Source: Dehalococcoidia bacterium (GTDB lineage: Bacteria; Chloroflexota; Dehalococcoidia; UBA2979). From it: DNA of 64,000 nt. A program made the position numbers and the translations under genes. The notes beneath the pieces were generated by a model, which was given only the letters and a program-made list of their open reading frames with translations, was not told the origin of the DNA and made no database searches. The stretch covers positions 188,816-252,815 of the forward strand of contig JALOAL010000001.1 of the NCBI GenBank assembly GCA_023228825.1. Reading direction: 5' to 3'. Below, in pieces: positions 1 through 64,000 of this stretch (position 1 is its first letter; the number at the start of each line of letters is the position of its first letter).

Positions 1-1
1 G

Positions 2-358
2 GTCAACGCCTCCGGCCGCATCGCGGCCCTCGAGGAGATCGCCGCCATCGCTGAGCAGGTGGTGGGCATGTCCCCGGGCGACGCGAGCGCGCTGCTCCAG
101 GAACAACTGGACCTGGACTCGGCGCCGGTGATCGACATCCGTCCCAACTTCATCCCGTGGCTCTGGCTGCCTCGCCGCGCCGACCACATCGAGATCGTGA
201 TCGCGGGCCCGGAGGTGGAGGAAGCACCGGCCGACGAGACGCCCGAGGGCGACGAGACACCGCCGGCGGAGAGCGAGCAGCCGGACGGCCTGAACGGCGA
301 CGGCGCGAGTGGTGAGGGTGGCGACGCCGTGGCCACGGACGGCGGCGACGAGGGCTGA
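2..358 (+). CDS. 3' end of an upstream gene. The C-terminal fragment has an acidic low-complexity tail (PEGDETPPAESEQPDG...). Function unknown.
   Basis: The open frame runs from the window edge to a TGA at 356-358 in the same frame as the tracked ORF 59..358. The stop overlaps the ruvX ATG (ATGA). Confidence 0.4.
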   Translation, partial: VNASGRIAALEEIAAIAEQVVGMSPGDASALLQEQLDLDSAPVIDIRPNFIPWLWLPRRADHIEIVIAGPEVEEAPADETPEGDETPPAESEQPDGLNGDGASGEGGDAVATDGGDEG

Positions 359-771
359 TGCGCTTCCTGGGGGTGGACGCGGGCGAGGCCCGCGTGGGAC
401 TGGCGGTCTCCGATCCGGAGGGGCGCTACGCGATCCCGCTGGAGGTGCTCCCGGCCAGCGCCGCCTTCCCGGCGATCCGCGCCGTCGTGGCCCGCGAGGG
501 CATCGCCGTCATCGTCGTCGGGCTGGCGCGGCTGCCTTCCGGGGACGAGGGGGACGCCGCCCGCATGGCCCGGCGCCTGGGCGAGCGGCTGCGCCGGACG
601 CTGGATGTGCCCGTAGAATACGAGGACGAAACGCTGACCTCGCAGGCGGCGGAGCAAGCCGTGGGGCGAGGCAGGGCCTCGGACGATGTAGCCGCATCGA
701 TCATCCTGCAGCAGTACCTGGACCGGCGCAGCACGCCGGCAGGAGGGCCGGCGCCGCATGACGATGCGTGA
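358..771 (+). CDS. ruvX: Holliday-junction resolvase-like protein RuvX/YqgF
   Basis: The N-terminus MRFLGVDAGEARVGLAVSD is the canonical YqgF motif. The protein is 137 aa. The conserved ruvX–mltG adjacency is present. Confidence 0.85.
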   Translation: MRFLGVDAGEARVGLAVSDPEGRYAIPLEVLPASAAFPAIRAVVAREGIAVIVVGLARLPSGDEGDAARMARRLGERLRRTLDVPVEYEDETLTSQAAEQAVGRGRASDDVAASIILQQYLDRRSTPAGGPAPHDDA

Positions 772-1867
772 TCCGCAGACCATCGCGGTGGTCATCCTCG
801 GCGTGTTCGTGGCGGCGGTGGGCGCGTTCGGGCTGGACCGCATCGCGGCCACGGAAGACGCCGTGGCCGCCGGCATCCAGGAGCGCAGCCCGGTGACCGC
901 TGGCCGCGTGTCCGTGGAAGGCACGGTGCGGGTCACCATCCAGCAGGGCGCGCTGCCGGACGAGATCGTGGACCGCCTCGCCGCTGCGGGAGTGGTGGAG
1001 GACGCGGAGAGCCTGCGCGCGCTGCTCTACTTCACCTCCACCGGCGGCCTCTTGCGCGCCGGCGAGTATGAGTTCCCGCTGAACACCCCGCCCGCCGAGG
1101 TCGTCCGGCGGCTACGCGTGGGGCCAGACCTCATCGAGCGCATCACCTTCCGCCCCGGCCTGCGCGTGCAGGAGATCGGCGAGACGCTGGAGCGCGAGGA
1201 CCTCTTCACGGCGGCCGAGTGGCAGCAGGCGGTCGCGGGGACCCCGCCGCGGCCGTTCATGGAGAGGGAGACGGACTTCCTGGGCTTCCTCATGCCCGGC
1301 ACGTACGAGATCAAGCCGGAGACCACCGCCGCCGACCTGCTGGCCGCCATGCTCGACCGCTTCGAGGAGGAGGTCACGCCGGGCCTCATCGCGGAGGCGG
1401 AGTCGCAGGGCTGGTCGCTGTACGAGGTGCTGACGCTGGCCTCCGTGGTGGTCAAGGAGGCGGTCCACGACGACGAGAAGCCGGAGGTGGGAGCCGTCTT
1501 CCGGAACCGGGTGGAGCAGGGTATGCCGCTGCAGGCGGACCCCACGGTCCAGTTCGCCCTGACGCTGGGCGAGGGCGGTCCCGCCAGCGTGGAGGAGTAC
1601 GGCTGGTGGAAGGCCGGCCTGACGCTGGATGACCTGGGGCTGGACTCGCCCTACAACACCTATTACTACCCGGGCCTCATGCCAGGCCCCATCGCCAACT
1701 CGGACATCGAGGCGATCCGCGCGGTGGTGCGGCCGGCGCCGGTGGACCACCTGTACTTCGTGGCCGGGCCAGAGTGTGACGGGCGCCACCTGTTTGCCAG
1801 CACGCTGGACGCGCACAACGCCAACGTGGAGATCTTCCGCGCCTCCTCCTGCGCCGCGGAGGAGTAG
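758..1867 (+). CDS. mltG: Endolytic murein transglycosylase MltG (YceG family)
   Basis: It has an N-terminal TM segment and the YceG-family C-terminal region (GLMPGPIANS...YFVA). It overlaps the ruvX stop. Confidence 0.8.
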   Translation: MTMRDPQTIAVVILGVFVAAVGAFGLDRIAATEDAVAAGIQERSPVTAGRVSVEGTVRVTIQQGALPDEIVDRLAAAGVVEDAESLRALLYFTSTGGLLRAGEYEFPLNTPPAEVVRRLRVGPDLIERITFRPGLRVQEIGETLEREDLFTAAEWQQAVAGTPPRPFMERETDFLGFLMPGTYEIKPETTAADLLAAMLDRFEEEVTPGLIAEAESQGWSLYEVLTLASVVVKEAVHDDEKPEVGAVFRNRVEQGMPLQADPTVQFALTLGEGGPASVEEYGWWKAGLTLDDLGLDSPYNTYYYPGLMPGPIANSDIEAIRAVVRPAPVDHLYFVAGPECDGRHLFASTLDAHNANVEIFRASSCAAEE

Positions 1868-1873
1868 CGCGCC

Positions 1874-2758
1874 ATGGCCCCCACCTCCTCACCGCAGACG
1901 CGGATCATCGCGCTCCTCGGCCACCCCGTGGAGCACTCGCTCTCGCCGCGCTTCCAGCAGGCGGCGCTGGACGGGCTCGGTATCCCCGCGCGCTACGAGG
2001 CGTGGAACACGCCGCCGGAGGACCTGCGCATCGCCGTGGAGCGCCTGCGCTCGGGCGACCTCATGGGCGCGAACGTGACGGTGCCGCACAAGGTGGCCGT
2101 CATGGCGCTGGTGGACCGTCCAGACGCGCTGGCCGAGCGGGTGGGCGCCGCCAACACCATCGTGAACCGGGGCGGCGTGCTGGAGGCGACAAACACGGAC
2201 GTGGCCGGCATCCTCCGCACGTTCGAGGGCGCCCGCGTGCCACTGGCGGGCCAGCGAGTCGTCCTGATCGGCGCGGGCGGCGCGGCTCGGGCCGTCGTGG
2301 TGGCGATGCGCATGGCCCAGGCGGCGCGCGTGACCGTGCTCAACCGCTCGCTGGAGCGCGCCGCGCAACTCGCGCCGCTGGCAGGGGACGAACTGGACCT
2401 GCGTTTCGCGCCCCTGGACGTCCAGGACGAGACCATGCGGAGGGCGCTGCGCACGGCGGCGGTGGTGGTGCAGTCCACCTCCGTCGGGATGCGTGGGGGG
2501 CCTGCGGAGGGCGAATCCCCCGTCCCCGCCGGCCTGGTGGGCGAGGGGCAGGTGGCGTTCGACCTGGTCTACACGCCGGAGGAGACGCCGTTCCTGCGCC
2601 AGGCCTCGGCCGGCGGGGCGGTGGCGATCGGCGGGCTGGACATGCTCATCCACCAGGGCGCGGAGTCCTTCCGCCTGTGGACCGGGGTGGAACCGCCGCT
2701 GGAGGTGATGTTCCAGGCCGCGCGCGCCGCACTGGACGAGCGCGAGCGCTCGACGTGA
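1874..2758 (+). CDS. aroE: Shikimate dehydrogenase
   Basis: Motifs SLSP, NVTVPHK and GAGGAARAV (NADP-binding) are present. Length is 294 aa. Confidence 0.85.
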   Translation: MAPTSSPQTRIIALLGHPVEHSLSPRFQQAALDGLGIPARYEAWNTPPEDLRIAVERLRSGDLMGANVTVPHKVAVMALVDRPDALAERVGAANTIVNRGGVLEATNTDVAGILRTFEGARVPLAGQRVVLIGAGGAARAVVVAMRMAQAARVTVLNRSLERAAQLAPLAGDELDLRFAPLDVQDETMRRALRTAAVVVQSTSVGMRGGPAEGESPVPAGLVGEGQVAFDLVYTPEETPFLRQASAGGAVAIGGLDMLIHQGAESFRLWTGVEPPLEVMFQAARAALDERERST

Positions 2759-2816
2759 ACCCGCCCGGCAAGGGACACTGACCCCAGCGACAGTCTCGAG
2801 GCGCCGCGCCGCACCT

Positions 2817-3566
2817 GTGCCGCGGCGCGATCGGGGACTGGAGGTTCGTGTGGGTCTCGGCCTGGCCATTGCGATCTGTGTCGCGATCTTCGTGATCGTC
2901 GGCTTCATGGTGTTTCAGGCGCGCTTCGCGGCCCGCCAGTGGCGCCGTGTGATCGCGGAGGGTGACTCCGGCGCGCTCTCCCAGTTGCTGGACGACACCT
3001 TCGAGGCGTGGCGGCGGGAGCGGCCGAAGCGCGGCACGCCGCCCGCGGACTGGCGCGCGCTGCACAGCGCTGCGCTGGTGGCCGCGGACCATGAGCGCAT
3101 CCGCGTCTCGATCCTTGCGGAGCCGGACGTGCAGGTGGTGGAAGGCCGCCGGGAGGAGGTCTCCTCCGCCGCGGTGGTGGCGGAACGTGCCGCCGTGCGC
3201 ATGGTGGAGCGCCTGATGTACGAGGTGCCCTACGTCTCCTTCCAGCACGCCCAGGTGGATGTGCTGACCGAGTTCCGTCAGCCGCATGGCGCGGCCGAGA
3301 CGCGCTGCCTCCTGACCACGCGCGTGACCCGGGAGCAGGCGGCCTACGCCGGCTGGAACGAGGATCCGGAGCGCGAGATCCTGGACGAGTGGGACACCCG
3401 GCAGGCCTCCGGCCAGGCGTGGGCTGACCCAGACCAGGACGCCATCATCCAGCCCGGGGCGCCGGAGGCGGTGCAGGCGGCCGAGGACGCGTTGCGTGCG
3501 CCTCGCCTCGATCCGAGCGCCGACGCAGGTGACGACGATATGCACGAGAGAGACGGGGACGCATGA
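2817..3566 (+). CDS. Hypothetical membrane-anchored protein inserted in the aro operon
   Basis: It has a GTG start, a single N-terminal TM helix (LGLAIAICVAIFVIVGFMVF) and an acidic C-terminus. Its stop overlaps the aroC start. I recognise no family. Confidence 0.45.
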   Translation: MPRRDRGLEVRVGLGLAIAICVAIFVIVGFMVFQARFAARQWRRVIAEGDSGALSQLLDDTFEAWRRERPKRGTPPADWRALHSAALVAADHERIRVSILAEPDVQVVEGRREEVSSAAVVAERAAVRMVERLMYEVPYVSFQHAQVDVLTEFRQPHGAAETRCLLTTRVTREQAAYAGWNEDPEREILDEWDTRQASGQAWADPDQDAIIQPGAPEAVQAAEDALRAPRLDPSADAGDDDMHERDGDA

Positions 3567-4774
3567 CGGGGTTCCGCTGGCTGACCGCTGGTGAGTCGCA
3601 TGGCAAGGGGCTGGTGGCCGTGGTGGAGGGGATGCCCGCCGGGGTACCCCTCTCGGCAGATGAGATCGCGGCGGATCTGGCCCGGCGGCAGCAGGGGTAC
3701 GGTCGCGGCAAGCGCCAGCAGATCGAGCAGGACCGCGCGGAGATCATGTCCGGGGTGCGTCACGGACTGACGATCGGCTCGCCGATCGCACTGACGCTGA
3801 TCAACCGCGACTTTGAAAACCAGGGGTGGAACGTCCGTATGGCCACGGAGCCCGTGGACCAGGACGTGGAGCGCGTCACGCTGCTCCGGCCCGGCCACGC
3901 GGACCTGGCGGGCACCCAGAAGTACGGTTTCGACGACGTGCGCCCCATCCTGGAGCGCTCCAGCGCCCGCGAGACCGCCGCGCGCGTGGCGGTGGGCGCC
4001 GTGGCTCGCGCGCTCATCCGCGCCGTCGCTGGCATCGAGGTGCATTCGCACACGCTGCAGATCGGCTCGGTGCGCGCGGACGTGCCGGGGCGCATCGACT
4101 GGGCGGCCGTGGACGCCTCGCCCGTCCGCGTCGCCGACCGCGCCGCCGAGCAGCCAATGATCGACGAGGTGGACCGCATCAAGGAGGCGCTGGACACCAT
4201 CGGCGGGGTGTTCGAGGTGCGCGCGACGAACGTGCCGTTCGGCCTCGGCAGCCACGTCCACTGGGACCGCAAACTGGACGGGCAACTGGCGCAGGCGATC
4301 GTGTCGATCAACGCCGTGAAGGGCGTGGAGATCGGAGACGGCATCAGCAACGTGGAACTGCCGGGTTCCGAAGTGCAGGACGTGATTCTCCCCGCCGACG
4401 CCTGGGAGCGGAAGAAGTGGGAGCGCGCCAGCAACCGCGCGGGCGGCCTGGAAGCCGGCATGACGAACGGCCAGGACATCGTGGTGCGGGGGTTCATCAA
4501 GCCCATCGCCACGGTGCCGCGCCGCCTGCCGACGGCGGACCTCCTCACCGGCGAGGAGGCCACGGCGTTCTACGAGCGCTCGGACGTGGCCGTGGTCCCC
4601 GCTGCCGGCGTCATCGGCGAGGCGATGGTGGCCATCGTGCTCGCAGGCGCCCTGATCGAAAAGTTCGGCGGCGACCACCTGGCAGAGATGCGCCGCAACT
4701 TCGAGGCGTTCGAGGCGACGGTGGGCCCGCGCGAGGCGACCCCGCCGGAGCCCGCACCGGAAGCGAGGGCCTGA
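3563..4774 (+). CDS. aroC: Chorismate synthase
   Basis: The N-terminus MTGFRWLTAGESHGKGLVAVVEGMPAG is the typical AroC start. The protein is 403 aa. Confidence 0.9.
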   Translation: MTGFRWLTAGESHGKGLVAVVEGMPAGVPLSADEIAADLARRQQGYGRGKRQQIEQDRAEIMSGVRHGLTIGSPIALTLINRDFENQGWNVRMATEPVDQDVERVTLLRPGHADLAGTQKYGFDDVRPILERSSARETAARVAVGAVARALIRAVAGIEVHSHTLQIGSVRADVPGRIDWAAVDASPVRVADRAAEQPMIDEVDRIKEALDTIGGVFEVRATNVPFGLGSHVHWDRKLDGQLAQAIVSINAVKGVEIGDGISNVELPGSEVQDVILPADAWERKKWERASNRAGGLEAGMTNGQDIVVRGFIKPIATVPRRLPTADLLTGEEATAFYERSDVAVVPAAGVIGEAMVAIVLAGALIEKFGGDHLAEMRRNFEAFEATVGPREATPPEPAPEARA

Positions 4775-6456
4775 TGGCGGCTGCACCACGCCAGATCGTG
4801 CTCGTCGGCCTGTCCGGCGCGGGGAAGTCCCGCGTGGGGCGCATGCTGGCGGAACGCCTGGGATGGCCATTTGTAGACACGGACGACCTGATCACGGAGC
4901 GCGAGGGGCGCTCGCCGGCCGAACTGATCCCGGAGCAGGGTGAAGCGGCGTTCCGGGCGGTGGAGGCGAAGGTCGTCGCCGAGGCCTCGCAGCGTGAGCC
5001 GGCGGTGATCGCCACGGGCGGGGGCGCCTTCCAGCGCGCGGACAACCGCCGCGCCCTGGCGGCACGCGGGTACGTGTGTTTCCTGGACGCCACTCCCGGC
5101 GAACTCGCCCGCCGCCTGCGCGAGGATCCAGAGGCCGAGGCGCGCCCCCTGCTGGGCGAAGACCTGGAGGGCCGCCTGGAGGAACTGGGCGCGGAACGTC
5201 GCGCCGCCTACCTGCTGGCGGACCAGTGGGTGCCCGTGCAACTGCCGGACCCGGAGGCCGCCGTCTCGCGCATCTTGCGCGGGTGGGCCTCGGACGGCGC
5301 GGGGGTGCTGGGCAACGAGCGCCGGCTGGAGCGTTTCGCGGCGGAGACGCCACCACGAGGGCCAGCGGCACTGGTGGACACTGGTGACTCGAAGTACCCG
5401 ATCTGGGCCGCCCCCGGCGAACTGGCGCGCCTGGGCGAACGTCTGCGCCAGGTGGGCCTGGAGGGCCGCCGAGTCTTCCTGATCTCGGACGAGAACGTGA
5501 TCCAGGCCCACGGCCAGGTGGTGGCGCGCGCGCTGGACGCCGCCGGCATCCCGGGCGCCTCCTACGTCATCCCCCCGGGTGAGGCCTCCAAGTCCCTCCG
5601 CCTCGCGAACGAGATCTACGCGTGGCTGGCCGCGGAGAAGGCGGAGCGCCGTGACGTGGTGGTCGCGCTCGGTGGCGGGGTGGTGGGCGACCTCGCGGGG
5701 CACGTGGCCGCCACGTACCTCCGAGGCATGCCCTTCGTGCAATTGCCCACCTCCACGCTGGCCATGAACGACGCCGCGATCGGCGGCAAGGTGGCGCTGG
5801 ATCTGCCCGCCGGCAAGAACCTGGTGGGCGCCTTCCACCAGCCCACCGCCGTGATCGCGGACATCGACACCCTGCGCACGCTGCCGAAGCGCTCGTTTAT
5901 CGAGGGCTTCGCGGAGATCATCAAGCACGGCCTGATCCTGGACCGCACGCTGCTGCGCATCCTGGAGGAGCACGCCGCCGCCCTCTCCTCCGGCGCGCCG
6001 GACTGGGACCTGGTGGCGCAGGTCACCACCCGCTCCGCGCGCGTGAAGGCCCTCGTGGTGTCGAGCGACCCGGAGGAGCGAGGGCTGCGCGCCATCCTGA
6101 ACTACGGCCACACCATCGGCCACGCCATCGAGCAGGCCACCGGCTACCGGGAGTACCTGCACGGCGAGGCGGTGGCCGTGGGCATGATGGGCGCCGCCAG
6201 GCTGTCGGTGGAACTCGGCCTGATCGACCAGGAGACGGCCGACCGGCAGGGCGACCTGATCCGCGCCTTCGGCCTGCCGCTGGTGGCGCCGGGCGTGAAC
6301 GGCACCGTGGTGCTGGACGCCATGCAGCGCGACAAGAAGGTGGAACAGGGCCGCCAGCGCTATGTGCTGCTGGAGTCCGTGGGCCGCGCCACCGTCCGCA
6401 ACGACGTGCCCGCCGACCTGGTGCAGCGCACCGTCGCCGCGCTCGTGCGGGGGTAG
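4774..6456 (+). CDS. aroKB: Bifunctional shikimate kinase / 3-dehydroquinate synthase (AroK–AroB fusion)
   Basis: The ATG at 4774 overlaps the aroC stop (TGATG). The N-terminal about 170 aa carry the shikimate-kinase P-loop (LVGLSGAGKS). The C-terminal about 390 aa carry dehydroquinate-synthase motifs (GGGVVGDLAG, NYGHTIGHAIE). The tracked ORF 3826..6456 is the same frame extended upstream. Confidence 0.85.
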   Translation: MAAAPRQIVLVGLSGAGKSRVGRMLAERLGWPFVDTDDLITEREGRSPAELIPEQGEAAFRAVEAKVVAEASQREPAVIATGGGAFQRADNRRALAARGYVCFLDATPGELARRLREDPEAEARPLLGEDLEGRLEELGAERRAAYLLADQWVPVQLPDPEAAVSRILRGWASDGAGVLGNERRLERFAAETPPRGPAALVDTGDSKYPIWAAPGELARLGERLRQVGLEGRRVFLISDENVIQAHGQVVARALDAAGIPGASYVIPPGEASKSLRLANEIYAWLAAEKAERRDVVVALGGGVVGDLAGHVAATYLRGMPFVQLPTSTLAMNDAAIGGKVALDLPAGKNLVGAFHQPTAVIADIDTLRTLPKRSFIEGFAEIIKHGLILDRTLLRILEEHAAALSSGAPDWDLVAQVTTRSARVKALVVSSDPEERGLRAILNYGHTIGHAIEQATGYREYLHGEAVAVGMMGAARLSVELGLIDQETADRQGDLIRAFGLPLVAPGVNGTVVLDAMQRDKKVEQGRQRYVLLESVGRATVRNDVPADLVQRTVAALVRG

Positions 6457-6560
6457 GCCCATGCCCCCGGCGTCCAGGCCGCCCGCGCCCGCGTCCCCCG
6501 TCATCGCGCTCATGGGCCGAAGGTGCGCCGAAGAGGCTGCGTCGATGAAGGAGCACCGTG

Positions 6561-6602
6561 GATGGTGAACCGGAGATGGTGAACCGACGATGGTGAACCG
6601 AG
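6561..6602. repeat. 14-bp tandem repeat (GATGGTGAACCGnn) in three copies, overlapping the acyP start
   Basis: The sequence reads gatggtgaaccgga gatggtgaaccgac gatggtgaaccgag. Each copy carries an ATG. Because 14 is not a multiple of 3, the three ATGs fall in three different frames. Confidence 0.8.
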
Positions 6603-6880
6603 GCCGCCAGCGCCAGATCGTCGCCCTGGCGAAGGGCCGAGTGCAGGGTGTGGGCTACCGTGCCTTCTGCGCGCAGGAGGCGAGCCTGCTGGGCGTGGCG
6701 GGCTACGCGCGGAACCTCCCGGATGGCCGCGTGGAGGTGCTGGGCGAGGCGGACGAGGGCACGCTGCGGCAGTTCGTCGAACGTCTGCGCGAAGGCCCGC
6801 CCATGTCTCGCGTGGAGGGCGTCACCTTCCGCTGGGAGGATCACACCGGCGACTACGTGGGCTTCGAGGCCATCATCTGA
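6590..6880 (+). CDS. acyP: Acylphosphatase
   Basis: The protein is 96 aa and carries the acylphosphatase signature VQGVGYR together with GYARNLPDGRVEV. Confidence 0.8.
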   Translation: MVNRGRQRQIVALAKGRVQGVGYRAFCAQEASLLGVAGYARNLPDGRVEVLGEADEGTLRQFVERLREGPPMSRVEGVTFRWEDHTGDYVGFEAII

Positions 6881-6914
6881 CCGCGACTCCTACGCGGGCA
6901 TCTCACGCCGCGAT

Positions 6915-7460
6915 CTAGCCCCGGCGCCGGAAGCGGCGCATCACCCGTCCGAAGCCAAACCCACGCTCGATGCGCCGCTCCACGCCCGGTGAGGCAGGAG
7001 CCTCGGCTGTCTCGGGGGCAGTGGAGTCGCCGAGCACCTCGCGTTGCACGCGGTCGGCCAGGGGGAGGGCCTGCCCGGGCCCGCCCTCGGCGAAGGCCGT
7101 CGAGAGGTCTTCCGTGGCAACCACGGCAAAGAGGTCTTCCCCGTCCACGCCGTAGGGCTCCGCGCCAGCCGGTCGCACCTCGATCGCGCGGATGCCGGGC
7201 GCGTCGTCGTACCCCTCGGCGAAGACGAGTTGCACGCTGGGATCCACCCACGACACGACGGTGCCGAGGTAGGACGCGGGCACGGCCCGGTCCAGCGTGG
7301 AGCGGCTGCCGGTGCTGAGCGTGATCACCGTGGTGGCCTCACCGCGCTGGACGGCCGAGGCGGTGCGATAGCCCCGCGAGCGCAGCGACTCCGTGAGCGA
7401 CGTGATCAGCAGCGACTTGCCCGCCCCGGCGGGACCCACGACTCGCAACAGTTCCGGCAC
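6915..7460 (-). CDS. mobB: Molybdopterin-guanine dinucleotide biosynthesis adaptor MobB (P-loop GTPase)
   Basis: It has a GTG start with a GGGAGGTG Shine-Dalgarno, a Walker A motif (VVGPAGAGKS) and MobB-like length. The long tracked ORF 6915..8003 overextends upstream in the same frame. Confidence 0.6.
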   Translation of the reverse strand: MPELLRVVGPAGAGKSLLITSLTESLRSRGYRTASAVQRGEATTVITLSTGSRSTLDRAVPASYLGTVVSWVDPSVQLVFAEGYDDAPGIRAIEVRPAGAEPYGVDGEDLFAVVATEDLSTAFAEGGPGQALPLADRVQREVLGDSTAPETAEAPASPGVERRIERGFGFGRVMRRFRRRG

Positions 7461-7602
7461 AAGACACCTCCCGGTCGCCCTCGATCGTAGGGGGTAGGAT
7501 GCGCGCCACCGCCGTCTGCGTAATCTCGACCGCCCATCGAGGTGCATCGAGGCGTATCGCGGCGCGACGACTTCAGCGCGATAGACCGACCGGGAGGAAA
7601 CG

Positions 7603-8172
7603 ATGAGCCGGCTCGCCCCACTGAACCTCGACGAGCAGCCACAGGAGGTACGCGACGAATATGACCATCTCGCACGCGCTCGCCCGCCGCGGCCGGACGG
7701 GACCTTCGGTGGCCCGTTCGACACGTGGTTGCGTTCGCCCGAGATGTCCCGTGCGCTCAGGCGCTTCGGCGGCCTGGTCTGGGAGCGGACCTCGCTGGAC
7801 CGGGGCATCGTGGAACTGGCGATCTGCGTGGCGGGTCGGTATTGGCAGGCGAACGTGGAGTGGCGCGCGCACGAGCCTCGCGCCGTGGAGTACGGCATCC
7901 CCCAGTCCGTGATGGACGACGTACTCGCTGGCCGTGCGCCCACAACCGACCGCGAGGACATCCTCGCCACGGTCGAGATCTCCGAGGCGTTGCTGGAGGG
8001 CAAGTCGCTCTCGCAGGCCCTCTACGACCGTGGGCTGGCCGTCTTCGGCGAGCGGGGCATGGTGGAACTGGCGGCGACGGTGGGCTTCTACACCCAGGTC
8101 GCGTTCACCCTCCGCATGTTCGAGGTGGAACCGGACGGCGAGCGCATCTTCCCCCGCCCTCCGGAGGCGTAG
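7603..8172 (+). CDS. Carboxymuconolactone decarboxylase (AhpD-like/CMD) family protein
   Basis: It carries the CMD-family signature (...CVAGRYWQANVEW...). The Shine-Dalgarno is GGGAGGAAACG followed by ATG. Confidence 0.6.
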   Translation: MSRLAPLNLDEQPQEVRDEYDHLARARPPRPDGTFGGPFDTWLRSPEMSRALRRFGGLVWERTSLDRGIVELAICVAGRYWQANVEWRAHEPRAVEYGIPQSVMDDVLAGRAPTTDREDILATVEISEALLEGKSLSQALYDRGLAVFGERGMVELAATVGFYTQVAFTLRMFEVEPDGERIFPRPPEA

Positions 8173-8225
8173 ACGCGCGGTAGCCCTCGGACGTCCGAGG
8201 GGCGCCGAAGTTCCCGGGGCCATGA

Positions 8226-8245
8226 GGGCGCAGCACGCTGCGCCC
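8226..8245. repeat. REP-like palindromic hairpin GGGCGCAGCACGCTGCGCCC (copy 1)
   Basis: This perfect 8-bp stem with a 4-nt loop lies between convergent genes. An identical 20-mer recurs at 37807-37826. Confidence 0.8.
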
Positions 8246-8254
8246 TGCCGGGGA

Positions 8255-8287
8255 GCGGAGGGAGAAGCGGAGGGAGAAGCGGAGGGT
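8255..8287. repeat. 12-bp tandem repeat gcggagggagaa, about 2.7 copies
   Basis: The repeat is read directly from the intergenic region between the CMD gene and moeA. Confidence 0.7.
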
Positions 8288-8295
8288 CGCGGGCG

Positions 8296-9741
8296 TCAGC
8301 GGGCGGGTGGAGGGATCGGGGTCTCGCGGTCCACGAGGATGACCTCGCACTCCTCGCCGGGTTCGATGGCGGGGACGTCTTCCGGGCAGATGGCGTAGGC
8401 GTTGGCCAGGGACATGCTCGTCAGCACGCCGGAGCCCTGGGGGCCGGTGAGGCGCACCTGCCAGCGGCCGTCCTCGCGTTCCTCCGCCACGCCGCGCGCA
8501 TAGAAGCGGCGGCCGTCGCTGTTGACGATGCGGTCGAGCGCGACCGCGCGCACGGAGGGGCGCCGCCACGCCTCGGGATTGGCCTGCAGGCGGCCGAGCA
8601 TCTTGAACATGGCGGCACGGCCGAAGAGTTCGAACGTGACCATGGCACTGACGGGGTTGCCGGGCAGCCCCAGATGCGGCACCACCCGCCCGTCCGAGGT
8701 GGAGAACGCGCCGAAGGCGAGCGGCTTGCCGGGCTTCATGCGGATCGTCCAGAAGCCAACCTCGCCCTCCTGCGCCAGCACCGTCTTCACCACGTCGAAG
8801 TCGCCGCGGGAGACGCCGGCGCTGGTGACCAGCAGGTCGGCGCGCGCCAGCCCCTCGTGGATGCGGGCAGTGAGGGCCTCCACCGTGTCCAGGGCGACAT
8901 CGAGAATGACGGGCTCGCCGCCGAACGCGCGGACCTGGCTGGCGAGCGAGAAGGCGTTGGCGTCATAGATCTTGCCGGGCTGCATCGGCTCGCCGGGTCG
9001 CAGCAGTTCGTCGCCGGTGGAGAGGATGGCCACCACGGGGCGGCGGTGGCAGCGCACCGAGGCGAGCCCGAGCGACGCGAGGACACCCACCTGCGCGGGG
9101 CCTACGACCGTGCCGGCCGGCAGCACCAGTTCGCCCTGCCGCACGTCCTCCCCGGCGCGGCGGATGTTCGCGCCCGCCCGCGCCTCCACGTCGATGCGCA
9201 CCTCGTCACGAGGGCGCTCCTGCCAGGCGCCAGGGTCGCGGGCCGCCTCGCGCGTGGCCCAGTCGTACTCGTCCGTCTCCTCGAAGGGGACGATGCTGTC
9301 GGCGCCGTCCGGGATGGGGGCGCCCGTCATGATGCGCACGGCCTCACCCGGCGCGACCGTGCCCGGGAAGACGCTGCCCGCCGCCAGATAGCCGATGACG
9401 CGCAGGCTGCGAGGCGACTCGTAGGTCGCGCCCACGGTGTCCTCCGTGCGCACGGCGTAGCCGTCCATCCCCGTGTTCGGTAGCGGCGGAATGTCGAGGT
9501 GCGAGCGGACGTCCTCCGCCAGCATCAGGCCCAGCGCCTCCATCAGCGGCACGTCCGCCGCCGGCAGCACCTCGAAACGTTCGAGGATCCTCGAACGGGC
9601 GTCCTCCACGGAGATCATGTCGGCGGGGAGGATGCTGCGGGTGCCGGTGGTGGTGGCGGAGTAGGTCTGCTCGTGTTCGTGCGCCATGCGCGCCAGTCTA
9701 CCGCGTGTTGCCCCGCCGGACAGGACGTCATGTCCCCGCAA
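8296..9741 (-). CDS. moeA: Molybdopterin molybdenumtransferase MoeA
   Basis: MoeA N-terminal motifs are present (PLPNTGMDGYAVR..., GGVSMG). The true start may be an internal Met (MAHEHEQ or MISVEDA, near 9687 or 9621). Confidence 0.8.
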   Translation of the reverse strand: MRGHDVLSGGATRGRLARMAHEHEQTYSATTTGTRSILPADMISVEDARSRILERFEVLPAADVPLMEALGLMLAEDVRSHLDIPPLPNTGMDGYAVRTEDTVGATYESPRSLRVIGYLAAGSVFPGTVAPGEAVRIMTGAPIPDGADSIVPFEETDEYDWATREAARDPGAWQERPRDEVRIDVEARAGANIRRAGEDVRQGELVLPAGTVVGPAQVGVLASLGLASVRCHRRPVVAILSTGDELLRPGEPMQPGKIYDANAFSLASQVRAFGGEPVILDVALDTVEALTARIHEGLARADLLVTSAGVSRGDFDVVKTVLAQEGEVGFWTIRMKPGKPLAFGAFSTSDGRVVPHLGLPGNPVSAMVTFELFGRAAMFKMLGRLQANPEAWRRPSVRAVALDRIVNSDGRRFYARGVAEEREDGRWQVRLTGPQGSGVLTSMSLANAYAICPEDVPAIEPGEECEVILVDRETPIPPPAR

Positions 9742-9806
9742 CCGAACGTCCGAGGCCCCTCGTGCGTTCTGGAGGTAGCGCCCTCCCCAGGGAAGTGAGA
9801 GAGCCT

Positions 9807-10124
9807 GTGGTCGCCCGCCAGGTCCCCGAGCGGACAGACGACGTCGCCGCTACCGCCACCCCCGCCACGACTGCCACCCCCGCCATGACTGCGACGACGG
9901 GCAGCGCCGGACGTCCCGGCACGCCGCGCAACGTCGAGGCGTACACGCCGCACCGCCTGCCGGCCACCAGCGCCGCTGACCTCCACGACCCACGCGCCGA
10001 GGGCTTCGCGCTGCTGGACCGCATCCAGGCGCTCCGCCACGAGCAGCCCGCCGAGTGGTCCGGTGACCTGGACGCGATCGAATCCCTCGTCTGGCGCCTG
10101 CTCTTCCTGGACCACCAGGACTAG
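9807..10124 (+). CDS. Hypothetical small protein
   Basis: This is the ORF 9705..10124 in the track. I propose a GTG start after the GAGAGAG Shine-Dalgarno-like run. The C-terminal half looks protein-like. It is followed by two hairpins. Confidence 0.3.
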   Translation: MVARQVPERTDDVAATATPATTATPAMTATTGSAGRPGTPRNVEAYTPHRLPATSAADLHDPRAEGFALLDRIQALRHEQPAEWSGDLDAIESLVWRLLFLDHQD

Positions 10125-10152
10125 CCCATCCCTGGCGGCAGACCTTCCGGCC

Positions 10153-10180
10153 CCCTCTCCTTTCCTACGGAAGGAGAGGG
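10153..10180. terminator. Perfect 10-bp stem hairpin (CCCTCTCCTT/AAGGAGAGGG) between convergent genes
   Basis: The inverted repeat is seen directly. There is no clear U-tract, which is common in high-GC genomes. Confidence 0.5.
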
Positions 10181-10277
10181 TTGGGGTGGGGGCATGCTTT
10201 CGAGGCACCTCGAACCCCCGGTTGCCCGCGCGCCCTTCGACAGGCTCAGGCAGATTGCGGAGCGCTCCGCTTCTGTC

Positions 10278-10295
10278 CCCCCCTCTTGAGGGGGG
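10278..10295. terminator. Second G/C hairpin (CCCCCCTC tt GAGGGGGG) in the same convergent intergenic region
   Basis: The inverted repeat is seen directly. Confidence 0.45.
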
Positions 10296-10353
10296 AGGGC
10301 GAGGGAGGGGGTGGCGCCGGGCGAAGCCCAGCCCTCCGGCCCCGAGAGCCCGC

Positions 10354-10614
10354 TTACCCCAGGTTCACCGCCAGGCAGGTCGTGGTGCGCTGCACCCCCG
10401 GCGTGGACGCGATCTCCGAGGTAATCGTCCGCCCCAGTGCGTCCAGGTCCTCCGCCTCGACCTGCACGATGACGTCGAACGGGCCCGTGACCGTGTCCAC
10501 CGCCGTCACGCGCCCCTCGCCCGCGCCGGCCCCGCCGCCGATGCGCCGGATGTGCTCCGACACCGTCAGCGTGCGTCCCACCTCGGTCTCCACCAGGACG
10601 AAGCCTCGGATCAT
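10354..10614 (-). CDS. Stand-alone Lrp/AsnC C-terminal (RAM) ligand-binding domain protein. It has no HTH domain.
   Basis: The N-terminus MIRGFVLVETEVG... and length (86 aa) match an AsnC_trans_reg domain only. The strong Shine-Dalgarno GAGGAGGAG lies 7 nt upstream of the ATG. Confidence 0.65.
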   Translation of the reverse strand: MIRGFVLVETEVGRTLTVSEHIRRIGGGAGAGEGRVTAVDTVTGPFDVIVQVEAEDLDALGRTITSEIASTPGVQRTTTCLAVNLG

Positions 10615-10710
10615 GGTGCGCTCCTCCTCGGACTGCTGCTTTCGCCGGGAGGGGAGCATACTCGACGCCCCGAGGCGCCACGGGGGCGGACAGCCGGGTA
10701 CCAGGAGGTC

Positions 10711-11070
10711 ATGCAGTACGGGATGATCTCGTACGTGGTGCCGCTCTCGCGCTTCCCGGACACCTACAACAAGCAGCCACTGGCCCTCGCGTCCCTCGCC
10801 TCGCAGAAGAACGACAAGGCCCTCTACCTGAACAACGTCTACGGCGACGACTCGCAGGAGGCGTGGTTCAAGGAGGCGTACCGGGCGACGGGGAAGCGCC
10901 TGGACATGGGCAAGTCCTGCGTCCGCTTCCGCCACCTGGAGGACCTCCCGCTGGAGGTGGTGGGGGAAGCCATCGAACGGACGCCCGTGGAGGACTTTGT
11001 GGCGCGCTATGCGGCGGGGAGGGGTAGCGACGCCGCGTCGTTGAGGATCAATTCCGTTCGCGTGCGGTAG
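10711..11070 (+). CDS. DUF1801 (YdhG-like) domain protein, possibly N-terminally truncated
   Basis: The Shine-Dalgarno AGGAGG precedes the ATG at 10711. The 119-aa product matches the central and C-terminal part of DUF1801 proteins. The expected N-terminal region would overlap the opposite-strand RAM gene. Confidence 0.4.
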   Translation: MQYGMISYVVPLSRFPDTYNKQPLALASLASQKNDKALYLNNVYGDDSQEAWFKEAYRATGKRLDMGKSCVRFRHLEDLPLEVVGEAIERTPVEDFVARYAAGRGSDAASLRINSVRVR

Positions 11071-11073
11071 AAT

Positions 11074-12318
11074 GTGCTCGTGAATCAGACGCAAATGACG
11101 TTGGACGAGTACGACCGCAGAAGGCGTCTCTTGGAGGATGCCTTTAGTCCGTTCGCTCCGGTAAGTGAAGCCGAGGTGTTTCACGGTCGTTCTGAGCAAC
11201 GGCGGCTGGTAGTAGAAGCGATCCGGACGGTCGGTCGGCATGTCGTCATCTACGGCGAGCGAGGGGTTGGTAAAACCTCACTGGCCAACGTTCTGCGCCC
11301 GTGGCTGGGCCAAGCGATAGCCGTTGCCCACGTTAGCGCAACAGCTGGCGACACCTTCGAGACCCTGATTCGACGGGCGTTCGCCTCCTACCAGCTGACA
11401 TTGCCGCTGCCCGCTGTGGGCTTCGTGCGTCAGCAGACTGAAGTTCAGTACGCCTTGGCGGCTGCTCTACCGGGCGAGAGCCCGCTGCTCCCCGATCAGG
11501 TCGCTCGGACGCTTGCGAACTTCAACTATGACCTGGTCGTCGTGGTTGACGAGTTCGACCGCCTCCCCACAGAGCAAGTACCGGCCTTCGCAGACTTTAT
11601 TAAGTCTCTTTCTGACGACCGGTCTGGATCGACTGTCGTGATTGTCGGTGTTGCAGAATCGGTCAATCAATTGGTAGGCGAACATGGATCGATTGTCCGC
11701 AACCTCATGCAAATTCATATGCCGCGGATGTCGGAGGACGAACTCACCGAGATCGTCGATACCGGGTTTACAGCAGCTGACTGCACCAGCACAAGTCGAG
11801 TGATGAGCAGAATCGTGCGGTCGTGTCACGGCTTCCCGCATTACGCTCATCTGATCGCACAGTACACGGGCTTAGCGGCGTTAAACGAGGCGAAGCAAAA
11901 GGGACAAGCAATCGACGGGACGCTCGAGATCACCGAGCAGCACGTCGTTGGAGGAATGGATCGGGCCGTCCAGACCGCCGATCAGACGCACCGCGAGGCG
12001 TACCATCGGGCGGTCCAAGGTGGGGATGCTTCTCTGTGGGTACCGGTAGTGGTCGCATGTGCCTTGGCGTCGGCGGATGACCGTGGCTTCTTTAATTCCC
12101 GGGCAGTTCTACAGGCGTTGCAGCAGATACGCGGCCAAGAGGTCGTCCAACAGACTTTTGCCTACCATCTGGGCGAGCTGATCGCGGAAAAGCGGGGGCC
12201 ACTCCTCGAACGCACTGGTCCTGAGAAGCGCTACCTCTACCGCTTTGTTGATCCCTTCATGCGGCCCTATATCATCATGCGGGCACAGGCCGAGCGGGTG
12301 GCTGACGGTCTCGCCTAA
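11074..12318 (+). CDS. AAA+ P-loop NTPase (Arch_ATPase/AAA_16/AAA_22-like, Cdc6/ORC-like N-terminal domain with an uncharacterised C-terminal domain) on a low-GC islet
   Basis: Walker A is GERGVGKTSL and Walker B is VVVDEFDRL. The protein is 414 aa. Local GC is about 48-57% against about 70% in the flanks. Confidence 0.6.
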   Translation: MLVNQTQMTLDEYDRRRRLLEDAFSPFAPVSEAEVFHGRSEQRRLVVEAIRTVGRHVVIYGERGVGKTSLANVLRPWLGQAIAVAHVSATAGDTFETLIRRAFASYQLTLPLPAVGFVRQQTEVQYALAAALPGESPLLPDQVARTLANFNYDLVVVVDEFDRLPTEQVPAFADFIKSLSDDRSGSTVVIVGVAESVNQLVGEHGSIVRNLMQIHMPRMSEDELTEIVDTGFTAADCTSTSRVMSRIVRSCHGFPHYAHLIAQYTGLAALNEAKQKGQAIDGTLEITEQHVVGGMDRAVQTADQTHREAYHRAVQGGDASLWVPVVVACALASADDRGFFNSRAVLQALQQIRGQEVVQQTFAYHLGELIAEKRGPLLERTGPEKRYLYRFVDPFMRPYIIMRAQAERVADGLA

Positions 12319-12344
12319 CTCTCCCTCCCCATACAATCCCCACC

Positions 12345-13394
12345 ATGACCTCCACCACTGACCGCATCGCCGAGATTGAGCGCGACGCCCTGGCGGCGCT
12401 CGCCAGTGCCGAGGATGACGCCAGCATCGAGGCGTGGCGGACGCGGGTGCTGGGGCGGTCGGGGGAGTTGACGGGCGTGCTGCGCGGCATCGGCGGGCTG
12501 GAGGCCGAGGAGCGCAAGGCCGTGGGCGCCGAGGCGAACCGCGCCAAGCAGGTGCTGGAGGCAGCCCTCGAAGCGCGGCGCGAGGCGGTCCGGCGCGCGG
12601 CGCTGGCCTCGGCGGAGGCGGACGCCCTCGACGTGACGCTGCCGGGCCGGCCAGTGGGCATCGGCCGGCTGCACCCGGTCACGCAGGTGCGCCGCAAGAT
12701 CCTGGACGTCTTCGAGCGCCTGGGCTTCCAGGTCATCGAGGGCCCCGAGGTGGAACTGGACGAGTACAACTTCGGCGCGCTGCGCATCCCGGAACACCAC
12801 CCCGCGCGCGACATGTGGGACACGTTCTGGTTCGACGAGGAGGTGGACGGCAAGACGCCGCTCCTCCTGCGTACGCACACCAGCCCCATGCAGATCCGCC
12901 ACATGCAGTCCCACGAGCCGCCCATCCGCGTGGCCGTCCCCGGCAAGTGCTACCGCTACGAGGCCACGGACGCCACGCACGAGTGGATGCTGGAGCAGGT
13001 GGAACTGCTCGCCATTGACGAGGGCATCTCCATGGCGAACCTGAAGGGGACCCTGGAGGAGTGGGCGCGCCAGATGTTCGGCCCCGGCCGCAAGGTGATG
13101 CTACGCAACTCCTACTTCCCGTTCGTGGAGCCGGGCGTGGAGGTGGCGGTCGACTGCTTCGCCTGCCCGGGCGACGACCCGGCGTGCTCGGTATGTCGAG
13201 GCTCAGGCTGGCTGGAGATGATGGGCGCGGGCATGGTGCACCCGGAGATCATCGAGGCTGCGGGCTACGACCCGGAGCGGTACACGGGCTTCGCCGCCGG
13301 CATGGGCGTGGAGCGCGTGGCCATGGTGATGCTGGGCGTCTCCGACATCCGCGACTTCCACGCGAACGACCCTCGCTTCCTCGCCCAGTTCTGA
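12345..13394 (+). CDS. pheS: Phenylalanine--tRNA ligase alpha subunit
   Basis: Class II aaRS motifs are present (...FDEEVDGKTPLLLRTHTSPMQIRHM...). The protein is 349 aa. Confidence 0.9.
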   Translation: MTSTTDRIAEIERDALAALASAEDDASIEAWRTRVLGRSGELTGVLRGIGGLEAEERKAVGAEANRAKQVLEAALEARREAVRRAALASAEADALDVTLPGRPVGIGRLHPVTQVRRKILDVFERLGFQVIEGPEVELDEYNFGALRIPEHHPARDMWDTFWFDEEVDGKTPLLLRTHTSPMQIRHMQSHEPPIRVAVPGKCYRYEATDATHEWMLEQVELLAIDEGISMANLKGTLEEWARQMFGPGRKVMLRNSYFPFVEPGVEVAVDCFACPGDDPACSVCRGSGWLEMMGAGMVHPEIIEAAGYDPERYTGFAAGMGVERVAMVMLGVSDIRDFHANDPRFLAQF

Positions 13395-13453
13395 TCTGAC
13401 CCCTTCGCCCTGCACAGGGTGTCCCCGTGTGTCCGACTCCGGTCGAACGGAGG

Positions 13454-13501
13454 GGGCTCTGCCTCTGCGAAACCCGGGCCTCTGCGAAACCCGGGCCTCT
13501 G
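13454..13501. repeat. 17-bp direct repeat cctctgcgaaacccggg, 2 copies plus 1 partial, upstream of the thiolase gene
   Basis: The repeat is read directly in the pheS–thiolase intergenic region. Confidence 0.7.
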
Positions 13502-13613
13502 CGAGACCCTGAAATTACGTGCGAATACTGGCGTATCGGTGTCCTGCGTTAGGATGCCGGAGGAGCCTCGAGACCCCTCGATGTGTGGGGGTGGGGGCCG
13601 GGGCTGGAGGAGG

Positions 13614-14834
13614 ATGAGGATGCGCGAGGTCGCGATTGTGTCGCCGCTGCGGACAGCGGTGGGGCGCTTTGGTGGATCACTGAAGGACATTCCGGCCGCG
13701 GACCTGGGCGCCACGGTGGCGAAGGCGATCCTCGAACGGACGGGGCTGGACCCGGCCCGGGTGGACGACGTGGTGCTGGGCCACGGCTACCCCGGCGGCG
13801 AGGAGCCGGCCATCGGACGCATCGTGGGGCTGAAGGCCGGACTACCGGTGGAGACCCCGGGATACCAGTTGGACCGGCGGTGCGCCTCCGGGCTGCAGGC
13901 CATCCTGAACGCGGCCATGCTCGTGCAGACGGACAACGCGGACGTGGTGCTGGCCGGCGGCGTGGAGTCCATGAGCCGCGTGGAGTTCTACACCTCCCCG
14001 GACATCCGCTGGGGCGTGCGTCAGGGCGGCATCGAACTGAAGGACCGCCTCGACCGCTCGCGCACCTGCGCCGCGCCCGAGGAGATCGTGGGCTACATCT
14101 CCGGCATGATCGAGACGGCCGAGAACGTGGCGAAGAAGTACGACATCAGCCGCGAGGCGCAGGACGAGTACGCGGTGCGCAGCCACCAGCGCGCCGTGGC
14201 CGCGCAGCAGGAGGGCCGCTTCGCCGGCGAGATCGTCCCGGTCACCATCCCCCAGCGTCGAGGCGACCCGATCGTGTTCGCGGAGGACGAGGGGCCGCGC
14301 GCTGACACGACGCCTGAGGCGCTCGCGCGCCTGCGCCCAATGATGGGCCCGGATGGCTCCGTGACGGCGGGCAACGCCAGTTCCCAGAACGACGCCGCTT
14401 CGCTCTGCCTCGTGGTGGCGGCGGACAAACTGGACGAGTTGGGCCTCGAACCGTCGCTCTACCTGCGAGGCTGGGCGTCCGCCGGGGTGCACCCGGCGTA
14501 CATGGGCATCGGCCCGGTGCCGGCGTTCGAGAAATTGTCGGCGAAGACGGGCGTGGGCCTGGCGGACATCGACGTGGTCGAACTGAACGAGGCGTTCGCC
14601 AGCCAGGTGTTGGGCGTGCTGCAGGGCTGGGGCGTGGCGGACGACCGCGACTTCCTGGAGAAGTTGAACCCGAACGGGTCCGGCATCTCGCTGGGCCACC
14701 CCATCGCGGCCACGGGCGCGCGCATCCTGGCCACCATGAGCCCCGAGTTGCAGCGTCGAAGTGCGCGTTACGGCCTGGAGACGATGTGCGTGGGCGGCGG
14801 CCAGGGCCTGGCGGCGCTCTTCGAGCGGCCGTAG
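13614..14834 (+). CDS. Acetyl-CoA C-acetyltransferase (thiolase)
   Basis: The Shine-Dalgarno GGAGGAGG precedes ATG 13614 (or 13620). The thiolase N-terminus VAIVSPLRTAVGRFGGSL, the active-site region and a C-terminal GGGQG are present. The tracked 13419 start is an upstream overextension. Confidence 0.85.
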   Translation: MRMREVAIVSPLRTAVGRFGGSLKDIPAADLGATVAKAILERTGLDPARVDDVVLGHGYPGGEEPAIGRIVGLKAGLPVETPGYQLDRRCASGLQAILNAAMLVQTDNADVVLAGGVESMSRVEFYTSPDIRWGVRQGGIELKDRLDRSRTCAAPEEIVGYISGMIETAENVAKKYDISREAQDEYAVRSHQRAVAAQQEGRFAGEIVPVTIPQRRGDPIVFAEDEGPRADTTPEALARLRPMMGPDGSVTAGNASSQNDAASLCLVVAADKLDELGLEPSLYLRGWASAGVHPAYMGIGPVPAFEKLSAKTGVGLADIDVVELNEAFASQVLGVLQGWGVADDRDFLEKLNPNGSGISLGHPIAATGARILATMSPELQRRSARYGLETMCVGGGQGLAALFERP

Positions 14835-14903
14835 GCCCCCTTCACCGCGCACCAGCCTCACGACGTGCCTCTGACGTGTTTCTGACGTGGGCGCCAGGCG
14901 CGG

Positions 14904-15251
14904 TCAGACGACCAGCCCGGCGGCCACGTAGCCGGCCATGCCGGCGATGAGCGCCCCCAGGAGCCCCCAGCGCAGCCCTGCGCCGAGCGCCAGCGCCGTT
15001 CCGACGAGGAGCGGCGCCCACACCCGCAGGGCCGCCTCGAACGTGGCCGTCGCCTCGGCCTCTGCGGTGCCCGCGAGCACGCTGGCCACGAGGGCGGCGA
15101 GGATCGCCGGGCGGGCGTGCACGAGCCAGCGGTCGAGCGACGCCGCCACGCCTCGCGCTGCCGGGATCACGATGAACACGGCGCGCATCGCGTAGGTACC
15201 CAGGGCGATCACGGCGATGGCCGCGAACTGCTGCCACACGGGCATGTCCAT
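14904..15251 (-). CDS. azlD: Branched-chain amino acid transport protein AzlD
   Basis: It is a small (115 aa), very hydrophobic protein downstream of azlC. Confidence 0.6.
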   Translation of the reverse strand: MDMPVWQQFAAIAVIALGTYAMRAVFIVIPAARGVAASLDRWLVHARPAILAALVASVLAGTAEAEATATFEAALRVWAPLLVGTALALGAGLRWGLLGALIAGMAGYVAAGLVV

Positions 15252-15253
15252 GC

Positions 15254-16036
15254 TCAGCCCTCGCTCTCGCTGCTCGCGCCGGTGGCGTCAGTGGGGGGCG
15301 AGAAGCGCGCCGCCACGATGCCCGCGAGCATGCCGAAGCCGGCCCCGGCGATGATCGAGCCCGTGTCCATGAGCGGCCGCAGCGCGACCGCCGCCGCCGC
15401 CCCCACGATCGCCGCCGCCACGGCCGGGCGGCCACGGAGCGCGGGGGCGAGCAGGCCGGTGAGGGCGGCGGGGGCCGCGAACTCCACGGGCCAGGACTCC
15501 GGGATCACGTGGCCGGCCAGCACGCCCGCGGTCACGGCCACGAGCCACACGACGCCGAGGAACCCTCCGGAGGCGACCAGGTAGCGCCGGAACCAGCGCC
15601 GGTCCCCGCGCTCCTCGGGGCGGCGGGCGAAGACCAGGGCGAAGGTCTCGTCCAGGATCAGGTGCGGCGCGGCCCAGCGGAACCAGCGCGGTTGGCCTCG
15701 GAAGAGCGGGCTGAGGGCGGCGCTGTAGATGAGCATGCGCGCGTTCACGACCAGCGTGGCCACGACCACCGCGATCCAGGCGGCGCCCTCGCCCAGCAGG
15801 GTGACCGCGGCCAGGTGCGCGGACCCGGCGAACACCAGCGGCGTAGCCACCCACCCCACGAGGTTCGACATCGCCGTCTCGGAGATGGCCGCGCCCACGG
15901 CGATGCCGAACGGCAGCACGGAGATCGCCACCGGTACGGCGTCGCGCAGGGCCGCGCCGGCAGCCCCCACTATCGAGGAAGCGCGCGCGGTTGACTCGGC
16001 GCTGGCGGAGGACTCTGGCCTGCCCAACGACGCCAC
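15254..16036 (-). CDS. azlC: AzlC-family branched-chain amino acid permease
   Basis: It is a polytopic membrane protein with AzlC-like motifs (VLPFGIAVGA..., NARMLIYSAALSP). Confidence 0.65.
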   Translation of the reverse strand: MASLGRPESSASAESTARASSIVGAAGAALRDAVPVAISVLPFGIAVGAAISETAMSNLVGWVATPLVFAGSAHLAAVTLLGEGAAWIAVVVATLVVNARMLIYSAALSPLFRGQPRWFRWAAPHLILDETFALVFARRPEERGDRRWFRRYLVASGGFLGVVWLVAVTAGVLAGHVIPESWPVEFAAPAALTGLLAPALRGRPAVAAAIVGAAAAVALRPLMDTGSIIAGAGFGMLAGIVAARFSPPTDATGASSESEG

Positions 16037-16312
16037 CTGCTCTCACGTCCTCCGGGACGCTCGTCATCGTCCCCCAGCACGGCCTCGGTAGCCACTGAAG
16101 GACACGAAGGGAACGACGCGACACCCCGGCAGCGGGTGCAACGCGGGCGACCCCAGGCGGCGGGAGATCATCAAGGTCAACGACCACCTGATGACCGCGC
16201 TCGAATACCTCATGGAGATGGTGGACGGCCCCCGCTCGACAGGCGGCGCGGGCGACGACTACGCCGACGTGCCCGTCCTCCACTGACCACCCCCCGACTG
16301 CATCGGCCACCT

Positions 16313-16405
16313 ACCTACGCAATTTGCGTAGGTATAACCGTCAAGTAGTGGCGCCCGCAGGTCTGGAAGCACGTTACTTGACCGTTATACTTACGCAAAT
16401 TACGT
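16313..16405. promoter_or_regulatory. AT-rich composite palindrome/operator. It contains a perfect 23-bp palindrome TACCTACGCAA-T-TTGCGTAGGTA (16313-16335) inside an approximately 93-bp imperfect inverted repeat, with a third TACTTACGCAAA half-site.
   Basis: The inverted repeats are read directly. Local GC is about 40-45% in a 70% GC genome. It sits between divergent azlC (minus) and a small operon (plus). Candidate -35 TTGAC(C/G) boxes overlap it on both strands. Confidence 0.6.
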
Positions 16406-16455
16406 GAATGGGGGGTGCTTTGCCACGTCCGTGATGAAGCACTAGGCTTGCACAC

Positions 16456-16770
16456 ATGAGCGAAGACACCACCCCCCACAACGTGAACCGCGAGCCTGCG
16501 AACCGTAACCATTCCCCGATCCCCCTGGAGGATCTGCAGGTCATCGCGCATTACCCGGCCGACTACATCTCCCGCGGCGGGCTCATCGGGGGGATCGGCA
16601 CCGCCGTACTGACTCTGCTCGGCTCTGGCCCGGATCTCGAGGCTCAGGTGTGGGGACTACTCGCAGGCGGCTTCCTCGGCGGGCTGGTCGGCTTCATCGC
16701 GATGATCTTCGTGGGCGAGTTCCGCTACGTGGAGTGGCGCAACAAGCAGCGCGACCGCAACGAAGCGTGA
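16456..16770 (+). CDS. Small membrane protein (two predicted TM helices), unknown function
   Basis: It is a 104-aa ORF immediately downstream of the palindromic region with a hydrophobic C-terminal half. Confidence 0.45.
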   Translation: MSEDTTPHNVNREPANRNHSPIPLEDLQVIAHYPADYISRGGLIGGIGTAVLTLLGSGPDLEAQVWGLLAGGFLGGLVGFIAMIFVGEFRYVEWRNKQRDRNEA

Positions 16771-17087
16771 ACCGCTGGGCCCTCGCTCTCGTGGTCGTCG
16801 GCGTGTTCGCGCTCGGCGCTGCCGTCAACGCGCTCGGCCAGGACGATCCGCCAGCCGATCAGCCGGTCGTGGTGTGGAAGGGGCGGACGGGCTCCAACCA
16901 GGTCTGGACCGTTCGCTACCAGATCGCCGATGACCACTGGGCGTTGTTCACGGCGGGGCACGCTGGTTGCTACGCCGCAGCCCGGATCGGCGAACCGCTG
17001 CCGGATGAGTGCAGGGGTGGGGTCGCGGAGTTGACGCCCCGAGAGCGGGTGATCGAGCGGCTCCGGGAACGCCAGAACAACCGCTAG
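16767..17087 (+). CDS. Small secreted protein (signal peptide ...AAVNA-LGQ), translationally coupled to the upstream gene
   Basis: The GTG start overlaps the upstream stop (GTGA) and is followed by a typical signal peptide. The tracked ORF 16650..17087 is the same frame extended from an upstream ATG. Confidence 0.4.
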   Translation: MNRWALALVVVGVFALGAAVNALGQDDPPADQPVVVWKGRTGSNQVWTVRYQIADDHWALFTAGHAGCYAAARIGEPLPDECRGGVAELTPRERVIERLRERQNNR

Positions 17088-17239
17088 ACCGCGACCGCCG
17101 CCTTCCGCCGCCAGTAGGTCGTCCGCCGGCACTTCCCGTACCACGCATCCACGCCTTCGGCCTTCACGTCCACCTGCGCCACGATGAACGGCTTGCCGTA
17201 CTTGTCTCGGCACCCGTTCGCGCACCTGATGCCGGCCAT
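17084..17239 (-). CDS. Possible 51-aa Cys-containing (zinc-ribbon-like) protein
   Basis: The protein reads MAGIRCANGCRDKYGKPFIVAQVDVKAEGVDAWYGKCRRTTYWRRKAAVAV. It is the C-terminal part of tracked ORF 17084..17533. The RBS is weak. Confidence 0.25.
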   Translation of the reverse strand: MAGIRCANGCRDKYGKPFIVAQVDVKAEGVDAWYGKCRRTTYWRRKAAVAV

Positions 17240-17486
17240 CACCAGGTCGCTCACTGCGCCGCCTGCCTCGCCCGCAGCCGTTCGAGCACCCGCTGCCGTG
17301 CGCCGCTGGACGCAGGAGCCTCGGTGATGGCGGGGATAGTGACCTCGCGCACGCCCGGCCGAATCCCGCCAGCGGTGCAACGCGGGCGGGGGGTCGGCGG
17401 GATGTATCATCCGTGCGTGCAGGCCGCACTCGGGGGGCGGGCTCGACGTGTTCGAGGCCGACGGGTGCACGGGAGGACAGAGCAGG

Positions 17487-19814
17487 ATGACGACAGTCGA
17501 GCAGGACGCGCAGCAGTACCGGATCATTGGCACGAGCCCACGGAGGCCGGACGGCGTCGAGAAGGTGACCGGGCGCGCCGTGTACGGTGCGGACGTGCGC
17601 CTCTCCGGCCTGCTGCACGGTCGCGTGAAGCGCAGCCCCCACGCTCACGCAATCATCAAGCGCATCGACGTGTCGAAGGCCCTCGCACTGCCGGGCGTGC
17701 TCGCGGTGGTACTGCACTCGGACTTCCCGGCGCCGTCCGAGCCGATCATGCAGACGATCCGCGGCCCCCAGCCGTCTGACTGGGACACCGAGCGCATCAT
17801 TGCCCGCCGCAAGGTGCTCTTCCGTGGCCACCCCGTGGCAGCCGTCGCCGCTACCGACCACCACATTGCCGAGGATGCCCTCGAACTGATCGAGGTCGAG
17901 TACGAAGTGCTGCCGGCGGTGGTCACCATGGACGACGCCATTGCCGCCGGTGCGCCCATCCTGCACGACGACGGCAAGGCGGACATGGTGGAGGGCCTCT
18001 TCACCCCCGTGGACGGCCGTCCCACGAACATCGCGCGCACGCTGGAACTCGGCCTGGGCGACGTGGAGGCGGGCTTCGCGGAGTCCGAGGTGGTGCTGGA
18101 GCGCGTCTACGAGACGGCGATGGCGCATCAGGGCTACATCGAGCCGCACAACGCCACCGCCATGTGGAACAGCGACGGCAAGGTCACCATCTGGACCAGC
18201 ACGCAGGGCGCCTTCGGCATCCGCGGCAACGTCTCGCGCATCCTCAACCTGCCGCTGGGCGACCTGAAGGTCGTCCCGGCCGAGATCGGCGGCGGCTTCG
18301 GCGCGAAGAACGTGGTCTACCTGGAGCCGCTGGCCGCGCTCCTTTCGAAGAAGACCGGACGTCCGGTGCAGATCACGATGAACCGCACGGAGGTGCTGGA
18401 GGCCACCGGGCCCACGTCCGGCACCCGCTCCTGGGTGCGCATCGGCGCGAAGCGTGACGGTACGCTGGTGGCCGCCGACATCCGCCTGGAGTACGAGGCG
18501 GGCGCCTACCCCGGCTCGCCCATGCCGGGCGGCGCGCGTTGCGCCCTGGGCCCATACTTCGTGCCGAACCAGCGCATCGTGGGCTACGACATCGTCCTGA
18601 ACCGGCCGAAGGTGGCGGCGTACCGCGCACCGGGCGCGCCCGCCTCCGAGTTCGCGGTGGAGTCGCTTCTGGACGAACTGTCGGAGCGGCTACAGATGGA
18701 CCCCACGGAGTTGCGCCTGAAGAACGCCGCCGTCCCCGGCACGCCTCGCAGCGACGGCGCTACGCACGGCAGCATCGGCGCGCGCGAGACCATGGAGGCG
18801 CTCGTCAACCACCCGCACTACCGCTCGGAGATCACCGGCCAGGACATCGGCCGAGGGGTGGCGGTGGGCTTCTGGCAGAACGGCGGCGGCGAGTCCTCCG
18901 CGTACGCGAATGTGCACTCGGACGGGCGGGTGACGCTCATCACCGGCTCCGTGGACATCGGCGGGCAGCGTGCGGCGTTGGCGATGCAGTTCGCGGAGGC
19001 CATGGGCATCGCGTACGAGGACATCACCTCGCTCGTGGGGGACACGGACAGCATCGGCTTCACCGGCAACACCGGGGGCAGCCGCACCACCTTCGCCACC
19101 GGCTGGGCCGTGTACCAGGCCGCCATGGACGTCCGCAAGCAACTCGAAGAGCGCATGGCCCGCATCTGGGAGTGCGATCCGTCCGAGGTGGCCTATGACC
19201 CCGAGGACGCCACCCTGAAGGGCCCCGAGGGGAAGTCGATGACCTTCCAGGAGGCGGCACGCCGCCTCCCCGGCAGCGGCGGCAACATCCAGGGCCAGGC
19301 GAACGTGGTCTCCACCAACGTGGGCAAGGTGGGCGCCTGCTACGGCGCGCACATCGCAGATGTGCATGTGGACCGGGAGACCGGCAAGGTCACCGTGCTC
19401 CGCTACACCGCCATCCAGGACGTGGGCAAGGCGATCCACCGCGACTACGTGGAAGGCCAGATCCAGGGCGGCGCCGTGCAGGGCATCGGCATGGCGCTGC
19501 ACGAGGAGTACGTCTACGACGAGGACGGGCGCATGGTGAACGCCTCGTTCCTGGACTACCGCATGCCGGTGGCCAACGACCTGCCGATGATCGAGACCGT
19601 GCTCGTGGAGGTGCCGAACCCCGGCCACCCCTACGGCGTGCGCGGCGTGGGCGAGGTGCCCATCGTCCCGCCGCTGGGGGCGATCGCGAACGCCATCTAT
19701 GACGCCGTGGGCGTCCGCGTCACGCGCCTGCCGGCCTCGCCCCGCGTGATCCTCGAGGGCCTCGACGCGCTCGAGGGCAGCGCGGGCACGACGACGACGG
19801 AGGCCGCGGGGTAG
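17487..19814 (+). CDS. Xanthine dehydrogenase/aldehyde oxidase-type molybdopterin-binding large subunit (CoxL/XdhA/YagR-like)
   Basis: The N-terminus (IGTSPRRPDGVEKVTGRAVYGADV) is typical. The protein is about 775 aa. The start is at MTTVEQ with a GGGAGGACAG Shine-Dalgarno. No small (2Fe-2S) or medium (FAD) subunit gene is adjacent. Confidence 0.8.
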   Translation: MTTVEQDAQQYRIIGTSPRRPDGVEKVTGRAVYGADVRLSGLLHGRVKRSPHAHAIIKRIDVSKALALPGVLAVVLHSDFPAPSEPIMQTIRGPQPSDWDTERIIARRKVLFRGHPVAAVAATDHHIAEDALELIEVEYEVLPAVVTMDDAIAAGAPILHDDGKADMVEGLFTPVDGRPTNIARTLELGLGDVEAGFAESEVVLERVYETAMAHQGYIEPHNATAMWNSDGKVTIWTSTQGAFGIRGNVSRILNLPLGDLKVVPAEIGGGFGAKNVVYLEPLAALLSKKTGRPVQITMNRTEVLEATGPTSGTRSWVRIGAKRDGTLVAADIRLEYEAGAYPGSPMPGGARCALGPYFVPNQRIVGYDIVLNRPKVAAYRAPGAPASEFAVESLLDELSERLQMDPTELRLKNAAVPGTPRSDGATHGSIGARETMEALVNHPHYRSEITGQDIGRGVAVGFWQNGGGESSAYANVHSDGRVTLITGSVDIGGQRAALAMQFAEAMGIAYEDITSLVGDTDSIGFTGNTGGSRTTFATGWAVYQAAMDVRKQLEERMARIWECDPSEVAYDPEDATLKGPEGKSMTFQEAARRLPGSGGNIQGQANVVSTNVGKVGACYGAHIADVHVDRETGKVTVLRYTAIQDVGKAIHRDYVEGQIQGGAVQGIGMALHEEYVYDEDGRMVNASFLDYRMPVANDLPMIETVLVEVPNPGHPYGVRGVGEVPIVPPLGAIANAIYDAVGVRVTRLPASPRVILEGLDALEGSAGTTTTEAAG

Positions 19815-19840
19815 GGGGCCACCCCCACCCCGCCTGGCGT

Positions 19841-20110
19841 ATGGCCATCCTGCACGTCCCCGCCTCGCTGCGGGCGCTGACAGATGGTCGTGAGCGCTTC
19901 GAGGTCCCCGGTGCGGCAACCCTCCGGCAGGTCGTGGAGGCGGTGGGCCGCGAGTGCCCGGAACTGGCGGCGCGCATCGCCACGGACGGCGAACTGCGGC
20001 CAGACATGGCGGTCGCCATCGACGGCTCGATCATCGAGGAAGGCGGACTGCTGACGCCCGTGGAGGCGGACGCGGAGATCTACCTCGTCCCGCCGATCGG
20101 CGGAGGATGA
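19841..20110 (+). CDS. MoaD/ThiS-family sulfur-carrier protein (C-terminal GG)
   Basis: It is 89 aa, ends ...PPIGGG* and has a beta-grasp-like sequence. Confidence 0.6.
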   Translation: MAILHVPASLRALTDGRERFEVPGAATLRQVVEAVGRECPELAARIATDGELRPDMAVAIDGSIIEEGGLLTPVEADAEIYLVPPIGGG

Positions 20111-20242
20111 CCGTACCAGACGCTGGCGGAACGCCTCCCGCAGGGGCGTTTCGTGGTGCTGCCGGGCGTCGCCCACATCCCGCAGATCGAGCAGCCGGAG
20201 GCCATCGCCGCCCTCGTACGCGAGGTGGCGAGCCAGTCCTGA
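20111..20242 (+). pseudogene. Remnant encoding the C-terminal about 43 aa of an alpha/beta-hydrolase-fold protein (…LPQGRFVVLPGVAHIPQIEQPEAIAALVREVASQS*)
   Basis: It continues in the same frame immediately after the MoaD TGA stop. There is no start codon or N-terminal domain. The sequence matches the conserved C-terminal His region of alpha/beta hydrolases. Confidence 0.5.
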
Positions 20243-20349
20243 GCGCGCCGGTCCAGCGTTCCTGGCGGGGGGAGGGTGGCAGGCAAGCGCCGGGTGTTCG
20301 AGACTTCGTGTGAGCCCCTTTGCTCGCCTCATCCTGCTGGGAGCCGTAC

Positions 20350-22797
20350 ATGCTGGTGTCGTTGAAGTGGTTGCGTGAGTACGTCGACATCCCGAACGAC
20401 GTGGACGTGGACGACCTGGCGCACCGCCTGACCATGGCCAGCGCGGAGGTAGAGGGCATCCAGCGCCTGGGCGCCCAGTGGGACCGCGACCTGATCCGCG
20501 TGGGACACGTGCTGCAGGTGGACCCGCACCCCAACGCAGACCGCCTGCGCCTGGCCACGGTGGACTTCGGCGGCGGTGAGCCCCAGACCGTCGTCTGCGG
20601 CGCGCCGAACCTCCAGGCCGGGCAGCGCATCGCGTTCGCGCGCGAGGGGGCGCGGGTGCGGGACGGGCACTCTGGCAAGGAGATGACGCTGAAGCGCACG
20701 AAGATCCGCGACGTGGAGTCTGCGGGCATGGTGCTCTCCGAGCGCGAACTCGGCCTGTCCGAGGAACACGAGGGCATTGTCGTCCTGCCGGAGGATGCGC
20801 CCGTGGGCACGCCGCTGGCCGAGTACCTGGGCGACACGATCCTGGACGTCCACATCTGGCCGAACCGCGCGGACATGATGAGCATCACCGGCATCGCCCG
20901 CGAGGTGGCCGCCGTCCTCGGCGCCACCGTGCGCCCGCCGTCCGCCGACTACCCCACCAGCGACGTGCCGGCGTCCGAGGCCGTCTCGGTCGCCATCGAG
21001 GACCCCGCGCTGTGCGCGCGCTACGTGGCGACGGTGATCGAGGGCGTGCAGGTGGGGCCGTCGCCGGAGTGGCTCCAGCAGCGGCTGCGCTCTGCCGGGC
21101 AGCGGCCGATCTCCAACGTGGTGGACATCACGAACTACGTCATGCTCGAACTGGGGCAGCCGCTGCACGCGTTCGATCTGGACACCGTGCGTGGCGAGGT
21201 GGGCGTGCGCCTGGCGCGCGACGGCGAGACGCTGCGGACCCTCGACGGCGTCGACCGCTCGCTGGCGCCGGACACGCTGGTGATCACGGACGAGGCCGGC
21301 CCCATCGCGCTGGCCGGCGTCATGGGCGGCCAGCACACCGAGGTCACCCCGGGCACCACGCGCATACTGCTGGAGGCGGCCCGCTTCGACCCGGTCAGTA
21401 TCCGCCGCACCTCCACCCGGCTTGCCCTCCGCTCCGAGGCCTCCTCGCGCTTCGAGCGCGGCCTCTCGCCGGACCTGGCGATGGAGGCCTCGCGGCGCGC
21501 GACGCAGTTGTTCGTGGAGGTGGCGGGCGGCACGGCGCTGGCGGGCGCGGTGGACGTCTACCCCGCCCCCGCCGAACGCACCGAGGTGACCGTGCCGCGC
21601 CGTCGCCTGGACACTGTGATCGGCGTCCACGTGCCCACCGCGGAGGTGGTGAGCATCCTGGAGACGCTGGGCTTCGAGGTGCTGGAGACGGACCGAGAGC
21701 AGGCGGACGGCGCGTTCCGCATCCGCGCCCCCTGGTGGCGCACCGACATCGGCATTCCGGACGACATCGCGGAGGAGGTGGTGCGCCTGGCCGGGTACGA
21801 CCGCCTGCCGGCGGCGGCCATCCGCGCCGCGATCCCGGCGTGGGAGCCCTCGCCGATGCCCGACCTGCGCGACCGGGTGGTGGACGCGCTGGTGGGTGCG
21901 GGCATGCAGGAGACCATCACCTACTCGCTCACGACGGACGAGGTGCTCCTGCGCGTGATGCCGCGCGAGGACCTGGAGGTGATCCGCCCGCTCCGCCTCA
22001 AGAACACGCTCTCCTCCGACCGCGAGGTCATGCGTCCCACCCTGCGCCACGCGGTGCTGGAGACGGTCGAGCGCAGCATCCGCGCGGGTGCGGAGCGCAT
22101 TGCCGTCTTCGAGTCCGGGCGGACCTACCTCCCGCGCCGGGGCGGCGACACCGAAGGCGATGGCGTGCTTCCCGAGGAGCGCGAGGTGGTGATCGGCGCG
22201 GTCTCCGGGCACGACCTCGACCGCTGGGGGCGCCCCACGGACCGCGCGCTCGACTTCTACGACGCGAAGGGGGTGGTGGAGGCGTTGTTCGACGTCCTTC
22301 AGACGCCCGTGACGTTCCAGGCCGCCGAGGCGTTCGGCATGATGCGCGGCCGCACGGCGCACCTGCTGGTGGGCGAAGCGCCCGTGGGCGTGCTGGCCGA
22401 GGTGCACCCGGACGTACTGGACGCCTTCGAGATCGGGCAGCCGGTGCTCCTCTTCGAGGTTGACCTGCCCTCGCTGCTGCCGCACGTGGGCGGGCGTCGG
22501 GCTGCGCAGTCGGTGCCGCGCTACCCGGCCGTGGAGCAGGACCTGGCGGTGGTGGTGGACGCGGAGGTGCCGGCGGCCCGTATCCAGGCCGTGCTGGAGG
22601 GCTCACCGCTGGTCACGAGCGCCCGCGTGTTCGACGTCTTCCACGACGAGCGCCTGGGCGAGGGCAAGAAGAGCATCGCCTTCGCGATCCGATACCAGGC
22701 GCCCAACCGCACGCTGACCTCGGAAGACGCGAACCGGGAGCAGGCCAAACTCCTGAAGCGCCTGGAACGCGAGTTCGGCGCCACCCTGCGCGGGTAG
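20350..22797 (+). CDS. pheT: Phenylalanine--tRNA ligase beta subunit
   Basis: The N-terminus MLVSLKWLREYVDIP is canonical. The protein is about 815 aa and includes B3/4, B5 and FDX-ACB regions. Confidence 0.9.
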   Translation: MLVSLKWLREYVDIPNDVDVDDLAHRLTMASAEVEGIQRLGAQWDRDLIRVGHVLQVDPHPNADRLRLATVDFGGGEPQTVVCGAPNLQAGQRIAFAREGARVRDGHSGKEMTLKRTKIRDVESAGMVLSERELGLSEEHEGIVVLPEDAPVGTPLAEYLGDTILDVHIWPNRADMMSITGIAREVAAVLGATVRPPSADYPTSDVPASEAVSVAIEDPALCARYVATVIEGVQVGPSPEWLQQRLRSAGQRPISNVVDITNYVMLELGQPLHAFDLDTVRGEVGVRLARDGETLRTLDGVDRSLAPDTLVITDEAGPIALAGVMGGQHTEVTPGTTRILLEAARFDPVSIRRTSTRLALRSEASSRFERGLSPDLAMEASRRATQLFVEVAGGTALAGAVDVYPAPAERTEVTVPRRRLDTVIGVHVPTAEVVSILETLGFEVLETDREQADGAFRIRAPWWRTDIGIPDDIAEEVVRLAGYDRLPAAAIRAAIPAWEPSPMPDLRDRVVDALVGAGMQETITYSLTTDEVLLRVMPREDLEVIRPLRLKNTLSSDREVMRPTLRHAVLETVERSIRAGAERIAVFESGRTYLPRRGGDTEGDGVLPEEREVVIGAVSGHDLDRWGRPTDRALDFYDAKGVVEALFDVLQTPVTFQAAEAFGMMRGRTAHLLVGEAPVGVLAEVHPDVLDAFEIGQPVLLFEVDLPSLLPHVGGRRAAQSVPRYPAVEQDLAVVVDAEVPAARIQAVLEGSPLVTSARVFDVFHDERLGEGKKSIAFAIRYQAPNRTLTSEDANREQAKLLKRLEREFGATLRG

Positions 22798-22844
22798 GCC
22801 TCGCCTCCAGCCGCTACCCTCGCCACGGACAGGAGGCGAGGACC

Positions 22845-23720
22845 ATGGCAGGCCCGTTCCCCGAGACGCTTGCTGGCGTCCCCGAACGTGCGAGGGCGCT
22901 CCTTTACGGCGCGGTCGACCTCCATGTACACGCGGGGCCAGACCCCTTCGCTGAGCGGCGGCTGGACGCGCTGGCGCTGGCGCGCGACTACCGCGAGGCG
23001 GGGCTGGCCGGGTTCGTCCTCAAGAGCCACGAGTATCCAACGCAGGCGCTCGCCTGGGCCGTGGCGCAGGTTGTGGAGGACATCCGCATCGCGGGGGCGA
23101 TCGCGCTGGACCGCGGAGTGGGCGGGCTGAACCCGGATGCGCTGGAGGCGGCGCTGCGGATGGGCACGCGCGTGGTCTGGATGCCCACCTTCGACACGGC
23201 GTGGTCGCGCGCGAACTTCGGCCGCTGGCACAGTCGGGGCGAGCCGGTGCGCGTCCTGGACGCCGGCGGCGCCCTGCTCCCGGAGGCCCGTGAGTGCCTC
23301 GCGCTGGTCGATGAGCACGAGGCGACGCTATGCACGGGACACCTCTCGCCGGAGGAGACTCTCGCCGTCGTCCAGGAGGCGAGAGGACGCGGCATCCGCA
23401 CGGTGGTGACGCACCCCACGCCCTTCGGCATTCCGCGGGCGGTGCAGGAGCAGTGCGCTGCGCTCGGCGCGTACGTGGAGCACTGCGCGAACACCTCGTT
23501 CAAGGAGGACGGCGCGGAGCAGGCAGCGGCCATGGTGGCGGACGCGCGGGCGGTGGGCGTCGAGCGCGTGGTGCTCTCGACAGACCTCGGACAGGCGGGC
23601 AACCCGCACCCGGCGGTGGGCCTGGCGCTGTGGGCGGAGGTCTTCTTGGCGGCCGGCTTCAGCGAGGACGAGGTGCGCCGCATGGTGTCTGCCAACGCTC
23701 GGGACGCCCTCGGCTGGTAG
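22845..23720 (+). CDS. Putative metal-dependent hydrolase of the amidohydrolase/TIM-barrel type
   Basis: Metal-ligand-like motifs are spread along its 291 aa (DLHVH, HEY, TGH, THPT, STD). The Shine-Dalgarno is AGGAGG. Confidence 0.4.
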   Translation: MAGPFPETLAGVPERARALLYGAVDLHVHAGPDPFAERRLDALALARDYREAGLAGFVLKSHEYPTQALAWAVAQVVEDIRIAGAIALDRGVGGLNPDALEAALRMGTRVVWMPTFDTAWSRANFGRWHSRGEPVRVLDAGGALLPEARECLALVDEHEATLCTGHLSPEETLAVVQEARGRGIRTVVTHPTPFGIPRAVQEQCAALGAYVEHCANTSFKEDGAEQAAAMVADARAVGVERVVLSTDLGQAGNPHPAVGLALWAEVFLAAGFSEDEVRRMVSANARDALGW

Positions 23721-23744
23721 GGGCGGCGAGCGCAGGATGAGCGA

Positions 23745-23785
23745 CATAAGAAAAGCCGCCCCCATCAGTCGGGGAGCGGCTTCTC
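23745..23785 (+). terminator. Rho-independent terminator after the hydrolase gene
   Basis: A hairpin AAGCCGCCCCC...GGGGAGCGGCTT is followed by a T-rich tract (CTCGGTTT). Confidence 0.6.
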
Positions 23786-23805
23786 GGTTTATCTCGAAGG
23801 GTGGG

Positions 23806-24255
23806 CTACTGTCCGTCGGCGTCCACGAGCCCAGCGCGACTGTTCAGTTCCCCGCTAACCTGACGGGCCATCTCGAACCGGATCGGATCGTCCGTCGAGT
23901 TCATTGTATGGCTTGCCCCGTGACTGCCAGAGACGGCGAGATGGTGGCAGGTGCATGTACACAAGCCTTCGGCTTTCTCACCATCAAGTATCTCGAAGCG
24001 GTAGCCGTTGCAAAGGCGATGAAGCAAAGGCACACGGCACCACATCTGGGCACGTGGCCCTGCGAGTGAAGGCGCCCGCGACCCGGTCGCGATCTCGTCC
24101 TGGAAAAGTTGCAGGGTCCTCCTCTGGCGCTGCCAAGCCGTGAGCGCTCGCTTTTCGATGTCAGTTGCCGCATCGCCCTTAGCCATGGCCGCAGCAGCAA
24201 GGCGCAAGACCTGCTGTTCGATCTCGGCATCGGTCATGCCGTCTTCGTATGTCAT
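23806..24255 (-). CDS. Hypothetical Cys-rich protein (…CNGYRFEILDGEKAEGLCTCTCHH…) on a lower-GC islet
   Basis: I set the start at MTYEDGM with a GGGAG Shine-Dalgarno. It is 149 aa. Local GC is about 48-60%. No family is recognised. Confidence 0.35.
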   Translation of the reverse strand: MTYEDGMTDAEIEQQVLRLAAAAMAKGDAATDIEKRALTAWQRQRRTLQLFQDEIATGSRAPSLAGPRAQMWCRVPLLHRLCNGYRFEILDGEKAEGLCTCTCHHLAVSGSHGASHTMNSTDDPIRFEMARQVSGELNSRAGLVDADGQ

Positions 24256-24338
24256 TTCGGCCCCGCTCCCGATGCGAGTATAGCCCGCCATCCGACCGAA
24301 TACGCGGGAACACACCTAAGAGTGGGGAGGGGGGACGC

Positions 24339-24698
24339 CTACGCGGCGAGGGCTGCCCTGGCCTGCTCCGCCACGCGGCCGAACGCCTCCGGCTCGCGGA
24401 CGGCGAGGTCTGCGAGGATCTTGCGGTCGAGTTCGATGCCGGCGCGTCGCAGGCCATCGATGAAGCGGCCGTAGGAGAGGCCGTGGAGGCGGGCGGCGGC
24501 GTTGATGCGGGTGATCCAGAGGCGGCGGAACTGGCCCTTGCGGTCGCGGCGGTGGATCGTCGCGTAGCGGAGGGCGTGGATCATGGACTGGTGCGCGACC
24601 TTGTAGTTGGTCCGGCGCTTGCCACGATGCCCTTCAGTCAGGGAGAGGACCTTGCGGTGACGGTTGCGGGCCTGGACCCGGGAGCGGACGCGTGCCAT
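24339..24698 (-). CDS. rplT: 50S ribosomal protein L20
   Basis: The sequence [18 protein letters not shown]...[17 protein letters not shown] is canonical. Confidence 0.9.
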
Positions 24699-24727
24699 GT
24701 GGGGAGCCTTCTGTATCTGCTGGGGGC

Positions 24728-24793
24728 TGGACTGCTACTCGTGAAGCCGGACTGCTACTGGCCGGACTGCTATTGGCCGGACTGCTATTGGTA
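24728..24793. repeat. 15-bp tandem repeat (ccggactgcta[ct]tgg), about 4 copies, in the rpmI–rplT intergenic spacer
   Basis: The sequence reads ggactgctactcgtgaagcc ggactgctactggcc ggactgctattggcc ggactgctattgg. Confidence 0.8.
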
Positions 24794-24804
24794 ACTCGGC
24801 GCCG

Positions 24805-25062
24805 CTAGGAGTTGGTGCTCACGCGCGGTGAGCCCTGCTCGTTCGGCTGCTTGTGCGGCGCGGGGGTGGGCGAGGCGTACGGCAACTTCCGACGGATCGC
24901 CTTCACGAGCGTGGAGTTCGCCGCCACGTTCTCGCGGTTCTGGTACATCTTCGAACGCGAGCGCTTGCTGCGCTTCGGGTTGAACGTACGCAACATGACC
25001 TTGCCCGTCCCCGTAATGCGGACGCGCTTGGCCGTACCCTTGTGGGTCTTCATCTTCGGCAC
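24805..25062 (-). CDS. rpmI: 50S ribosomal protein L35 with an approximately 20-aa C-terminal extension
   Basis: It begins V/MPKMKTHKGTAKR... with a probable GTG start after a GAGGGGAA Shine-Dalgarno. Confidence 0.8.
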   Translation of the reverse strand: MPKMKTHKGTAKRVRITGTGKVMLRTFNPKRSKRSRSKMYQNRENVAANSTLVKAIRRKLPYASPTPAPHKQPNEQGSPRVSTNS

Positions 25063-25099
25063 GCGGGTGTTCCCCTCGGTCAGTGGCTCGTCGCGACGG

Positions 25100-25765
25100 C
25101 TATTCCGCCGCGACGGCCTCGGTAGGAGTCTCAGCAGTGGCTTCCGATGGCTCGGAGGCAACCGCCTGTGGCTCATTCTGCTGGCTGGTCGCCTTGGCGT
25201 CAGCCCTCTTCTGCTTCTCGTCCGCCACCTTGCGAGCGGCCGCCTTCTTGGCGGGGTCCAACGTCATGGACATGAACCGGCCCTCAAGCCGAGGCGGGCG
25301 CTCCAGGTCTGCAACGTCCTCCACGCGGGCGTAGAACTTCTTGAGCAGTTCCTCCGCCACCTCTGGGTGCGTGTTCTCGCGCGCCCGGAGCATGACGGAG
25401 ACCTTGACCTTGTCGCCGTCCAGCAGCAATTTGCGGGCGGTGCGGATCTTGAAGTCGCGGTCGTGAGTGTCGATCTTGACCTTCATGCGCACTTCGCGCA
25501 ACTCGACCTGCTTGGCGCCGCGCCTGGCGTCCCGTTCCTTCTTGGCCTGTTCGTACTTGAACTTCCCGTAGTCCATGATCTTCACCACGGGGGGACTGGC
25601 CGTTGGAGCGATCTCCACCAGGTCCAGGTTGGCCTCGTCAGCCAGCCGCTGGGCCTCACGGGTGTCCATGATTCCCAACTGCTCGTCGCCGCGGATCACA
25701 CGCACCTGCGGGATGCGGATCTGCTCGTTCAGTCGAAGGTCTTTAGCGATCGGACATACCTCCAC
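25100..25765 (-). CDS. infC: Translation initiation factor IF-3 with an acidic C-terminal extension
   Basis: Characteristic IF-3 motifs (…RDARRGAKQ…) are present. The start codon is probably non-ATG. The tracked start is a GTG. Confidence 0.85.
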   Translation of the reverse strand: MEVCPIAKDLRLNEQIRIPQVRVIRGDEQLGIMDTREAQRLADEANLDLVEIAPTASPPVVKIMDYGKFKYEQAKKERDARRGAKQVELREVRMKVKIDTHDRDFKIRTARKLLLDGDKVKVSVMLRARENTHPEVAEELLKKFYARVEDVADLERPPRLEGRFMSMTLDPAKKAAARKVADEKQKRADAKATSQQNEPQAVASEPSEATAETPTEAVAAE

Positions 25766-25952
25766 AGCCGCGGCCGCCTTGCCTGGGGCCGCCTACACGT
25801 CCGTATTCTACCAAAGAGGCGCGCTGAACGTGTGGCCGCCGGCACGCGATCCGTGCAGATCCCGAGACGCGACGGTCAGGCGGCGGACGCCATCACGCCC
25901 TGCATCCGCCTCGCTCGACCTCTGGAGGGCCCTCGAAGCGTCGGGGCGGGCG

Positions 25953-26474
25953 CTATTCCTCTGCGGGGTCGTACTCCACGACGATGTCGCCCTTCTCCAC
26001 GCGGTCGCCCAGGACGGCGGAGACGCGGGTGACGGTGCCGGCCACGGGGGCCTGCACCTCGTTCTGCATCTTCATCGCCTCGACCACCACGAGCGTCTGG
26101 CGCGCCTCGAAGGTGTCGCCCTCCTTGACGCGCACGTCCACCACCACGCCGGCGAGCGGCGCGGAGACCTTGCCCGGCGGGTCGCCCATGCCGCTGGCGG
26201 CGCCGCGGCCGCGCCCGGCCGAGCCCACGGGGCCAAGGATGAACACGCGCCCGTCCACGAGCACGCGCAGGGCCTTGCCCTCGCGCGTGACGTACGCCTG
26301 GGACGGCACGCCATCACGGATGATGGAGAAGAGCCCCGGCACACCGGACGTGGTGGCGTCCACCTCGAACGGCTCGCCGCCGTCGATGCGGACGGTGAGG
26401 ACGCCCTGTGTGGACTCGTCTACCTGGACGGCGTGGTTGACGCCGTCTACCTGGAAGCGCTGCCGCGTCGCCAT
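25953..26474 (-). CDS. Biotin-carboxyl-carrier-domain protein (AccB-like). The biotinyl domain carries EAMKM.
   Basis: The C-terminal biotin attachment motif VVVEAMKMQNEV is present. The N-terminal 100 aa are unrelated. Confidence 0.7.
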   Translation of the reverse strand: MATRQRFQVDGVNHAVQVDESTQGVLTVRIDGGEPFEVDATTSGVPGLFSIIRDGVPSQAYVTREGKALRVLVDGRVFILGPVGSAGRGRGAASGMGDPPGKVSAPLAGVVVDVRVKEGDTFEARQTLVVVEAMKMQNEVQAPVAGTVTRVSAVLGDRVEKGDIVVEYDPAEE

Positions 26475-28003
26475 CCGGCGGTCCCTCCTTCAATGCGAAT
26501 GCCTCGTCGGGCCATGCTGCGGGCGGACTTCACCCAGCGGGTGAGCCCGGCGGGGCGTGCGCCTCCATCTGCGGAGACGCCTTGGACGAGGCCTGCCGCC
26601 AGCCCGCCGGCCGTCAGCGCCACCTCCAGCCGTGGGTCGTCCTCTGGCAGGGCGGGCATGGTGAAGTTCGACTCCAGCCAGGAGGTGTAGATGTCGCCGC
26701 TGCGGAAGTCCGGGTGATCCATCAACTCCAGGTGGAACGCCTGGTTGGTCATGGGGCCGGAGACGATCAGGTCCTTCAGGGCGCGCTTCATGCGTTCAAT
26801 GGCGCGCTCGCGGTCCTCCGCCCACACGATCAATTTGCCCAGCAGCGAGTCGTAGAAGACGGGGATGTCCAAGCCCTCGAACAGCATGGTGTCAAAGCGG
26901 ACGCCGGGTCCGGCGGGCGCCCGCAGGAAGTCGACCAGGCCCAGGGAGGGGATGAAGTTGTTGAACGGATCCTCGCCGTTGATGCGGCACTCGATCGCCC
27001 AGCCCACCGGGTCCAGGGGGGCGTCCGGGTCCGGCACCGGCTCGCCGGCGGCCACGCGCAACTGCATGGCCACCAGGTCCACGCCGCCGTAGACCAGTTC
27101 TGACACGGGGTGCTCCACCTGCAGCCGTGCGTTGACCTCCAGGAAGTAGAAGTTGCCGTCCTGGTCCATCAGGAACTCGACGGTGCCGGCGTTGCGGTAG
27201 CCGCAGGACTTGGCGGCCGCGATGGCGGCGTCGCACAGCCGCTGGCGGACTTCCGGGGTCACCGCGACGGAGGGCGCCTCCTCCACCAGTTTCTGATTGC
27301 GGCGCTGCACGGAGCACTCGCGCTCGCCGAAGGCGCGCACGTTGCCGTGGGCGTCCGCGATGATCTGCACCTCGATGTGGCGGGCGGGGGAGACGTACTT
27401 CTCCAGGAAGATCGTGGCGTCCTTGAACGAGGTGGCGGCCTCCGCGGCGGAGGCGCGCATGGAGTTCTCCAGTTCGTCCGCAGACTGCACCAGGCGGATG
27501 CCGCGACCGCCGCCGCCGGAGGACGCCTTCACGAGCAGCGGGAAGCCGATGCGCTCCGCCTCGCGGTGCGCGGTCTCCATGTCGTCCAGGGCGATGTCGT
27601 TGGCGCCGGGCACGATGGGGACGCCGGCCTCCTCCATCAGGCGGCGGCCGGAGATCTTGCCGCCCAGCGCCCGCATGGCCTCCGCCGGCGGGCCGATGAA
27701 GGTGATGCCCGCGGCCACGCAGGCCTCCACGAACTCCGGGTTTTCCGAGAGGAAGCCATAGCCGGGATGGATGGCGTCCGCACCCGTGTCCCTGGCCGCC
27801 TGGATGATCTTCTCGATCACCAGGTAGGACTCGCCGGAGGGGCCGGGGCCAATGCACACGGCGCGGTCCGCGTTGCGCACGTGGAGGGCGTTGCGGTCCG
27901 CCTCTGAGTAGACGGCGACCGTCTCAATGCCCATCTCGCGGCAGGTGCGCTGCACGCGGAGGGCGATCTCGCCTCGGTTCGCGATCAATACTCGCTTGAA
28001 CAT
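26447..28003 (-). CDS. accC: Biotin carboxylase subunit (AccC-type) with an approximately 60-aa C-terminal extension
   Basis: The N-terminus MFKRVLIANRGEIALRV is canonical and the ATP-grasp domain is present. It overlaps the downstream BCCP gene by 28 nt. Confidence 0.85.
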   Translation of the reverse strand: MFKRVLIANRGEIALRVQRTCREMGIETVAVYSEADRNALHVRNADRAVCIGPGPSGESYLVIEKIIQAARDTGADAIHPGYGFLSENPEFVEACVAAGITFIGPPAEAMRALGGKISGRRLMEEAGVPIVPGANDIALDDMETAHREAERIGFPLLVKASSGGGGRGIRLVQSADELENSMRASAAEAATSFKDATIFLEKYVSPARHIEVQIIADAHGNVRAFGERECSVQRRNQKLVEEAPSVAVTPEVRQRLCDAAIAAAKSCGYRNAGTVEFLMDQDGNFYFLEVNARLQVEHPVSELVYGGVDLVAMQLRVAAGEPVPDPDAPLDPVGWAIECRINGEDPFNNFIPSLGLVDFLRAPAGPGVRFDTMLFEGLDIPVFYDSLLGKLIVWAEDRERAIERMKRALKDLIVSGPMTNQAFHLELMDHPDFRSGDIYTSWLESNFTMPALPEDDPRLEVALTAGGLAAGLVQGVSADGGARPAGLTRWVKSARSMARRGIRIEGGTAGWRRGSASR

Positions 28004-28151
28004 GCGCTTCCCGTCCGCTGGAGTGCTTGCGCCTGCCGCTGAGCGGTCGCTCTGGAACCCGGCAGGCCGCTGGTCAGACTGTCATGCAGCATGGCAGGCG
28101 GCAAGGCCCGCCGTGCCCGCCTCGACGCGTCACAGGACGGTACGAGGGACA

Positions 28152-28178
28152 GGCGACGAGGGGCTCCGGGAGCCCCTC
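28152..28178 (-). terminator. Perfect 12-bp stem hairpin (GACGAGGGGCTCC gg GAGCCCCTCGTC) downstream of the lipoprotein gene
   Basis: The hairpin is seen directly. Confidence 0.5.
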
Positions 28179-28277
28179 GTCAGCATCGCAGTCAATACAC
28201 CAGCCGGGACGGTGGGGTTCCGCCACCACCGGGAGCCGGCGGCGCCGGGACGCCGCAGGACCGGTGGTGGGCTGCGC

Positions 28278-28847
28278 CTACTCGGGGTCGGTGATCGTGT
28301 GGATCTGCCAGCCCAGCGTCTCGTCCTTCGTCAATTCCAGCGTGCGCACGTTGTCGTTGCTCACCTGTTCCTGGAACCCGGCGACGTCGCCAAAGCCGAT
28401 GAGCCCGAGGGCGGCGAGTTCGGCGGCCGCTCCAGGGGTGTAGTTCAGCGTCACCGTGACCGTGGCCTCCGTGTCGCTCGTGGCAATGCTCTCGGTGATC
28501 TCGAAGGCCGGGTCGCCGTCCGGCGGGAAGGGCATGCCGACGATCTCGTTGAAGACCTTCTCCAGCGGCTCTTCCGTCTGGCTGCCGCCTACCTTCGCGC
28601 TCGCCACCCGCTCGCCGAGCGCGCCCCCCAGGTAGCGCCGCGTCTGCGAGGCGGCGATGGTGTCGCGTGCGGGCCCTGATCCGCGTACCCACCCGTTGAT
28701 GAACCCCGCGACGGATTCCTCCACTTCCGCGCCCCCGCGCCGGAACTGGTTCACGCCGCCTTCGTCCTCGCTCCCGCATGCGGCAAGTAATCCAAGAGCG
28801 CCTACCGCCATGACGCCCATCATTGCCCAGGCTCGTGCATGCCTCAT
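28278..28847 (-). CDS. Lipoprotein of unknown function (signal peptide plus lipobox LLAAC)
   Basis: It starts MRHARAWAMMGVMAVGALGLLAACGS with a GGGGGAA Shine-Dalgarno. The tracked ORF 28278..29354 overextends upstream. Confidence 0.55.
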   Translation of the reverse strand: MRHARAWAMMGVMAVGALGLLAACGSEDEGGVNQFRRGGAEVEESVAGFINGWVRGSGPARDTIAASQTRRYLGGALGERVASAKVGGSQTEEPLEKVFNEIVGMPFPPDGDPAFEITESIATSDTEATVTVTLNYTPGAAAELAALGLIGFGDVAGFQEQVSNDNVRTLELTKDETLGWQIHTITDPE

Positions 28848-29035
28848 GGATTCCCCCTCTGTATTGAACGTGCCCGCGAGAATGCGCCGGACTGTAGCGC
28901 GTTCTTTTCCGGATCGCACTATGACGTACGGGGGAGAGAAGCGCCGCCATCTTTGGTCCCAACATGACGGGACTTTGTGCGGCGCTCCCCGGTTCGAGGC
29001 CCTGTGGTTGCCCTCCGTCCGAGCCCCTCCCAGGC

Positions 29036-30889
29036 CTATCGGGCCTGCACGGAGCGGCTGTCGCGCTCGTCCACCATGCGGTCGGAGATCTGGAAGAGGG
29101 GCATGGCGCCCAGGTCGTCGCCGGTGCGGTCGCGGACGGAAGCGGCCTCCGCCTCCTCCTCGCGGTCGCCCACCACCAGCATGTAGGGCACCTTCTGCAA
29201 CTGGGCCTTGCGGATCTTGGCCCCCATGCGGTCGGCGCCCTCGTCCACCTCCACGCGCAGGCCACGCTCGCGCAGCCGCGATCGCACTCGCTGGGCGTAG
29301 TCCACGTGGCGGTCGGCAATGGGGATGACCACTGCCTGCACGGGCGCCAGCCACAGCGGGAAGTGCCCGCCCGTGTGCTCGATGTAGACGCCCAGGAAGC
29401 GCTCCAGCGATCCCAGCACCGCGCGGTGCAGCATCAGCGGCCGGTGCTCCTGGCCGTCTTCGCCCACATAGGTGAGGTCGAAGGAGGCGGGCATGGACAT
29501 GTCCACCTGCACCGTGCCCAGTTGCCAGGAGCGGCCGATGGCGTCCTTGAAGTGGAACTCCAACTTCGGTCCGTAGAAGGCGCCTTCCCCGGGTGAGAGG
29601 GTGAAGGTCTTGCCGGCGTTGGTGACCGCCTCCCCCAGCAGGCGCTCCGCTTCCACCCAGTCCCCCGGGTCGCCCGCGAACTTCTCGGGACGCGTGCCCA
29701 GCCGGATCTCCGGCGCGCCCAGGCCCAGTTCGTCATAGACGCGTTCGATGAACGTGAAGACGCCGAAGACCTCGGACTCGAACTGCTCCGGGGTGCAGAA
29801 GATGTGGGCGTCGTCCTGGGCAAAGGAGCGCACGCGGGTGAGTCCGTGCAGCACGCCGGAGCGTTCGTTGCGATGGAGGCGCGTGAACTCAGCCAGGCGC
29901 AGGGGCAACTCGCGGTAGGAGTGGTGGCCGCTGGCGAAGTAGTGGCAGTGGCCGGGGCAGTTCATCGGCTTGACGCCGATCTCCTCGCCGTCTTCCGCGT
30001 CGCCCGTGGTGAAGAGGAACATGTCCTCGCCAAAGTTCTGGTAGTGGCCGGAGGTCTTCCAGAGGTCCGCGCCGAACAACTGGGGCGTGATCACCTCGCG
30101 GTAGCCATAGACCTCGTACAACTCGCGGATGTAGTCCACCAGGCCGTTGTAGAGGACCGTGCCCTTTGGGTGCCAGAACGGCGATCCGGGCGCAATGGGG
30201 TCCAGGTGGAACAGGTCCAGTTCCCGGCCCAGGCGGCGGTGGTCACGCTTCTCCGCCTCCTCCCGCAGTTCGAGGTAGGCGGCCAGTTCCTGCTTGTTGG
30301 GGAAGAGCAGGCCGTAGACGCGTTGGAGCATGGGGTTCTTCTCGTCGCCGCGCCAGTAGGCGCCGGCCACGCGGTCGAGTTTGAACGCGCCCAGTTGCCC
30401 CGTGGTCTCCGTGTGTCCACCACGACAGAGGTCCTGGAAGTCACCGTGGCGGAAGTAGCCCACCGTGTCTTCCTCGATGCCCTCGATCAGTTCGAGTTTG
30501 TAGGGCTGGTCGCGGAAGATCTCGCGCGCCCGCTCCTTCGCGATCTGCTCACCGTGGATGGGCAGGTTGCGCTTCACTGACTCCCGCATGCGCTTCTCCA
30601 GCGCCACCAGGTCGTCCGGGGTCAGCGTCCGAGGCAGGTCGAAGTCGTAGTAGAAACCGTTGTCCACCGGCGGGCCAATGGCGTACTTCCCCTCCGGGAA
30701 CATCTCCAGCACCGCCTCCGCCAGGACGTGGGCGGCGGAGTGACGCTGGCGGAACAGGCGCTCCTCCGGGGGCAGGTCCTTGAAACGGACGTCCTCGCCA
30801 TGTCCGGGCTCTGGTTGTCCGGGCTCTGGGCGTCCGGGCTCTGGGTGTCCGGCGTCTCCGGGGCGTGCGGACGGATCGTGCTCAACCAT
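29036..30889 (-). CDS. thrS: Threonine--tRNA ligase. It lacks the N-terminal TGS domain and instead carries a PEPGx repeat.
   Basis: The editing-domain HSAAH motif, the class II catalytic core and the anticodon-binding domain are present. The start is at MVEHD (30889). Confidence 0.85.
   Translation of the reverse strand: MVEHDPSARPGDAGHPEPGRPEPGQPEPGHGEDVRFKDLPPEERLFRQRHSAAHVLAEAVLEMFPEGKYAIGPPVDNGFYYDFDLPRTLTPDDLVALEKRMRESVKRNLPIHGEQIAKERAREIFRDQPYKLELIEGIEEDTVGYFRHGDFQDLCRGGHTETTGQLGAFKLDRVAGAYWRGDEKNPMLQRVYGLLFPNKQELAAYLELREEAEKRDHRRLGRELDLFHLDPIAPGSPFWHPKGTVLYNGLVDYIRELYEVYGYREVITPQLFGADLWKTSGHYQNFGEDMFLFTTGDAEDGEEIGVKPMNCPGHCHYFASGHHSYRELPLRLAEFTRLHRNERSGVLHGLTRVRSFAQDDAHIFCTPEQFESEVFGVFTFIERVYDELGLGAPEIRLGTRPEKFAGDPGDWVEAERLLGEAVTNAGKTFTLSPGEGAFYGPKLEFHFKDAIGRSWQLGTVQVDMSMPASFDLTYVGEDGQEHRPLMLHRAVLGSLERFLGVYIEHTGGHFPLWLAPVQAVVIPIADRHVDYAQRVRSRLRERGLRVEVDEGADRMGAKIRKAQLQKVPYMLVVGDREEEAEAASVRDRTGDDLGAMPLFQISDRMVDERDSRSVQAR
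30802..30859. repeat. 15-bp in-frame tandem repeat (gtccgggctctgg[gt][ct]) in about 3.5 copies, encoding (PEPGx)n at the ThrS N-terminus
   Basis: The repeat is read directly on the plus strand. Confidence 0.8.
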
Positions 30890-30922
30890 CGGGCGGTCTC
30901 CTCGTCGGCCACTGCGGCCGTG

Positions 30923-31140
30923 CCACAAACACACATGCGCCTCTGTCCCGACGGGACGCGAGGCGCATGCACGCGTGGTTCCACCCGACTTTCCTCGCGC
31001 GCACGGCAGTGACGCGGCGCGAGGCTCGTTGGCCCGGTAACGGGGGCAATCCGCCGCGGGTTCGCCCGCGGGCTCAGGGGTGGTGCCGTCTGTCCGGCCC
31101 GCTTCGGGACTCTCAGCACCTCACCGCGGCGGCTGCCTCG
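30923..31140 (-). promoter_or_regulatory. Putative T-box riboswitch leader of thrS
   Basis: On the minus strand the order is a T-box-like GGGUGGAACCACGCG (plus 30972-30986), a terminator hairpin CAUGCGCCU…AGGCGCAUG (plus 30934-30969), UGUGUUUGUGG, then the thrS ATG about 35 nt downstream. An upstream stem region contains a GAACC (Thr ACC) candidate specifier. Confidence 0.5.
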
Positions 31141-31689
31141 ATGCGGATCCCGTTCTCTGCGAGCGGCCCAGGCAGGGCGTGTCCCCGTCTGCGCTCGATC
31201 TCTCGCGCCGCCCGGCCCCACGGCCGGCGGCACGGCTGCGATCACTGTACGTCAACAGTCCGACGCGCGCTGCGGTGAACGCCACGGCCGAAGCGCACGC
31301 ATCGAGGCTGGCGCCAGGTGACGGACCCCGCGCGGCCCGAGCCGTCGCCGCCCCAGATCGAGGGCGGGACGCCTCATATACGTAACATTATTTCGAGGTC
31401 TTTTACGCGGCCGTGGTGTCGAGGTGTGGGCGCTGGCGTCGGAGGCAGCGGGGAGATTTCAGGAGCGGCGGGCCGGCCCCCCGGTCGCCCTCGGCGTCCC
31501 GGCCGACGGGATCGAGACGGGGCTCGAGGTGCACGCGGGAGACGAGGCGGAGGCGACGGACGCGGGCTGGAGAGGCCTCGTTGCGTTCGTTCGAGAGGGG
31601 AGGTCCGGGGGACGGGCGTGGGGAGGTACCGACGGGGCGCTCCCTCGCAAACGCCAGTGCCTGCAATGGTTTTGCGAGGCGGCGACCGG

Positions 31690-31766
31690 GTGAGGGAATG
31701 GTGGGCGGTACTGGATTCGAACCAGTGACCTCAGCGATGTCAACGCTGCGCTCTAACCAACTGAGC
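31690..31766 (-). tRNA. tRNA-Val (anticodon GAC)
   Basis: I folded a cloverleaf by eye: acceptor GGGTGGT/ACCGCCC, D-arm GCTC…GAGC, anticodon stem CAGCG with loop TTGACAT, T-arm ACTGG TTCGAAT CCAGT, and an encoded CCA. Confidence 0.8.
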
Positions 31767-31822
31767 TAACCACCCACGCTGAAACTCGGTCCCGGCCGGC
31801 GGCGCCGGCAGCGAAGAAGGGA

Positions 31823-31851
31823 CGGAGGCTGACGCTATGGTACCCTGTGGT
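31823..31851 (-). promoter_or_regulatory. Sigma-70-like promoter for tRNA-Val (-35 TTGACG, 17-nt spacer, -10 TAGCGT)
   Basis: The elements are read on the minus strand about 55 nt upstream of the tRNA. Confidence 0.45.
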
Positions 31852-31968
31852 GACCGTCAACGGCAGGCCTTGCAGCCACCCTTCGATGCGAGATTCAGGC
31901 CTGCCGTGCGGTGCACGGGCACTGTCCGCCAGCAGCCGGTGAGACGGGTTGACGGTCGGTCAGATTCG

Positions 31969-31997
31969 TTGACACGCCAAAACCTCACTGCTACGTT
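31969..31997 (+). promoter_or_regulatory. Sigma-70-like promoter for tRNA-Lys/tRNA-Leu (-35 TTGACA, 17-nt spacer, -10 TACGTT)
   Basis: The elements lie 12 nt upstream of tRNA-Lys. A second TTGAC sits 18 nt further upstream. Confidence 0.55.
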
Positions 31998-32009
31998 CCT
32001 GCCGAGTTC

Positions 32010-32084
32010 GGGCCTCTAGCTCAATGGTAGAGCAGCTGACTCTTAATCAGCCGGTTCAGGGTTCGAATCCCTGGGGGCTCACCA
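32010..32084 (+). tRNA. tRNA-Lys (anticodon CTT)
   Basis: The cloverleaf has acceptor GGGCCTC, D-arm GCTC AATGGTA GAGC, anticodon stem GCTGA with loop CTCTTAA, T-arm CAGGG TTCGAAT CCCTG, and a CCA end. Confidence 0.8.
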
Positions 32085-32132
32085 CTCGACTCATCCGCGG
32101 CGGGGAAATCGCGGGTAGGGGCCGTTCCGCGC

Positions 32133-32217
32133 GGGGAAGTGTCGGAACTGGCAGACGAGCGTGACTTAGGATCACGTGCCGCAAGGCGTAGGAGTTCGAG
32201 TCTCCTCTTCCCCACCA
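32133..32217 (+). tRNA. tRNA-Leu (anticodon TAG), class II with a long variable arm
   Basis: The acceptor is GGGGAAG/CTTCCCC, the anticodon stem CGTGA with loop CTTAGGA, the variable arm is long, the T-arm is GGAGT TCGAGTC TCCTC, and CCA is encoded. Confidence 0.75.
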
Positions 32218-32286
32218 CGGCTCACTCGTGAGCCGGCGAACAGGTCACGTGGAAGGCGCCGGCCTAGAACCGACGCGGAGGGGTCC

Positions 32287-33306
<1,020 letters not shown>

Positions 33307-33323
33307 AGCCCGGAGGATCCCCC

Positions 33324-34352
33324 ATGACCATCCAGACGCAGACCCAGAGCAGCAAGGCGTACGAGAGCACCGTCAAGCACGGTGAGACGCTCGTGGACGT
33401 CCAGGGCCTGAAGATGTACTTCCCGGTCACCGCCGGGCTGTTCATCCAGCGCAAGGTGGCGGACGTCCGAGCCGTGGACGGCCTGGACTTCAAGGTCACC
33501 AAGGGCGAGACCCTGGGCCTGGTGGGTGAGTCCGGTTGTGGCAAGTCCACCACCGGGCGGGCCCTGCTGCAGTTGTACCGCCCCACGGCCGGCACGGTGA
33601 ACTTTGGTGGGACGGAACTCACCAAACTGAAGGGCACCGAACTCCGCCGCTTCCGCCGGCGCATGCAGATGATCTTCCAGGACCCGTTCTCGTCCCTGAA
33701 CCCGCGCATGAGCGTGGGCCAGATCATCGGCGAGCCGCTCGCCATCCACGGCCTGTACAAGGGCGCGGAGCGTCGCGAGCGCATCCAGTACATCCTCCAG
33801 GCCGTGGGCCTGAACCCCACGTTCGCCCGCCGCTACCCGCACGAGTTCTCGGGCGGCCAGCGGCAGCGCATCGGCATCGGCCGGGCGCTGGCGGTGGAGC
33901 CCGAGTTCATCGTCTGCGACGAGCCGGTGTCCGCGCTGGACGTGTCCATCCAGGCGCAGGTCATCAACCTGCTGGAGGACCTGCAGGGCCAGTTCGGCCT
34001 GACCTACCTGTTCATCGCCCACGACCTGGCAGTCGTCCGGCACATCTCTGACCGGGTGGCGGTGATGTACCTGGGCCGCATGATGGAACTGGCCGACCGC
34101 AACGAGTTGTACGAGAACCCGCTGCACCCCTACACCAAGGCCCTCCTCTCCGCGGTGCCGATCACGGACCCGGAACTGGAGCGCAAGCGTGAGCGCATCA
34201 TCCTGACCGGTGACGTGCCCTCGCCGCTGCGGCCGCCTCCGGGCTGCGTGTTCAACACCCGCTGCCCGATCGCCGTGGACGAGTGCCGAGAGCGCGTCCC
34301 GGAGTGGCGGGAGATGGCGCCGAACCACTTCGTCGCCTGCCACCGCGTCTAG
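33324..34352 (+). CDS. Oligopeptide/dipeptide ABC transporter ATP-binding protein (OppF/DppF-like)
   Basis: Walker A is GESGCGKST and the signature is FSGGQRQR. The Shine-Dalgarno is GGAGGAT. Confidence 0.85.
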
Positions 34353-34375
34353 CCGCGCGGCTGTCCGAGGCTCTA

Positions 34376-34412
34376 TCGAGAGGCCCCGCGCGAGCGGGGC
34401 CTCTCTGTTTCC
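34376..34412 (+). terminator. Rho-independent terminator after oppF
   Basis: The hairpin GAGAGGCCCCGC gcga GCGGGGCCTCTC is followed by TGTTTCC. Confidence 0.7.
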
Positions 34413-34524
34413 GGGGCCGGTCTCGGAGTTTCCGGCGCCAGTCTCGGACGCCACGTCCGGACGGACGGGCGCCCTCGGGCGCTGCGCCTCGCCGCATACG
34501 CCGCCGTCCACGTAGGATGGGGAC

Positions 34525-36345
<1,821 letters not shown>

Positions 36346-36521
36346 CCGAAGGTCGCCTGTAGGCGCGCACGAAGACGTCACCGACACGCTCGGCCATCCT
36401 CACCGCATCATGATGGAGATCGGCTACCCCGAAGGCTTCCCGGGGCCGTTCAGGCGATAGGCCGTTTCGACGCTTCGTCAGTGTGCGATACAGTGCGGCG
36501 GGGGTCACGGAGGGGCCGGGT

Positions 36522-37715
36522 ATGTCGTTGCAGGTCGTCCAACCTCGGATACGCGGGTTCATCTCGCTCAGCGCTCACCCGGACGGCTGTGCGGCCAACG
36601 TGCGTGAACAGGTGGAGGTGATCGAGCGCGCGCGCCTGGAGGGCTCGCTCGGCACCGTGCTCGTCATCGGTTCCACCACCGGCTACGGACTCGCGAGCGC
36701 CCTCGTGGCCTGCTTCGGGTACGGGGCGAAGACGCTGGGCGTGGGCTTCGAGAAGGCGCCGGAGGGCGGCAAGACCGGTACGGCGGGCTGGTACAACGCG
36801 GCCGAGGCCTCCCGCCTGGCGGCGGAACAGGGCCGCACCTACTGCACCATCAACGGCGACGCCTTCTCGGACGAGGTGAAGCGCGAGGTCGTGGACGCCC
36901 TGCGCGCCATGGGCCCGGCCGACACGGTGATCTACTCGCTCGCCGCGCCCCGACGCCGTGATCCGGACGGCACGGTGTGGAACTCAGCCCTCAAGCCCAT
37001 CGGCGAGGCCTACCACGGCCGGGCCTTCGACCTGCGCAACGAGACCGTGACCGAGGCCTCTATTGAGGCTGCCACGCCTGAGGAGATCGAGGCGACGGTG
37101 AAGGTCATGGGCGGCGAGGACTGGCTCGCCTGGATGCGCCTGCTCTCGGACGAGGGCCTGATCGCGCCCGGCGCCCGGGCGATCGCTTACTCCTACATCG
37201 GGCCGGAGGTCTCGGCGCCGATCTACCGCCGTGGCACCATTGGCAAGGCGAAGGAGCACCTGGAGCAGACGGCGCCAGAGGTGGACGCGCTGATGCGCGC
37301 ACACGGCGGCGCGGCGTGGGTGAGCGTGAACAAAAGCGTGGTGACGCAGGCGTCCAGCGCCATCCCCGCGGTACCCCTCTATATGTCGGTGGCCTTCAGG
37401 GTGATGAAGGCGCAGGGGGTGCATGAGGGCGTGATCGAGCAGATCGTGCGCCTGTTCAAGGACCACGCCGGCCCGGGCCGAGAGCCCGCCACGGACGAGC
37501 AGGGTCGCATCCGCCTGGACGACCGCGAGATGGCGGACTCGGTGCAGACGGTGGTGGCGGAGTCCTGGGACCGCATCAGCACGGAGACCATGTCCGAACT
37601 GGCGGACTGGGACGGCTACAAGCGCGACTTTCAGAAACTCTTCGGTTTCGGCGTGGACGGCATCGACTACGACCAGCCGAGCGAGGTGGACCGCCCGCTC
37701 AACGCCGGCGCCTGA
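36522..37715 (+). CDS. fabV: Trans-2-enoyl-CoA/ACP reductase (FabV/TER family)
   Basis: The N-terminus MSLQVVQPRIRGFISLSAHPDGC… is diagnostic of the FabV/TER family. My hand coordinates are ±2 nt here, because my base indexing disagreed with the ORF track by 2 nt in this stretch. Confidence 0.8.
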   Translation: MSLQVVQPRIRGFISLSAHPDGCAANVREQVEVIERARLEGSLGTVLVIGSTTGYGLASALVACFGYGAKTLGVGFEKAPEGGKTGTAGWYNAAEASRLAAEQGRTYCTINGDAFSDEVKREVVDALRAMGPADTVIYSLAAPRRRDPDGTVWNSALKPIGEAYHGRAFDLRNETVTEASIEAATPEEIEATVKVMGGEDWLAWMRLLSDEGLIAPGARAIAYSYIGPEVSAPIYRRGTIGKAKEHLEQTAPEVDALMRAHGGAAWVSVNKSVVTQASSAIPAVPLYMSVAFRVMKAQGVHEGVIEQIVRLFKDHAGPGREPATDEQGRIRLDDREMADSVQTVVAESWDRISTETMSELADWDGYKRDFQKLFGFGVDGIDYDQPSEVDRPLNAGA

Positions 37716-37806
37716 CGGACGGACGCGCCGAGGCGGCGCGGTCCTGCCTCGGGGTGGCGCCCGCCTGACCCTGCTGACCCTGCTGACCCGAACGCCTTCG
37801 GTGGGC

Positions 37807-37826
37807 GGGCGCAGCACGCTGCGCCC
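37807..37826. repeat. REP-like palindromic hairpin GGGCGCAGCACGCTGCGCCC (copy 2)
   Basis: It is identical to the 20-mer at 8226-8245. It lies between convergent fabV and the 459-aa ORF. Confidence 0.8.
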
Positions 37827-37856
37827 CTGCGGGGGCCGGATGGCGGAGGTCCGCCG

Positions 37857-39236
37857 TTACTCCTGCGCTTCCGGGGTGGCTTCCGACTGCTCCTCGGAGG
37901 CGGGCGGCGGAGTGGCCTCGAAGAGGTCGTCGAAGTCGACCAGGCCGTCGGTGGTCGCCAGGCGCCGGCGGGCCTCGGCGAGCATGGTCTCCGGGGCGCC
38001 GGCGCGGGCAGCGTGGGCCACGCGGTACAACTGCGGGGCGGTGACCAGGGCGTAGCCCACCGCCTCCGCCGCCACGCGCAGGGCGTCCACGAACTCTCGC
38101 TTGCGCTCCGTGGGGTGCGTCAGACGCTGTCCATTCGCCACCACAAGGCCCCGAGGCGCGATCGCGCGCGCCTCGATGATGCGGTCCAGGCGCTGGCGCA
38201 GGCGGTAGTGGGGGGCCATGTCCACGGCCTCGGTAGACCCGGCGACCGCGAGTTGGACCGTGGTGGCGCCGTCCGTGAGGACGGGCTCGCCAGAGGGCGC
38301 CTCCGCGCGCTTGAAGCCGATTTCCTCGGCGCAGGCGAGCACGGAAGGCAGGAGCACCGTGTCCCCCGCGGACCACAGTACCGCGCGCAACGCGTGCAGC
38401 GCGGCGGCCTCCGCCTCCGCCGCCTCGAGCGCGGCCTGCGCCTGGTCCACGGTGGCGCGCGCCTGGCGTACCAGCGTCTCGCGCTCCTCCAGGCCTGCGG
38501 GCATGAACTCCTTCGCCCAGCGCGGGTCCACCTCGTCACGGCGGCCCAGGGACTCGGACATCGCCTCCACCATCGCGGAGCCCTCGGGCCCGGCGAGCCA
38601 GTTGGCGCCGGGCTCCTTGGGGTAGGGCATGAAGACGACGCGCCCGTTCAGGACGGGGAACTCCACGCCCACCGGATCGCCGCCCGCGGCTCGGATGAAG
38701 ACGCGCGCGTGCTTGGCAAAGCCGGGCGCACGTTCGTTCAACACCGCGCGGTAAAGCACCGCCTTCTCGAACGTGCCGTAGACGCCGATGAACGGATGGG
38801 CGTGATCCTCCACCGCCACCTGGGTGCCCTCTGAACCGCGCACGGCCTCCTCGTCCCATCCCATGCCGTCCGGGGCGGGGAGGAAGAAGTAGCGGTCGAA
38901 GCCGCCCAGGCCGGTGACGCCGTGGAAGCGGGACTGCGGGGCCAGGAACACGCACACGGTGGCGCCGTTCTCCAGCGCCCGCGCCATCTCGTCACGGCGG
39001 CGCTGCAAGAGCGTGGCGAGGCCGGCCGTGGCGTCCGAGGAGTCGCCGTTCACCACGGGCACGTCCGCGTGCGTCACGAACTCGCCCTGGGCTCGTGCGG
39101 CGGCGCGCACCACGTCAAAGGTGGCGGCCGGGTCCAGGACGATGGCGTGATAGTCCGCGAGGTTGGGCGCGTTGAGGATGGTGTGGTTGTCGATGCTTCG
39201 GTGCTGGAGCCGGTGGCCCAGGGAGAGGACGCGCAC
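37857..39236 (-). CDS. Hypothetical 459-aa protein with an N-terminal alpha/beta-looking domain, a central Ala/Glu-rich coiled coil and a C-terminal domain. I could not assign a family.
   Basis: It is a long ORF with native GC and a plausible start. It is a solitary gene between fabV and ffs. Confidence 0.5.
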   Translation of the reverse strand: MRVLSLGHRLQHRSIDNHTILNAPNLADYHAIVLDPAATFDVVRAAARAQGEFVTHADVPVVNGDSSDATAGLATLLQRRRDEMARALENGATVCVFLAPQSRFHGVTGLGGFDRYFFLPAPDGMGWDEEAVRGSEGTQVAVEDHAHPFIGVYGTFEKAVLYRAVLNERAPGFAKHARVFIRAAGGDPVGVEFPVLNGRVVFMPYPKEPGANWLAGPEGSAMVEAMSESLGRRDEVDPRWAKEFMPAGLEERETLVRQARATVDQAQAALEAAEAEAAALHALRAVLWSAGDTVLLPSVLACAEEIGFKRAEAPSGEPVLTDGATTVQLAVAGSTEAVDMAPHYRLRQRLDRIIEARAIAPRGLVVANGQRLTHPTERKREFVDALRVAAEAVGYALVTAPQLYRVAHAARAGAPETMLAEARRRLATTDGLVDFDDLFEATPPPASEEQSEATPEAQE

Positions 39237-39698
39237 AGTGACTCCTCACAGGGAACGCCGCGAGCCTCGCGGCTGATCTCGCTCGAACGGACAGGCTACT
39301 CGTTGCCACCGCCTTGTGCGACGCGCGCGACGAGCAGCCACGCGGGCGTGCCGAGGCCGGCGACGATGAGGGAGCCACCAGGACCGTTGCCCGAAGGAGC
39401 CGAACATGCTGCGACGGATGAGTGCGAGGGCACCTGTCGCGACCGATCACGTGGGTCCTGCCGTCCCGAGGCCGGCGCGGTCATCGCACGCCGGGAGGCT
39501 GGGAGGGCCGTATAGAGATGGCCGATGACTTCGACACCTTGCCCGAGGAGTAGCGGCCGGATGCCGCGGAGACGGTGCCTGAGGCCGGAGCCCTTGAACC
39601 TCTTGGATCGACGGCGGGAAGGCGTCGGAATGGTGAATATCACAGGGGCGGGCCGCGGGGTCTGTCCGCTTCTTCGGATGCGCTGATAGGATCGAGGT

Positions 39699-39963
39699 GG
39701 TCGTGCTAGGCGGGGCCTTAGCGGCGCCCTGTACCCGCAATCCGCTACAGCGGGGCTGAATGCCCGTCCGAGAACGATCCTGAAGGGACTGCGAACGCCA
39801 GGCGGCGTTGAGAGCCTGGTCCCGTGCGGCGACGTCCAGTGAACCCCGCCAGGGCCGGAAGGCAGCAACGGTAAGCCGGTAGCGTCGGGCGCCACGGGGT
39901 CGCCGGGCTTGAGCCGGCCAGCGAGAGCAAGCCTGAAGGGCCGTCCGACGGCGGGGCACGACC
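39699..39963 (+). ncRNA. ffs: Signal recognition particle RNA, long (Bacillus/Alu-domain) type
   Basis: The domain IV motif CCAGGGCCGGAAGGCAGCAACGGUAAGCC is present. The Alu-domain-like 5' region GUGCUAGGCGGGG…GCGGCGCCCUGUACCCGCAAUCCGCUACAGCGGGGCUGAAUGCCC closely resembles B. subtilis scRNA. The terminal helix is GGUCGUGC/GCACGACC. Confidence 0.75.
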
Positions 39964-40004
39964 ACCCCACACACCACTACCACCGCCCGGTCGAGGAGGC
40001 GCAC

Positions 40005-41063
40005 ATGAGCCGCCGTCGTTCGTCCTCGGCCTCGCGGCGGAAGACCGGCGCCCGCAAGCGTGGACCGGATCAGACGCCCCAGCCGCCTGAGTACCTCAAG
40101 CGCCTGGGCGTGCATCCGCGCAAGGCCCTGGGGCAGCATTTCCTCATCGACGAGTTCCTGCTGGGCGATATCGCGGACGCCGCCGTGCACGATCCCGCCA
40201 CGCCCGTGCTGGAGATCGGGGCCGGCCCCGGCGGACTGACCGAGGAACTCGCCGCCCGCGCCCAGACCGTCGTCGCCATCGAACTGGACGAGGACCTCTC
40301 CGCCCTCACGCGCGAGCGCCTAAAGCGTTTCGACGGCCTGACCGTGCTGGCCGCCGACGTGATGGAGTTCGAGGCGGTCGAACTACTGGAGGAGGCGGGC
40401 GTCGCGCCGGAGACTCCGTACGTCGCGGTCGGAAACCTGCCGTACTACATCACCCAGCCGATCGTCCGGAAACTCCTGGAGGCCTCGGCGCCGCCGGAGC
40501 GCATCGTGATCCTCATCCAGCGCGAGGTGGCGCAGCGCATCGTGGGCGGGCCGGGCAAGGAGTCGCTGCTGTCCATGAGCGTGAAGATGTACGCCGAGCC
40601 GCGCATCCTGTTCGAGGTGCCTGAGACGGCCTTCTGGCCCGCGCCCAAGGTGCAGTCCGCAGTGATCGAGATCGTGCGTCTACCCGCGCCCGCGCTGGAC
40701 CTCACCCGTGGGGAGATCGAGGCGTTCTTCCACATCGTGCGGGCGGGCTTTGCGCAGCCTCGGAAGCAACTGCACAACAGCATCGTGGACGAGAGTGGCC
40801 TGCCCCGTGACCGCGTGGTCGCCATGCTGGAGGAGGCGGGCGTGGACCCCGTGGCGCGGCCGCAGCACCTGGGCCTGGAGGACTGGGAGCGCATCTTTCA
40901 CGCCTTCCAGCGCCAGTTCCCCGGCGAACTCGACGTGACCGAGGGCGCCCGCGACGGAGCGCCGCCGCCCTTCGACCCCGGCGAGTGGGAGACAGACGAG
41001 GCGGACGCCGAGCATGACGCCGGGTACGACGCGGACGCAGAGCCGGAGGACGACCGTGAGTGA
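40005..41063 (+). CDS. rsmA: 16S rRNA (adenine1518/1519-N6)-dimethyltransferase RsmA/KsgA with basic N-terminal and acidic C-terminal extensions
   Basis: The Shine-Dalgarno is GAGGAGG. The SAM motif LEIGAGPGGLT and the KsgA-specific NLPYYIT are present. Confidence 0.85.
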   Translation: MSRRRSSSASRRKTGARKRGPDQTPQPPEYLKRLGVHPRKALGQHFLIDEFLLGDIADAAVHDPATPVLEIGAGPGGLTEELAARAQTVVAIELDEDLSALTRERLKRFDGLTVLAADVMEFEAVELLEEAGVAPETPYVAVGNLPYYITQPIVRKLLEASAPPERIVILIQREVAQRIVGGPGKESLLSMSVKMYAEPRILFEVPETAFWPAPKVQSAVIEIVRLPAPALDLTRGEIEAFFHIVRAGFAQPRKQLHNSIVDESGLPRDRVVAMLEEAGVDPVARPQHLGLEDWERIFHAFQRQFPGELDVTEGARDGAPPPFDPGEWETDEADAEHDAGYDADAEPEDDRE

Positions 41064-41985
41064 GGCCACGTCGCTGCGCCTTGTAGCGCCCGCGAAGATC
41101 AACCTGGCGCTGGAGGTGCTGGGCAAGCGGCCGGACGGCTTCCACGAGGTGGAGACCGTCATGACCACCATCGACCTGGCGGACCGTGTGACCGTGACGC
41201 CTCGGGAGACGGGGGCGGGGCTGGAGGTGGTGCTGACCGGCCCCTACGCCGAGGGCATCGACCCGCATGACGACCTTTCGCGCCGTGCGGCGATCCGGGT
41301 GGCGGAGGCCGCGGGGATCGAGCCGGACGTGCGCATCCAGGTGGAAAAGCGCATCCCCTCACCCGGAGGTCTGGGCGGGGGCGCCTCGGACGCGGCGGCG
41401 GTGATCCGGCTGCTCGACCGGCTCTGGGGGCTGCGCTGGAAGATGCCGCGCCTGGAGGCGATCGCGGCCACGCTGGGATCAGACGTGCCGTTCTTCCTCC
41501 ACGCCGGCGCCGCACGCTGCACCGGGCGCGGCGAGGTGGTGGAGCCGCTGCGTGACATGCGGCCGCTGCGCCTGCTGGTGCTGTTGCCGCCGGTGCCGCG
41601 CCTGGAGCAGAAGACGGCGAAGCGCTACGCCGCGCTGCATCCGCACGACTTCACGAACGGCGACCGCACGAGGCGCCTCGCGGCACGCATCGCGCGTCAC
41701 GCACCGCCGCCCACGGGCGACCTGGTCAACGCCTTCGAGCGCGTGATCGAACGGACGGACCCGGAACTGGTGGCGCACTACGCGCGCTACGGGCAGGCGG
41801 GGGCGCTGCAACTGCACCTCTGCGGGGCCGGGCCGGCGGTCTACCTCTTTATCCGCGAGGACGCGAAGGCCTCCGAACTGCGGCGAGACTTCCGGGCCGT
41901 GGGCGCGACGGTCTTCGAGGCGCGCACGCTGCGCCGGGACGCCATCGCGATCGAGGAGCGCCCGGCGGAGGCCACCGAGGGGTGA
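41056..41985 (+). CDS. ispE: 4-diphosphocytidyl-2-C-methyl-D-erythritol kinase
   Basis: The motifs APAKINLALEV and GHMP-kinase PSPGGLGGGASDAAA are present. The GTG start overlaps the rsmA stop. Confidence 0.8.
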   Translation: MSEATSLRLVAPAKINLALEVLGKRPDGFHEVETVMTTIDLADRVTVTPRETGAGLEVVLTGPYAEGIDPHDDLSRRAAIRVAEAAGIEPDVRIQVEKRIPSPGGLGGGASDAAAVIRLLDRLWGLRWKMPRLEAIAATLGSDVPFFLHAGAARCTGRGEVVEPLRDMRPLRLLVLLPPVPRLEQKTAKRYAALHPHDFTNGDRTRRLAARIARHAPPPTGDLVNAFERVIERTDPELVAHYARYGQAGALQLHLCGAGPAVYLFIREDAKASELRRDFRAVGATVFEARTLRRDAIAIEERPAEATEG

Positions 41986-42401
41986 ACGCAGACCTGATGC
42001 AGAGCCTGCTGGCGGGCTGGGTCTCCGGGGCCGCGGCGGGCCTGGCCACCACAATGCTGGTCCTGGTGTGGCTGGCGCGCAGCCCGGAACGCGCTCGGCG
42101 GCTGCCGATGCAGGTGCGGCTGCCGATCCTGGGCATCGTGGTCGTGAACGCGATGGTGATCACGCTGACGCTGGTGGGGCTGGTGGCGGGAGCGCTGCAC
42201 CACAACACCCGCCCCGCAGATGGGAGCGCGGGGCTGTTCCCCGTAACCCTGGCCGCCATCGTGCTGGCGTCCGCCGCCCTCTACGCCTTCGTCCGGGGCC
42301 GCATCCGGAGCGCGGAGGCGCCGCTGGTGCTGGGCAGCCTGCTGGTCTTCGGCCTCGCCTTCGGCGGCATGCTGCCGTGGCTCGCGGGGATCGAGGTCTA
42401 G
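41982..42401 (+). CDS. Hypothetical integral membrane protein (about 4 TM helices)
   Basis: It is a 139-aa hydrophobic ORF overlapping the ispE stop. Confidence 0.4.
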   Translation: MNADLMQSLLAGWVSGAAAGLATTMLVLVWLARSPERARRLPMQVRLPILGIVVVNAMVITLTLVGLVAGALHHNTRPADGSAGLFPVTLAAIVLASAALYAFVRGRIRSAEAPLVLGSLLVFGLAFGGMLPWLAGIEV

Positions 42402-42607
42402 CGGGCGGCCGCGTGGCGGGCGGGCTCGGGAACGGGTAGCCCTCACGCGGGCGGCCTCGTAGACTCGGGCGAGCCTCGCCGGCCGCGGGACGGCATGATG
42501 GATGTGGGGTGGGCGTCACCGGGACACGGGGCGCACCACAGCGGGGCGACCGCCCAGAGGAGGGCTCACTGGAACTCCACGACGGACTCCAGGGTTCGAT
42601 CATCGAG

Positions 42608-43306
42608 ATGCACGTGCACACGAATCCGGCCTCGTCGGATTCGATGCTCGATCCCCACGAGTTGATCACGCTTGCCCAGGACATGGGCCTGACCGGCGTG
42701 AACATGACCGAACACGACAAGGTGCTGGAGTCGCACCAGCAGAAGGCCTTCCGCGAGCAGTACCCGGACTTCTTCATCAACTTCGGGATGGAAGTCTCCA
42801 CGGACATGGGCCACATGATCGCCGTGGGGCTGCCCACCTACCTGCAGGGCATCCGCAAGGCCGCCAAACTGCGCGAGGAGTTGGACCGCCTGGGCGGCTA
42901 CCTGATCGTCGCGCACCCGTTCCGCCGCCTGTTCGACCCGGTCACCGCCATGCGCACGGGCGAGAAGTTCGAACTGACGCCGGAGCAGGCCGCGGAGACC
43001 ATGCCGGTCTTCAAACTCGTCCACGCGATCGAGATCGGTAATGGGGCCAACACGCCGCAGGAGAACTACTTCGCGGCGGAGGTCGCGCAGATCCTGGGCA
43101 TCCCCGGCACCGGCGGCTCGGACGCGCACTCCACCAGCGGCATCGCTACCTTCGCCACCGGCTTCGAGAAGCACGTCACCACCCCGGAGGAGTTCCTGGA
43201 GGAACTACACGGCGGACGTTTCGAGGCCATCCACCGTACGCGCGAGAAGCGCTGGGTACGCCTCGAACAGGGCTCCATCGAAGAAGCCACCGGCTCCCCG
43301 GACTGA
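42608..43306 (+). CDS. PHP-domain (polymerase/histidinol-phosphatase-like) metal-dependent phosphoesterase
   Basis: MHVHTNPASSDS is followed by further His/Asp metal-ligand motifs. The start may be slightly upstream, since the tracked ORF begins at 42509. Confidence 0.6.
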   Translation: MHVHTNPASSDSMLDPHELITLAQDMGLTGVNMTEHDKVLESHQQKAFREQYPDFFINFGMEVSTDMGHMIAVGLPTYLQGIRKAAKLREELDRLGGYLIVAHPFRRLFDPVTAMRTGEKFELTPEQAAETMPVFKLVHAIEIGNGANTPQENYFAAEVAQILGIPGTGGSDAHSTSGIATFATGFEKHVTTPEEFLEELHGGRFEAIHRTREKRWVRLEQGSIEEATGSPD

Positions 43307-43407
43307 CGCGCGGCGCTGATGACATCTCCTGACCGTGGCTGCGGGAGAGATCCCGTAGACTGACACTGCGCCCGGCACCCCACCGCGCGCCTGGAATCGC
43401 CTGGCGC

Positions 43408-46221
43408 ATGCTCGACGAATTCGTCGCCCTCGACCTGGAGACCACCGGGCTCAGCCTGGAGTCCGACCTCATCATCGAGGTGGGCGCCACGCGCTTTGAC
43501 CGCTCCGGCCGCTTCCAGAACTACCGCACGTTCATCAACCCCGGCCGCCACATCCCCCCGGAAGTGGTGGAACTGACCGGCATCTCTGACGCGGACGTCG
43601 CGGACGCCCCTCGGTTCTCGGAGGTGCGGGAGACGCTGCGCGAGTTCCTGGGGACGCGGGCGGTGGTGGGCCAGAACATCGCGTTCGACCTGGCGTTCCT
43701 CAATGCCGAGCAACTCGTCCCGCCCGGCCCGGCGTTCGACACGTGGGAACTCGCCTCCGTCCTCCTGCCCACGGCGGACCGCCTGGGCCTGGGCGCGATC
43801 GCGGAGATCCTGGGCGTGCACATGCCCGTGGCCCACCGAGCGCTCGCAGACGCCGAGGCCACGCGTGACGTGTTCCTCGCGCTGCTGCGCCGCCTCGAGG
43901 CGATGCCGCGCTCGCTGCTGGTGGAACTGCGCGGCTTCGCCGGCCGCGCGGGCTGGTCCGTGACCCCACTGCTGGAGGACGCCCTGGAGCGCGCCGGCGC
44001 CGGCACGATCAGCCCGGAGGAGGCGCGCGCGGTGATGGCCACGCTGCCGATCCTGCCGCCGTCCGCCTCGTACCCTGCGCTCGTGCCGCGCGAGCCCCGC
44101 ATCCGCGTGCAGCCGCGCGAGGTGGACGAGGTCTTCGCGATCGCGGCGCAGCGCCCGGACCTGATGCTCGCCTTCGAACGGCGGAGCGGGCAGGAGGAGA
44201 TGGCGCGCGCGGTAGCGGAACACTTGCGAGACGGCGGCTACCTGGCGGTGGAGGCCGGGACGGGGACCGGCAAGTCCCTGGCGTACCTGGTGCCGGCGCT
44301 GCTCCACGCCATGCGCAACGACGACCGCGTGGTGGTCTCCACGCACACGCGCAACCTGCAGGACCAACTGGCCGGCAAGGACGCTCCCGCCGCCGCCGCG
44401 CTGGTGGAGGCCTACCTGGACGCGCCGGGTGCGGCGCGCGTGGCCGTCCTGAAGGGACGCTCCAACTACCTCTGCCTGGAGCGCTGGGCGCAGGTGCGCC
44501 AGGACCCCGCGCCCCGAGGCGAGGCGGAGGTGCGCCTCTTCGCCCGCGTGGCGGCGTGGCTCCCGGAGACGGAGACGGGCGACCTGGCGGAGTTGTACAT
44601 GACTTCCCAGGAACAGCCGTGGTGGCCACAGATCTCGGCTGAGAGCAACGACTGCCTGGCGCGTCGCTGCTCGTACGTGCGCGAGGGCACGTGCTTCCTC
44701 TGGCGCGCCCGGCAGCGGGCGGCGGCGGCGCACATCGTGATCGCGAACCACTCGCTCCTGCTTGCCAATGCCGCGCGGGACGACCAGGTGCTGCCGTCCT
44801 TCAACCACCTGGTGGTCGACGAGGCGCACCGCCTGGAGGATGTGGCCACGCAGCACTTCGGCGCCACGCTCTCCACCCGCGACCTGCGTGACCTGGTGGA
44901 GTCCCTGAGCATCACGGCCCGCGGCGGTGAACCGGGCTTCGCAAGGCGGCTCCAGGGCCTGGCCGGCGGCGCCGAGGCGCTCGCACTCTCGCCTGCGGCG
45001 GGCCTCGCACCGCTCGCCACGCAGATCGACACCGCCGCCACCGGCACCCGCGACGAAGTGCGCTCGTTCATGGAGGCGCTGCGCGGCTTCGTGGACGAGG
45101 CGATGGACGACGCCACGCCTCGACGCGACGTCTCCCTCACCCCGGCGCGTCGAGGCCAGGCGTCCTGGGAGGAGGTCGAGACCGTCGCGGTCACGCTGGA
45201 CCTGGGCCTGCGCGTGCTGGGCGAGCGCCTGACGCAGGTGCGAGAGACGGTCGCCAGCATGACGGAGGGCGGCGTGGTGCTGCCGGAGGACCTGAAGGTG
45301 GAGGCGAACCGCCACGCGGAGGCGCTCGCCGCCGCTCGGGACACCGTGCAGCGCACGGTGCTGCGGCCGCACCGCGACGACGTGGCCTGGGTGACCCGCG
45401 CCGAGGGCGACGTGCGTATCGGCCGCGCCCCGCTGGAGGTGGCTCCACACCTGGCAAAGGAAATCTGGGCCGGGCGGGAGTCCGTGATGGCCACCAGCGC
45501 CACGCTGGCGGCGGGCGCATCGTTCGACTTCGCCACGCAGCGCCTGGGCCTGGACGAGGCGGACACGCTGATCGTGCCCTCGCCGTACGACTACCGCCGC
45601 GCCGTGCTGGCCCTGCTGGCGGAGGAACTCCCGGACCCCGGGATGCCCTCGTACGACACGTCGCTCCAGCAGACCATCGGGTCGCTGGTGCGGGCGAGCC
45701 AGGGGCGCACGCTGGTGCTGTTCACGTCGCATGCGGCCGTGCGAGCCACCGCCGCAGCCCTGCGCGACTCGCTGGCGCAGGACGAGATCAGTGTGCTGGC
45801 CCAGGGCGTGGACGGCTCGCCCACGCGCCTGCTGCGCCTGCTGAACGAGCGCCCGCGCTCGGTCATCCTGGGCACCGCCGCCTTCTGGGAGGGGATCGAC
45901 GTGCCGGGAGAGGCGCTCTCCCAGATCGTGATCGCGCGCCTGCCGTTCCCGGTGCCGACGGACCCGATCTACGAGGGCCGCTCCGGCCAGTTCGACGACC
46001 CCTTCGCCGAGTTCGCCCTGCCCCAGGCGGTGCTGCGCTTCCGCCAGGGCTTCGGACGCCTGATCCGCGGCTCCACGGATCGAGGCGTCTTCGTGGTGCT
46101 GGACAGCCGCATCGTGCGCCGCCAGTACGGCGAGGCGTTCCTGGACGGCCTGCCGGACTGCGAGGTGCGCACGTTGCGCGCTGCAGACCTGGCCGCCCAC
46201 GTGGAACGATGGCTGATGTGA
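43408..46221 (+). CDS. dinG: DnaQ-like 3'-5' exonuclease fused to a DinG-family (Rad3-like) helicase
   Basis: The N-terminal region carries DEDDh exonuclease motifs (ALDLETTG…, HRALADA). The helicase core carries GTGTGKSLAYLVPA and DEAH (VVDEAHRL). The protein is 937 aa. Confidence 0.85.
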   Translation: MLDEFVALDLETTGLSLESDLIIEVGATRFDRSGRFQNYRTFINPGRHIPPEVVELTGISDADVADAPRFSEVRETLREFLGTRAVVGQNIAFDLAFLNAEQLVPPGPAFDTWELASVLLPTADRLGLGAIAEILGVHMPVAHRALADAEATRDVFLALLRRLEAMPRSLLVELRGFAGRAGWSVTPLLEDALERAGAGTISPEEARAVMATLPILPPSASYPALVPREPRIRVQPREVDEVFAIAAQRPDLMLAFERRSGQEEMARAVAEHLRDGGYLAVEAGTGTGKSLAYLVPALLHAMRNDDRVVVSTHTRNLQDQLAGKDAPAAAALVEAYLDAPGAARVAVLKGRSNYLCLERWAQVRQDPAPRGEAEVRLFARVAAWLPETETGDLAELYMTSQEQPWWPQISAESNDCLARRCSYVREGTCFLWRARQRAAAAHIVIANHSLLLANAARDDQVLPSFNHLVVDEAHRLEDVATQHFGATLSTRDLRDLVESLSITARGGEPGFARRLQGLAGGAEALALSPAAGLAPLATQIDTAATGTRDEVRSFMEALRGFVDEAMDDATPRRDVSLTPARRGQASWEEVETVAVTLDLGLRVLGERLTQVRETVASMTEGGVVLPEDLKVEANRHAEALAAARDTVQRTVLRPHRDDVAWVTRAEGDVRIGRAPLEVAPHLAKEIWAGRESVMATSATLAAGASFDFATQRLGLDEADTLIVPSPYDYRRAVLALLAEELPDPGMPSYDTSLQQTIGSLVRASQGRTLVLFTSHAAVRATAAALRDSLAQDEISVLAQGVDGSPTRLLRLLNERPRSVILGTAAFWEGIDVPGEALSQIVIARLPFPVPTDPIYEGRSGQFDDPFAEFALPQAVLRFRQGFGRLIRGSTDRGVFVVLDSRIVRRQYGEAFLDGLPDCEVRTLRAADLAAHVERWLM

Positions 46222-46730
46222 CCGAGGCCGGCCCCTCCTCCAGCACGCCGCGCAGCGGCGTCTGGGCGCGCTACCTGGGCGTATCGCTCGTCCGCGCCAC
46301 GCCGCAAGAGGTGGCCGCAGACCCCGCACTCCTGCGAGGGCTGACGGACGGCTGGGACCGCTCGGCGGAACCGGTGCTGCCCGACGCGCCCGCTCGGGCG
46401 GAGTGGTACCGCATCCGCGAGCGCGGCGCGGACGTGGGCGTCGCCATCGTGCTGCGCGGCTGCCTGGAGCCGGACGAGGGCACGCTGCTCGCCGTCTCCG
46501 TGGCCCGCGAGGCGCGGGGCCGGGCGTGCGCGACGAAGGCGCTGCTGGCCACGGAGCGCCGGCTGATCGCGGAGGGCGCGCGCCGGATGCTCGTGCGCGT
46601 GCCTCGGACGAACGGTCGCGGCTTCTACTTCACGTTGCGCGCGGGCTTCACGCCCGTGCCGTCGCACGAACGCCCTGACGACCCCGGCGACGCCACCTGG
46701 TTCTCGCGGAAACCCCCGCGAGGCGAGTAA
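46209..46730 (+). CDS. GNAT-family N-acetyltransferase-like protein
   Basis: The 173-aa ORF overlaps the dinG stop. The assignment rests on weak GNAT-like features. Confidence 0.35.
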   Translation: MADVTEAGPSSSTPRSGVWARYLGVSLVRATPQEVAADPALLRGLTDGWDRSAEPVLPDAPARAEWYRIRERGADVGVAIVLRGCLEPDEGTLLAVSVAREARGRACATKALLATERRLIAEGARRMLVRVPRTNGRGFYFTLRAGFTPVPSHERPDDPGDATWFSRKPPRGE

Positions 46731-46813
46731 GCCCTTCAGCCCGATCGAGCGCTCCAGATCCCATCCGCAGTGACGTACAATCGGGATATATCGAGATGTA
46801 CAGGAGTCACTTC

Positions 46814-47089
46814 ATGGCAGAGGTGGGGATCACAGAACTGCGTCGCACGCTGAAAGACTGGGTTGACCGCGTCCGATCCGGTGACGAGGTGATCGTCACC
46901 GACCGTGGCAGGGCCGTTGCTCGCCTCACCTCGATCGAGGCGGCGCCGCTTATCGATCGACTGGTGGCAGCAGGGCGTGTGAGCCGGCCGACCGGGGCCG
47001 AACGCCCTCGCGCCAGTCGAGAGCGCCGCATCCGCGCGGATGGTGAGGTCTCCGCGCTAGTCACCGAGGCGCGAGACGCCCGCCGGTGA
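46814..47089 (+). CDS. Type II antitoxin, Phd/YefM family
   Basis: The sequence MAEVGITELRRTLKDWVDRVRSGDEVIVTDRGRAVARL is typical of Phd/YefM. It overlaps the downstream PIN gene (GTGA). Confidence 0.75.
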   Translation: MAEVGITELRRTLKDWVDRVRSGDEVIVTDRGRAVARLTSIEAAPLIDRLVAAGRVSRPTGAERPRASRERRIRADGEVSALVTEARDARR

Positions 47090-47520
47090 CGCTGGCCTAC
47101 TTCGACGCGAGCGCGCTGGTCAAACTCTTCATCGACGAGACTGGCAGCGAAGACGTCGCGCTGCTCTGGGACGGCGCCGACGCGGTGGTCACCAGCCGCC
47201 TCGCTCAAACCGAGGTCCGCGTGGCGCTCGCCGCTGCGCACCGGGCGCAACGGCTGGACGACGGTGCGTATCTGGCGGCGAAAGGCAGTTGGGAGCGCTA
47301 CCGGGCCGCCGTCCGGATGGTCGAGGTCACCGCTGAACTCGCGGAGGTAGCGGCGGAGGTCGCGGAGGCCCATTCTCTGACGGCGCTCGACGCGGTCCAC
47401 CTGGCCAGTGCGATCCTGTTCGCCAGCACCCCGCTCGTGGTCGCCACGTGGGACGCTCGGCTGCTGGTGGCGACACAATCGTTGGGTATCTCCACCCTGC
47501 CCGCGCACATCGAGGCCTGA
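47086..47520 (+). CDS. vapC: PIN-domain toxin VapC
   Basis: The N-terminal YFDASALVKLF, acidic residues and a C-terminal D (…ATWDARL) are present. It is 144 aa. Confidence 0.75.
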   Translation: MTLAYFDASALVKLFIDETGSEDVALLWDGADAVVTSRLAQTEVRVALAAAHRAQRLDDGAYLAAKGSWERYRAAVRMVEVTAELAEVAAEVAEAHSLTALDAVHLASAILFASTPLVVATWDARLLVATQSLGISTLPAHIEA

Positions 47521-47537
47521 CCTCGCGAGAGCCCCCG

Positions 47538-47825
47538 TTAGTCCTCGTGGTCGGCGCGCTTCTCGGCGGCCCGGTCGCGGCGTTGCTGGCGCTCGAGGGC
47601 CTGGCGTCGGCGCTGCTCGAAGGCGTCGCGCGCCCATGAGCGCCACCACCACACGAGCGAGACCGCGATGCCGATGAACATGAGGAGGTCCACGGCGTCC
47701 AGCGCGCCGGGGCCGAAGTTGTCGGAGGCCACGCGCCCCGCGAACAGTCCGAGGACGAACAGGAAGAAGTAGCGCATCCGGGACGGACGCCCGGCGGGCT
47801 GATCAGCGGGGCGCTGCTTGCTCAC
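47538..47825 (-). CDS. Small membrane protein, unknown function
   Basis: It is 95 aa with two hydrophobic segments and an Arg-rich C-terminus. Confidence 0.35.
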   Translation of the reverse strand: MSKQRPADQPAGRPSRMRYFFLFVLGLFAGRVASDNFGPGALDAVDLLMFIGIAVSLVWWWRSWARDAFEQRRRQALERQQRRDRAAEKRADHED

Positions 47826-47828
47826 GGG

Positions 47829-48206
47829 CTAATCGTCCTCGACGCGGCGGAAGGGGCGGCGCTCGGACGGGGCGGGGGGCGAGGGTGGCGGGAGCGGGAG
47901 TTCGTCGCCGAAGAGGGTACGGACCATGGACTCCGCGCGGGCTCGGCCCGGCCCCACGGCGGCCTCCGCCGTGCGACGCTCCGCCTCGATGCAGTCGCCG
48001 CAGTGCGTCTCCACGCCCAGCGACTCACCCAGGACGGCGTCCCCGCAGTCCTTGCCGGCCATCCCGGAGTCCGCGTTGTACGGGCTGAGGTGGAAGTAGC
48101 GTCCGCAAGAGAAGCACTCAGAGAGCCAGAGGGAGGCCTCCGCCACTTCGCCGCAGACGGCGCACGTCAGGTCGTCCTGGGCCGGTGTACCCGCCATCAG
48201 TCCCAC
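47829..48206 (-). CDS. Cys-rich zinc-ribbon protein, unknown function
   Basis: It has CxxC…CxxC…CxxC motifs (CAVCGE…CFSCGRY…CGDC). Confidence 0.4.
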   Translation of the reverse strand: MGLMAGTPAQDDLTCAVCGEVAEASLWLSECFSCGRYFHLSPYNADSGMAGKDCGDAVLGESLGVETHCGDCIEAERRTAEAAVGPGRARAESMVRTLFGDELPLPPPSPPAPSERRPFRRVEDD

Positions 48207-49474
48207 CCCTCCGCATCCGCGAGGCCGGCCTCGCGCTGCATGCGGCGGCGGATCGCCGCGCGCGCGTTGCGCCGGACATCCGCGCCGCTGCCCAGCGTGC
48301 CGAGGTAACGCGCTCGGCGCAAGCCTGCGAGCGCCTGGCCCACTGCGGGGCCCCTCGGAACCCCCAGGGCCAGCAGTTGCTCGGCCGTGAGCGGCGGCCG
48401 CGTGCGCTCCCAGCGCCGCAGTTCACGCTGCAGCGGCGCCTGCTCCTCCGGGGCGAGCCACGCCGCCGCCGTCCGCGCCTTCGCGTGCACGCCCTCCAGG
48501 CCCGCGAGGCGCGCGGGGTCGATGCCGTCGGCGGAGAGGCGGCCCGCCTCCAGCAGTCGGGCGGCGTCCGCCACGGCCTGCCGCGCCTCTCGCGGCGCGC
48601 TTAGCCGCAGGAGGATCGCCTCGCGTGCTGCCTGCGGCAGCGGGGCGAGGAGCACGGCCGCGAGACGTGCGGCCGGCATGGGGCCGCGCCGCCGGAGCGC
48701 GGCGCGCGAGGCCGTCGGGAGCGTCCATTGCGGATGGGCGCCGCGGAGCGTGCCCCACTCGTCCAGCAGGTCCACCGCCCGGCCCGAGCGCCGGCGACGG
48801 GCGGTGTTGGCGAACTCGGCCCACAGGCGCTCGCCGGAGATGGGCTCCAGCCAGCGCGCACCCGCTTCGATCAGGCGGAGGGTGGTGGCGTCTGGCGCCA
48901 GGCGGAAGAGGGCGGCGGTGCGCGCGCCGCGCCACAGGCGGGTGGCGTCGTCCTCGAACGAGCGCTCGTGCAGGACGCGGAGCGTGCGCGACTCGAGGTC
49001 GGCGAGGCCGCCGTGCGGATCCACCAGCCGCCCGCGGTCGGCCCCCACCAGGCCGAAGGCCATGGCGTTCACGGTGAAGTCGCGGCGGTGGAGGTCCGCC
49101 TCCAGGCTGTCGGTGGGGCGCACGACGGGCAGTGCACCGGGCGCGACATAATCCTCGGCGCGGAGGTGCGCGAGGTCCAGCCGGGCGCCGTCGATGCTCA
49201 CGCTCGCGGTGCCGAAGCGCGCCTCGTGCTTCACGAGCGCCGGATCCGCCTGCGTGCGCCGGGCGACCTCCGTCACGAGCGCATCCAGCGATCCCCGCAC
49301 CGCCAGGTCCAGGTCATTCACGGGCGTCCCGAGGGCGAGGTCGCGCACGACGCCGCCGACGGCCCAGAGGTCGCACTGCGTGGCGCGGGCGGCGGCCTCG
49401 GAGGCGCGCAGGAGGCGGCCCAGATTGGGGGGCAGGCGGGCATTCAGCGCAGACATCGTGAGGCGCGTAAGCAT
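48197..49474 (-). CDS. cca: CCA-adding enzyme / tRNA nucleotidyltransferase (poly(A) polymerase head domain family)
   Basis: The motifs GGVVRDLALGTPVNDLDLAV and RRDFTVNAMA are present. The start is at MLTRLTMSALN. The tracked 49783 start is an overextension. Confidence 0.8.
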   Translation of the reverse strand: MLTRLTMSALNARLPPNLGRLLRASEAAARATQCDLWAVGGVVRDLALGTPVNDLDLAVRGSLDALVTEVARRTQADPALVKHEARFGTASVSIDGARLDLAHLRAEDYVAPGALPVVRPTDSLEADLHRRDFTVNAMAFGLVGADRGRLVDPHGGLADLESRTLRVLHERSFEDDATRLWRGARTAALFRLAPDATTLRLIEAGARWLEPISGERLWAEFANTARRRRSGRAVDLLDEWGTLRGAHPQWTLPTASRAALRRRGPMPAARLAAVLLAPLPQAAREAILLRLSAPREARQAVADAARLLEAGRLSADGIDPARLAGLEGVHAKARTAAAWLAPEEQAPLQRELRRWERTRPPLTAEQLLALGVPRGPAVGQALAGLRRARYLGTLGSGADVRRNARAAIRRRMQREAGLADAEGWD

Positions 49475-49485
49475 TTGAGCGTTTC

Positions 49486-49520
49486 TTGACACTGGGAAGT
49501 GTGGGTTCCTACGATGCCCT
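49486..49520 (+). promoter_or_regulatory. Sigma-70-like promoter upstream of rnc (-35 TTGACA, 18-nt spacer, -10 TACGAT)
   Basis: The elements are read directly in the cca/rnc divergent region. Confidence 0.45.
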
Positions 49521-49638
49521 GACCAGCGGCGTTCTCTCTCCCCGACCCGCCGCTGTGGCTCATGCAGCACACATCGTACGCCGCGGGTGGGGCGGGTACG
49601 CTGAGATTGGGTCGGGCTTGCACACCTTGGCGCCCTAT

Positions 49639-50454
49639 ATGCACCCCACCGACACGCCCCCCGACGACGGGGACTCTCACACCACGGGCACCCCTGGCAC
49701 TCCCGGCAACACGGCTGGCGCCGACGGTGCGCCGCTACCCGGGGGCAGCGTGGACGACCTCCAGCGCCTGCTGGGCGTGCCATTCCAGTCCGTCGACCTG
49801 TTGGTGGCGGCCCTCACCCATCCGTCCTTCGCCAATGAACACCCCGAGGACCCCGCGCCGACGAACGAGCGGCTGGAGTTCCTGGGGGACGCGGTGCTGG
49901 GCGCGATCGTGGCGGAGTCGCTCTACACGCGCTTCCCGCACGTGCAGGAGGGGCGCCTGACGGAGTGGCGCTCCGCGCTGGTCTGCGGCCCCACGCTCTC
50001 GCGCGTGGCCACGGACGTGGTCGACCTCGGGCCGTGGCTACGCCTCGGACGAGGCGAGGAGCAGACGGGCGGGCGTGAGCGCGAGGGCAACCTGGAGCGC
50101 GCGTACGAGGCGCTGGTGGGCGCGATCTACCTGGACCGTGGCCTGGAGGCCGCGGCCGCCTTCGTGCATCGCACGCTGGGCGACGAGTTCGAGGCGCTGG
50201 CGCGCGACCCGGGGGTGCTGAACCCCAAGGGCACGTTGCAGCAACTGGCGCAGGACTCGCTGGGCCGGCCGGACTACCGGCTGGTGGACCAGCAGGGGCC
50301 GGAACACGACCGACAGTTCACAGTAGAGGTCTACCTGCGGGGCGAACGCCTGGGCCAGGGCCGGGCGGGGACCAAGCAGGAAGCGGAGAAGGAGGCGGCG
50401 CGTCAGGCGCTGCCCAGGGTGCGCGCCATGCTCGAGTCAGGAGACTCGGCGTGA
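49639..50454 (+). CDS. rnc: Ribonuclease III with a low-complexity N-terminal extension
   Basis: The signature ERLEFLGDAVL and a dsRBD C-terminus are present. The start is at MHPTD and is uncertain. The tracked ORF begins upstream of the promoter. Confidence 0.8.
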   Translation: MHPTDTPPDDGDSHTTGTPGTPGNTAGADGAPLPGGSVDDLQRLLGVPFQSVDLLVAALTHPSFANEHPEDPAPTNERLEFLGDAVLGAIVAESLYTRFPHVQEGRLTEWRSALVCGPTLSRVATDVVDLGPWLRLGRGEEQTGGREREGNLERAYEALVGAIYLDRGLEAAAAFVHRTLGDEFEALARDPGVLNPKGTLQQLAQDSLGRPDYRLVDQQGPEHDRQFTVEVYLRGERLGQGRAGTKQEAEKEAARQALPRVRAMLESGDSA

Positions 50455-50536
50455 CGCCCTTGCACGGATCGGACAACCGGAGGCGGGGGAACACGGGACA
50501 GCCGGTGGCACGGCGGTCCCCGGAAGTGGATCCTAG

Positions 50537-53500
50537 GTGTACCTCAGACGGCTAGAAGTCCACGGTTTCAAGGCCTTCGCGGACCGGCAACGGTTCGAGT
50601 TCGGCCCGGGGATGACCGTGATCGCGGGGCCCAACGGCTCCGGGAAGTCAAACGTGGCGGACGCGATCCGCTGGGCGCTGGGCGAGCAGTCCGCGCGCCA
50701 GATCCGCGCCCGCAAGACAGAGGACGTCATCTTCTCCGGCTCGGAGAAGCGACGCCAGATGGGCATGGCGGAAGTCACGCTCATCCTCGACAACTCGGAG
50801 GGCTGGATGCCCATCGAGTTCTCGGAGGTCTCCGTGACGCGCCGGGCGCACCGCTCCGGCGAGAACGAGTACCTGATCAACGGACAGCAGGTGCGCCTGA
50901 CGGACGTGGTGGACTTGTTCCGCCGCGCCCAGGTGGGCCAGAACTCCTACGCCCACATGTCGCAGGGCCTAGTGGACGAGGTGCTGGCGCTGAAGCCGCA
51001 GGACCGCCGCGCCCTGATCGAGGAGGCCGCTGACCTCCGCCGCCACCGCCACCAGTTGACGCTCTCGGAGCGTCGCCTGGTGGAGACGCGCGACAACCTG
51101 GGGCACGTGCGCATGCTCATCCGCGAGGTGGAGCCGCGCATCCGCGCCCTCCAGCGCCAGTCGAAGCGCGCCGCGCGCTACAAGGAACTGGCCGCCGAAC
51201 TCTCAGATGCCCTGGAGGTCTACTTCGAGCACGAACTACGGGACTCGCAGGAGGGCCGCACGCGTGCGCAGGCGGAGCATGACCAGAAGGCGCAGGCCTT
51301 TGCCGAGGCCCGTGACGGCCTTGCGAAGATCGAGGCGCGCCTGGGCGAACTGACCAGCGTGGTCACGGAACACCGCACCGCGCTGGAGACGCTCCAGCGC
51401 AAGGAGCGTGAACTGGCGGAGGAGGGCCTGCGCCTGGAGCAGGCGGTGGCCCTGGCCCAGCAGCGCCTGGAACTGCTGGCGGAGCGCCGCGCCGAACTCG
51501 AGGCGGCGATCGCGCAGGCGGACGTGCCGGAGGACGAGAGTGGCTCGTTCGACTCCCTGCTGGCCGCGCTGGACGCCCGCGTCACGGAGGAACAGACCCG
51601 CCTGGCCCGCGAGCGGGAGGCGCTGACCTCCGCGGACGAGGCCACCCGCAGCACCCTCCGCGACCTCTCGGAGGCGGAGGCGCGGCGGGCCCGCCTGGAG
51701 GCGGAGCGCGAGGACCTCGTGCGTCGCATCGAGGAGGAGCGTGCGCGTATCGCGCGGCGCGTGGAGGAAAAGGCGGAGGCACAGGCGGCGCTGGAGGCGC
51801 TGCAGGTGGAGGCCGTCGAGCAGCGTCGCGTCCTGGAGGCGCACGCGCTGGAGGCGGAAGCCCGCACGGAGGCCGCGCGCATGACGCGCGAACGCCGCGA
51901 GTCCGCCGAGCGCCGGCTGGAGGAGGCCCAGCGCGACCTGCAGGCCTCGCAACAGGCGCTGCGCGAGGCGGAAGACCGCGTGCGGGCGCTGAAGGAACGC
52001 CAGTCGCTGATCGAGATGCTGCAGGAGTCGCTGCCCTCTGCCACCGGCGGGGCCCAGGCCCTGCTGGAAGCGAAGGACCAGCCCGTCGAGGGCGCCGCGG
52101 AAGGTGACCCGCACCCGCTCGCAGGCGTCCTCGATGCCGTCGCGCGGCTGATCCGCGTGCCGGAGGGCATGGAGACGGCGATCGAGGCGGCGCTCGCGGA
52201 GCACCTCTCCTCGATCGTGGTGGAGAAGTACGAGGACGCGGTCGCGGCGTTGCAGTACCTGCGGGAGCAGGGCGCCGGCACGGCCACCGTCTACCCGCTG
52301 GCCGACATGGAGCAGCGCTACCCGCTGAACCTGTTCAACGAGCGTGGCGTGGTGGGCATCGCGTCCCGCCTCGTGCGCTGCGAGCAGAAATACCGGCCGC
52401 TGGTGGACACGCTGCTGGGCCGCACCATCGTGGTGGAAGACCTGCGCGTGGGCGAGGCGATGATCAAGCGCGGCCTGGGCTCCGTGGTCACGCGCGATGG
52501 CGTCCTCCTGAAGCCTGGCGGCGCGCTGTACGGCGGCCGCGTGGGCGCGATGACGGAGCGCTTCTCGCTGGAGCGAGAACTCGAGGCCCTCCCGGCGCAG
52601 GTCGAGGAGGCGGAGGCCGCCCTGGCGCCGGCGCGGGCACAGGTGGAGCACCACGAGGCGATCGTGGGGGACGCACGAGATGCCGTGGCGAAGGCCCGCC
52701 GGACGGTGGACGAGGCCGAGGAGGCCCGGCGCGACCACGAGCGCGGACGCGCGGCCATCGAACGACGGCAGGCGGAGGTGGAATCGGAGACGCGTGCCGT
52801 CACCCGCCGCCTGGAGGACGACCCGGCGGACGCCGGTCGCGCCGCCGAACTGCAGGAGCGCGCGGACGCCGCCGCCGCCACCATCACGGACGTGGCGGAG
52901 CGCATCGTGGCGCTGCGCGACCGGTCGACAGCCGTCGGCACGGAGCGTGACACCGTGGCGCAGCGCGTCACGGAGGCCACGCAGGCGCTCGCGGCGGTGG
53001 AAGCGGAACGCCGCTCGCTGGTGGCTCAGCGCGAGGAGCGCATTGCCGCGCGCCAGCAGGCGCTGACGCAACTGCAGGAGCGGCGCACCTCGCTCGCGAA
53101 CATCGCCCGTGAGCAAGAGGACCTGGAACTGACGTTGCGGGACCGCCGCGAACGCCAGGCGAACCTGCGCGCGGAGCGCACGGACGTGCAGGCGCAGATC
53201 GGCCCGGCGCACGCCGCCACCGCCGAACTGACCGAGGAAGAACGAGGCCTGGCCGCCTCCCGAGGCGACGCCCAGCGCGGCCTGCTGACCGCGGAGCGGG
53301 AGATGCTGGAGACGGAGAACCGCCTCCGCCGCCAGGTGGAACGCGTGCAGGCCCTCCAGCGAGAGATCGCAGAGGAGGGGATGCAGGTGCTGGAGGACGG
53401 CGCCGTGCGCCCGCTGCCCACGGCCGCCGGCTCGGACGAGAGCGAGACGAACGTCGCGGTCGCCCTGAACGACCTCGATGTCCTCGAGGGGGACGAGGGG

Positions 53501-54223
53501 GACCCGGCAGCCTTCGCGGCGGTGGCCGTGCGGGGTGGGGCGGACGTGGACGTGGCGGCGCTGCGCGAGCGCATCACGGAACTGCGCGGGGACATCCGCG
53601 CCCTGGGCCCCGTGAACGTGGAAGCCGTGGAGGAACTCACCACCGAGCAGGAACGGTTCGACTTCCTCACCACGCAGGTCGCAGACCTGGAAGGCGCGGA
53701 AGCCGAACTGCGCGAGGCGATCCGCGACCTGAAGAAGTTGATCCGTGAGCGCTTCGTGGAGACTTTCCACGTGGTGAACGAGCGGTTCTCCACCTACTTC
53801 ACCCGCTTCTTTGGAGGCGGCCAGGCGGAGTTGCGCCTGATCGAGGCCGACCCGGATGACCCGGACTCTGAGCCCGGCGTGGACATCTTTGCCCAGCCGC
53901 CGGGCAAGCGGATCAGCAACATGGCTGTCCTCTCCGGCGGCGAACGGTCGATGACCTCGGTGGCGCTCTTGTTCGCGCTGCTGTCCGTGAACCCGGCGCC
54001 CATGGTGGTGCTGGACGAGGTGGACGCCGCGCTGGACGAGGCGAACGTGGGACGCTTCGTGGACACGCTGCTGGAACTGCGGGACCGCAGCCAGTTCGTG
54101 GTCATCTCCCACAACCGCCGCACCATTGAAGCCGGAGACGCCATCTACGGCGTCTCCATGGGCGACGACTCCACCAGCCAGGTGCTGTCACTGCGCCTGG
54201 CTGATCTGCCGAAGGCTTCCTAG
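50537..54223 (+). CDS. smc: Chromosome partition protein SMC
   Basis: The GTG start is followed by MYLRRLEVHGFKAF…GPNGSGKSN, long coiled coils, a hinge and a C-terminal LSGGE…DEVDAALD. It is 1228 aa. Confidence 0.9.
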   Translation: MYLRRLEVHGFKAFADRQRFEFGPGMTVIAGPNGSGKSNVADAIRWALGEQSARQIRARKTEDVIFSGSEKRRQMGMAEVTLILDNSEGWMPIEFSEVSVTRRAHRSGENEYLINGQQVRLTDVVDLFRRAQVGQNSYAHMSQGLVDEVLALKPQDRRALIEEAADLRRHRHQLTLSERRLVETRDNLGHVRMLIREVEPRIRALQRQSKRAARYKELAAELSDALEVYFEHELRDSQEGRTRAQAEHDQKAQAFAEARDGLAKIEARLGELTSVVTEHRTALETLQRKERELAEEGLRLEQAVALAQQRLELLAERRAELEAAIAQADVPEDESGSFDSLLAALDARVTEEQTRLAREREALTSADEATRSTLRDLSEAEARRARLEAEREDLVRRIEEERARIARRVEEKAEAQAALEALQVEAVEQRRVLEAHALEAEARTEAARMTRERRESAERRLEEAQRDLQASQQALREAEDRVRALKERQSLIEMLQESLPSATGGAQALLEAKDQPVEGAAEGDPHPLAGVLDAVARLIRVPEGMETAIEAALAEHLSSIVVEKYEDAVAALQYLREQGAGTATVYPLADMEQRYPLNLFNERGVVGIASRLVRCEQKYRPLVDTLLGRTIVVEDLRVGEAMIKRGLGSVVTRDGVLLKPGGALYGGRVGAMTERFSLERELEALPAQVEEAEAALAPARAQVEHHEAIVGDARDAVAKARRTVDEAEEARRDHERGRAAIERRQAEVESETRAVTRRLEDDPADAGRAAELQERADAAAATITDVAERIVALRDRSTAVGTERDTVAQRVTEATQALAAVEAERRSLVAQREERIAARQQALTQLQERRTSLANIAREQEDLELTLRDRRERQANLRAERTDVQAQIGPAHAATAELTEEERGLAASRGDAQRGLLTAEREMLETENRLRRQVERVQALQREIAEEGMQVLEDGAVRPLPTAAGSDESETNVAVALNDLDVLEGDEGDPAAFAAVAVRGGADVDVAALRERITELRGDIRALGPVNVEAVEELTTEQERFDFLTTQVADLEGAEAELREAIRDLKKLIRERFVETFHVVNERFSTYFTRFFGGGQAELRLIEADPDDPDSEPGVDIFAQPPGKRISNMAVLSGGERSMTSVALLFALLSVNPAPMVVLDEVDAALDEANVGRFVDTLLELRDRSQFVVISHNRRTIEAGDAIYGVSMGDDSTSQVLSLRLADLPKAS

Positions 54224-54251
54224 CGGGGCAGACGGCGCACGAGCGACTGAC

Positions 54252-54287
54252 GGGCGGTGGCTCCGGTAGGATCGGGAGCACCGCCCG
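54252..54287 (+). terminator. Probable terminator after smc
   Basis: The hairpin GGGCGGTGGCTCC…GGAGCACCGCCC is followed by GTTTCGGTT. Confidence 0.5.
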
Positions 54288-54332
54288 TTTCGGTTGAGCA
54301 ATGAGCAGCCCGTTCGGTTGAGCGATGAGCAG
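54285..54332. repeat. 24-bp tandem direct duplication of the ftsY start region (ccgtttcggttgagcaATGagcag / cccgttcggttgagcgATGagcag)
   Basis: The duplication is read directly. The first copy has an in-frame ATG (54301) opening a 6-codon mini-ORF (MSSPFG*). Confidence 0.75.
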
Positions 54333-55314
54333 GAGGCACGCGTTGGGGCTCTTCAGCCGTGGCCGCGACAAGCAGGCCGAGCAGGCCGCCACAGACGCCG
54401 CGCTGGAGAAGACCCGTCGGTCCTTCCTGGGCCGCATCACGGAGGTCTTCGCCGCGGACGTCACGGAGGAGACGTGGGAGACGCTGGAGGAGGTGCTGAT
54501 CAGCGCCGACACCGGCGTGCAGACCACGCTCGACCTGGTGGAGCGCGTACGCGCGAAGAACCTGCGCAAGGCGGACGACGTGCGCGCAGCGATCGCGTCG
54601 GAACTGACGGCGATCCTGGAGGCCGCAGACGCGCCCCGGGGCCGCCTGTGGGGACTGCCGGAGGACGCGCCGCTTCCTGAGCGACCGTGGATCGTCCTGG
54701 TGGTGGGCGTGAACGGCACCGGCAAGACCACGGCCATCGGCAGGCTGGCGCACGCCTACATCCAGGAGGGCTACCAGGTGATGGCCGCCGCCGGGGACAC
54801 CTTCCGCGCCGCCGCCATCGAGCAGATCCAGGGCTGGGGCCGCAGCGTGGGCTTCGACGTGATTGCGCAGGGCCAGGGCGCGGATCCGGCCGCGGTGGCC
54901 TTCGACGCGATCAGCGCGGCGCAGTCGCGCGGGGCGGACGTGGTGCTGATCGATACGGCCGGGCGCCTGCAGAACAAGCAGAACCTGATGGCCGAACTGT
55001 CCAAGGTGCGTCGCGTGATCGAGCGTCACGTGCCGCGCGGCCCGGACGAGGTGCTGCTGGTGCTGGACGCCACCACCGGCCAGAACGGCCTCTCCCAGGC
55101 GCGGGCCTTCGCGGAGGCGGTGGACGTGACCAGCGTGATGCTCACGAAACTGGACGGCACCGGCAAGGGCGGCATTGTCTTCGCGATCGCGCAGGAGTTT
55201 GGACTGCCCGTGCGCTTCGTGGGCATCGGGCAGCGCGAGGACGACCTGGCGGAGTTCGATCCGCGCTCGTTCGTGGCCTCGTTGCTCGGCGAGCCCGCGG
55301 CGCGCGACCGCTAG
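54325..55314 (+). CDS. ftsY: Signal recognition particle receptor FtsY
   Basis: The SRP-GTPase NG domain motifs VVGVNGTGKTT, DTAGR and TKLDG are present. The smc–ftsY adjacency is conserved. Confidence 0.9.
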   Translation: MSRRHALGLFSRGRDKQAEQAATDAALEKTRRSFLGRITEVFAADVTEETWETLEEVLISADTGVQTTLDLVERVRAKNLRKADDVRAAIASELTAILEAADAPRGRLWGLPEDAPLPERPWIVLVVGVNGTGKTTAIGRLAHAYIQEGYQVMAAAGDTFRAAAIEQIQGWGRSVGFDVIAQGQGADPAAVAFDAISAAQSRGADVVLIDTAGRLQNKQNLMAELSKVRRVIERHVPRGPDEVLLVLDATTGQNGLSQARAFAEAVDVTSVMLTKLDGTGKGGIVFAIAQEFGLPVRFVGIGQREDDLAEFDPRSFVASLLGEPAARDR

Positions 55315-55326
55315 GCCGGGCGGCGC

Positions 55327-57654
55327 ATGGCGGAGAGCGCGTCCTGGTACCTGTCGCTCCTCGCCGTGGGTGTCGCCGGGCTCCTCCCTGCGGCGCTCCT
55401 CTTTGACCGCCTCCCGTCCCGAGGCGTCTTCCTCGCCCGCCCCCTGGCGATGGCGCTCATGGCGCTCGTCACCTGGCTGGCGGTCCACCTCACCCCGCTC
55501 GTGTACGGCACCCCCGTGGTGCTGGCGTCGCTCGCCCTGCTGGCGGGCGCCTCGGCGTGGATCGGGTGGCGCCGGCCCGCGCTGGTGGGGGACGTGCGCG
55601 CGCGCTGGAGGAGCATCGCGCTCGGGGAGGCAGTGTTCCTCGTGCTGTTCGTGGGCATCGCCTTGCTGCGGTCGCAGACACCCGCCGCGATAAACACCGA
55701 GAAGCCGGCGGACTACATGTTCCTGGCGGCCGTGCACGGCTCCGAGACCCTGCCGCCGGTGGACCCGTGGCTGAGCGGCTACCGCCTGTCCTACTACCAC
55801 CTGGGGCCGGTGCAGATGGACGGCCTCGCCCGCCTCTCCGGCAACCCCACGGAGGTCGCCTTCAACCTCGCCACCGCCACGGCCGGCGCCGCCGCCGGGG
55901 TCGCCGCGCTCGGCCTCGTGCTGGACGGCCTCGCCCTCGCGGGCGTCGAGGGGCGGCGGCGACGGGGCCCGCTCGCGGGGGGCGCGGCGGCGCTCGCGGG
56001 GTTGCTGCTCGCGAGCACGCTCGTGGGGCTGGTGCAGGTGCTGGCGGCCAACGGCCTGGGCGGCGAGGGCGCCTGGGGCTGGCTCGCCATCGAGGGCGTC
56101 CCCGTGCCGCCGGAGACGGAGGGCATTGTGCCTTCCACCTTCTGGTGGTGGTGGTCCACCACCCGCGTGGTCCCCGAGGTGATCGCGGAGTACCCGGCCT
56201 TCACGCTGCTGCTGGGCGATCCGCACGCGCACCTGATCGCGCTGCCCCTTGGCCTGGCGGCGCTCGCGCTGGCGTTGCAGGTGTCCCAGGGCGGCGAGCC
56301 GCTGACGTGGCGCCGCTGGCTGCGCGAGCCGGAGCGCTGGGCGCTCACGTCTGGACTGTTCGCCGCGCTGATGCTGACGAACTCCTGGGACGTGGTCTCC
56401 TTCGGCGTGGTCTGGGCGGTCGCGGCGTGGTGGGCGGTGGCGCGCACGGGCTGGCCGGTACACCTCGCAGCCGTGGTCGCCGCGAGGTGGGCGCTGGCGC
56501 CGGCGGCTCTGGGGCTCCTGCTGGCCTGGCCCTTCATGCGCACGCTGGACCCGGCCCCGCTCGGCCTCGCGCCCACGGTCGGAGTTGCCTCCGACCCGCG
56601 CTGGCTCCTGGTCTGGCTGCCGCCGCTGGCGCCCGCGCTGCTGGCAGCGGCGCTGCTGCGGCCGCTGGCCACGCGTCGAGGCCTCGCGGTAGGCCTCGGG
56701 GTCGCGGCGTTGCCGGTGCTGCTCTGGGCGGCGTGGCTCCTCACGCGCGGCGAGGGTGGGGAGGTGCTCGCGCGCTCGTGGGGATGGATCGTGCTCGCGG
56801 GCCTCGTGGCAGGCGTCGCGTGGGCAGGGGCGGCAAGCGCGGCGGCGTGGGGGCGGGACCGGGCGCTCGCGGCCGGCCTCTGGCTGCTGGCGGCGGGCCT
56901 GGCCGTGCTGCTGACGACCGAGTTGGTGCACATCGACGACGCCTTTCCCGGGCGCTGGAACACCGCGTTTAAGTTGTGGTTCCAGTCCTGGGCGATCCTC
57001 TCGGTGGCGGGCGCCATCCTGCTGGGGCGCGCGGCGGAGACGCACACGGGGAGGCTGCGGTGGCCGCGCGGGAACCCGCTGCGACGTGGCGGCGTCATGG
57101 CTGGGGTGGGCCTCGCGACCCTCGTGGTCGCGCTGTGGGTGGTGACCATGAGCACGCCGGCGTTCATGGCGGTGAGCCGTGCGCGGGAGGGGCAGGAGCG
57201 CGCCTTGAGCGGGATCGCCTACCTTCAGCAGGCTGACCCTGCGCTGGGCGCCGCGGTCGAGTGGACGCGGACACACCTGGACCCCGAGGAGCATGTGCTG
57301 GTGCAGTGGATCGGCGAGGCGTACTCCCCTGGCAACCGGCTGGCCTCTTATACCGCCGTCCCCACGCTGCTGGGGTGGCCGGGACACGAGCGTCAGTGGA
57401 GGGGCGACTTCCGCGAGGCGGCTCGACGCGACGCCGTGGAGCGCATCTACGCCGGGGCGCCCCTGGAGATGCGCGCGGCGCTGGACGAGTGGGACGTGAC
57501 GCACGTCTACGTGGGGCGCGAGGAGCGCAGCGCGTACGGCCGGGACGTGGACCTGCGCTTCGCCTCGCTGCCCGTGGTGTTCGCTGCGGAGGGCGCGACG
57601 ATCTACCTGGCGCCCGCCGGGGCGCCCGACCAGTCGCCGGAGGCCCGCCCGTGA
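55327..57654 (+). CDS. Large polytopic membrane protein, Chlor_Arch YYY / DUF2298 family (TIGR03662-like)
   Basis: The motifs EKPADYMFL and SYYHLG are present. It is 775 aa with many TM helices. Confidence 0.6.
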   Translation: MAESASWYLSLLAVGVAGLLPAALLFDRLPSRGVFLARPLAMALMALVTWLAVHLTPLVYGTPVVLASLALLAGASAWIGWRRPALVGDVRARWRSIALGEAVFLVLFVGIALLRSQTPAAINTEKPADYMFLAAVHGSETLPPVDPWLSGYRLSYYHLGPVQMDGLARLSGNPTEVAFNLATATAGAAAGVAALGLVLDGLALAGVEGRRRRGPLAGGAAALAGLLLASTLVGLVQVLAANGLGGEGAWGWLAIEGVPVPPETEGIVPSTFWWWWSTTRVVPEVIAEYPAFTLLLGDPHAHLIALPLGLAALALALQVSQGGEPLTWRRWLREPERWALTSGLFAALMLTNSWDVVSFGVVWAVAAWWAVARTGWPVHLAAVVAARWALAPAALGLLLAWPFMRTLDPAPLGLAPTVGVASDPRWLLVWLPPLAPALLAAALLRPLATRRGLAVGLGVAALPVLLWAAWLLTRGEGGEVLARSWGWIVLAGLVAGVAWAGAASAAAWGRDRALAAGLWLLAAGLAVLLTTELVHIDDAFPGRWNTAFKLWFQSWAILSVAGAILLGRAAETHTGRLRWPRGNPLRRGGVMAGVGLATLVVALWVVTMSTPAFMAVSRAREGQERALSGIAYLQQADPALGAAVEWTRTHLDPEEHVLVQWIGEAYSPGNRLASYTAVPTLLGWPGHERQWRGDFREAARRDAVERIYAGAPLEMRAALDEWDVTHVYVGREERSAYGRDVDLRFASLPVVFAAEGATIYLAPAGAPDQSPEARP

Positions 57655-59747
57655 CGGAGGAGGCGGCGACCTACACCGCGAGGCGCGCCCCGGCCGAGGC
57701 CGCAGTCGCGTGGGTGCGCTCGTTGGACCGCGTGGCGTGGATCGTCATCGGCCTGACCGTGCTGGCGGTGGTGACGCGCCTGGTGGGGCTGAGCGCGCGC
57801 GCCGTCCACCACGACGAGGCGTTGCACCTCCAGTACTCCTGGTACTTCGCGGAGGGGCGCGGGTACCAGCACAACCCGCTCATGCACGGACCGCTGCAGT
57901 TCCACCTGATCGCGGCGTTCTTCACGCTGTTCGGCGACTCGGAGTTCGTGGGGCGGCTGCCGCACGCGCTGGCGGGTATCGCGCTGGTGGCCACGCCGCT
58001 GCTCTTCCGCCGGCACCTGGGCGGCGTCGCGGTCGTGTTGGCGTCGCTGTTCCTGCTCGTGTCGCCCTCACTGCTGTATTACTCGCGGTTCGCGCGCAAC
58101 GAGCCGTTCGTCGCCCTGGCCACGGTGCTGATGCTGCTCGCGATCCTGCGCTACCGCGAGGGCGGGCGGCTGCGCTGGCTGGCGGTGTTCACGGCGGCGC
58201 TCGCGGTGCAGTTCGCCGCGAAGGAGACCGCCTACATCGTCGCCGCGCTCGCGCTGCTCTACCTGAACTTCGCCACCGCGCACGAGTTGTTCTGGGCGCC
58301 GCGCCGGGAACGAGGTGAGCGGCCGCCCTGGCGGGTGCAGGCGCTCCACGGGGCGTGGCTGGTGCCCTCGGCGTGGGCGATCGTGACGGCGTGGCCGTTG
58401 CTGCGAGGCCTGCGCGCGCGCTTCGCCTGGCGCGAGCGCCCACGAGACGCGGACCTGCTCGTGCTCACCGGCACGCTCACGCTGCCGCTGCTGGCGGCGT
58501 TCCTGCCGCACGCGCGGGGCTTCCTGCACCGCCTGCCGCTGGGCGTGGGCGCGGTCATGGACGTGGTGGTGGACTTCATCCTCTCGCCGCCGCTGTTCGC
58601 GCTGGTGGACGGCGCGACCTCGGTCTTCGGCGGCTCGCTGACGGACGAGGAGCGCACGGGCGCGGCGGTGGTGATCGCGCTGCTTGCGGCCTCGGCCGTG
58701 GTGGGGCTGGCGTGGCGGCGGCGGGAGTGGCTGATCTGCTTCGCCGTGTTCACGGCGGTCCTGGTGCCGCTCTACACCGCGTGGGGCACGAACATGCCGG
58801 GCGTGGCCGGCATCTACTGGACCTCCCTGGACTACTGGATCGAACAGCAGGAGGTGCAGCGGGCCAACCAGCCGTGGTTCTACTACTTCATGCTCACCCC
58901 CCTCTACGAGATGCTCGTGCTCGTCCCGGGGCTGATCGGGGGCCTGTGGCTCACGCTGCGTCGCCGCGATCCGGTGGCGGCGATGTTCCTCTGGTGGTTC
59001 CTGGGCATGTTCGCCGCGCTGTCCTACGCGGGCGAGAAGATGCCGTGGCTCACCGTCCACCTCGCGCTCCCGCTCGTCTTCCTCGCGGCGCACGCCCTGG
59101 GCGGCGCGCTCCCGCGGGCGTTCGAAGCCGCCCGTGCGGGCCGAGGCTCCTCGTGGCAATGGAGCGCCGGCGGCGTGTCCCTCGCCGGCCTCGTGGCGAT
59201 GTCCGCGCTCACGCTGTGGACGAACTACGGGCTGAACGTGGATCACCCGGACACGCCCATCGAGCCGTTCATGTACGCGCAGACCACGCACACCACGCGC
59301 CTGCTGGCGGATGCGGTGATCGAGGAAGTGGAGGCGGGCCGCGCGACGGGCGTCCTGATCGACAACCAGGCCAACCTGACGTGGCCGTGGGCGTGGTACC
59401 TGCGTCACCAGCCGGTGCTCTACCAGGACGGCAAGGACATGGACGCGGGGACGCTGGAGGGCGCACCGGTGGTGATCGGCACGCCGGGCATCCTCCGGGC
59501 GTTGCGCGCCTCGGACGGCTGGCGGCGGGTGGAGTACACGCACTACGAGTGGCCGCACGACTCCGGCTATCGAAACGTCACGTGGGGGAGCCTGGGCCGC
59601 GGCATTGCCAATGCGTCGCTGGTGGACGACTGGTGGCAGTTCCTCCTGCAGCGCGACCCACGGTCGCCGCTGCTGTATCGCAACGGAGAAGTGCTCTTCC
59701 CGCCCTCCGCAGAGGTGGATCCGCGCGGGTTCGAGCCGCCTCGATAG
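57651..59747 (+). CDS. TIGR03663-family membrane protein (glycosyltransferase-39/ArnT-like fold), partner of the DUF2298 gene
   Basis: The GTG start overlaps the upstream stop (GTGA). The N-terminal …HHDEALH… region and a polytopic membrane topology are present. Confidence 0.55.
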   Translation: MTEEAATYTARRAPAEAAVAWVRSLDRVAWIVIGLTVLAVVTRLVGLSARAVHHDEALHLQYSWYFAEGRGYQHNPLMHGPLQFHLIAAFFTLFGDSEFVGRLPHALAGIALVATPLLFRRHLGGVAVVLASLFLLVSPSLLYYSRFARNEPFVALATVLMLLAILRYREGGRLRWLAVFTAALAVQFAAKETAYIVAALALLYLNFATAHELFWAPRRERGERPPWRVQALHGAWLVPSAWAIVTAWPLLRGLRARFAWRERPRDADLLVLTGTLTLPLLAAFLPHARGFLHRLPLGVGAVMDVVVDFILSPPLFALVDGATSVFGGSLTDEERTGAAVVIALLAASAVVGLAWRRREWLICFAVFTAVLVPLYTAWGTNMPGVAGIYWTSLDYWIEQQEVQRANQPWFYYFMLTPLYEMLVLVPGLIGGLWLTLRRRDPVAAMFLWWFLGMFAALSYAGEKMPWLTVHLALPLVFLAAHALGGALPRAFEAARAGRGSSWQWSAGGVSLAGLVAMSALTLWTNYGLNVDHPDTPIEPFMYAQTTHTTRLLADAVIEEVEAGRATGVLIDNQANLTWPWAWYLRHQPVLYQDGKDMDAGTLEGAPVVIGTPGILRALRASDGWRRVEYTHYEWPHDSGYRNVTWGSLGRGIANASLVDDWWQFLLQRDPRSPLLYRNGEVLFPPSAEVDPRGFEPPR

Positions 59748-59886
59748 CCTCGAGGCGCCACGCAGCGAGGGCCGGCGGCGGGCGATCGGGCGGCGTCGGC
59801 GCGCTGGAGACGTTAGGAAACCTTCACGCACTCTCTATTTCGCCAGTCACCGGCACCCGGCACACTGATCTGACGACCAGAGGGAT

Positions 59887-61095
59887 GTGACCACCAGCGG
59901 GATTCGATCACCAGAGGCGGGATCACCGGAGGCGGGATCACCAGAGGTTGGCAGCCGCCTGATCCGGCGTCTGCCCCGGAGGGAACAGAGGTCCGTGCGA
60001 CCACTCCGCATCGTCATTGGCGTCGCCGTGAGCGCGATCTTCCTCGTGCTGTTGCTGGCGAAGGTCGACCGCGCCGAACTGCTGGACGCCCTGCGCCAGG
60101 TGTCGCCGGGATGGATCGCTGCGGCGGTGGCGCTGTTTGGCGCCGGCGTGTGGACGCGTGCCCAGCGGTGGCGCGCCATCCTGCGACCCATCGCACCCGT
60201 CGGACAGGCCGAGGCCGCCTCGCTGATGACCATTGGCCTCGCCGCGAACAACGTGCTGCCGGCGCGCACGGGGGAGATCGTGCGCGCGGTGCTGCTGAAG
60301 CGGCGCTACGGCGTCTCCGGCTTCGCGGTGGTCGCCACGATCATCGTGGAGCGGATCCTGGACGGCCTGGTGCTGGCGATCTTCCTGGCGGCCACCATTG
60401 CGCTGGCGGGCGGGACGGACGTGCTCCGCCTCTTTGCCGCGCTGGTGGGCGGGGCGTTCCTGCTCCTGACGGCCGTGCTGGCGCTGTTCGCCATGCGCCC
60501 GGCCCTGGCGGACCGCATGGTGGCGTTCGGCGTGCGCTTCCTCCCCGGACGCATCCGCGCGAGGGCGCACGGCTGGGCCAGCCGCTTCCTCTCCGGCCTC
60601 GCCCCCATGAGCACGCCTCGGGCCTGGTTCACGGTCACGAGCCTGACCGTGGTCTCCTGGTCGTTCGAGGCGTTTTCCGCGTGGGCCGTGGGGCAGGCGT
60701 TCGGCCTGGGACTGGATCCGGGCATCTACTTCGGGGTGGCGGGAGCGGCGAACCTCTCCATGGCGGCGCCCAGCACCTCCGGCGGCATCGGTCCGTACGA
60801 GTACTTCGCGCGCGAGGTGGTGGGCCGCTTTGGCGTGGGTGCGGCGACGGGCACGGCCTTCGCGCTGGTGCTGCACGCCACGGTGCTGGTGCCGGTGGCG
60901 ATCGTGGGGCTGCTGCTCGTGTGGCGGCAGGACCTCGGTATCCGCGCACTGGCCGAGACCGACATGGACGACATGGAGGCCGCCGCCGCCGGGGGGAGCG
61001 GTGCGCCGCCGGCGGGCCGCCCCGCGAGCGAAGGCACCGGCGGCACCGAAGGCGTCGAGGACCTCGAGACGGCCGGTACGTCGGGCGCCGGATGA
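59887..61095 (+). CDS. Flippase-like / UPF0104 (lysylphosphatidylglycerol-synthase TM region-like) membrane protein with an N-terminal (SPEAG)n repeat
   Basis: It is a polytopic membrane protein with a TIGR00374-like region. The start is uncertain. An in-frame GTG lies at 59995. Confidence 0.5.
   Translation: MTTSGIRSPEAGSPEAGSPEVGSRLIRRLPRREQRSVRPLRIVIGVAVSAIFLVLLLAKVDRAELLDALRQVSPGWIAAAVALFGAGVWTRAQRWRAILRPIAPVGQAEAASLMTIGLAANNVLPARTGEIVRAVLLKRRYGVSGFAVVATIIVERILDGLVLAIFLAATIALAGGTDVLRLFAALVGGAFLLLTAVLALFAMRPALADRMVAFGVRFLPGRIRARAHGWASRFLSGLAPMSTPRAWFTVTSLTVVSWSFEAFSAWAVGQAFGLGLDPGIYFGVAGAANLSMAAPSTSGGIGPYEYFAREVVGRFGVGAATGTAFALVLHATVLVPVAIVGLLLVWRQDLGIRALAETDMDDMEAAAAGGSGAPPAGRPASEGTGGTEGVEDLETAGTSGAG
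59897..59946. repeat. 15-bp in-frame tandem repeat gcgggatcacc[ag]gag, about 3 copies
   Basis: The repeat is read directly and encodes SPEAGSPEAGSPEVG. Confidence 0.75.
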
Positions 61096-61203
61096 CTGGC
61101 GCCTGATGACTGGTGACGGGTCGGGTACGGTGACGGGCAGGCGTGCCGCCTCGGATGGGGCCGGCGCTGCGAGCGTGTGGGGTCACGAGACGAGGGTGGG
61201 TGC

Positions 61204-62559
61204 ATGAAGGTCATCGTGATCGGGGGCGGCGTGGCGGGCCTGGGCGCCGCGTACGAACTGGTGAAGCGCGGCCACGAGGTCGCCCTCTACGAGGCGAGCA
61301 CGGAGTTCGGCGGCCAGGTGCGCACGTTCGAGATCGGCGGCGGCCGCATCGAGATCTTCTACCACCACCTCTTCCAGTCAGACGACGAGGCGATTCGCAT
61401 CATCCGCGAACTGGGCCTGGAGGATGACCTCACCTGGATCGACTCCAACGTGGGGCTGCATGGGGGCGGCAAGAACTACCCGTTCGTCGGCGCGCTGGAC
61501 CTGCTGAAGTTCAGCCGCGTCTCCCTCCTCTCGCGCCTGCGCCTGGGCCTCACCGCCCTCTGGCTGCGACGCATCTCCGACTACCAGCGCTACGAGGGCA
61601 CCCGCGCTGCCGAGTGGATCCGCGCCAAGGTGGGCAAGGAGGGCTATGACCGCGTGTGGGGCCCCCTGCTGCGCGCCAAGTTCTCGGAGCACGCGGAAGA
61701 CGTCTCCATGGTCTGGTTCTGGGGCAAGATCTACCTGCGCTTCGCCTCGCGGCCCAAGACCGGCCTCCCGGTCATCGGCGGGCTGCTGGCGAAGGAGCAG
61801 TTGGGCTACCTGGAGGGCTCGTTTGGCCGCCTGATCGACGGCCTGGTGGACGCCTGCCGCGCGAAGGGCGCGCACATGGAGGCCGGCGCCCCCGTGCAGC
61901 GCGTCCTGATCGAGGACGGCCGCGCTGTGGGCGTGTGCCTGCCCGACGGCCGCGAAGACCGCGCGGACGTGGTGCTGGCCACCACCCCCAGCGGCCTCTT
62001 CCAGAAGATCGTCCCGGACCTGCCGGAGATGGGCCCGGAGGGCGCCCAGTACGCCTCGATGCTGGGTGAGGTGCAGTACCAGTGGGCAACGGTGATGGTG
62101 CTCACGCTGGACCGGCCGCTGAGCGACATCTACTGGCTGACGATGACCGACGACGACGCCCCCTTCGTGGTGGCCGTGGAACAGACCAACTTCCTGCCGC
62201 CCTCCACGTACGGGGGCAACCACGTGCTCTACCTCTCGGACTACATGAGCCCCGGCGACCCCATGGTGGACATGAGCGCGGACGAACTGTTCGACCTCTA
62301 CGAGCCGTGGATCAAGAAGATCAACCCCGACTTCGACCGCTCCTGGGTGCGCGACAAGTGGGTCTTCCGCGACCGCGCCGGCCAGCCCGTGGTGCGCATG
62401 GGCTACCACCAGATCATCCCGCCTCACCGGAGCCCCGTCCCCGGCCTCTACCTGGCAAACACGACGCAGATCTACCCGGAAGACCGAGGCCAGAACTACA
62501 GCCTGCGCATGGGCCGCCGCGTCGCCGACCTCGTCGAGAGCGACTTTGCTTTAGGGTAG
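61204..62559 (+). CDS. FAD/NAD(P)-binding oxidoreductase (amine-oxidase/phytoene-desaturase-like fold)
   Basis: The Rossmann dinucleotide-binding motif MKVIVIGGGVAGLGAAYEL is present. The protein is 451 aa. Confidence 0.65.
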   Translation: MKVIVIGGGVAGLGAAYELVKRGHEVALYEASTEFGGQVRTFEIGGGRIEIFYHHLFQSDDEAIRIIRELGLEDDLTWIDSNVGLHGGGKNYPFVGALDLLKFSRVSLLSRLRLGLTALWLRRISDYQRYEGTRAAEWIRAKVGKEGYDRVWGPLLRAKFSEHAEDVSMVWFWGKIYLRFASRPKTGLPVIGGLLAKEQLGYLEGSFGRLIDGLVDACRAKGAHMEAGAPVQRVLIEDGRAVGVCLPDGREDRADVVLATTPSGLFQKIVPDLPEMGPEGAQYASMLGEVQYQWATVMVLTLDRPLSDIYWLTMTDDDAPFVVAVEQTNFLPPSTYGGNHVLYLSDYMSPGDPMVDMSADELFDLYEPWIKKINPDFDRSWVRDKWVFRDRAGQPVVRMGYHQIIPPHRSPVPGLYLANTTQIYPEDRGQNYSLRMGRRVADLVESDFALG

Positions 62560-62641
62560 ATCCCTGCGCGGTGGCCCGATCTACTCAACCTCCTCCTGTT
62601 GCATCCTTGCGGGCCATTAGCGCGTGCTGGGCTCAAAATCA

Positions 62642-62675
62642 TCATCGAAACGATGAGATGACCCATCGTTTCGAT
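62642..62675. promoter_or_regulatory. 14/15-bp inverted repeat TCATCGAAACGATGA…(C)CATCGTTTCGATGA at the entry to a low-GC islet
   Basis: The hairpin-forming repeat is read directly. Its function (operator, terminator or insertion scar) is unknown. Confidence 0.5.
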
Positions 62676-62738
62676 GACGACAAGTCTGGTGGCGGTGACG
62701 AAAATGTCACCGTGCATCGCGACATCGAGGAGGATCGC

Positions 62739-63350
62739 ATGAGACTGAAGGTTGAGCGGCGCTCTGTCGCTGCACTCGTTGGTGCAGCAATGTCCATCGT
62801 GATTGTACAGGGATTGATGTCCTCGTCTGTCTTCGGAAGTGGGCAATCCCCCTTCGCTGCGTACCTCGGAGTCCCCGACCACGAGTCCTACCGGGTGGTG
62901 CAATCCCACTACAAGAATTACGGAGGCGGCCCGACCGAGATACTCAAGGTTATCGATTATTACCGTGTGTCTGACGGTACGCCAGAGCGGACGGAGAGCA
63001 TCTTCTACGAGAACGGAACCGCGATAGTCTCTAGCGCCACCGACTTCGCCTCTGGCTCCCCGGTCGCAACCACACACGACCTCCGTTCGGGGCGAACCCA
63101 CACTACGACCGTGCTGCTACCAGCCGCGGGAATCACCGAGATAACACCGCTCGATGTGCTGGCAGCACGTGGTTTCTCAGAGATCGGCGAGTCCTCGTGG
63201 GCTGGCGAGACCACCCGGATCTTCGCCCTTGAGCAGGAATTGCCCGAGGGAAGCGGGCTCGATGCGGACGCAGAACGCGTCGAGGTGCACGTCCATGCCA
63301 AAAGCGAAGTGTTGTCCTGCCAAACTAGACAGTGCTTTCAATCAAGATAG
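62739..63350 (+). CDS. Secreted protein of unknown function (signal peptide) on a low-GC islet
   Basis: The strong Shine-Dalgarno GAGGAGG lies 5 nt before the ATG. The N-terminus is MRLKVERRSVAALVGAAMSIVIVQG. The tracked ORF 62082..63350 overextends upstream. Confidence 0.5.
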   Translation: MRLKVERRSVAALVGAAMSIVIVQGLMSSSVFGSGQSPFAAYLGVPDHESYRVVQSHYKNYGGGPTEILKVIDYYRVSDGTPERTESIFYENGTAIVSSATDFASGSPVATTHDLRSGRTHTTTVLLPAAGITEITPLDVLAARGFSEIGESSWAGETTRIFALEQELPEGSGLDADAERVEVHVHAKSEVLSCQTRQCFQSR

Positions 63351-63898
63351 ACTATCTTACAGTATTTACTTTTGCATTGGCGATATTGCTGGTGTCTGTA
63401 AGCATCTCATGCGCAAGCGACCATGGGGCTCTCGTGGAGCGACGCGAAGGGGAGTGGGAGATCCACCTGGATTCCGATTGGGAGGAAATAAGACTCGATG
63501 ATCCTCCTCCCGACGGGTTCACCGGACGATACAGGAGCGCATTTCAAGCGGCCTCAAGTGCTGACCGGGCGTCGGTCTCAGTCTTGGAGATCGGCGGTGC
63601 GCGAAGTCCCGCCGAGGAAGCGGAGGAGTACGCGAGGGCCATCGAGGGGTATGCGGGTTTTGAGCGGTACCGAGTGGTTGCTCGCACCGGGCCGTTCGTG
63701 GACCGTCGCAGCGTCCGGGTGGAGGTACATGCCGAGCGGGGCGACGACGAGACATTGCTCGCGGCCTTCATCCGAGCGGAAGCGGAGGCGTCCCCGATGT
63801 GGCTAGTCTTGTGCCGCGCTACCGAGGTTGAATCGTCGCTTTCGCCCTGCCCTGCCGTTGTCTCTGCGTTCCAGGTCGAATCTGGGGACCAACAGTAG
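63332..63898 (+). CDS. Secreted/lipoprotein-like protein of unknown function
   Basis: It has a GTG start and a hydrophobic signal peptide LTVFTFALAILLVSVSISCAS. It overlaps the upstream gene end. The 5' region is AT-rich. Confidence 0.4.
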   Translation: MLSIKIDYLTVFTFALAILLVSVSISCASDHGALVERREGEWEIHLDSDWEEIRLDDPPPDGFTGRYRSAFQAASSADRASVSVLEIGGARSPAEEAEEYARAIEGYAGFERYRVVARTGPFVDRRSVRVEVHAERGDDETLLAAFIRAEAEASPMWLVLCRATEVESSLSPCPAVVSAFQVESGDQQ

Positions 63899-64000
63899 TC
63901 GTGCCGGGAGGGATGTCCGTCCTCACCTTTCCCCGAGCCGCCGCCGCTGGTAGATTGCAGGGGCGCGTGAAATCGTGCACGAGCAGCGCCACCGGGTATG

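What the first reader, a model, noticed from the sequence alone, without database searches (positions are those of the whole stretch)
11040..12340. Single-gene low-GC islet encoding an uncharacterised AAA+ (Cdc6/Arch_ATPase-like) NTPase inserted immediately upstream of pheS
The 414-aa ORF has clear Walker A (GERGVGKTSL) and Walker B (VVVDEFDRL) motifs. Its C-terminal domain of about 200 aa is one I cannot assign. Its GC (about 48-57%) is far below the roughly 70% of the flanks, which points to horizontal acquisition. It sits next to a truncated DUF1801 gene and a RAM-only Lrp fragment, so the neighbourhood looks degraded. Stand-alone AAA+ NTPases of this size on islets are candidates for defence or conflict-related functions, but the sequence alone does not show that.
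Basis: partly seen in the sequence, partly recalled or inferred. Interest (0 to 1): 0.6.

Follow-up and report, generated by a model that had tools for sequence, protein, structure and literature searches.

The report
Orphan DNA-binding ATPase in defence hotspot
A horizontally acquired gene for an Orc1/Cdc6-like, DNA-binding ATPase sits in a slot just upstream of pheS that related bacteria fill with different candidate anti-phage genes, which makes it a plausible but untested single-gene immunity candidate.

Summary

Context is decisive. In 13 related Dehalococcoidia genomes (pheS 75-100% identical) a conserved ~31-nt block precedes pheS. Immediately upstream lie about 10 unrelated low-GC3 cargos, including PADLOC candidates PDC-S21, HEC-01 and PDC-M34. 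The variable segment in the window is 11011-12313.

The family (about 1,700 clusters at 50% identity) is AT-shifted relative to its hosts. It also occurs on plasmids, on an IS1-like transposon, and in prophage variable regions (Mycobacterium phage Kevin1 gp30).

Best reading: mobile accessory cargo in a defence-type hotspot, probably an ATP-gated DNA-binding conflict protein. Function is untested. Nearest neighbours in other phyla are mostly housekeeping genes.

The parts
11095..12318 (+). CDS of the AAA+/wHTH NTPase: 407 aa from ATG 11095, with an alternative GTG start at 11074 giving 414 aa. The TAA stop is at 12316-12318.
   Evidence: ORF list. Identical 407-aa protein called on 4 public contigs. 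Pfam nSTAND1 55.6 bits, AAA_16 and AAA_22. AF2 model pLDDT 94.4, pTM 0.89.
11254..11283 (+). Walker A / P-loop, GERGVGKTSL (residues 54-63 of the 407-aa protein). G54, R56, G57, G59, K60, S62 and L63 are invariant in 117 homologs; E55, V58 and T61 are at least 90% conserved.
11392..11454 (+). Beta-hairpin insertion between beta2 and the Walker B strand (residues about 100-120), with a nearly invariant Gly-Phe (G109, F110) between its two strands. Inferred to be a nucleic-acid or partner contact loop.
   Evidence: DSSP of the model, strands E100-106 and E114-120. Conservation. The role is inference.
11539..11565 (+). Walker B, VVVDEFDRL (residues 149-157). D152 and D155 are invariant; E153 is nearly invariant.
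11647..11733 (+). Strand beta4 plus the following helices, with invariant H197, S199, R202, Q206 and R211. By position this is the sensor-1 / box VII region, and R202 or R211 is the candidate arginine finger.
   Evidence: Invariant columns. Secondary structure. The assignment of roles is inference from the general AAA+ layout.
11716..11976 (+). Alpha-helical AAA+ lid (residues about 208-294). It contains the invariant G-[FL]-P-H motif (HGFPHYAHL, 11827-11853), which aligns with the sensor-2 segment of the RuvB lid.
   Evidence: Profile alignment to RuvB 1in7/1in4, lid residues 181-248. Model.
11977..12315 (+). C-terminal winged helix-turn-helix domain (residues 295-407) with an Arg-rich wing (RGPLLERTG...KRYLYRF, 12193-12246).
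   Evidence: Stand-alone model pLDDT 91.4. All Foldseek hits are wHTH proteins: MarR, ArsR/SmtB, PadR, Sso10a, TubR, and the WH domains of Cdc6/ORC and Sso1545.
11011..12313 (.). Lineage-variable cargo segment (the islet): everything between the last base homologous to sister genome L089 and the conserved pheS-proximal block.
   Evidence: blastn against L089, L087 and L088: left break at 11010, right break at 12314 in three comparisons. Different genes occupy this position in relatives.
12314..12344 (+). Conserved 31-nt pheS-proximal block, CCTAAC-TCTCCCTCCCCA-TACAAT-CCCCACC, ending at the pheS ATG. Its TAA is the stop codon of the NTPase. It is probably the pheS core promoter or short leader (inferred).
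   Evidence: Present in the 10 relatives compared and in recognisable form in the 3. Similarity is lost immediately upstream of it.
12345..13394 (+). pheS (phenylalanine-tRNA ligase alpha subunit), the conserved right anchor of the hotspot.
   Evidence: Pfam tRNA-synt_2d 309.6 bits and Phe_tRNA-synt_N 68 bits.
10696..11070 (+). N-terminally truncated DUF1801 gene (called as 119 aa from 10711). Homology to the 152-aa ortholog covers only residues 37-141, and the 3' tail after 11010 belongs to the variable segment.
   Evidence: tblastn and blastn against L089. Pfam DUF1801 32.7 bits.
10354..10614 (-). Stand-alone AsnC/Lrp RAM-domain gene (86 aa), an intact conserved gene and the usual left anchor of the variable region.
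   Evidence: Pfam AsnC_trans_reg 45.8 bits. Conserved as an 82-86-aa gene in L087, L089, L095, L099 and L164.

Best explanation
The gene is horizontally acquired accessory cargo. It occupies a hypervariable slot directly upstream of pheS in a Dehalococcoidia lineage. Sister genomes fill the same slot with other low-GC, conflict-type genes.

The protein is a compact three-domain ATPase: an AAA+ base with an inserted beta-hairpin, a helical lid, and a C-terminal winged helix. It resembles Orc1/Cdc6 and the archaeal Arch_ATPase proteins. It has no effector domain and no sensor domain.

The most likely mode of action is inferred, not shown. ATP binding would drive self-assembly into an oligomer or filament on nucleic acid, as in Orc1/Cdc6, TnsC and MuB. 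An invariant arginine after beta4 would complete a neighbouring subunit's active site. The Arg-rich wing of the wHTH and the Gly-Phe hairpin would contact DNA. By occupying or remodelling DNA of an invading phage or plasmid, or by marking it for host factors, the protein would act in defence or in competition between mobile elements.

Shown here: the islet, the hotspot, the fold, conservation of the catalytic residues, and the mobility of the family. Inferred: DNA binding, oligomerisation, and an anti-invader role.
For: Islet and hotspot:
- GC3 is 0.66 against 0.92-0.94 in the neighbours.
- The breakpoints against sister genomes are sharp: 11010 and 12314.
- 13 related genomes (pheS 75-100% identical) carry about 10 unrelated cargos at the same junction, all with GC3 0.60-0.76 against 0.89-0.98 for pheS.
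- Those cargos include PDC-S21 / SIR2-like DUF4917 (2e-82), a complete HEC-01 pair (A 5e-125, B 5e-56), a complete PDC-M34 pair (A 4e-47, B 2e-34), PIN toxin-antitoxin pairs, and a NucS_C-like PD-(D/E)xK protein with wHTH genes.

Fold:
- The full model has pLDDT 94.4.
- The C-terminal domain is a wHTH.

Active enzyme under selection:
- Walker A, Walker B and several arginines are invariant in 117 homologs.
- Between the window gene and its 70% homolog, pN is 0.21 and pS 0.755.

Mobility of the family:
- The gene is AT-shifted relative to its flanks in 55 of 77 genomes and GC-shifted in none; the mean shift is -7 points.
- It occurs on plasmids next to an R-M pair, among Fic/GNAT genes, or between a transposase and a recombinase.
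- It lies inside an IS1-like element with 22-nt terminal repeats.
- It matches phrog_6841, and 58 viral contigs carry a relative.
- Kevin1 gp30 and Cashline gp34 lie between the structural/lysis genes and the integrase/immunity genes of temperate phages. PMC6544188 places Kevin1 gp30 in the cluster N central variable region and flags it as a possible prophage-mediated defence gene.

Literature: ORC/Cdc6-like AAA+ ATPases with fast-evolving wHTH domains recur in predicted anti-invader systems (PMC12839542).
Against: - There is no experimental evidence for any member of the family.
- The family matches no PADLOC model beyond weak superfamily-level hits: mad8 best 4e-8, PDC-S59 best 2e-10.
- Across 75 reference-genome loci from other phyla, the nearest gene on each side is mostly housekeeping, with only scattered defence hits. 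No conserved partner gene exists. The classical defence-island enrichment test is therefore not clearly passed.
- The other occupants of the slot are candidates, not validated systems. HEC-01 gave no protection in the one published test.
- The protein has no recognisable effector, so how binding would harm an invader is unexplained.
- DNA binding and oligomerisation are inferred from fold and conservation only.
Confidence: 0.5

Rival explanations
1. The protein is a mobility factor rather than an immunity gene. It would be an ATP-dependent target-DNA or regulatory ATPase of a transposon or integrative element, working like TnsC, MuB, TniB or IstB. The copy in the window would be a stranded remnant of such an element.
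Against: The window has no transposase, integrase or IS1-like end: there is no match to the inverted repeat even with 6 mismatches, and no flanking repeats. About 90% of sampled loci lack an adjacent transposase. To my knowledge IS1-type transposases need no ATPase, so the gene is more likely a passenger. TniB and TnsC scores are below the family cut-offs. The catalytic residues are conserved and the gene is under purifying selection even as a solitary gene.
Confidence: 0.15
2. The protein is an ATP-dependent transcription factor that serves its host or its element: a minimal MalT- or AAA_16-type NTPase with a wHTH that switches DNA binding with nucleotide state. It would have no direct anti-invader activity.
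Against: The slot holds unrelated genes in sister genomes, so pheS does not depend on it. No conserved target gene or neighbour is seen across 80 loci. Foreign composition and presence on phages and plasmids fit cargo better than host regulation.
Confidence: 0.12
3. The protein is an Orc1/Cdc6-type replication initiator or maintenance protein of a plasmid or integrated element that was captured in the chromosome.
Against: NCBIfam orc1/cdc6 scores 16 bits against a cut-off of 181. The Acinetobacter plasmid that carries a homolog has a separate annotated replication protein, and there the homolog follows an R-M pair. No iteron- or ORB-like repeats lie near the window gene. The islet holds one gene only.
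Confidence: 0.06
4. The gene is a toxin- or addiction-type selfish gene, or an inert hitch-hiker kept only by the turnover of the hotspot, with no benefit to the cell.
For: Kevin1 gp30 lies next to a HicB-like antitoxin gene. Toxin-antitoxin pairs occur in the same slot in L099. The DUF1801 flank is damaged.
Against: The window has no partner gene, and no partner is conserved in the family. The protein has no toxin-like domain. The whole length is strongly conserved across roughly 1,700 clusters, which argues for a selected activity.
Confidence: 0.07

Closest known systems
Archaeal Orc1/Cdc6 replication initiators (PDB 2qby, 1fnn, 1w5s, 2v1u)
   Different: Sequence identity is only 14-16%. The NCBIfam orc1/cdc6 model is far below its cut-off. 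The protein has a beta-hairpin insert with a conserved Gly-Phe and a G-[FL]-P-H motif in the lid segment that aligns with RuvB's sensor-2 region. It is bacterial, accessory, foreign in composition and variable between sister genomes, and is not a core gene beside an origin.
Archaeal 'Arch_ATPase' proteins with a wHTH: Pyrococcus abyssi PAB2304 (2qen) and Sulfolobus Sso1545 (2fna)
   Different: Pfam ATPase_2 (PF01637) scores 17.1 bits against a cut-off of 33.2, so the protein is not a sequence member. Identity is 12-16%.
STAND NTPases, in particular the nSTAND1 clade (Kaur et al. 2021, PMC8195603) and Avs/NLR-type immune sensors
   Same: Pfam nSTAND1 is the best-scoring family (55.6 bits against 27.1). 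The layout is NBD, helical domain, winged helix. A GxP-like motif (G-F/L-P-H) and a nearly invariant His in the WH domain recall the STAND 'GLPL' and 'MHD' motifs; this is from memory and is a lead only. Resistosome, Apaf-1, MalT and Avs5 are among the structural hits.
BrxC/PglY of BREX and the ORC/Cdc6-like ATPases of predicted anti-invader 'capture' systems (PMC12839542)
   Different: Those ATPases work within multi-gene systems (methyltransferase, PglZ, HerA/FtsK, nucleases). This gene is solitary, with no conserved partner.
Transposition target-DNA ATPases TnsC (Tn7/CAST) and MuB
   Different: No transposase accompanies the window gene or most homologs. TnsC and MuB lack a comparable C-terminal MarR-like wHTH. 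Sequence scores are below threshold.
Mycobacterium phage Kevin1 gp30 'AAA-ATPase' (phrog_6841)
   Same: A true full-length homolog: 37% identity over 96% of the length, in the same PHROG. It also sits in a hypervariable accessory region, the central region of a cluster N prophage.
   Different: It is phage-borne and adjacent to a HicB-like gene. It is equally uncharacterised.

Membership tests
Pfam nSTAND1 (PF20703) / STAND NTPases | Sequence match to the family model above its gathering score | tested here: met
   55.6 bits against a cut-off of 27.1, E 9.4e-15, residues 31-308, profile positions 11-270 of 379. The same hit is precomputed for nearly all homologs.
Pfam nSTAND1 (PF20703) / STAND NTPases | Multidomain architecture: the central NTPase flanked by an N-terminal effector or adaptor domain and C-terminal sensor repeats or lectin-type domains (definition in PMC8195603) | tested here: not met
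   All 407 residues are accounted for by the AAA+ base, lid and wHTH. The family is uniformly about 395-435 aa. A single fused exception exists, P0368.
Pfam nSTAND1 (PF20703) / STAND NTPases | STAND-specific motifs: GxP in the helical domain in place of the sensor-2 Arg, and a conserved His in the winged helix that contacts ADP (recalled from Leipe et al. 2004 and the NLR literature) | tested here: inconclusive
   An invariant G246 with P248, H249 and H252 (HGFPHY) aligns with the RuvB sensor-2 segment. A nearly invariant H358 lies in a WH helix. Model coordinates could not be inspected, so contact with the nucleotide site is untested.
Pfam nSTAND1 (PF20703) / STAND NTPases | Closest structural neighbours are STAND proteins | tested here: not met
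Orc1/Cdc6 replication initiators | AAA+ base, lid and C-terminal winged helix in about 400 aa | tested here: met
Orc1/Cdc6 replication initiators | Sequence membership (NCBIfam TIGR02928) | tested here: not met
   16 bits against a cut-off of 181.3, and only the P-loop matches.
Orc1/Cdc6 replication initiators | A conserved core gene next to an origin with repeated binding boxes | tested here: not met
   The gene is absent from closest relatives at this locus. There are no significant repeats around it. Its composition is foreign.
Arch_ATPase (Pfam ATPase_2, PF01637) | Sequence match above the gathering score | tested here: not met
Known or candidate defence families in PADLOC v2 (PDC-S59, mad8, IetA, PifA, Avs) | Full-length match to a system HMM | tested here: not met
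   The window protein's best hit is PDC-S59, 21.5 bits, E 2.6e-5, over 100 residues. Across 117 homologs the best hits are mad8 at 3.6e-8 and PDC-S59 at 2.4e-10.
Defence-hotspot cargo (operational class) | Variable gene content between conserved flanking genes in closely related genomes | tested here: met
   About 10 cargo types in 13 genomes, bounded on the right by a conserved 31-nt block and pheS.
Defence-hotspot cargo (operational class) | Other occupants of the same slot are recognised defence systems | tested here: met
   PDC-S21 at 2e-82, HEC-01A/B at 5e-125 and 5e-56, PDC-M34A/B at 4e-47 and 2e-34. Caveat: these are candidate systems, and HEC-01 was negative in the one published assay.
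Defence-hotspot cargo (operational class) | Family-wide enrichment next to defence genes | tested here: inconclusive
   Among 149 nearest neighbours in 75 loci, only scattered defence hits appeared and most were housekeeping. Only one gene on each side was sampled, and no background rate was computed.
Defence-hotspot cargo (operational class) | Demonstrated protection against phage or plasmid | not testable with these tools
   This needs an experiment.
Transposition AAA+ regulators (TnsC/MuB/TniB/IstB) | Encoded with a cognate transposase inside the element's ends | tested here: not met
   The window has no transposase and no IS1-like inverted repeat. The feature is met only for a sub-clade: L054, L061 and L072. 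Pfam TniB scores 17.9 against 22.4.

The most novel reading that the evidence does not exclude
A protein with no effector and no sensor domain, consisting only of an Orc1/Cdc6-like AAA+ module and a winged helix, is by itself an immunity gene. It would recognise invading DNA and block it through ATP-driven assembly on that DNA, for example by occluding or hijacking a replication, packaging or transcription site. That would be a defence mode resembling a decoy replication initiator. In addition, the pheS-upstream slot would be a cassette-exchange site with a fixed junction: three unrelated cargo ORFs end on the same TAA of the conserved block.
Probability: 0.2. Interest if true: 0.75.

Novelty: new variant of a known kind. 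Interest (0 to 1): 0.52.

Why it matters
If the family protects against phages or plasmids, it would add a widespread single-gene system (about 1,700 clusters at 50% identity, in many phyla, on prophages, plasmids and an IS element). Its only parts would be an ORC-like ATPase and a winged helix. That would force a mechanism other than the usual sensor-plus-toxic-effector logic.

The finding also identifies a compact, sharply bounded hotspot upstream of pheS in an uncultured Dehalococcoidia lineage. The hotspot could be mined for further candidates: several occupants (255-aa, 230-aa, 173-aa and 192-aa proteins, and the DUF8371 module) have no annotation.

Mycobacterium phage Kevin1 gp30 offers an immediately tractable experimental handle in M. 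smegmatis.

Tried and rejected
- **Conserved partner gene.** All-against-all clustering of ORFs within 6 kb in 80 loci found no universal neighbour.
- **Defence-island enrichment from nearest neighbours.** The signal was weak and most neighbours were housekeeping. I do not use it as support.
- **Integron-like cassette site.** GCCTAAC at the junction fits the inverse core site RYYYAAC in the window and L005. The corresponding 7-mers in L089, L087 and L090 do not fit, and no integrase was seen, so I dropped the idea.
- **Transposon ends or target duplications around the islet.** None were found.
- **tRNA-linked integration.** The nearest tRNAs are at 31.7-32.2 kb.
- **Plasmid Rep function.** Rejected from the plasmid contexts.
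- **Rosetta-stone fusions.** N-terminal extensions in 7 longer homologs carry no Pfam domain and may be mis-called starts. Only P0368 is informative.
- **dN/dS between the window gene and its 70% homolog.** Synonymous sites are saturated (pS 0.755), so no ratio could be computed. The comparison with pheS (pS 0.36) is confounded by the extreme GC3 of pheS.
- **Promoter and terminator scan.** One sigma-70-like site lies inside the 3' end of the gene (12248-12275) and there is no terminator. This is uninformative for a Chloroflexota genome.
- **Sequence search of solved structures.** Only generic AAA+ matches (RuvB, Clp, clamp loader) were returned.
Full report
**1. The observation**

The window contains an ORF at 11074..12318 on the + strand, 414 aa from a GTG start. 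Public gene calls for the identical protein, and the alignment with homologs, favour the ATG at 11095, which gives 407 aa. I number residues from that start.

pheS (Pfam tRNA-synt_2d, 309.6 bits) starts at 12345, 26 nt after the TAA stop.

The compositional dip is real but was overstated:
- The gene is 59.1% GC, against 70.4% for the window.
- 300-nt windows range from 53.7% to 64.3%, not 48-57%.
- It is the lowest 1,245-nt stretch of the 64 kb, about 3.7 sd below the mean.
- The third codon position shows it best: GC3 is 0.66, against 0.92-0.94 in pheS, moeA, the thiolase gene, DUF1801 and the AsnC-type gene.

**2. What the protein is**

*Sequence families.* Pfam's best match is nSTAND1 (PF20703, 55.6 bits against a cut-off of 27.1, residues 31-308), followed by AAA_16 and AAA_22. 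ATPase_2, NACHT, TniB and KAP are all below threshold or marginal. NCBIfam has nothing above cut-off; orc1/cdc6 scores 16 bits against 181. PADLOC gives only a weak partial hit to PDC-S59 (21.5 bits).

*Family size and conservation.* Homology searches return a large and very uniform family:
- about 2,500 hits in the indexed search;
- 1,728 clusters at 50% identity with E ≤ 1e-30 in the exhaustive search;
- nearly all members 395-435 aa and matching end to end.

Conservation extends through the C-terminal part. In 117 sequences the invariant residues include the P-loop (G54, R56, G57, G59, K60, S62), D152 and D155, H197, S199, R202, Q206, R211, G246, H252, F333, G368, G375 and F384.

*Structure.* An AlphaFold model built on that alignment is very confident (pLDDT 94.4, pTM 0.89).
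- Foldseek against the PDB ranks archaeal Cdc6/Orc1 and eukaryotic ORC/Cdc6 first (E about 1e-11 to 1e-9, alignments spanning the full length), then a wheat resistosome, Apaf-1, RuvB and RFC.
- STAND and BREX proteins score lower: MalT 13.9, BrxC 13.6, plant NLRs about 13.5, Avs5 12.4.

A sequence profile aligns the lid with the RuvB lid and sensor-2 segment. Modelled alone, the last 113 residues give pLDDT 91.4. They hit only winged-helix proteins: MarR, ArsR/SmtB, PadR, Sso10a, TubR, and the WH domains of Cdc6/ORC and Sso1545. Foldseek probability is about 1, although the E-values are modest (5e-3 to 0.1).

*Particular features.* A beta-hairpin is inserted between beta2 and the Walker B strand, with a nearly invariant Gly-Phe between its strands. 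A G-[FL]-P-H motif sits in the lid segment that aligns with RuvB's sensor-2 region. The wing is Arg-rich.

The Pfam nSTAND1 hit applies only to the NTPase module. nSTAND1 was defined as the core of large proteins with effector and sensor domains (PMC8195603), and this protein has neither.

**3. The genomic setting: a hypervariable slot**

This is the most informative result.

*Own genome and nearest homolog.* The identical protein occurs on four public contigs with the same neighbours. Its nearest homolog (P0002, 70% identity) also lies 27 nt upstream of pheS, in a genome whose pheS is 86% identical but whose upstream genes differ (PurS and a small ORF). That copy is also low in GC3: 0.71 against 0.94-0.99.

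*Closer relatives carry something else at the same place.*

| Locus | pheS identity | Occupant upstream of pheS |
|---|---|---|
| L087/L088 | 97% | small wHTH genes, a MarR-like gene and a DUF8371 protein |
| L089 | 94% | a DUF4917 protein; flanks otherwise the same (MoeA, AsnC-RAM, DUF1801 ... pheS, thiolase, AzlCD, XDH, ThiS) |
| L090 | 88% | a homologous wHTH/nuclease-like module, placed after infC-rpmI-rplT |
| L093/L094 | 88% | a ParA-like ATPase plus two unknown proteins |
| L095/L096 | 85% | an ABC-type ATPase plus DUF4276 |
| L098 | 84% | an unknown protein of at least 230 aa |
| L161 | 82% | a 350-aa protein |
| L099 | 77% | HEPN_Swt1 plus DUF5343, with two PIN toxin-antitoxin pairs nearby |
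| L162/L163 | 76% | a 173-aa protein |
| L164 | 75% | a 192-aa protein plus a Hypoth_Ymh protein |

*Composition.* Every occupant has GC3 of 0.60-0.76, against 0.89-0.98 for its pheS.

*Defence-library matches.* Against PADLOC, the DUF4917 protein is PDC-S21 (2e-82). The ATPase/DUF4276 pair is a complete HEC-01 (5e-125 and 5e-56). The DUF5343/HEPN pair is a complete PDC-M34 (4e-47 and 2e-34). The 248-aa homolog of the DUF8371 protein has a NucS_C-like PD-(D/E)xK signature, just below the Pfam cut-off.

*Boundaries.* blastn places the breakpoints precisely. Against L089, homology ends at window 11010, inside the 3' tail of DUF1801. In three comparisons it resumes at 12314. All relatives share a block of about 31 nt (CC[CT]TAAC, a C-rich stretch, TACA[AC]T, 8-9 nt, then ATG), and similarity disappears immediately upstream of it. 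The TAA inside that block serves as the stop codon of the NTPase (window and L005), of PDC-S21 (L089) and of the L098 protein.

*No mobility signatures.* I found no flanking repeats, no IS ends and no nearby tRNA or integrase. How the cargo is exchanged therefore remains open. Homologous recombination through the conserved flanks is the simplest idea, and it is an inference.

*State of the neighbours.* The DUF1801 gene in the window has lost its first 36 codons. The 86-aa AsnC-RAM gene is intact and conserved.

**4. The family elsewhere**

- *Composition.* In 77 reference-genome loci from many phyla, the gene averages 7 GC points below its flanks. It is lower by more than 3 points in 55 loci and higher by more than 3 points in none.
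- *No conserved partner.* No neighbouring gene is conserved across the family.
- *Transposon-borne sub-clade.* About eight loci from unrelated phyla have the gene between a divergent IS1-family-like transposase and a small basic ORF. In L054, L061 and L072 the set is bracketed by 22-nt inverted repeats with GGTA(A/G)TG ends, and L024 retains one end. That sub-clade therefore rides a 2.5-3.4-kb transposon.
- *Plasmids.* Homologs are accessory genes, not the replicon's Rep. One follows a type II R-M pair in Acinetobacter. One lies among Fic, GNAT and DUF4238 genes in Clavibacter. One lies between a transposase and a tyrosine recombinase in Salinibacter.
- *Phages.* The protein belongs to phrog_6841, of unknown function (E 1e-42), and 58 IMG/VR contigs carry a relative. 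Full-length homologs at 36-37% identity are gp30 of Mycobacterium phage Kevin1 and gp34 of Gordonia phage Cashline. Both lie between the structural/lysis genes and the integrase/immunity cassette. The Kevin1 genome announcement calls gene 30 an orpham AAA-ATPase in the phage's unique central variable region and suggests a link to cluster N immunity mechanisms (PMC6544188).
- *One fusion.* A single 1,493-aa protein joins the module to a NACHT-like NTPase and an FGE-sulfatase domain.

*Evidence that weighs against a defence role.*
- The nearest gene on each side in 75 loci is usually a housekeeping gene, with only scattered defence hits.
- The 117 homologs match PADLOC models only weakly.
- HEC-01 gave no protection in the published assay, and the same preprint calls its remaining candidates untested.

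**5. How it most likely works**

*Shown:* an intact and strongly conserved ATPase site, a lid, a winged helix, an inserted hairpin, and structural kinship with proteins that assemble on DNA in an ATP-dependent way (Orc1/Cdc6, TnsC, MuB, BrxC).

*Inferred:* ATP-bound subunits oligomerise on nucleic acid. An invariant arginine (R202 or R211) acts across the subunit interface. The wing and the Gly-Phe hairpin contact DNA.

The position in a slot otherwise filled by conflict-type genes, the prophage variable-region homologs, and the mobile, AT-shifted nature of the family together make a role in defence or in competition between mobile elements the best single reading. I put that at about 0.5. With no effector domain, the likely action is direct occlusion or remodelling of invader DNA, or recruitment of host factors. 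This step is speculative.

*Rivals.*
- A transposition or mobility helper. It is supported by the IS1-like sub-clade and the similarity to TnsC and MuB. It fails for the window and for about 90% of loci.
- An ATP-switched transcription factor.
- A captured Orc-type replication protein. The plasmid contexts and the lack of origin-like repeats speak against it.
- A selfish or inert passenger.

**6. Comparison with known systems, and novelty**

The protein works like an Orc1/Cdc6 or Arch_ATPase-type DNA-binding switch. It fails the sequence-membership tests for both families. It passes the Pfam nSTAND1 threshold but lacks the architecture that defines that clade. It belongs to no PADLOC family.

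I file it as a new variant of a known kind: a minimal AAA+/wHTH candidate conflict gene that sits as cargo in a defence-type hotspot. Neither the hotspot upstream of pheS nor this family appears in the papers I could search, but that library is incomplete.

**7. Verdict**

The finding is real and its interpretation is largely right. The evidence for a defence role is circumstantial, and I make no functional claim beyond 'candidate'. Interest is moderate: a specialist would not be surprised by a hotspot or by an orphan ATPase. A widespread immunity gene made only of an ORC-like module, with no effector, would be noteworthy if confirmed. Kevin1 gp30 makes that testable.

Noticed in passing
window 62450-63900: A second low-GC patch: 1,245-nt GC about 0.59, as low as the NTPase islet. 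It holds ORFs 62082..63350 (+), whose C-terminal half starts with a signal/TM-like 'MRLKVERRSVAALVGAAMSIVIVQGL', and 63332..63898 (+), which is lipoprotein-like ('...LLVSVSISCASD'). It may be another acquired islet.
   Followed up: no
window 12345-13394 and about 20350 onward (L001 19256+): pheS and pheT are about 7 kb apart in this genome, separated by thiolase, AzlC/AzlD, xanthine-dehydrogenase-type and ThiS genes. L093 shows a similar split, and L087-L089 have the same intervening genes downstream of pheS. The two genes are adjacent in more distant relatives (L099, L162).
   Followed up: partly
L054:8933-11458; L061:8387-11754; L072:8644-11712; L024 (right end only, 11436): An IS1-family-like element of 2.5-3.4 kb has 22-nt terminal inverted repeats (GGTAGTGGGTCAGTTTGAAATT / AATTTCAAACTGAGGCATTACC). 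It carries a transposase, an NTPase homolog and a small basic ORF (KNPAAVALGRLGGLKGGKARA...RW). It is shared by Acidobacteriaceae, Alphaproteobacteria and Mesorhizobium.
   Followed up: partly
window 12314-12344 and the equivalent junctions in L005, L089, L098: ORFs of three unrelated cargo families (the NTPase, PDC-S21 and a protein of at least 230 aa) all terminate on the TAA of the conserved CCTAAC block, 27-28 nt before the pheS ATG. The cause of this fixed junction is unexplained.
   Followed up: partly
L008:125-5057: In a more distant Dehalococcoidia MAG, the 48%-identical NTPase lies about 400 nt downstream of pheS-pheT. The association with the pheST neighbourhood may therefore extend beyond the upstream slot.
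   Followed up: no
L087:1745-3163; L090:4133-5955: A recurrent multi-gene cargo consists of two to four small wHTH proteins, a MarR-like protein and a DUF8371 / NucS_C-like PD-(D/E)xK protein. The two nuclease-like proteins are 41% identical. No PADLOC system matches it, so it may be another uncharacterised conflict module.
   Followed up: partly
P0368 (1,493 aa, metagenomic representative): The NTPase-wHTH module (residues 5-420) is fused to a second NACHT/nSTAND3-like NTPase and a C-terminal FGE-sulfatase (C-lectin-type) domain. This architecture is typical of predicted conflict systems. It is a single case and could be a gene-call fusion.
   Followed up: no
L161:1016-2068: The 350-aa cargo upstream of pheS in this relative shows SIR2-like motifs by eye (NYDALLD ... 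HLHGA). It has no precomputed Pfam hit and GC3 0.60.
   Followed up: no
L103-L132 (IMG/VR contigs): By a hand count from the table, about half of the 20 best viral-contig hits lie within roughly 10% of a contig end. That fits prophage-end accessory genes, but mis-trimmed host flanks are not excluded.
   Followed up: no
window 11060-11095: A TAGAAT hexamer lies about 20 nt upstream of the ATG at 11095, and no Shine-Dalgarno-like sequence lies between them. The conserved TACAAT lies 9 nt upstream of the pheS ATG. Both suggest short-leader or leaderless transcripts, which is untested.
   Followed up: no

Follow-up and report, generated by a model that had tools for sequence, protein, structure and literature searches.

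An islet of small genes between azlC and an XDH-family gene

Within the 64,000-nucleotide stretch of Dehalococcoidia DNA analysed here (the window), azlC is separated from the gene for an XDH-family molybdoenzyme by a spacer of 1450 bp, which carries ORFs of 31, 104, 106, 51 and 33 codons only, together with an array of palindromic sequences and a bounding direct repeat (Table 1). The only syntenic relative that we found, another Dehalococcoidia MAG (L010), shares the gene order pheS, thiolase, azlDC, XDH, ThiS and pheT, with amino acid identities of 94% for pheS, 86% for thiolase, 54% for azlD, 56% for azlC, 88% for XDH, 78% for ThiS and 87% for pheT. In L010, however, the azlC-XDH spacer is only 268 bp, and a tblastn search revealed no trace of ORF104, ORF106 or ORF51. 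Comparison with this one relative, in which the conserved flanking genes enclose an empty site, therefore indicates that the whole module is an islet of about 1.19 kb (16173-17359) lying between azlC and the XDH-family gene. As judged from this one relative, the event may have been either an insertion here or a deletion in L010. Six other assemblies with the locus are 100% identical to it, and thus provide no signal of covariation or conservation.

The islet is bounded by an imperfect direct repeat of 54 nt with a 15-nt identical core. The two copies agree in 43 of 56 aligned columns, a score reached by none of 500 dinucleotide shuffles, and the sequence that ends the right copy (TGTATCATC) also occurs upstream of XDH in L010. 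A dif/Xer site was considered by eye and set aside, as the flanking repeat is without inverted arms. Family searches of the islet ORFs found no integrase, recombinase or transposase.

Table 1. Features of the azlC-XDH spacer (positions in the window)
Feature	Position	Strand	Properties
Left copy of direct repeat	16119-16172	+	core GGTGCAACGCGGGCG at 16135-16149; ends ATCATC
Coding-like stump	16173-16286	+	GC1/2/3 0.71/0.37/0.92; no family matches
Complete palindrome array	16312-16410		99 bp
P1, perfect 23-bp palindrome (11+1+11)	16312-16334	none	TACCTACGCAA-T-TTGCGTAGGTA; 43% GC
Large inverted repeat, 31-nt arms	16317-16347 / 16375-16405		
Inner arm b'	16333-16347	-	TACTTGACGGTTATA; contains -35-like TTGACG (16344-16339)
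Inner arm b	16375-16389	+	TACTTGACCGTTATA; contains TTGACC (16378-16383); overlaps -10-like TATACT (16386-16391)
P2, degenerate second palindrome copy	16388-16410	none	TACTTACGCAA-A-TTACGTGAATG
Third half-site unit	16388-16398		TACTTACGCAA
ORF104	16456-16770	+	GC3 0.85; orphan small membrane protein (hydropathy prediction)
ORF106	16767-17087	+	GC3 0.86; predicted N-terminal hydrophobic signal or anchor
ORF51	17084-17239	-	GC3 0.94; orphan, very basic, net charge +7
ORF33, doubtful 33-aa ORF	17251-17352	-	GC1/2/3 0.76/0.62/0.82; not clearly coding
Right copy of direct repeat	17360-17411	+	core at 17374-17388; ends in TGTATCATC

The GC3 values of ORF104, ORF106 and ORF51 are coding-like, on a scale on which the neighbouring real genes lie at 0.92-0.95 and shadow frames at 0.47-0.61. 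ORF104 has a hydrophilic N-terminus, a weaker Gly-rich segment (residues 41-58), a strong transmembrane segment (63-89) and a charged C-terminal tail. A sequence-only reading of this DNA had assigned two transmembrane helices to the protein; in the hydropathy profile, one segment is strong and one weaker. The signal peptide that had been attributed to ORF106 agrees with an N-terminal hydrophobic, signal-like segment in the hydropathy profile, and the rest of the protein includes two Cys residues (68 and 82) and a charged helical tail. The GTG start of ORF106 overlaps the stop codon of ORF104 (GTGA), as stated when translational coupling of the pair was proposed.

ORF51, also noted in the sequence-only reading as a convergent, Cys-containing ORF and coding-like by its GC3, faces ORF106, and the stop codons of the two share CTAG at 17084-17087. 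An alternative GTG start at 17254 would give a 56-aa form, and this GTG overlaps the stop codon of ORF33 (GTGA). The zinc ribbon suggested for ORF51 did not hold up: the protein has Cys residues at positions 6, 10 and 37 only (a CxxxC pattern), no His, no CxxC pair and no match to a Pfam zinc ribbon, and with only three such Cys to offer it does not qualify as a canonical zinc ribbon. The tail of ORF33, RVLERLR, mirrors the RVIERLR tail of ORF106 through an inverted repeat (17044-17067 / 17271-17294) that is of borderline significance against the window (E = 0.07). At the other edge of the islet, the frame of the stump is open from 16092, with no start codon before the ATG at 16191; the 31-aa ORF that begins at this ATG is called as a gene in five of six assemblies. 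The stump is probably the 3' end of a truncated gene.

We found no relatives of the islet proteins. A word-index search of 5.8 billion proteins with ORF104, ORF106 and ORF51 returned self matches only, and Pfam, PHROGs, PADLOC and NCBIfam gave nothing significant for the islet proteins, including no DNA-binding family in any islet ORF (Pfam, PHROGs and NCBIfam). For the small conflict or stress module that the sequence-only reading had raised as a possibility, these four collections likewise gave no significant match. An exhaustive phmmer search of 1.84 billion representatives with ORF106 gave only weak, repeat-summed matches of residues 41-87 to the He_PIG/Ig-like repeats of giant proteins, which we took as a motif-level resemblance and not as homology. 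Against PDB sequences, ORF106 had no significant match (best E = 1.1) and ORF51 had none. AF2 single-sequence models of ORF106 (pLDDT 51.7) and ORF51 (pLDDT 47.5) were too poor for a fold search. Scans of viral-contig proteins detected no relatives of the islet proteins, and blastn of the islet DNA against phage and plasmid records gave no match. A holin-spanin remnant was considered by eye and rejected, there being no endolysin. Thus, conservation of the small proteins finds no support: all three are orphans, and the closest relative lacks the entire module.

A palindrome array 5' of the coupled gene pair

The array occupies the spacer immediately 5' of the coupled, coding-like small gene pair, with P1 and P2 extending from 144 to 46 nt 5' of the ATG of ORF104. 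P1, which starts 25 nt past the stop codon of the stump, is the perfect 23-bp palindrome described in the sequence-only reading, and it is nested, as also described there, in a larger imperfect inverted repeat. The arms of this repeat are complementary at 28 of 31 positions, with 27 nt between them, and their mismatches are C/C, G/T and C/A; the symmetry of P1 runs 5 nt past the large repeat. The third half-site that had been reported next to the palindrome is likewise present, and we find it to be the left half of P2, a degenerate copy of P1 that keeps 10 of the 11 positions of P1 in its left half and 7 of the 11 positions of the ideal in its right half. The centres of P1 and P2 are 76 bp apart. 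Both repeated units are in excess, with three matches to the 15-nt inner arm as against 0.11 expected, and 12 matches to the half-site as against 4.9 expected, a number reached by none of 100 shuffles. The flanks of the array (...GGCCACC on the left, GGGGGGT... on the right) are without a clear target-site duplication.

The array is poorer in G+C than the window (70.4% GC), at 35% for P2, 47.5% for the array as a whole and 55% for the 169-bp spacer. The patch of lower GC that had been noticed here is therefore real, but its figure of 40-45% was somewhat overstated. The lowest GC content over 100 nt at the locus is 48%, the third-lowest patch of the window. The window contains three perfect palindromes with arms of at least 11 nt, of which P1 alone is AT-rich, the other two having 78-82% GC.

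The -35-like hexamers proposed to face both divergent genes, TTGACC and TTGACG, are both present; neither, however, has a -10 partner that passes our scan. A scan of 15900-17600 for sigma-70-type -35/-10 pairs with a spacing of 16-18 nt gave no site, and the best -35 partner of the TATACT hexamer matches at three of six positions, a pairing below the scan threshold. Divergent control of azlC, which the same hexamers had suggested, is not borne out: TTGACG lies about 300 bp from the azlC start, with the coding stump of the + strand in between, and lacks a -10 passing the scan. By eye, the spacing of none of the CtsR, HAIR, ECF-sigma and sigma-54 promoter patterns fits.

We searched for further copies of the motif. 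At up to three mismatches, P1 has no second site in 81.8 kb of the source contig, and the motif is absent from the 20.7-kb locus of L010. The arm pattern had no match in IMG/VR and three unrelated ones in JGI metagenomes, in genomes of 37-43% GC, which we judged to be due to chance; as the source organism was not among these matches, the JGI scan is silent on copies within its own genome. The P1 core (16 specified bases) occurs at 18 sites in IMG/VR, which is about the number expected by chance. One of these sites, with 21 nt in common with P1, belongs to an unrelated phage of 60% GC, where it is flanked by the portal and scaffold genes. A literature search on the motif yielded nothing informative. 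The comparison covered six assemblies, which are identical, and one syntenic relative, and the motif scan covered 81.8 kb of the source contig.

Possible roles of the array

Our best explanation, which we put forward tentatively, is that the array is the control region of a small strain-specific orphan islet, with the palindromes as a putative local promoter-operator. The islet may have entered by recombination at a site in the upstream region of XDH, and may be what remains of a larger foreign element, as a fragment or deletion derivative. The palindromes would act at the level of DNA, as operators for a dimeric repressor. P1 would be the strong, high-affinity site for a dimeric DNA-binding protein, and P2 a weaker site that overlaps the most plausible -10-like hexamer, TATACT. 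With both sites occupied, at their distance of 76 bp, ORF104-106 would be switched off. The repressor might be the basic ORF51 on the islet itself, a factor that disappeared along with the truncated part of the element, or a protein that the host encodes at another locus. Since they are located on a strain-specific insert of orphan genes, the palindromes are probably the insert's own on/off switch and not the site of a genome-wide regulator.

Several features are consistent with operators. The extension of the P1 symmetry by 5 nt beyond the large repeat fits selection on its own dyad, as for a protein dimer, and this extra symmetry is not needed by a long hairpin. The mismatches of the arms favour neither strand as RNA, the spacer is of lower GC, the array ends 45 nt before the start codon of the coupled pair, and ORF51 carries its net charge of +7 in only 51 residues. 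Moreover, a strong site accompanied by a weaker one is a common operator layout in phage and plasmid repressors. Against the operator reading, no sigma-70 pair passes the scan and the islet ORFs have no DNA-binding domain; the low confidence of both AF2 models and the absence of an integrase or transposase are on the same side.

A role of the array at the RNA level is also possible, but unlikely. Transcription from upstream would allow 16316-16409 to fold as a long hairpin, which could terminate or stabilise the transcript of the truncated upstream gene or, in a 5'-UTR, mask the weak ribosome-binding region of ORF104. The predicted fold of 16300-16460 (-72.1 kcal/mol, z = -6.1), in which the flanks pair until just before the AUG, would suit such a role, as would the distance of P1 from the end of the stump, which recurs for a GC-rich palindrome at 34378, likewise 25 nt past a gene end (34352). 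However, P1 is followed by TAACCGTC and there is no G+C-rich stem with the U-run of an intrinsic terminator; a terminator scan of 15900-17600 gave no site, and Rfam had no match in the same region (best E-value 3, bit scores far below gathering). The stems are AT-rich, in contrast to the 78-82% GC of the other palindromes in the window. The arm mismatches show no strand-specific G-U signal, and the perfect dyad of P1 would be superfluous to the long hairpin and would compete with it.

A relic without any regulatory role is a comparably minor possibility: the array could have originated as a solo MITE-like (foldback) element or through a recent inverted duplication, and could have been carried in with the islet or have formed on it. 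It is a unit of 99 bp with terminal inverted repeats of 31-35 nt that are 90% alike around a 27-nt core, and the DNA that carries it is itself an indel in comparison with the nearest genome. The high identity of the arms fits a recent origin; as the 31-nt arms differ at only three positions, they may stem from a recent inverted duplication, in which case their similarity is uninformative on function. Conversely, the array is single-copy in the 81.8 kb of source contig and absent from L010 and IMG/VR, with only the three chance matches in JGI metagenomes, and no target-site duplication is obvious around 16312-16410. A perfect palindrome within a terminal repeat, as in P1, is moreover unusual for MITEs.

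It is improbable, in our view, that the array served DNA transactions of the islet's parent mobile element in cis (as a recombinase or resolution site, an origin, or a transfer or partition site), the cognate enzyme having been lost. The direct repeats that bound the islet, together with its start inside a truncated gene, do make it look like a fragment of something larger, and multi-unit inverted-repeat arrays of about 100 bp are typical of res, partition and ori sites. Yet the genes called in the 10 kb on each side include no recombinase, Rep, relaxase or ParA/B gene, and no such family is among the 25 of 66 Pfam families that are listed for the remainder of the window. The islet DNA shows no similarity to that of phages or plasmids, and the array is set apart from the junction, at 140-240 bp from the repeat core. 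Inspection by eye also spoke against an integron attC site (a single site, with R'/R'' cores that do not match) and an IS200/IS605-type hairpin end (no TnpA or TnpB).

A more elaborate proposal seems to us more doubtful still. In it, the islet would be a new kind of self-contained module: the very basic ORF51, possibly with ORF33, would bind the palindromes and gate the membrane and exported pair in exclusion, addiction or stress, and the islet would move without a recombinase through the 15-nt core of the 54-nt flanking repeats.

Very improbable, finally, is that P1 is one operator of a genome-wide regulon under a global host regulator, as had been suggested. High affinity would be expected of a perfect palindrome of this length, and there is no neighbouring regulator gene (for the genes called in the 10 kb on each side no Pfam DNA-binding regulator is recorded, in agreement with the sequence-only reading), but no second site at up to three mismatches was found in the 81.8 kb or the L010 locus, and orphan DNA absent from the nearest relative is an unlikely place for a conserved regulon member. 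A single motif beside unconserved small ORFs, named in advance as the finding that would speak against a regulon, is what the sequence reached (the 81.8 kb and the L010 locus) contains.

The ideas of a zinc ribbon and a global regulator should thus be dropped, and the locus regarded as strain-specific orphan DNA. If the local operator reading is true, the locus is a further case of a small orphan accessory islet that brings its own operator, and it would serve mainly to illustrate how tiny gene sets come and go between conserved housekeeping genes in uncultured Chloroflexota. It would have greater weight if ORF51 were a new miniature DNA-binding protein, or if the membrane and secreted pair had a new function in exclusion or defence; neither is shown by the present findings.

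Comparison with known systems

Type II toxin-antitoxin loci share with the islet two genes of about 100 codons, a 4-nt start/stop overlap, an upstream palindrome and a location on variable DNA. In contrast to such loci, no toxin-antitoxin or defence family was matched in Pfam, NCBIfam or PADLOC, and the products of both ORF104 and ORF106 carry hydrophobic membrane or signal segments, because of which they are predicted not to be cytoplasmic proteins. MITEs and Correia and ERIC-type elements are, like the array, intergenic units that measure about 100 bp, end in long inverted repeats whose arms contain -35/-10-like hexamers, and would form a strong hairpin if transcribed. Unlike them, the array is single-copy in the sequence reached, has no visible target-site duplication and shows no similarity to any described element.

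The operators of phage, plasmid, TetR and Xre-type repressors, such as palindromic pairs of a strong and a weak operator set around a promoter, share with the array an odd-centred long palindrome, a weaker copy tens of bp away, and a lower-GC spacer before a small accessory operon on horizontally variable DNA. The array differs from such modules in that it has no adjacent repressor gene with a recognisable DNA-binding domain and no consensus promoter, in that its 11-bp half-sites are longer than usual, and in that both sites lie inside a larger inverted repeat. Compared with att-bounded genomic islets and prophage remnants ("morons"), the islet is only 1.2 kb long, lacks integrase and excisionase genes, does not sit at a tRNA gene, and has ORFs whose GC content is close to that of the host. 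Like them, however, it is present here and absent in a syntenic relative, is bounded by a direct repeat with an identical core, has a truncated gene at one edge, and carries small orphan proteins, predicted to be membrane-bound and secreted, with a control region of their own.

An islet missing from the nearest relative

Our firmest result, and a new one, is that the module forms a 1.2-kb orphan islet, flanked by repeats, that the nearest relative lacks. Six further assemblies of different sample origin showed 100% identity over 3-20 kb; all stand for a single clone and are uninformative about conservation. An AzlC scan, with one genome per species, returned a single syntenic relative, L010 (a Dehalococcoidia MAG), with the same gene order (pheS, thiolase, azlD, azlC, XDH, ThiS and pheT; amino acid identities of 94, 86, 54, 56, 88, 78 and 87%, respectively). 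The distance between azlC and the XDH-family molybdoenzyme gene was 268 bp in L010 versus 1450 bp in the window, and the L010 locus held no trace of ORF104, ORF106 or ORF51 (the small islet ORFs, numbered by codons) and no site resembling P1, the 23-bp palindrome. Thus, an indel carries every one of the small ORFs as well as the palindromes.

An imperfect direct repeat stands at the two edges of the indel, with 43 of 56 aligned columns identical and an exact 15-nt core, GGTGCAACGCGGGCG; its score was reached by 0 of 500 shuffles. The right copy ends in TGTATCATC, also present upstream of XDH in L010, and either copy showed weak overall similarity to the L010 spacer (p about 0.03-0.06). We infer that about 1.19 kb (16173-17359) either entered at a site upstream of XDH or was lost from L010 via recombination between the repeats. 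TGTATCATC (window 17406-17414; L010 about 9813-9821) is conserved although the spacers have otherwise diverged, and may be the -10 region of the XDH-family gene.

Segment 16173-16286, which lies upstream of the array, is strongly coding-like in composition (GC2 0.37, GC3 0.92), yet the first start codon in its frame is an ATG at 16191, and we therefore read it as the putative 3' stump left by gene truncation. Since this coding frame is interrupted at the left junction, the islet is probably a piece of a larger unit. It carries no integrase, transposase or tRNA gene, and its DNA had no match among phage or plasmid records. As genome variation the islet is of an ordinary kind; its palindrome is unusually tidy.

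Several features of the neighbourhood were also recorded. The usually adjacent pheS and pheT lie about 7 kb apart (window 12345-22797), separated by thiolase, azlD, azlC, the islet, the XDH-family gene and a ThiS-like gene, a split common to L010. AzlC/AzlD (window 14904-16036; L010 10001-11082) show 54-56% identity versus 78-94% for all flanking genes, and this transporter pair is either fast-evolving or was exchanged by recombination immediately beside the islet. The ThiS-pheT interval of L010 (5626-7142) has about 1.5 kb extra, with one alpha/beta-hydrolase-like ORF and one membrane ORF, of which a 112-nt stretch at window 20118-20229 (79% identity) is the sole remnant; this length difference is a second indel of the neighbourhood. 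Just left of the window (L037, 7829-9601), a gene whose 590-aa product carries a phage Baseplate_J domain stands in a housekeeping context, with alaS and ruvX on either side.

Features of the islet
Feature	Position	Strand	Remark
P1, TACCTACGCAA-T-TTGCGTAGGTA	16312-16334		Perfect palindrome
Larger inverted repeat	16317-16347 / 16375-16405		31-nt arms, 28/31 complementary, 27 nt apart
P2, degenerate second copy	16388-16410		Right arm of larger repeat runs into it
ORF104	16456-16770		Overlaps ORF106 by GTGA
ORF106	16767-17087		GTGA overlap with ORF104
ORF51	17084-17239	minus	Convergent to ORF106; CTAG common to both stop codons
ORF33 (33 codons)	17251-17352		GTGA-linked to longer ORF51 form; composition not clearly coding
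Imperfect direct repeat	16119-16172 / 17360-17411		Marks indel edges

The small genes

The arrangement of two coupled small ORFs and a convergent Cys ORF, described in the sequence-only reading, was borne out. ORF104, ORF106 and ORF51 look coding because their GC3 (0.85, 0.86 and 0.94) is near that of neighbouring real genes (0.92-0.95) and above that of shadow frames (0.47-0.61); independent gene callers also called all three. ORF106 has the predicted signal-like segment at its N-terminus, and two Cys. Of the two TM helices proposed for ORF104, the segment at 63-89 is strongly hydrophobic and the Gly-rich one at 41-58 weaker, making the second plausible, not certain. ORF51 (net charge +7) is not the canonical zinc ribbon suggested, since its Cys are only at 6, 10 and 37 and it has no His. 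A borderline 24-nt inverted repeat (17044-17067 / 17271-17294; 21/24, E = 0.07 against the window) flanks ORF51 and encodes near-identical opposite-strand peptide tails, that of ORF106 being RVIERLR and that of ORF33 RVLERLR; two of its three differences are synonymous.

Each of the three proteins matched only itself among 5.8 billion proteins, in a source annotated as a Dehalococcoidia bacterium MAG. Exhaustive phmmer with ORF106 gave only weak, repeat-summed matches of residues 41-87 to Ig-like repeats, and Pfam, PHROGs, PADLOC, NCBIfam and PDB gave nothing significant for islet proteins. Two AlphaFold models were unreliable (pLDDT 52 and 47). The islet proteins lack detectable homology.

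The palindrome array and its possible function

The perfect palindrome, nested in a larger inverted repeat and followed by a third half-site, had been described accurately. P1 overlaps the larger repeat; the left half of P2, TACTTACGCAA, equals the P1 half-site at 10 of 11 positions, and its right half is degenerate. Each arm holds a 15-nt unit, TACTTGACSGTTATA, containing the -35-like hexamers reported earlier. The 40-45% GC assigned to the patch holds for P1 alone and not for the 99-bp array (47.5%, versus 70.4% for the window); the lowest 100-nt GC at the locus, 48%, ranks third-lowest in the 64 kb. The second-lowest patch (46%, 11594-11693) lies within an nSTAND1/AAA_16 ATPase gene (11095-12318).

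The array exceeds chance expectation. Among perfect palindromes in the window with arms of at least 11 nt, P1 alone is AT-rich, and the inner arm and half-site are each over-represented relative to shuffles. Folding exceeds that of shuffles by a wide margin, as RNA (-72.1 kcal/mol, z = -6.1) and also as DNA (z = -4.4). The other two perfect palindromes of this arm length (28155-28181 and 34378-34405; arms 12-13 nt, 78-82% GC) are probably U-tail-less terminator hairpins, the latter starting 25 nt past the stop of a gene ending at 34352.

The suggestion of a global-regulator site was not upheld: neither P1 nor its half-site nor the inner arm recurred beyond the array in 81.8 kb of the source contig (the window plus flanks), and the L010 locus lacks a P1-like site. 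Divergent control of azlC likewise found no support. Nor did a multi-copy MITE, the array units being single-locus in the 81.8 kb and the arm pattern absent from IMG/VR; JGI metagenomes gave three arm matches only, on unrelated low-GC contigs, and the 18 viral sites with the P1 core are about the chance number and all unrelated.

Local control of the tiny operon is plausible and unproven, and we favour a DNA-level operator on several grounds of sequence. The perfect symmetry of P1 passes the large repeat by 5 nt, so that P1 is a unit in itself. Repressors commonly act through a strong site and a weaker one placed ahead of a coupled operon; here P1 would be the strong site and P2 the weaker, upstream of ORF104-ORF106. 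P2 overlaps TATACT (16386-16391), the only good -10-like hexamer, whose final T arises from a C-to-T difference between the arms. Against an operator count the promoter scan, which gave no acceptable -35/-10 pair, and the lack of an identified cognate regulator; the islet itself offers only basic ORF51 as a candidate binder, by pure inference.

The array could instead act as an RNA hairpin, either a terminator or a 5'-UTR structure. Its predicted RNA fold is strong, but a long hairpin would not need the extra symmetry of P1, and the three arm mismatches (C/C 16339/16383, G/T 16331/16391 and C/A 16320/16402) give no strand-specific G-U pattern, both of which argue for the operator. Rfam had no match at the array or islet; elsewhere it identified a large bacterial SRP RNA and three tRNA genes (39701-39961; 31702-32214), unrelated to the array. 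The similarity of the two arms is high enough for a recent duplication, which also counts against an operator, and the array might be a solo foldback relic. Finally, it might be a cis-acting site that belonged to a mobile element since lost.

A second low-GC patch (62560-63900; minimum 39% at 63300-63399) has a perfect 14-nt inverted repeat (62642-62655 / 62664-62677) upstream of a 203-aa ORF (62739-63350) with a hydrophobic N-terminal region and no Pfam match, followed by a lipoprotein-like ORF (63332-63898). It shares the layout of the islet array, a palindrome plus a small exported orphan, but differs in sequence.

Follow-up and report, generated by a model that had tools for sequence, protein, structure and literature searches.

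We analysed a single open reading frame (ORF) and its surroundings in a window of 64,000 nucleotides, the window being the whole stretch of DNA that was read. The ORF is flanked by fabV and the SRP RNA gene ffs, and the features at the locus were as follows:

36483-37715, plus strand: fabV, with three enoyl-reductase Pfam domains, convergent with the ORF
37857-39236, minus strand: the whole ORF, 459 aa plus a TAA stop codon, with a GTG start (from the ORF list)
39242-39247, minus strand: Shine-Dalgarno sequence GAGGAG, 5 nt 5' of the GTG start codon (read from the sequence)
39701-39961, plus strand: large SRP RNA (ffs), scoring 149 bits, divergent from the ORF and followed by rsmA and ispE

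Analysis of base composition revealed a GC content of 0.726 and a GC3 of 0.92 for the ORF, compared with GC3 values of 0.89-0.93 for lepA, fabV, rsmA and ispE. An earlier note on this DNA had described a well-formed ORF of native GC between fabV and ffs, and this description was borne out: the ORF is a real gene with a good ribosome-binding site and a GC3 like that of the genes around it, and both neighbours are those named, fabV by its Pfam domains and ffs by its SRP RNA score. The ORF product is identical to P0001, a protein that a Dehalococcoidia MAG lists as hypothetical protein M0R73_01090.

The SRP RNA was of the large type (Bacteria_large_SRP, 256 positions). The longest rsmA/ksgA ORF (39909-41063, plus strand), which opens with a TTG at 39909, overlapped the 3' part of this RNA, and the ATG at 40002 is probably the true rsmA/ksgA start. 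The stretch from the start of the ORF to the SRP RNA gene (39237-39700) was unusually long for a non-coding region, at 464 nt; no Rfam family reached its gathering threshold there, and the promoter scan, which included this stretch, returned no sigma-70-like promoter. The sole terminator-like site in the terminator scan was located inside the ORF, at a level expected by chance. Because one homologue of the gene is found directly downstream of lexA, the same 464 nt were searched for SOS boxes; neither GAAC-N4-GTTC nor CTGT-N8-ACAG was present, and SOS regulation of the ORF was rejected. Inference of a role from operon membership was also rejected, as the ORF converges with fabV on one side and diverges from ffs/rsmA on the other, and the contexts examined contained no recurrent partner gene, in agreement with the earlier view of the gene as solitary.

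The convergent gap between fabV and the ORF was 141 nt long and contained three hairpins. The palindromic features recorded in this region, none of them assigned to a strand, were:

37722-37743: hairpin with the core GCGCCG-AGG-CGGCGC, just after the fabV stop codon and unique in the window
37807-37826: hairpin GGGCGCAGCACGCTGCGCCC, a perfect 8-bp stem (GGGCGCAG-CACG-CTGCGCCC) in the fabV/ORF gap
37842-37855: short palindrome GGCGGAGGTCCGCC, directly after the ORF stop codon (read from the sequence)

A second exact copy of GGGCGCAGCACGCTGCGCCC was identified at 8226-8245, with 0.11 matches expected by chance, and (C)TGC(C)GGGG comes after each copy. The hairpin at 37807-37826 is likely to be a bidirectional terminator; it is also a repeated palindromic element to which the term 'REP-like' can fairly be applied, although the 64 kb contained no more than two copies. 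The ORF had been reported as flanked by REP-like hairpins. This held in part: one of the three hairpins on the fabV side is repeated, and the upstream side has only a short palindrome. A direct repeat, CTGACCCTG (about 2.8 copies, 37765-37789), was present between two of the hairpins in the gap, and at 8250-8290, after the GGGCGCAGCACGCTGCGCCC copy at 8226-8245, there are about 2.5 tandem copies of the short repeat GCGGAGGGAGAA.

The structure of the protein was predicted with AlphaFold2 using 60 homologues, and the resulting model was very confident (mean pLDDT 93.4). The model reproduced the three-part layout proposed from the sequence, with an alpha/beta domain from residue 1 to about 230, a long helix at 249-285 and a second alpha/beta domain at 291-440. 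On the DNA these parts correspond to:

38532-39236, minus strand: N-terminal domain, residues 1-235, with a class I glutamine-amidotransferase-like / ThuA / STM3548-like alpha/beta fold
38367-38531, minus strand: linker and long Ala/Glu-rich helix (249-285) from the secondary structure of the model, with invariant P238 and W240
37917-38366, minus strand: C-terminal domain, residues 291-440, with a PD-(D/E)xK restriction-endonuclease-like fold of the FokI-cleavage/Mrr type
37860-37916, minus strand: acidic, low-confidence C-terminal tail, residues 441-459 (pLDDT 48-56), of varying length in the family alignment

In the model, the N-domain adopts the flavodoxin-like alpha/beta fold of class I glutamine amidotransferases, and the C-domain has the alpha-beta-beta-beta-alpha-beta core of the PD-(D/E)xK fold. 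A Foldseek search of the PDB with the N-domain gave STM3548 (2gk3, E 5.6e-5) and STM1381 as the best matches, followed by GATase subunits, the GH42 trimerisation domain and ThuA. The predicted structure shows the protein to consist of a GATase1/ThuA-like domain, a long helix and a PD-(D/E)xK restriction-endonuclease-like domain. This is a new domain architecture made by joining two known folds, and no description of a GATase1-like domain combined with a nuclease fold was found in the literature. Residues 249-285 formed a single 37-residue helix in the one-chain model, with an Ala-rich heptad (L249, V256, V263, L270 and A277 at position a; A259, A266, A273, L280 and L287 at position d). As the model has one helix per chain, a coiled coil would need a partner chain, and the helix is a putative dimerisation coiled coil.

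To place the protein among its relatives we carried out an exhaustive profile search of a library clustered at 50% identity. It identified 1826 family representatives at E <= 1e-3, many spanning the full length, with 168 passing E <= 1e-30. The close family comprised Chloroflexota MAG proteins of 440-480 aa, all labelled 'hypothetical', and more distant members came from Crocinitomicaceae, Brocadiales and other Dehalococcoidia. One branch, which includes WP_049126869.1, is carried on conjugative IncF plasmids of Enterobacter hormaechei; used as a query, WP_049126869.1 gave 1631 matches in Klebsiella, Pseudomonas, Francisella, Vibrio, Acinetobacter, Sulfurimonas and other genera, all of them a 'hypothetical protein' with no Pfam domain. 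These searches substantiate the proposal of an uncharacterised family, as every homologue in public sources is a 'hypothetical protein' and no curated library names the family; literature searches with the domain combination, STM3548 and the Enterobacter accession returned no description of it. One member of 620 aa (P0163) has part of an NTP_transferase domain N-terminal to the family N-domain, and this fusion could be real or could be an assembly or gene-call artefact.

No significant match to the window protein was detected in Pfam, NCBIfam, PADLOC or PHROGs, and Pfam gave no match to GATase, ThuA (PF06283), GATase1_like (PF07090) or Mrr_cat even at E <= 1. PDB searches with the single sequence and with the family profile returned coiled-coil noise only, the viral structure library gave nothing at E <= 1e-3 and only weak matches to phage 'restriction endonuclease'/Mrr entries, and the phage genome collection held no homologue. 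The PADLOC-DB 2.0 defence-protein HMMs did not match the window protein; ten distant members and the Enterobacter member gave noise-level matches only, on the helix, and a weak CARF match of the Enterobacter member in this region is probably noise as well. Comparison of the family profile with FokI by hhalign, using a verified FokI sequence, revealed no sequence relationship (probability 0.2%), and the link to FokI is therefore structural only. The corresponding probability for an Mrr_cat protein was 38%. At sub-threshold level, 2/33 distant members reached Mrr_cat (E 0.022) and one reached NucS_C (E 0.028), and no member tested attained the Mrr_cat (PF04471) gathering threshold. The earlier note had matched no part of the protein to a known family; this stands for curated sequence libraries but not at the level of fold, where both domains are of known type.

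Conservation in the N-domain was examined within the Chloroflexota clade of the window protein and across the family. The residues N17, D28, R79, R80, E83, A121, P122, G198 and P204 were invariant in the clade, and D35, E83, Y116, G137, G198 and P204 were conserved family-wide. No clade column in this domain had Cys at 30% or more. A family-wide Cys at position 96 was 51% conserved and is located inside a strand, not at the nucleophile elbow. Class I amidotransferases typically carry an H-P-E motif, and the window protein has H147-P-F at the corresponding place, with Phe instead of Glu. The N-domain lacks the Cys-His-Glu triad of class I glutamine amidotransferases, and a catalytic amidotransferase was rejected on the basis of these replacements. 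A wider alternative is that the N-domain is an enzyme, whether an amidotransferase of GATase1/ThuA type, an amidase or a sugar-modifying enzyme, and that the C-domain fold is a scaffold only. We regard this as improbable: the N-domain is the most conserved part of the protein, with many invariant residues and a dN/dS down to 0.18, and H147-P-F recalls the amidotransferase motif, but the absent clade Cys, the loss of the motif Glu and the lack of any GATase, ThuA or GATase1_like match in Pfam argue against catalysis, and its structural neighbours STM3548, the GH42 trimerisation domain and the IFT52 N-domain are non-catalytic or uncharacterised. The likeness of the N-domain to STM3548/STM1381 (GATase1_like), ThuA-like proteins, the GH42 trimerisation domain and the IFT52 N-terminal domain is one of fold, and unlike the window protein none of these is fused to a nuclease fold.

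We also examined the C-domain residues that would form the active site. Residues 317, 330, 332 and 342 were assigned to this site by alignment and strand position, not by superposition, and residue counts are given out of 47 sequences for the wider family and out of 60 for the Chloroflexota clade of the window protein. The wider family displayed a D...E-x-E...K-x-x-Q signature, with D317 just before strand beta2 (34/47), E330-x-E332-G on beta3 (E330 in 41/47, E332 in 38/47) and K342-x-x-Q345-L on the next helix (K342 in 32/47, Q345 in 30/47). This was accompanied by K/R362-G-x-L-V-G-N368 on beta4 (N368 in 45/47) and an R378 present in all 47 sequences. The whole signature is kept in the Enterobacter IncF plasmid member. 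In the window protein, positions 317, 330, 332, 342 and 345 are occupied by E, A, A, P and R, and the altered elements are:

38286-38288, minus strand: E317 at the N-terminal end of beta2, the site of the family 'PD' aspartate (from the alignment and the model strands)
38241-38249, minus strand: A-V-A, residues 330-332 on beta3, the site of the family E-x-E metal-binding pair, lost in the subclade
38190-38213, minus strand: P-H-Y-R-L-R-Q-R, residues 342-349, a clade-specific Arg-rich helix replacing the family K-x-x-Q-L-x-x-Y

Having E317 together with A330-V-A332 and no Lys, the window protein does not carry the PD-(D/E)xK catalytic motif. Across the Chloroflexota clade the helix reads P/A-H-Y-R-L-R-x-R, with H343 and Y344 in 60/60 and R345 and R347 in 59/60 sequences; R362, R378 and E391 were invariant or nearly so (E391 in 60/60), and E336 was present in 42/60. 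The window protein retains E317, E336, H343 and E391, which on sequence grounds could constitute a non-canonical catalytic site.

Comparison with known nucleases placed these changes in context. FokI has separate recognition and cleavage modules and cleaves on dimerisation. The C-domain resembles the FokI cleavage domain and N.BspD6I / R.BspD6I (Type IIS) in fold, with no detectable sequence relationship, and FokI D450...D467-x-K469 corresponds to D...E-x-E in the family and to E...A-x-A in the window protein. Unlike FokI, the family lacks DNA-recognition domains, and in the contexts examined it was never adjoined by a methyltransferase gene. The beta3 lysine of the (Q/E)xK motif in Mrr_cat (PF04471) / AF1548-type Type IV enzymes is absent here: the family has E at this position and the window protein has A. 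The active site of BamHI consists of D94, E111 and E113. The wider-family D...E-x-E, with Glu for the canonical Lys, would mirror this arrangement, although BamHI was not among the top structural matches.

To follow the gene through its own lineage, the clade was scanned using one genome per species. This yielded at least 106 species, from which 79 loci were kept, all in Chloroflexota MAGs. Among loci with at least 37% identity, 64/65 retained rsmA/ispE upstream and/or fabV/lepA downstream, and the locus order in the window lineage was lepA-fabV-X-ffs-rsmA-ispE, where X is the ORF. Below 37% identity, 11/14 loci had neither rsmA/ispE nor fabV/lepA beside the gene. The P-H-Y-R-L-R motif was found in 77/79 loci, including the non-syntenic basal ones. 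E-x-E was kept in 45/79 loci, among them every basal locus, and position 330 was V or A in 29/79, all of them syntenic and including every close relative of the window protein. Within a far larger family, the window copy represents a derived branch. The simplest order of events is remodelling of the helix, fixation at fabV/ffs and then loss of the glutamate pair in a subclade. Comparison with the two closest relatives, which also lack E-x-E, gave dN/dS values of 0.20-0.22 (C-domain), 0.18-0.27 (N-domain) and 0.35-0.44 (helix); the segment made up of linker and helix was the least constrained part (0.35-0.84). A dN/dS of about 0.2 rules out a pseudogene, and the gene is not decaying.

These data bear on whether the window protein still cleaves nucleic acid. 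It could be an active nuclease with a remodelled site made of E317, E336, H343, Y344 and E391, in which H343 takes the place of the helix lysine. Catalytic residues are well known to migrate within the PD-(D/E)xK fold, and this reading would account for H343, Y344 and E391 each being present in all 60 clade sequences, for the retention of E336 in many of them, for the acidic residue kept at 317 in most members with V-x-A at beta3 and for the strong purifying selection on the C-domain. It nevertheless seems rather unlikely. In 29 loci both beta3 carboxylates have given way to Ala/Val in an otherwise constant domain, which is the usual signature of lost metal binding, and the columns tabulated showed no acidic residue that the V-x-A subclade had newly fixed in compensation. 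The absence of both beta3 carboxylates and the helix lysine speaks against metal-dependent cleavage of the canonical kind. Points in favour of a retained nucleic-acid-binding surface are the Arg-rich helix, which is invariant, the residues R362 and R378, and the strength of the constraint.

The wider family presented a different genomic setting. Its members were solitary genes scattered strain by strain. In 11 sampled contexts, reported here as raw counts without a baseline, 8 held toxin-antitoxin, nuclease, Cas1, IS or integrase genes, and 3 were ordinary metabolic neighbourhoods. The individual contexts included a Gp49/HTH (HigBA-like) pair, an Mrr_cat/NA-iREase gene with DUF5131, Phd/PIN with a NACHT-like gene, and a RES toxin with an Mrr-like gene and an AAA_21/AAA_15 ATPase. 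IS3/IS21 elements and a GNAT/DUF1778 pair accompanied the Enterobacter plasmid member, and the Francisella member occupied a phage-type integrase island between malQ and glyQ. Together these contexts suggest an accessory, conflict-type gene. In Francisella philomiragia the island was a three-gene insertion (locus L093, 6863-10425) made up of a phage-type integrase, a 288-aa ORF and the homologue; the 288-aa ORF lies 35 nt upstream of the homologue and could be a partner gene in that branch. In a further locus (L089, 5334-6872), a solo 512-aa Cas1-domain protein was encoded directly upstream of a member, with no other cas gene in the 12-kb locus, which may represent a casposon-like or stand-alone Cas1 context. 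At the locus of the lexA-linked homologue (L007, 7108-9326), lexA and a 71-aa ORF immediately precede the homologue and share its strand, and this adjacency hints at SOS-linked expression in that organism.

Typical wider-family members most likely act, by analogy, as sensor-plus-nuclease effectors. Can2 / Card1 likewise join a sensor to a PD-(D/E)xK nuclease; their sensor is a CARF domain, whereas the N-domain here is GATase1-like, and they are CRISPR ancillary proteins, whereas the window family displayed no consistent CRISPR association (one solo Cas1 in 11 contexts). By analogy with FokI and with CARF-nucleases such as Can2, the wider family may follow a sensor-dimeriser-nuclease design. 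An anti-phage or anti-plasmid defence role for the gene in the window genome itself, like that envisaged for its accessory-island relatives, would agree with the strain-by-strain scatter of the wider family and its frequent proximity to toxin-antitoxin, Mrr, Cas1, RES or integrase genes. We consider this role very improbable for the window clade: defence genes are normally patchy and turn over fast, and the opposite was observed here, with a core syntenic housekeeping locus in 64 of 65 related species rather than a patchy or island-type distribution, together with native composition, loss of the catalytic pair and no match to a PADLOC model.

On balance, we favour the window protein as a catalytically inactive, dimeric, nucleic-acid-binding 'pseudo-nuclease' with a housekeeping role, a reading that we hold by a modest preference. 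The typical member of the wider family is a solitary accessory-island gene with an intact D...E-x-E...K-x-x-Q nuclease signature. In the ancestor of one Chloroflexota lineage, mostly Dehalococcoidia, the gene would have been fixed at fabV-ffs/rsmA as a vertically inherited core gene; the active-site helix would have been remodelled in that lineage to the invariant Arg-rich P-H-Y-R-L-R, and the window subclade would then have lost both metal-binding glutamates (E-x-E to A-V-A). The analysis establishes both folds, membership in the family, the replaced residues, the conserved synteny and the purifying selection. From these we infer that the long helix dimerises the protein, that the remodelled C-domain binds nucleic acid and has lost catalysis, and that the N-domain may provide a ligand- or partner-binding module. 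A more far-reaching proposal, which we put forward tentatively as a possibility of clearly lower probability, is that the wider family, with members on Enterobacter/Klebsiella plasmids and in Pseudomonas, Vibrio, Francisella and other genera, is a previously unrecognised single-gene defence/conflict nuclease in which a GATase1-like sensor and a coiled-coil dimeriser are coupled to an Mrr/FokI-like effector, and that the window gene is its exaptation from a weapon to a housekeeping nucleic-acid-binding factor.

These analyses replace the label 'hypothetical protein' with a concrete, testable picture for a family of 1826 representatives absent from Pfam, NCBIfam and PADLOC. Members with the intact motif on conjugative Enterobacter plasmids and in Pseudomonas make a nuclease or defence role open to direct laboratory test. 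The Chloroflexota loci form a natural series, from intact E-x-E off the locus, through a fixed locus with a remodelled helix, to E-x-E loss, which makes them useful material for work on the repurposing of nuclease folds. For the window genome the practical gain is modest, namely better annotation and not a new function. Beyond the ORF, the block 3' of ispE (loci L001-L003; about 41982-42401 in the window) was syntenic across the lineage and consisted of a 133-145-aa ORF without a Pfam match, a PHP_C protein and a DinG-like RNase_T/helicase fusion; the 133-145-aa ORF represents another conserved unannotated gene.
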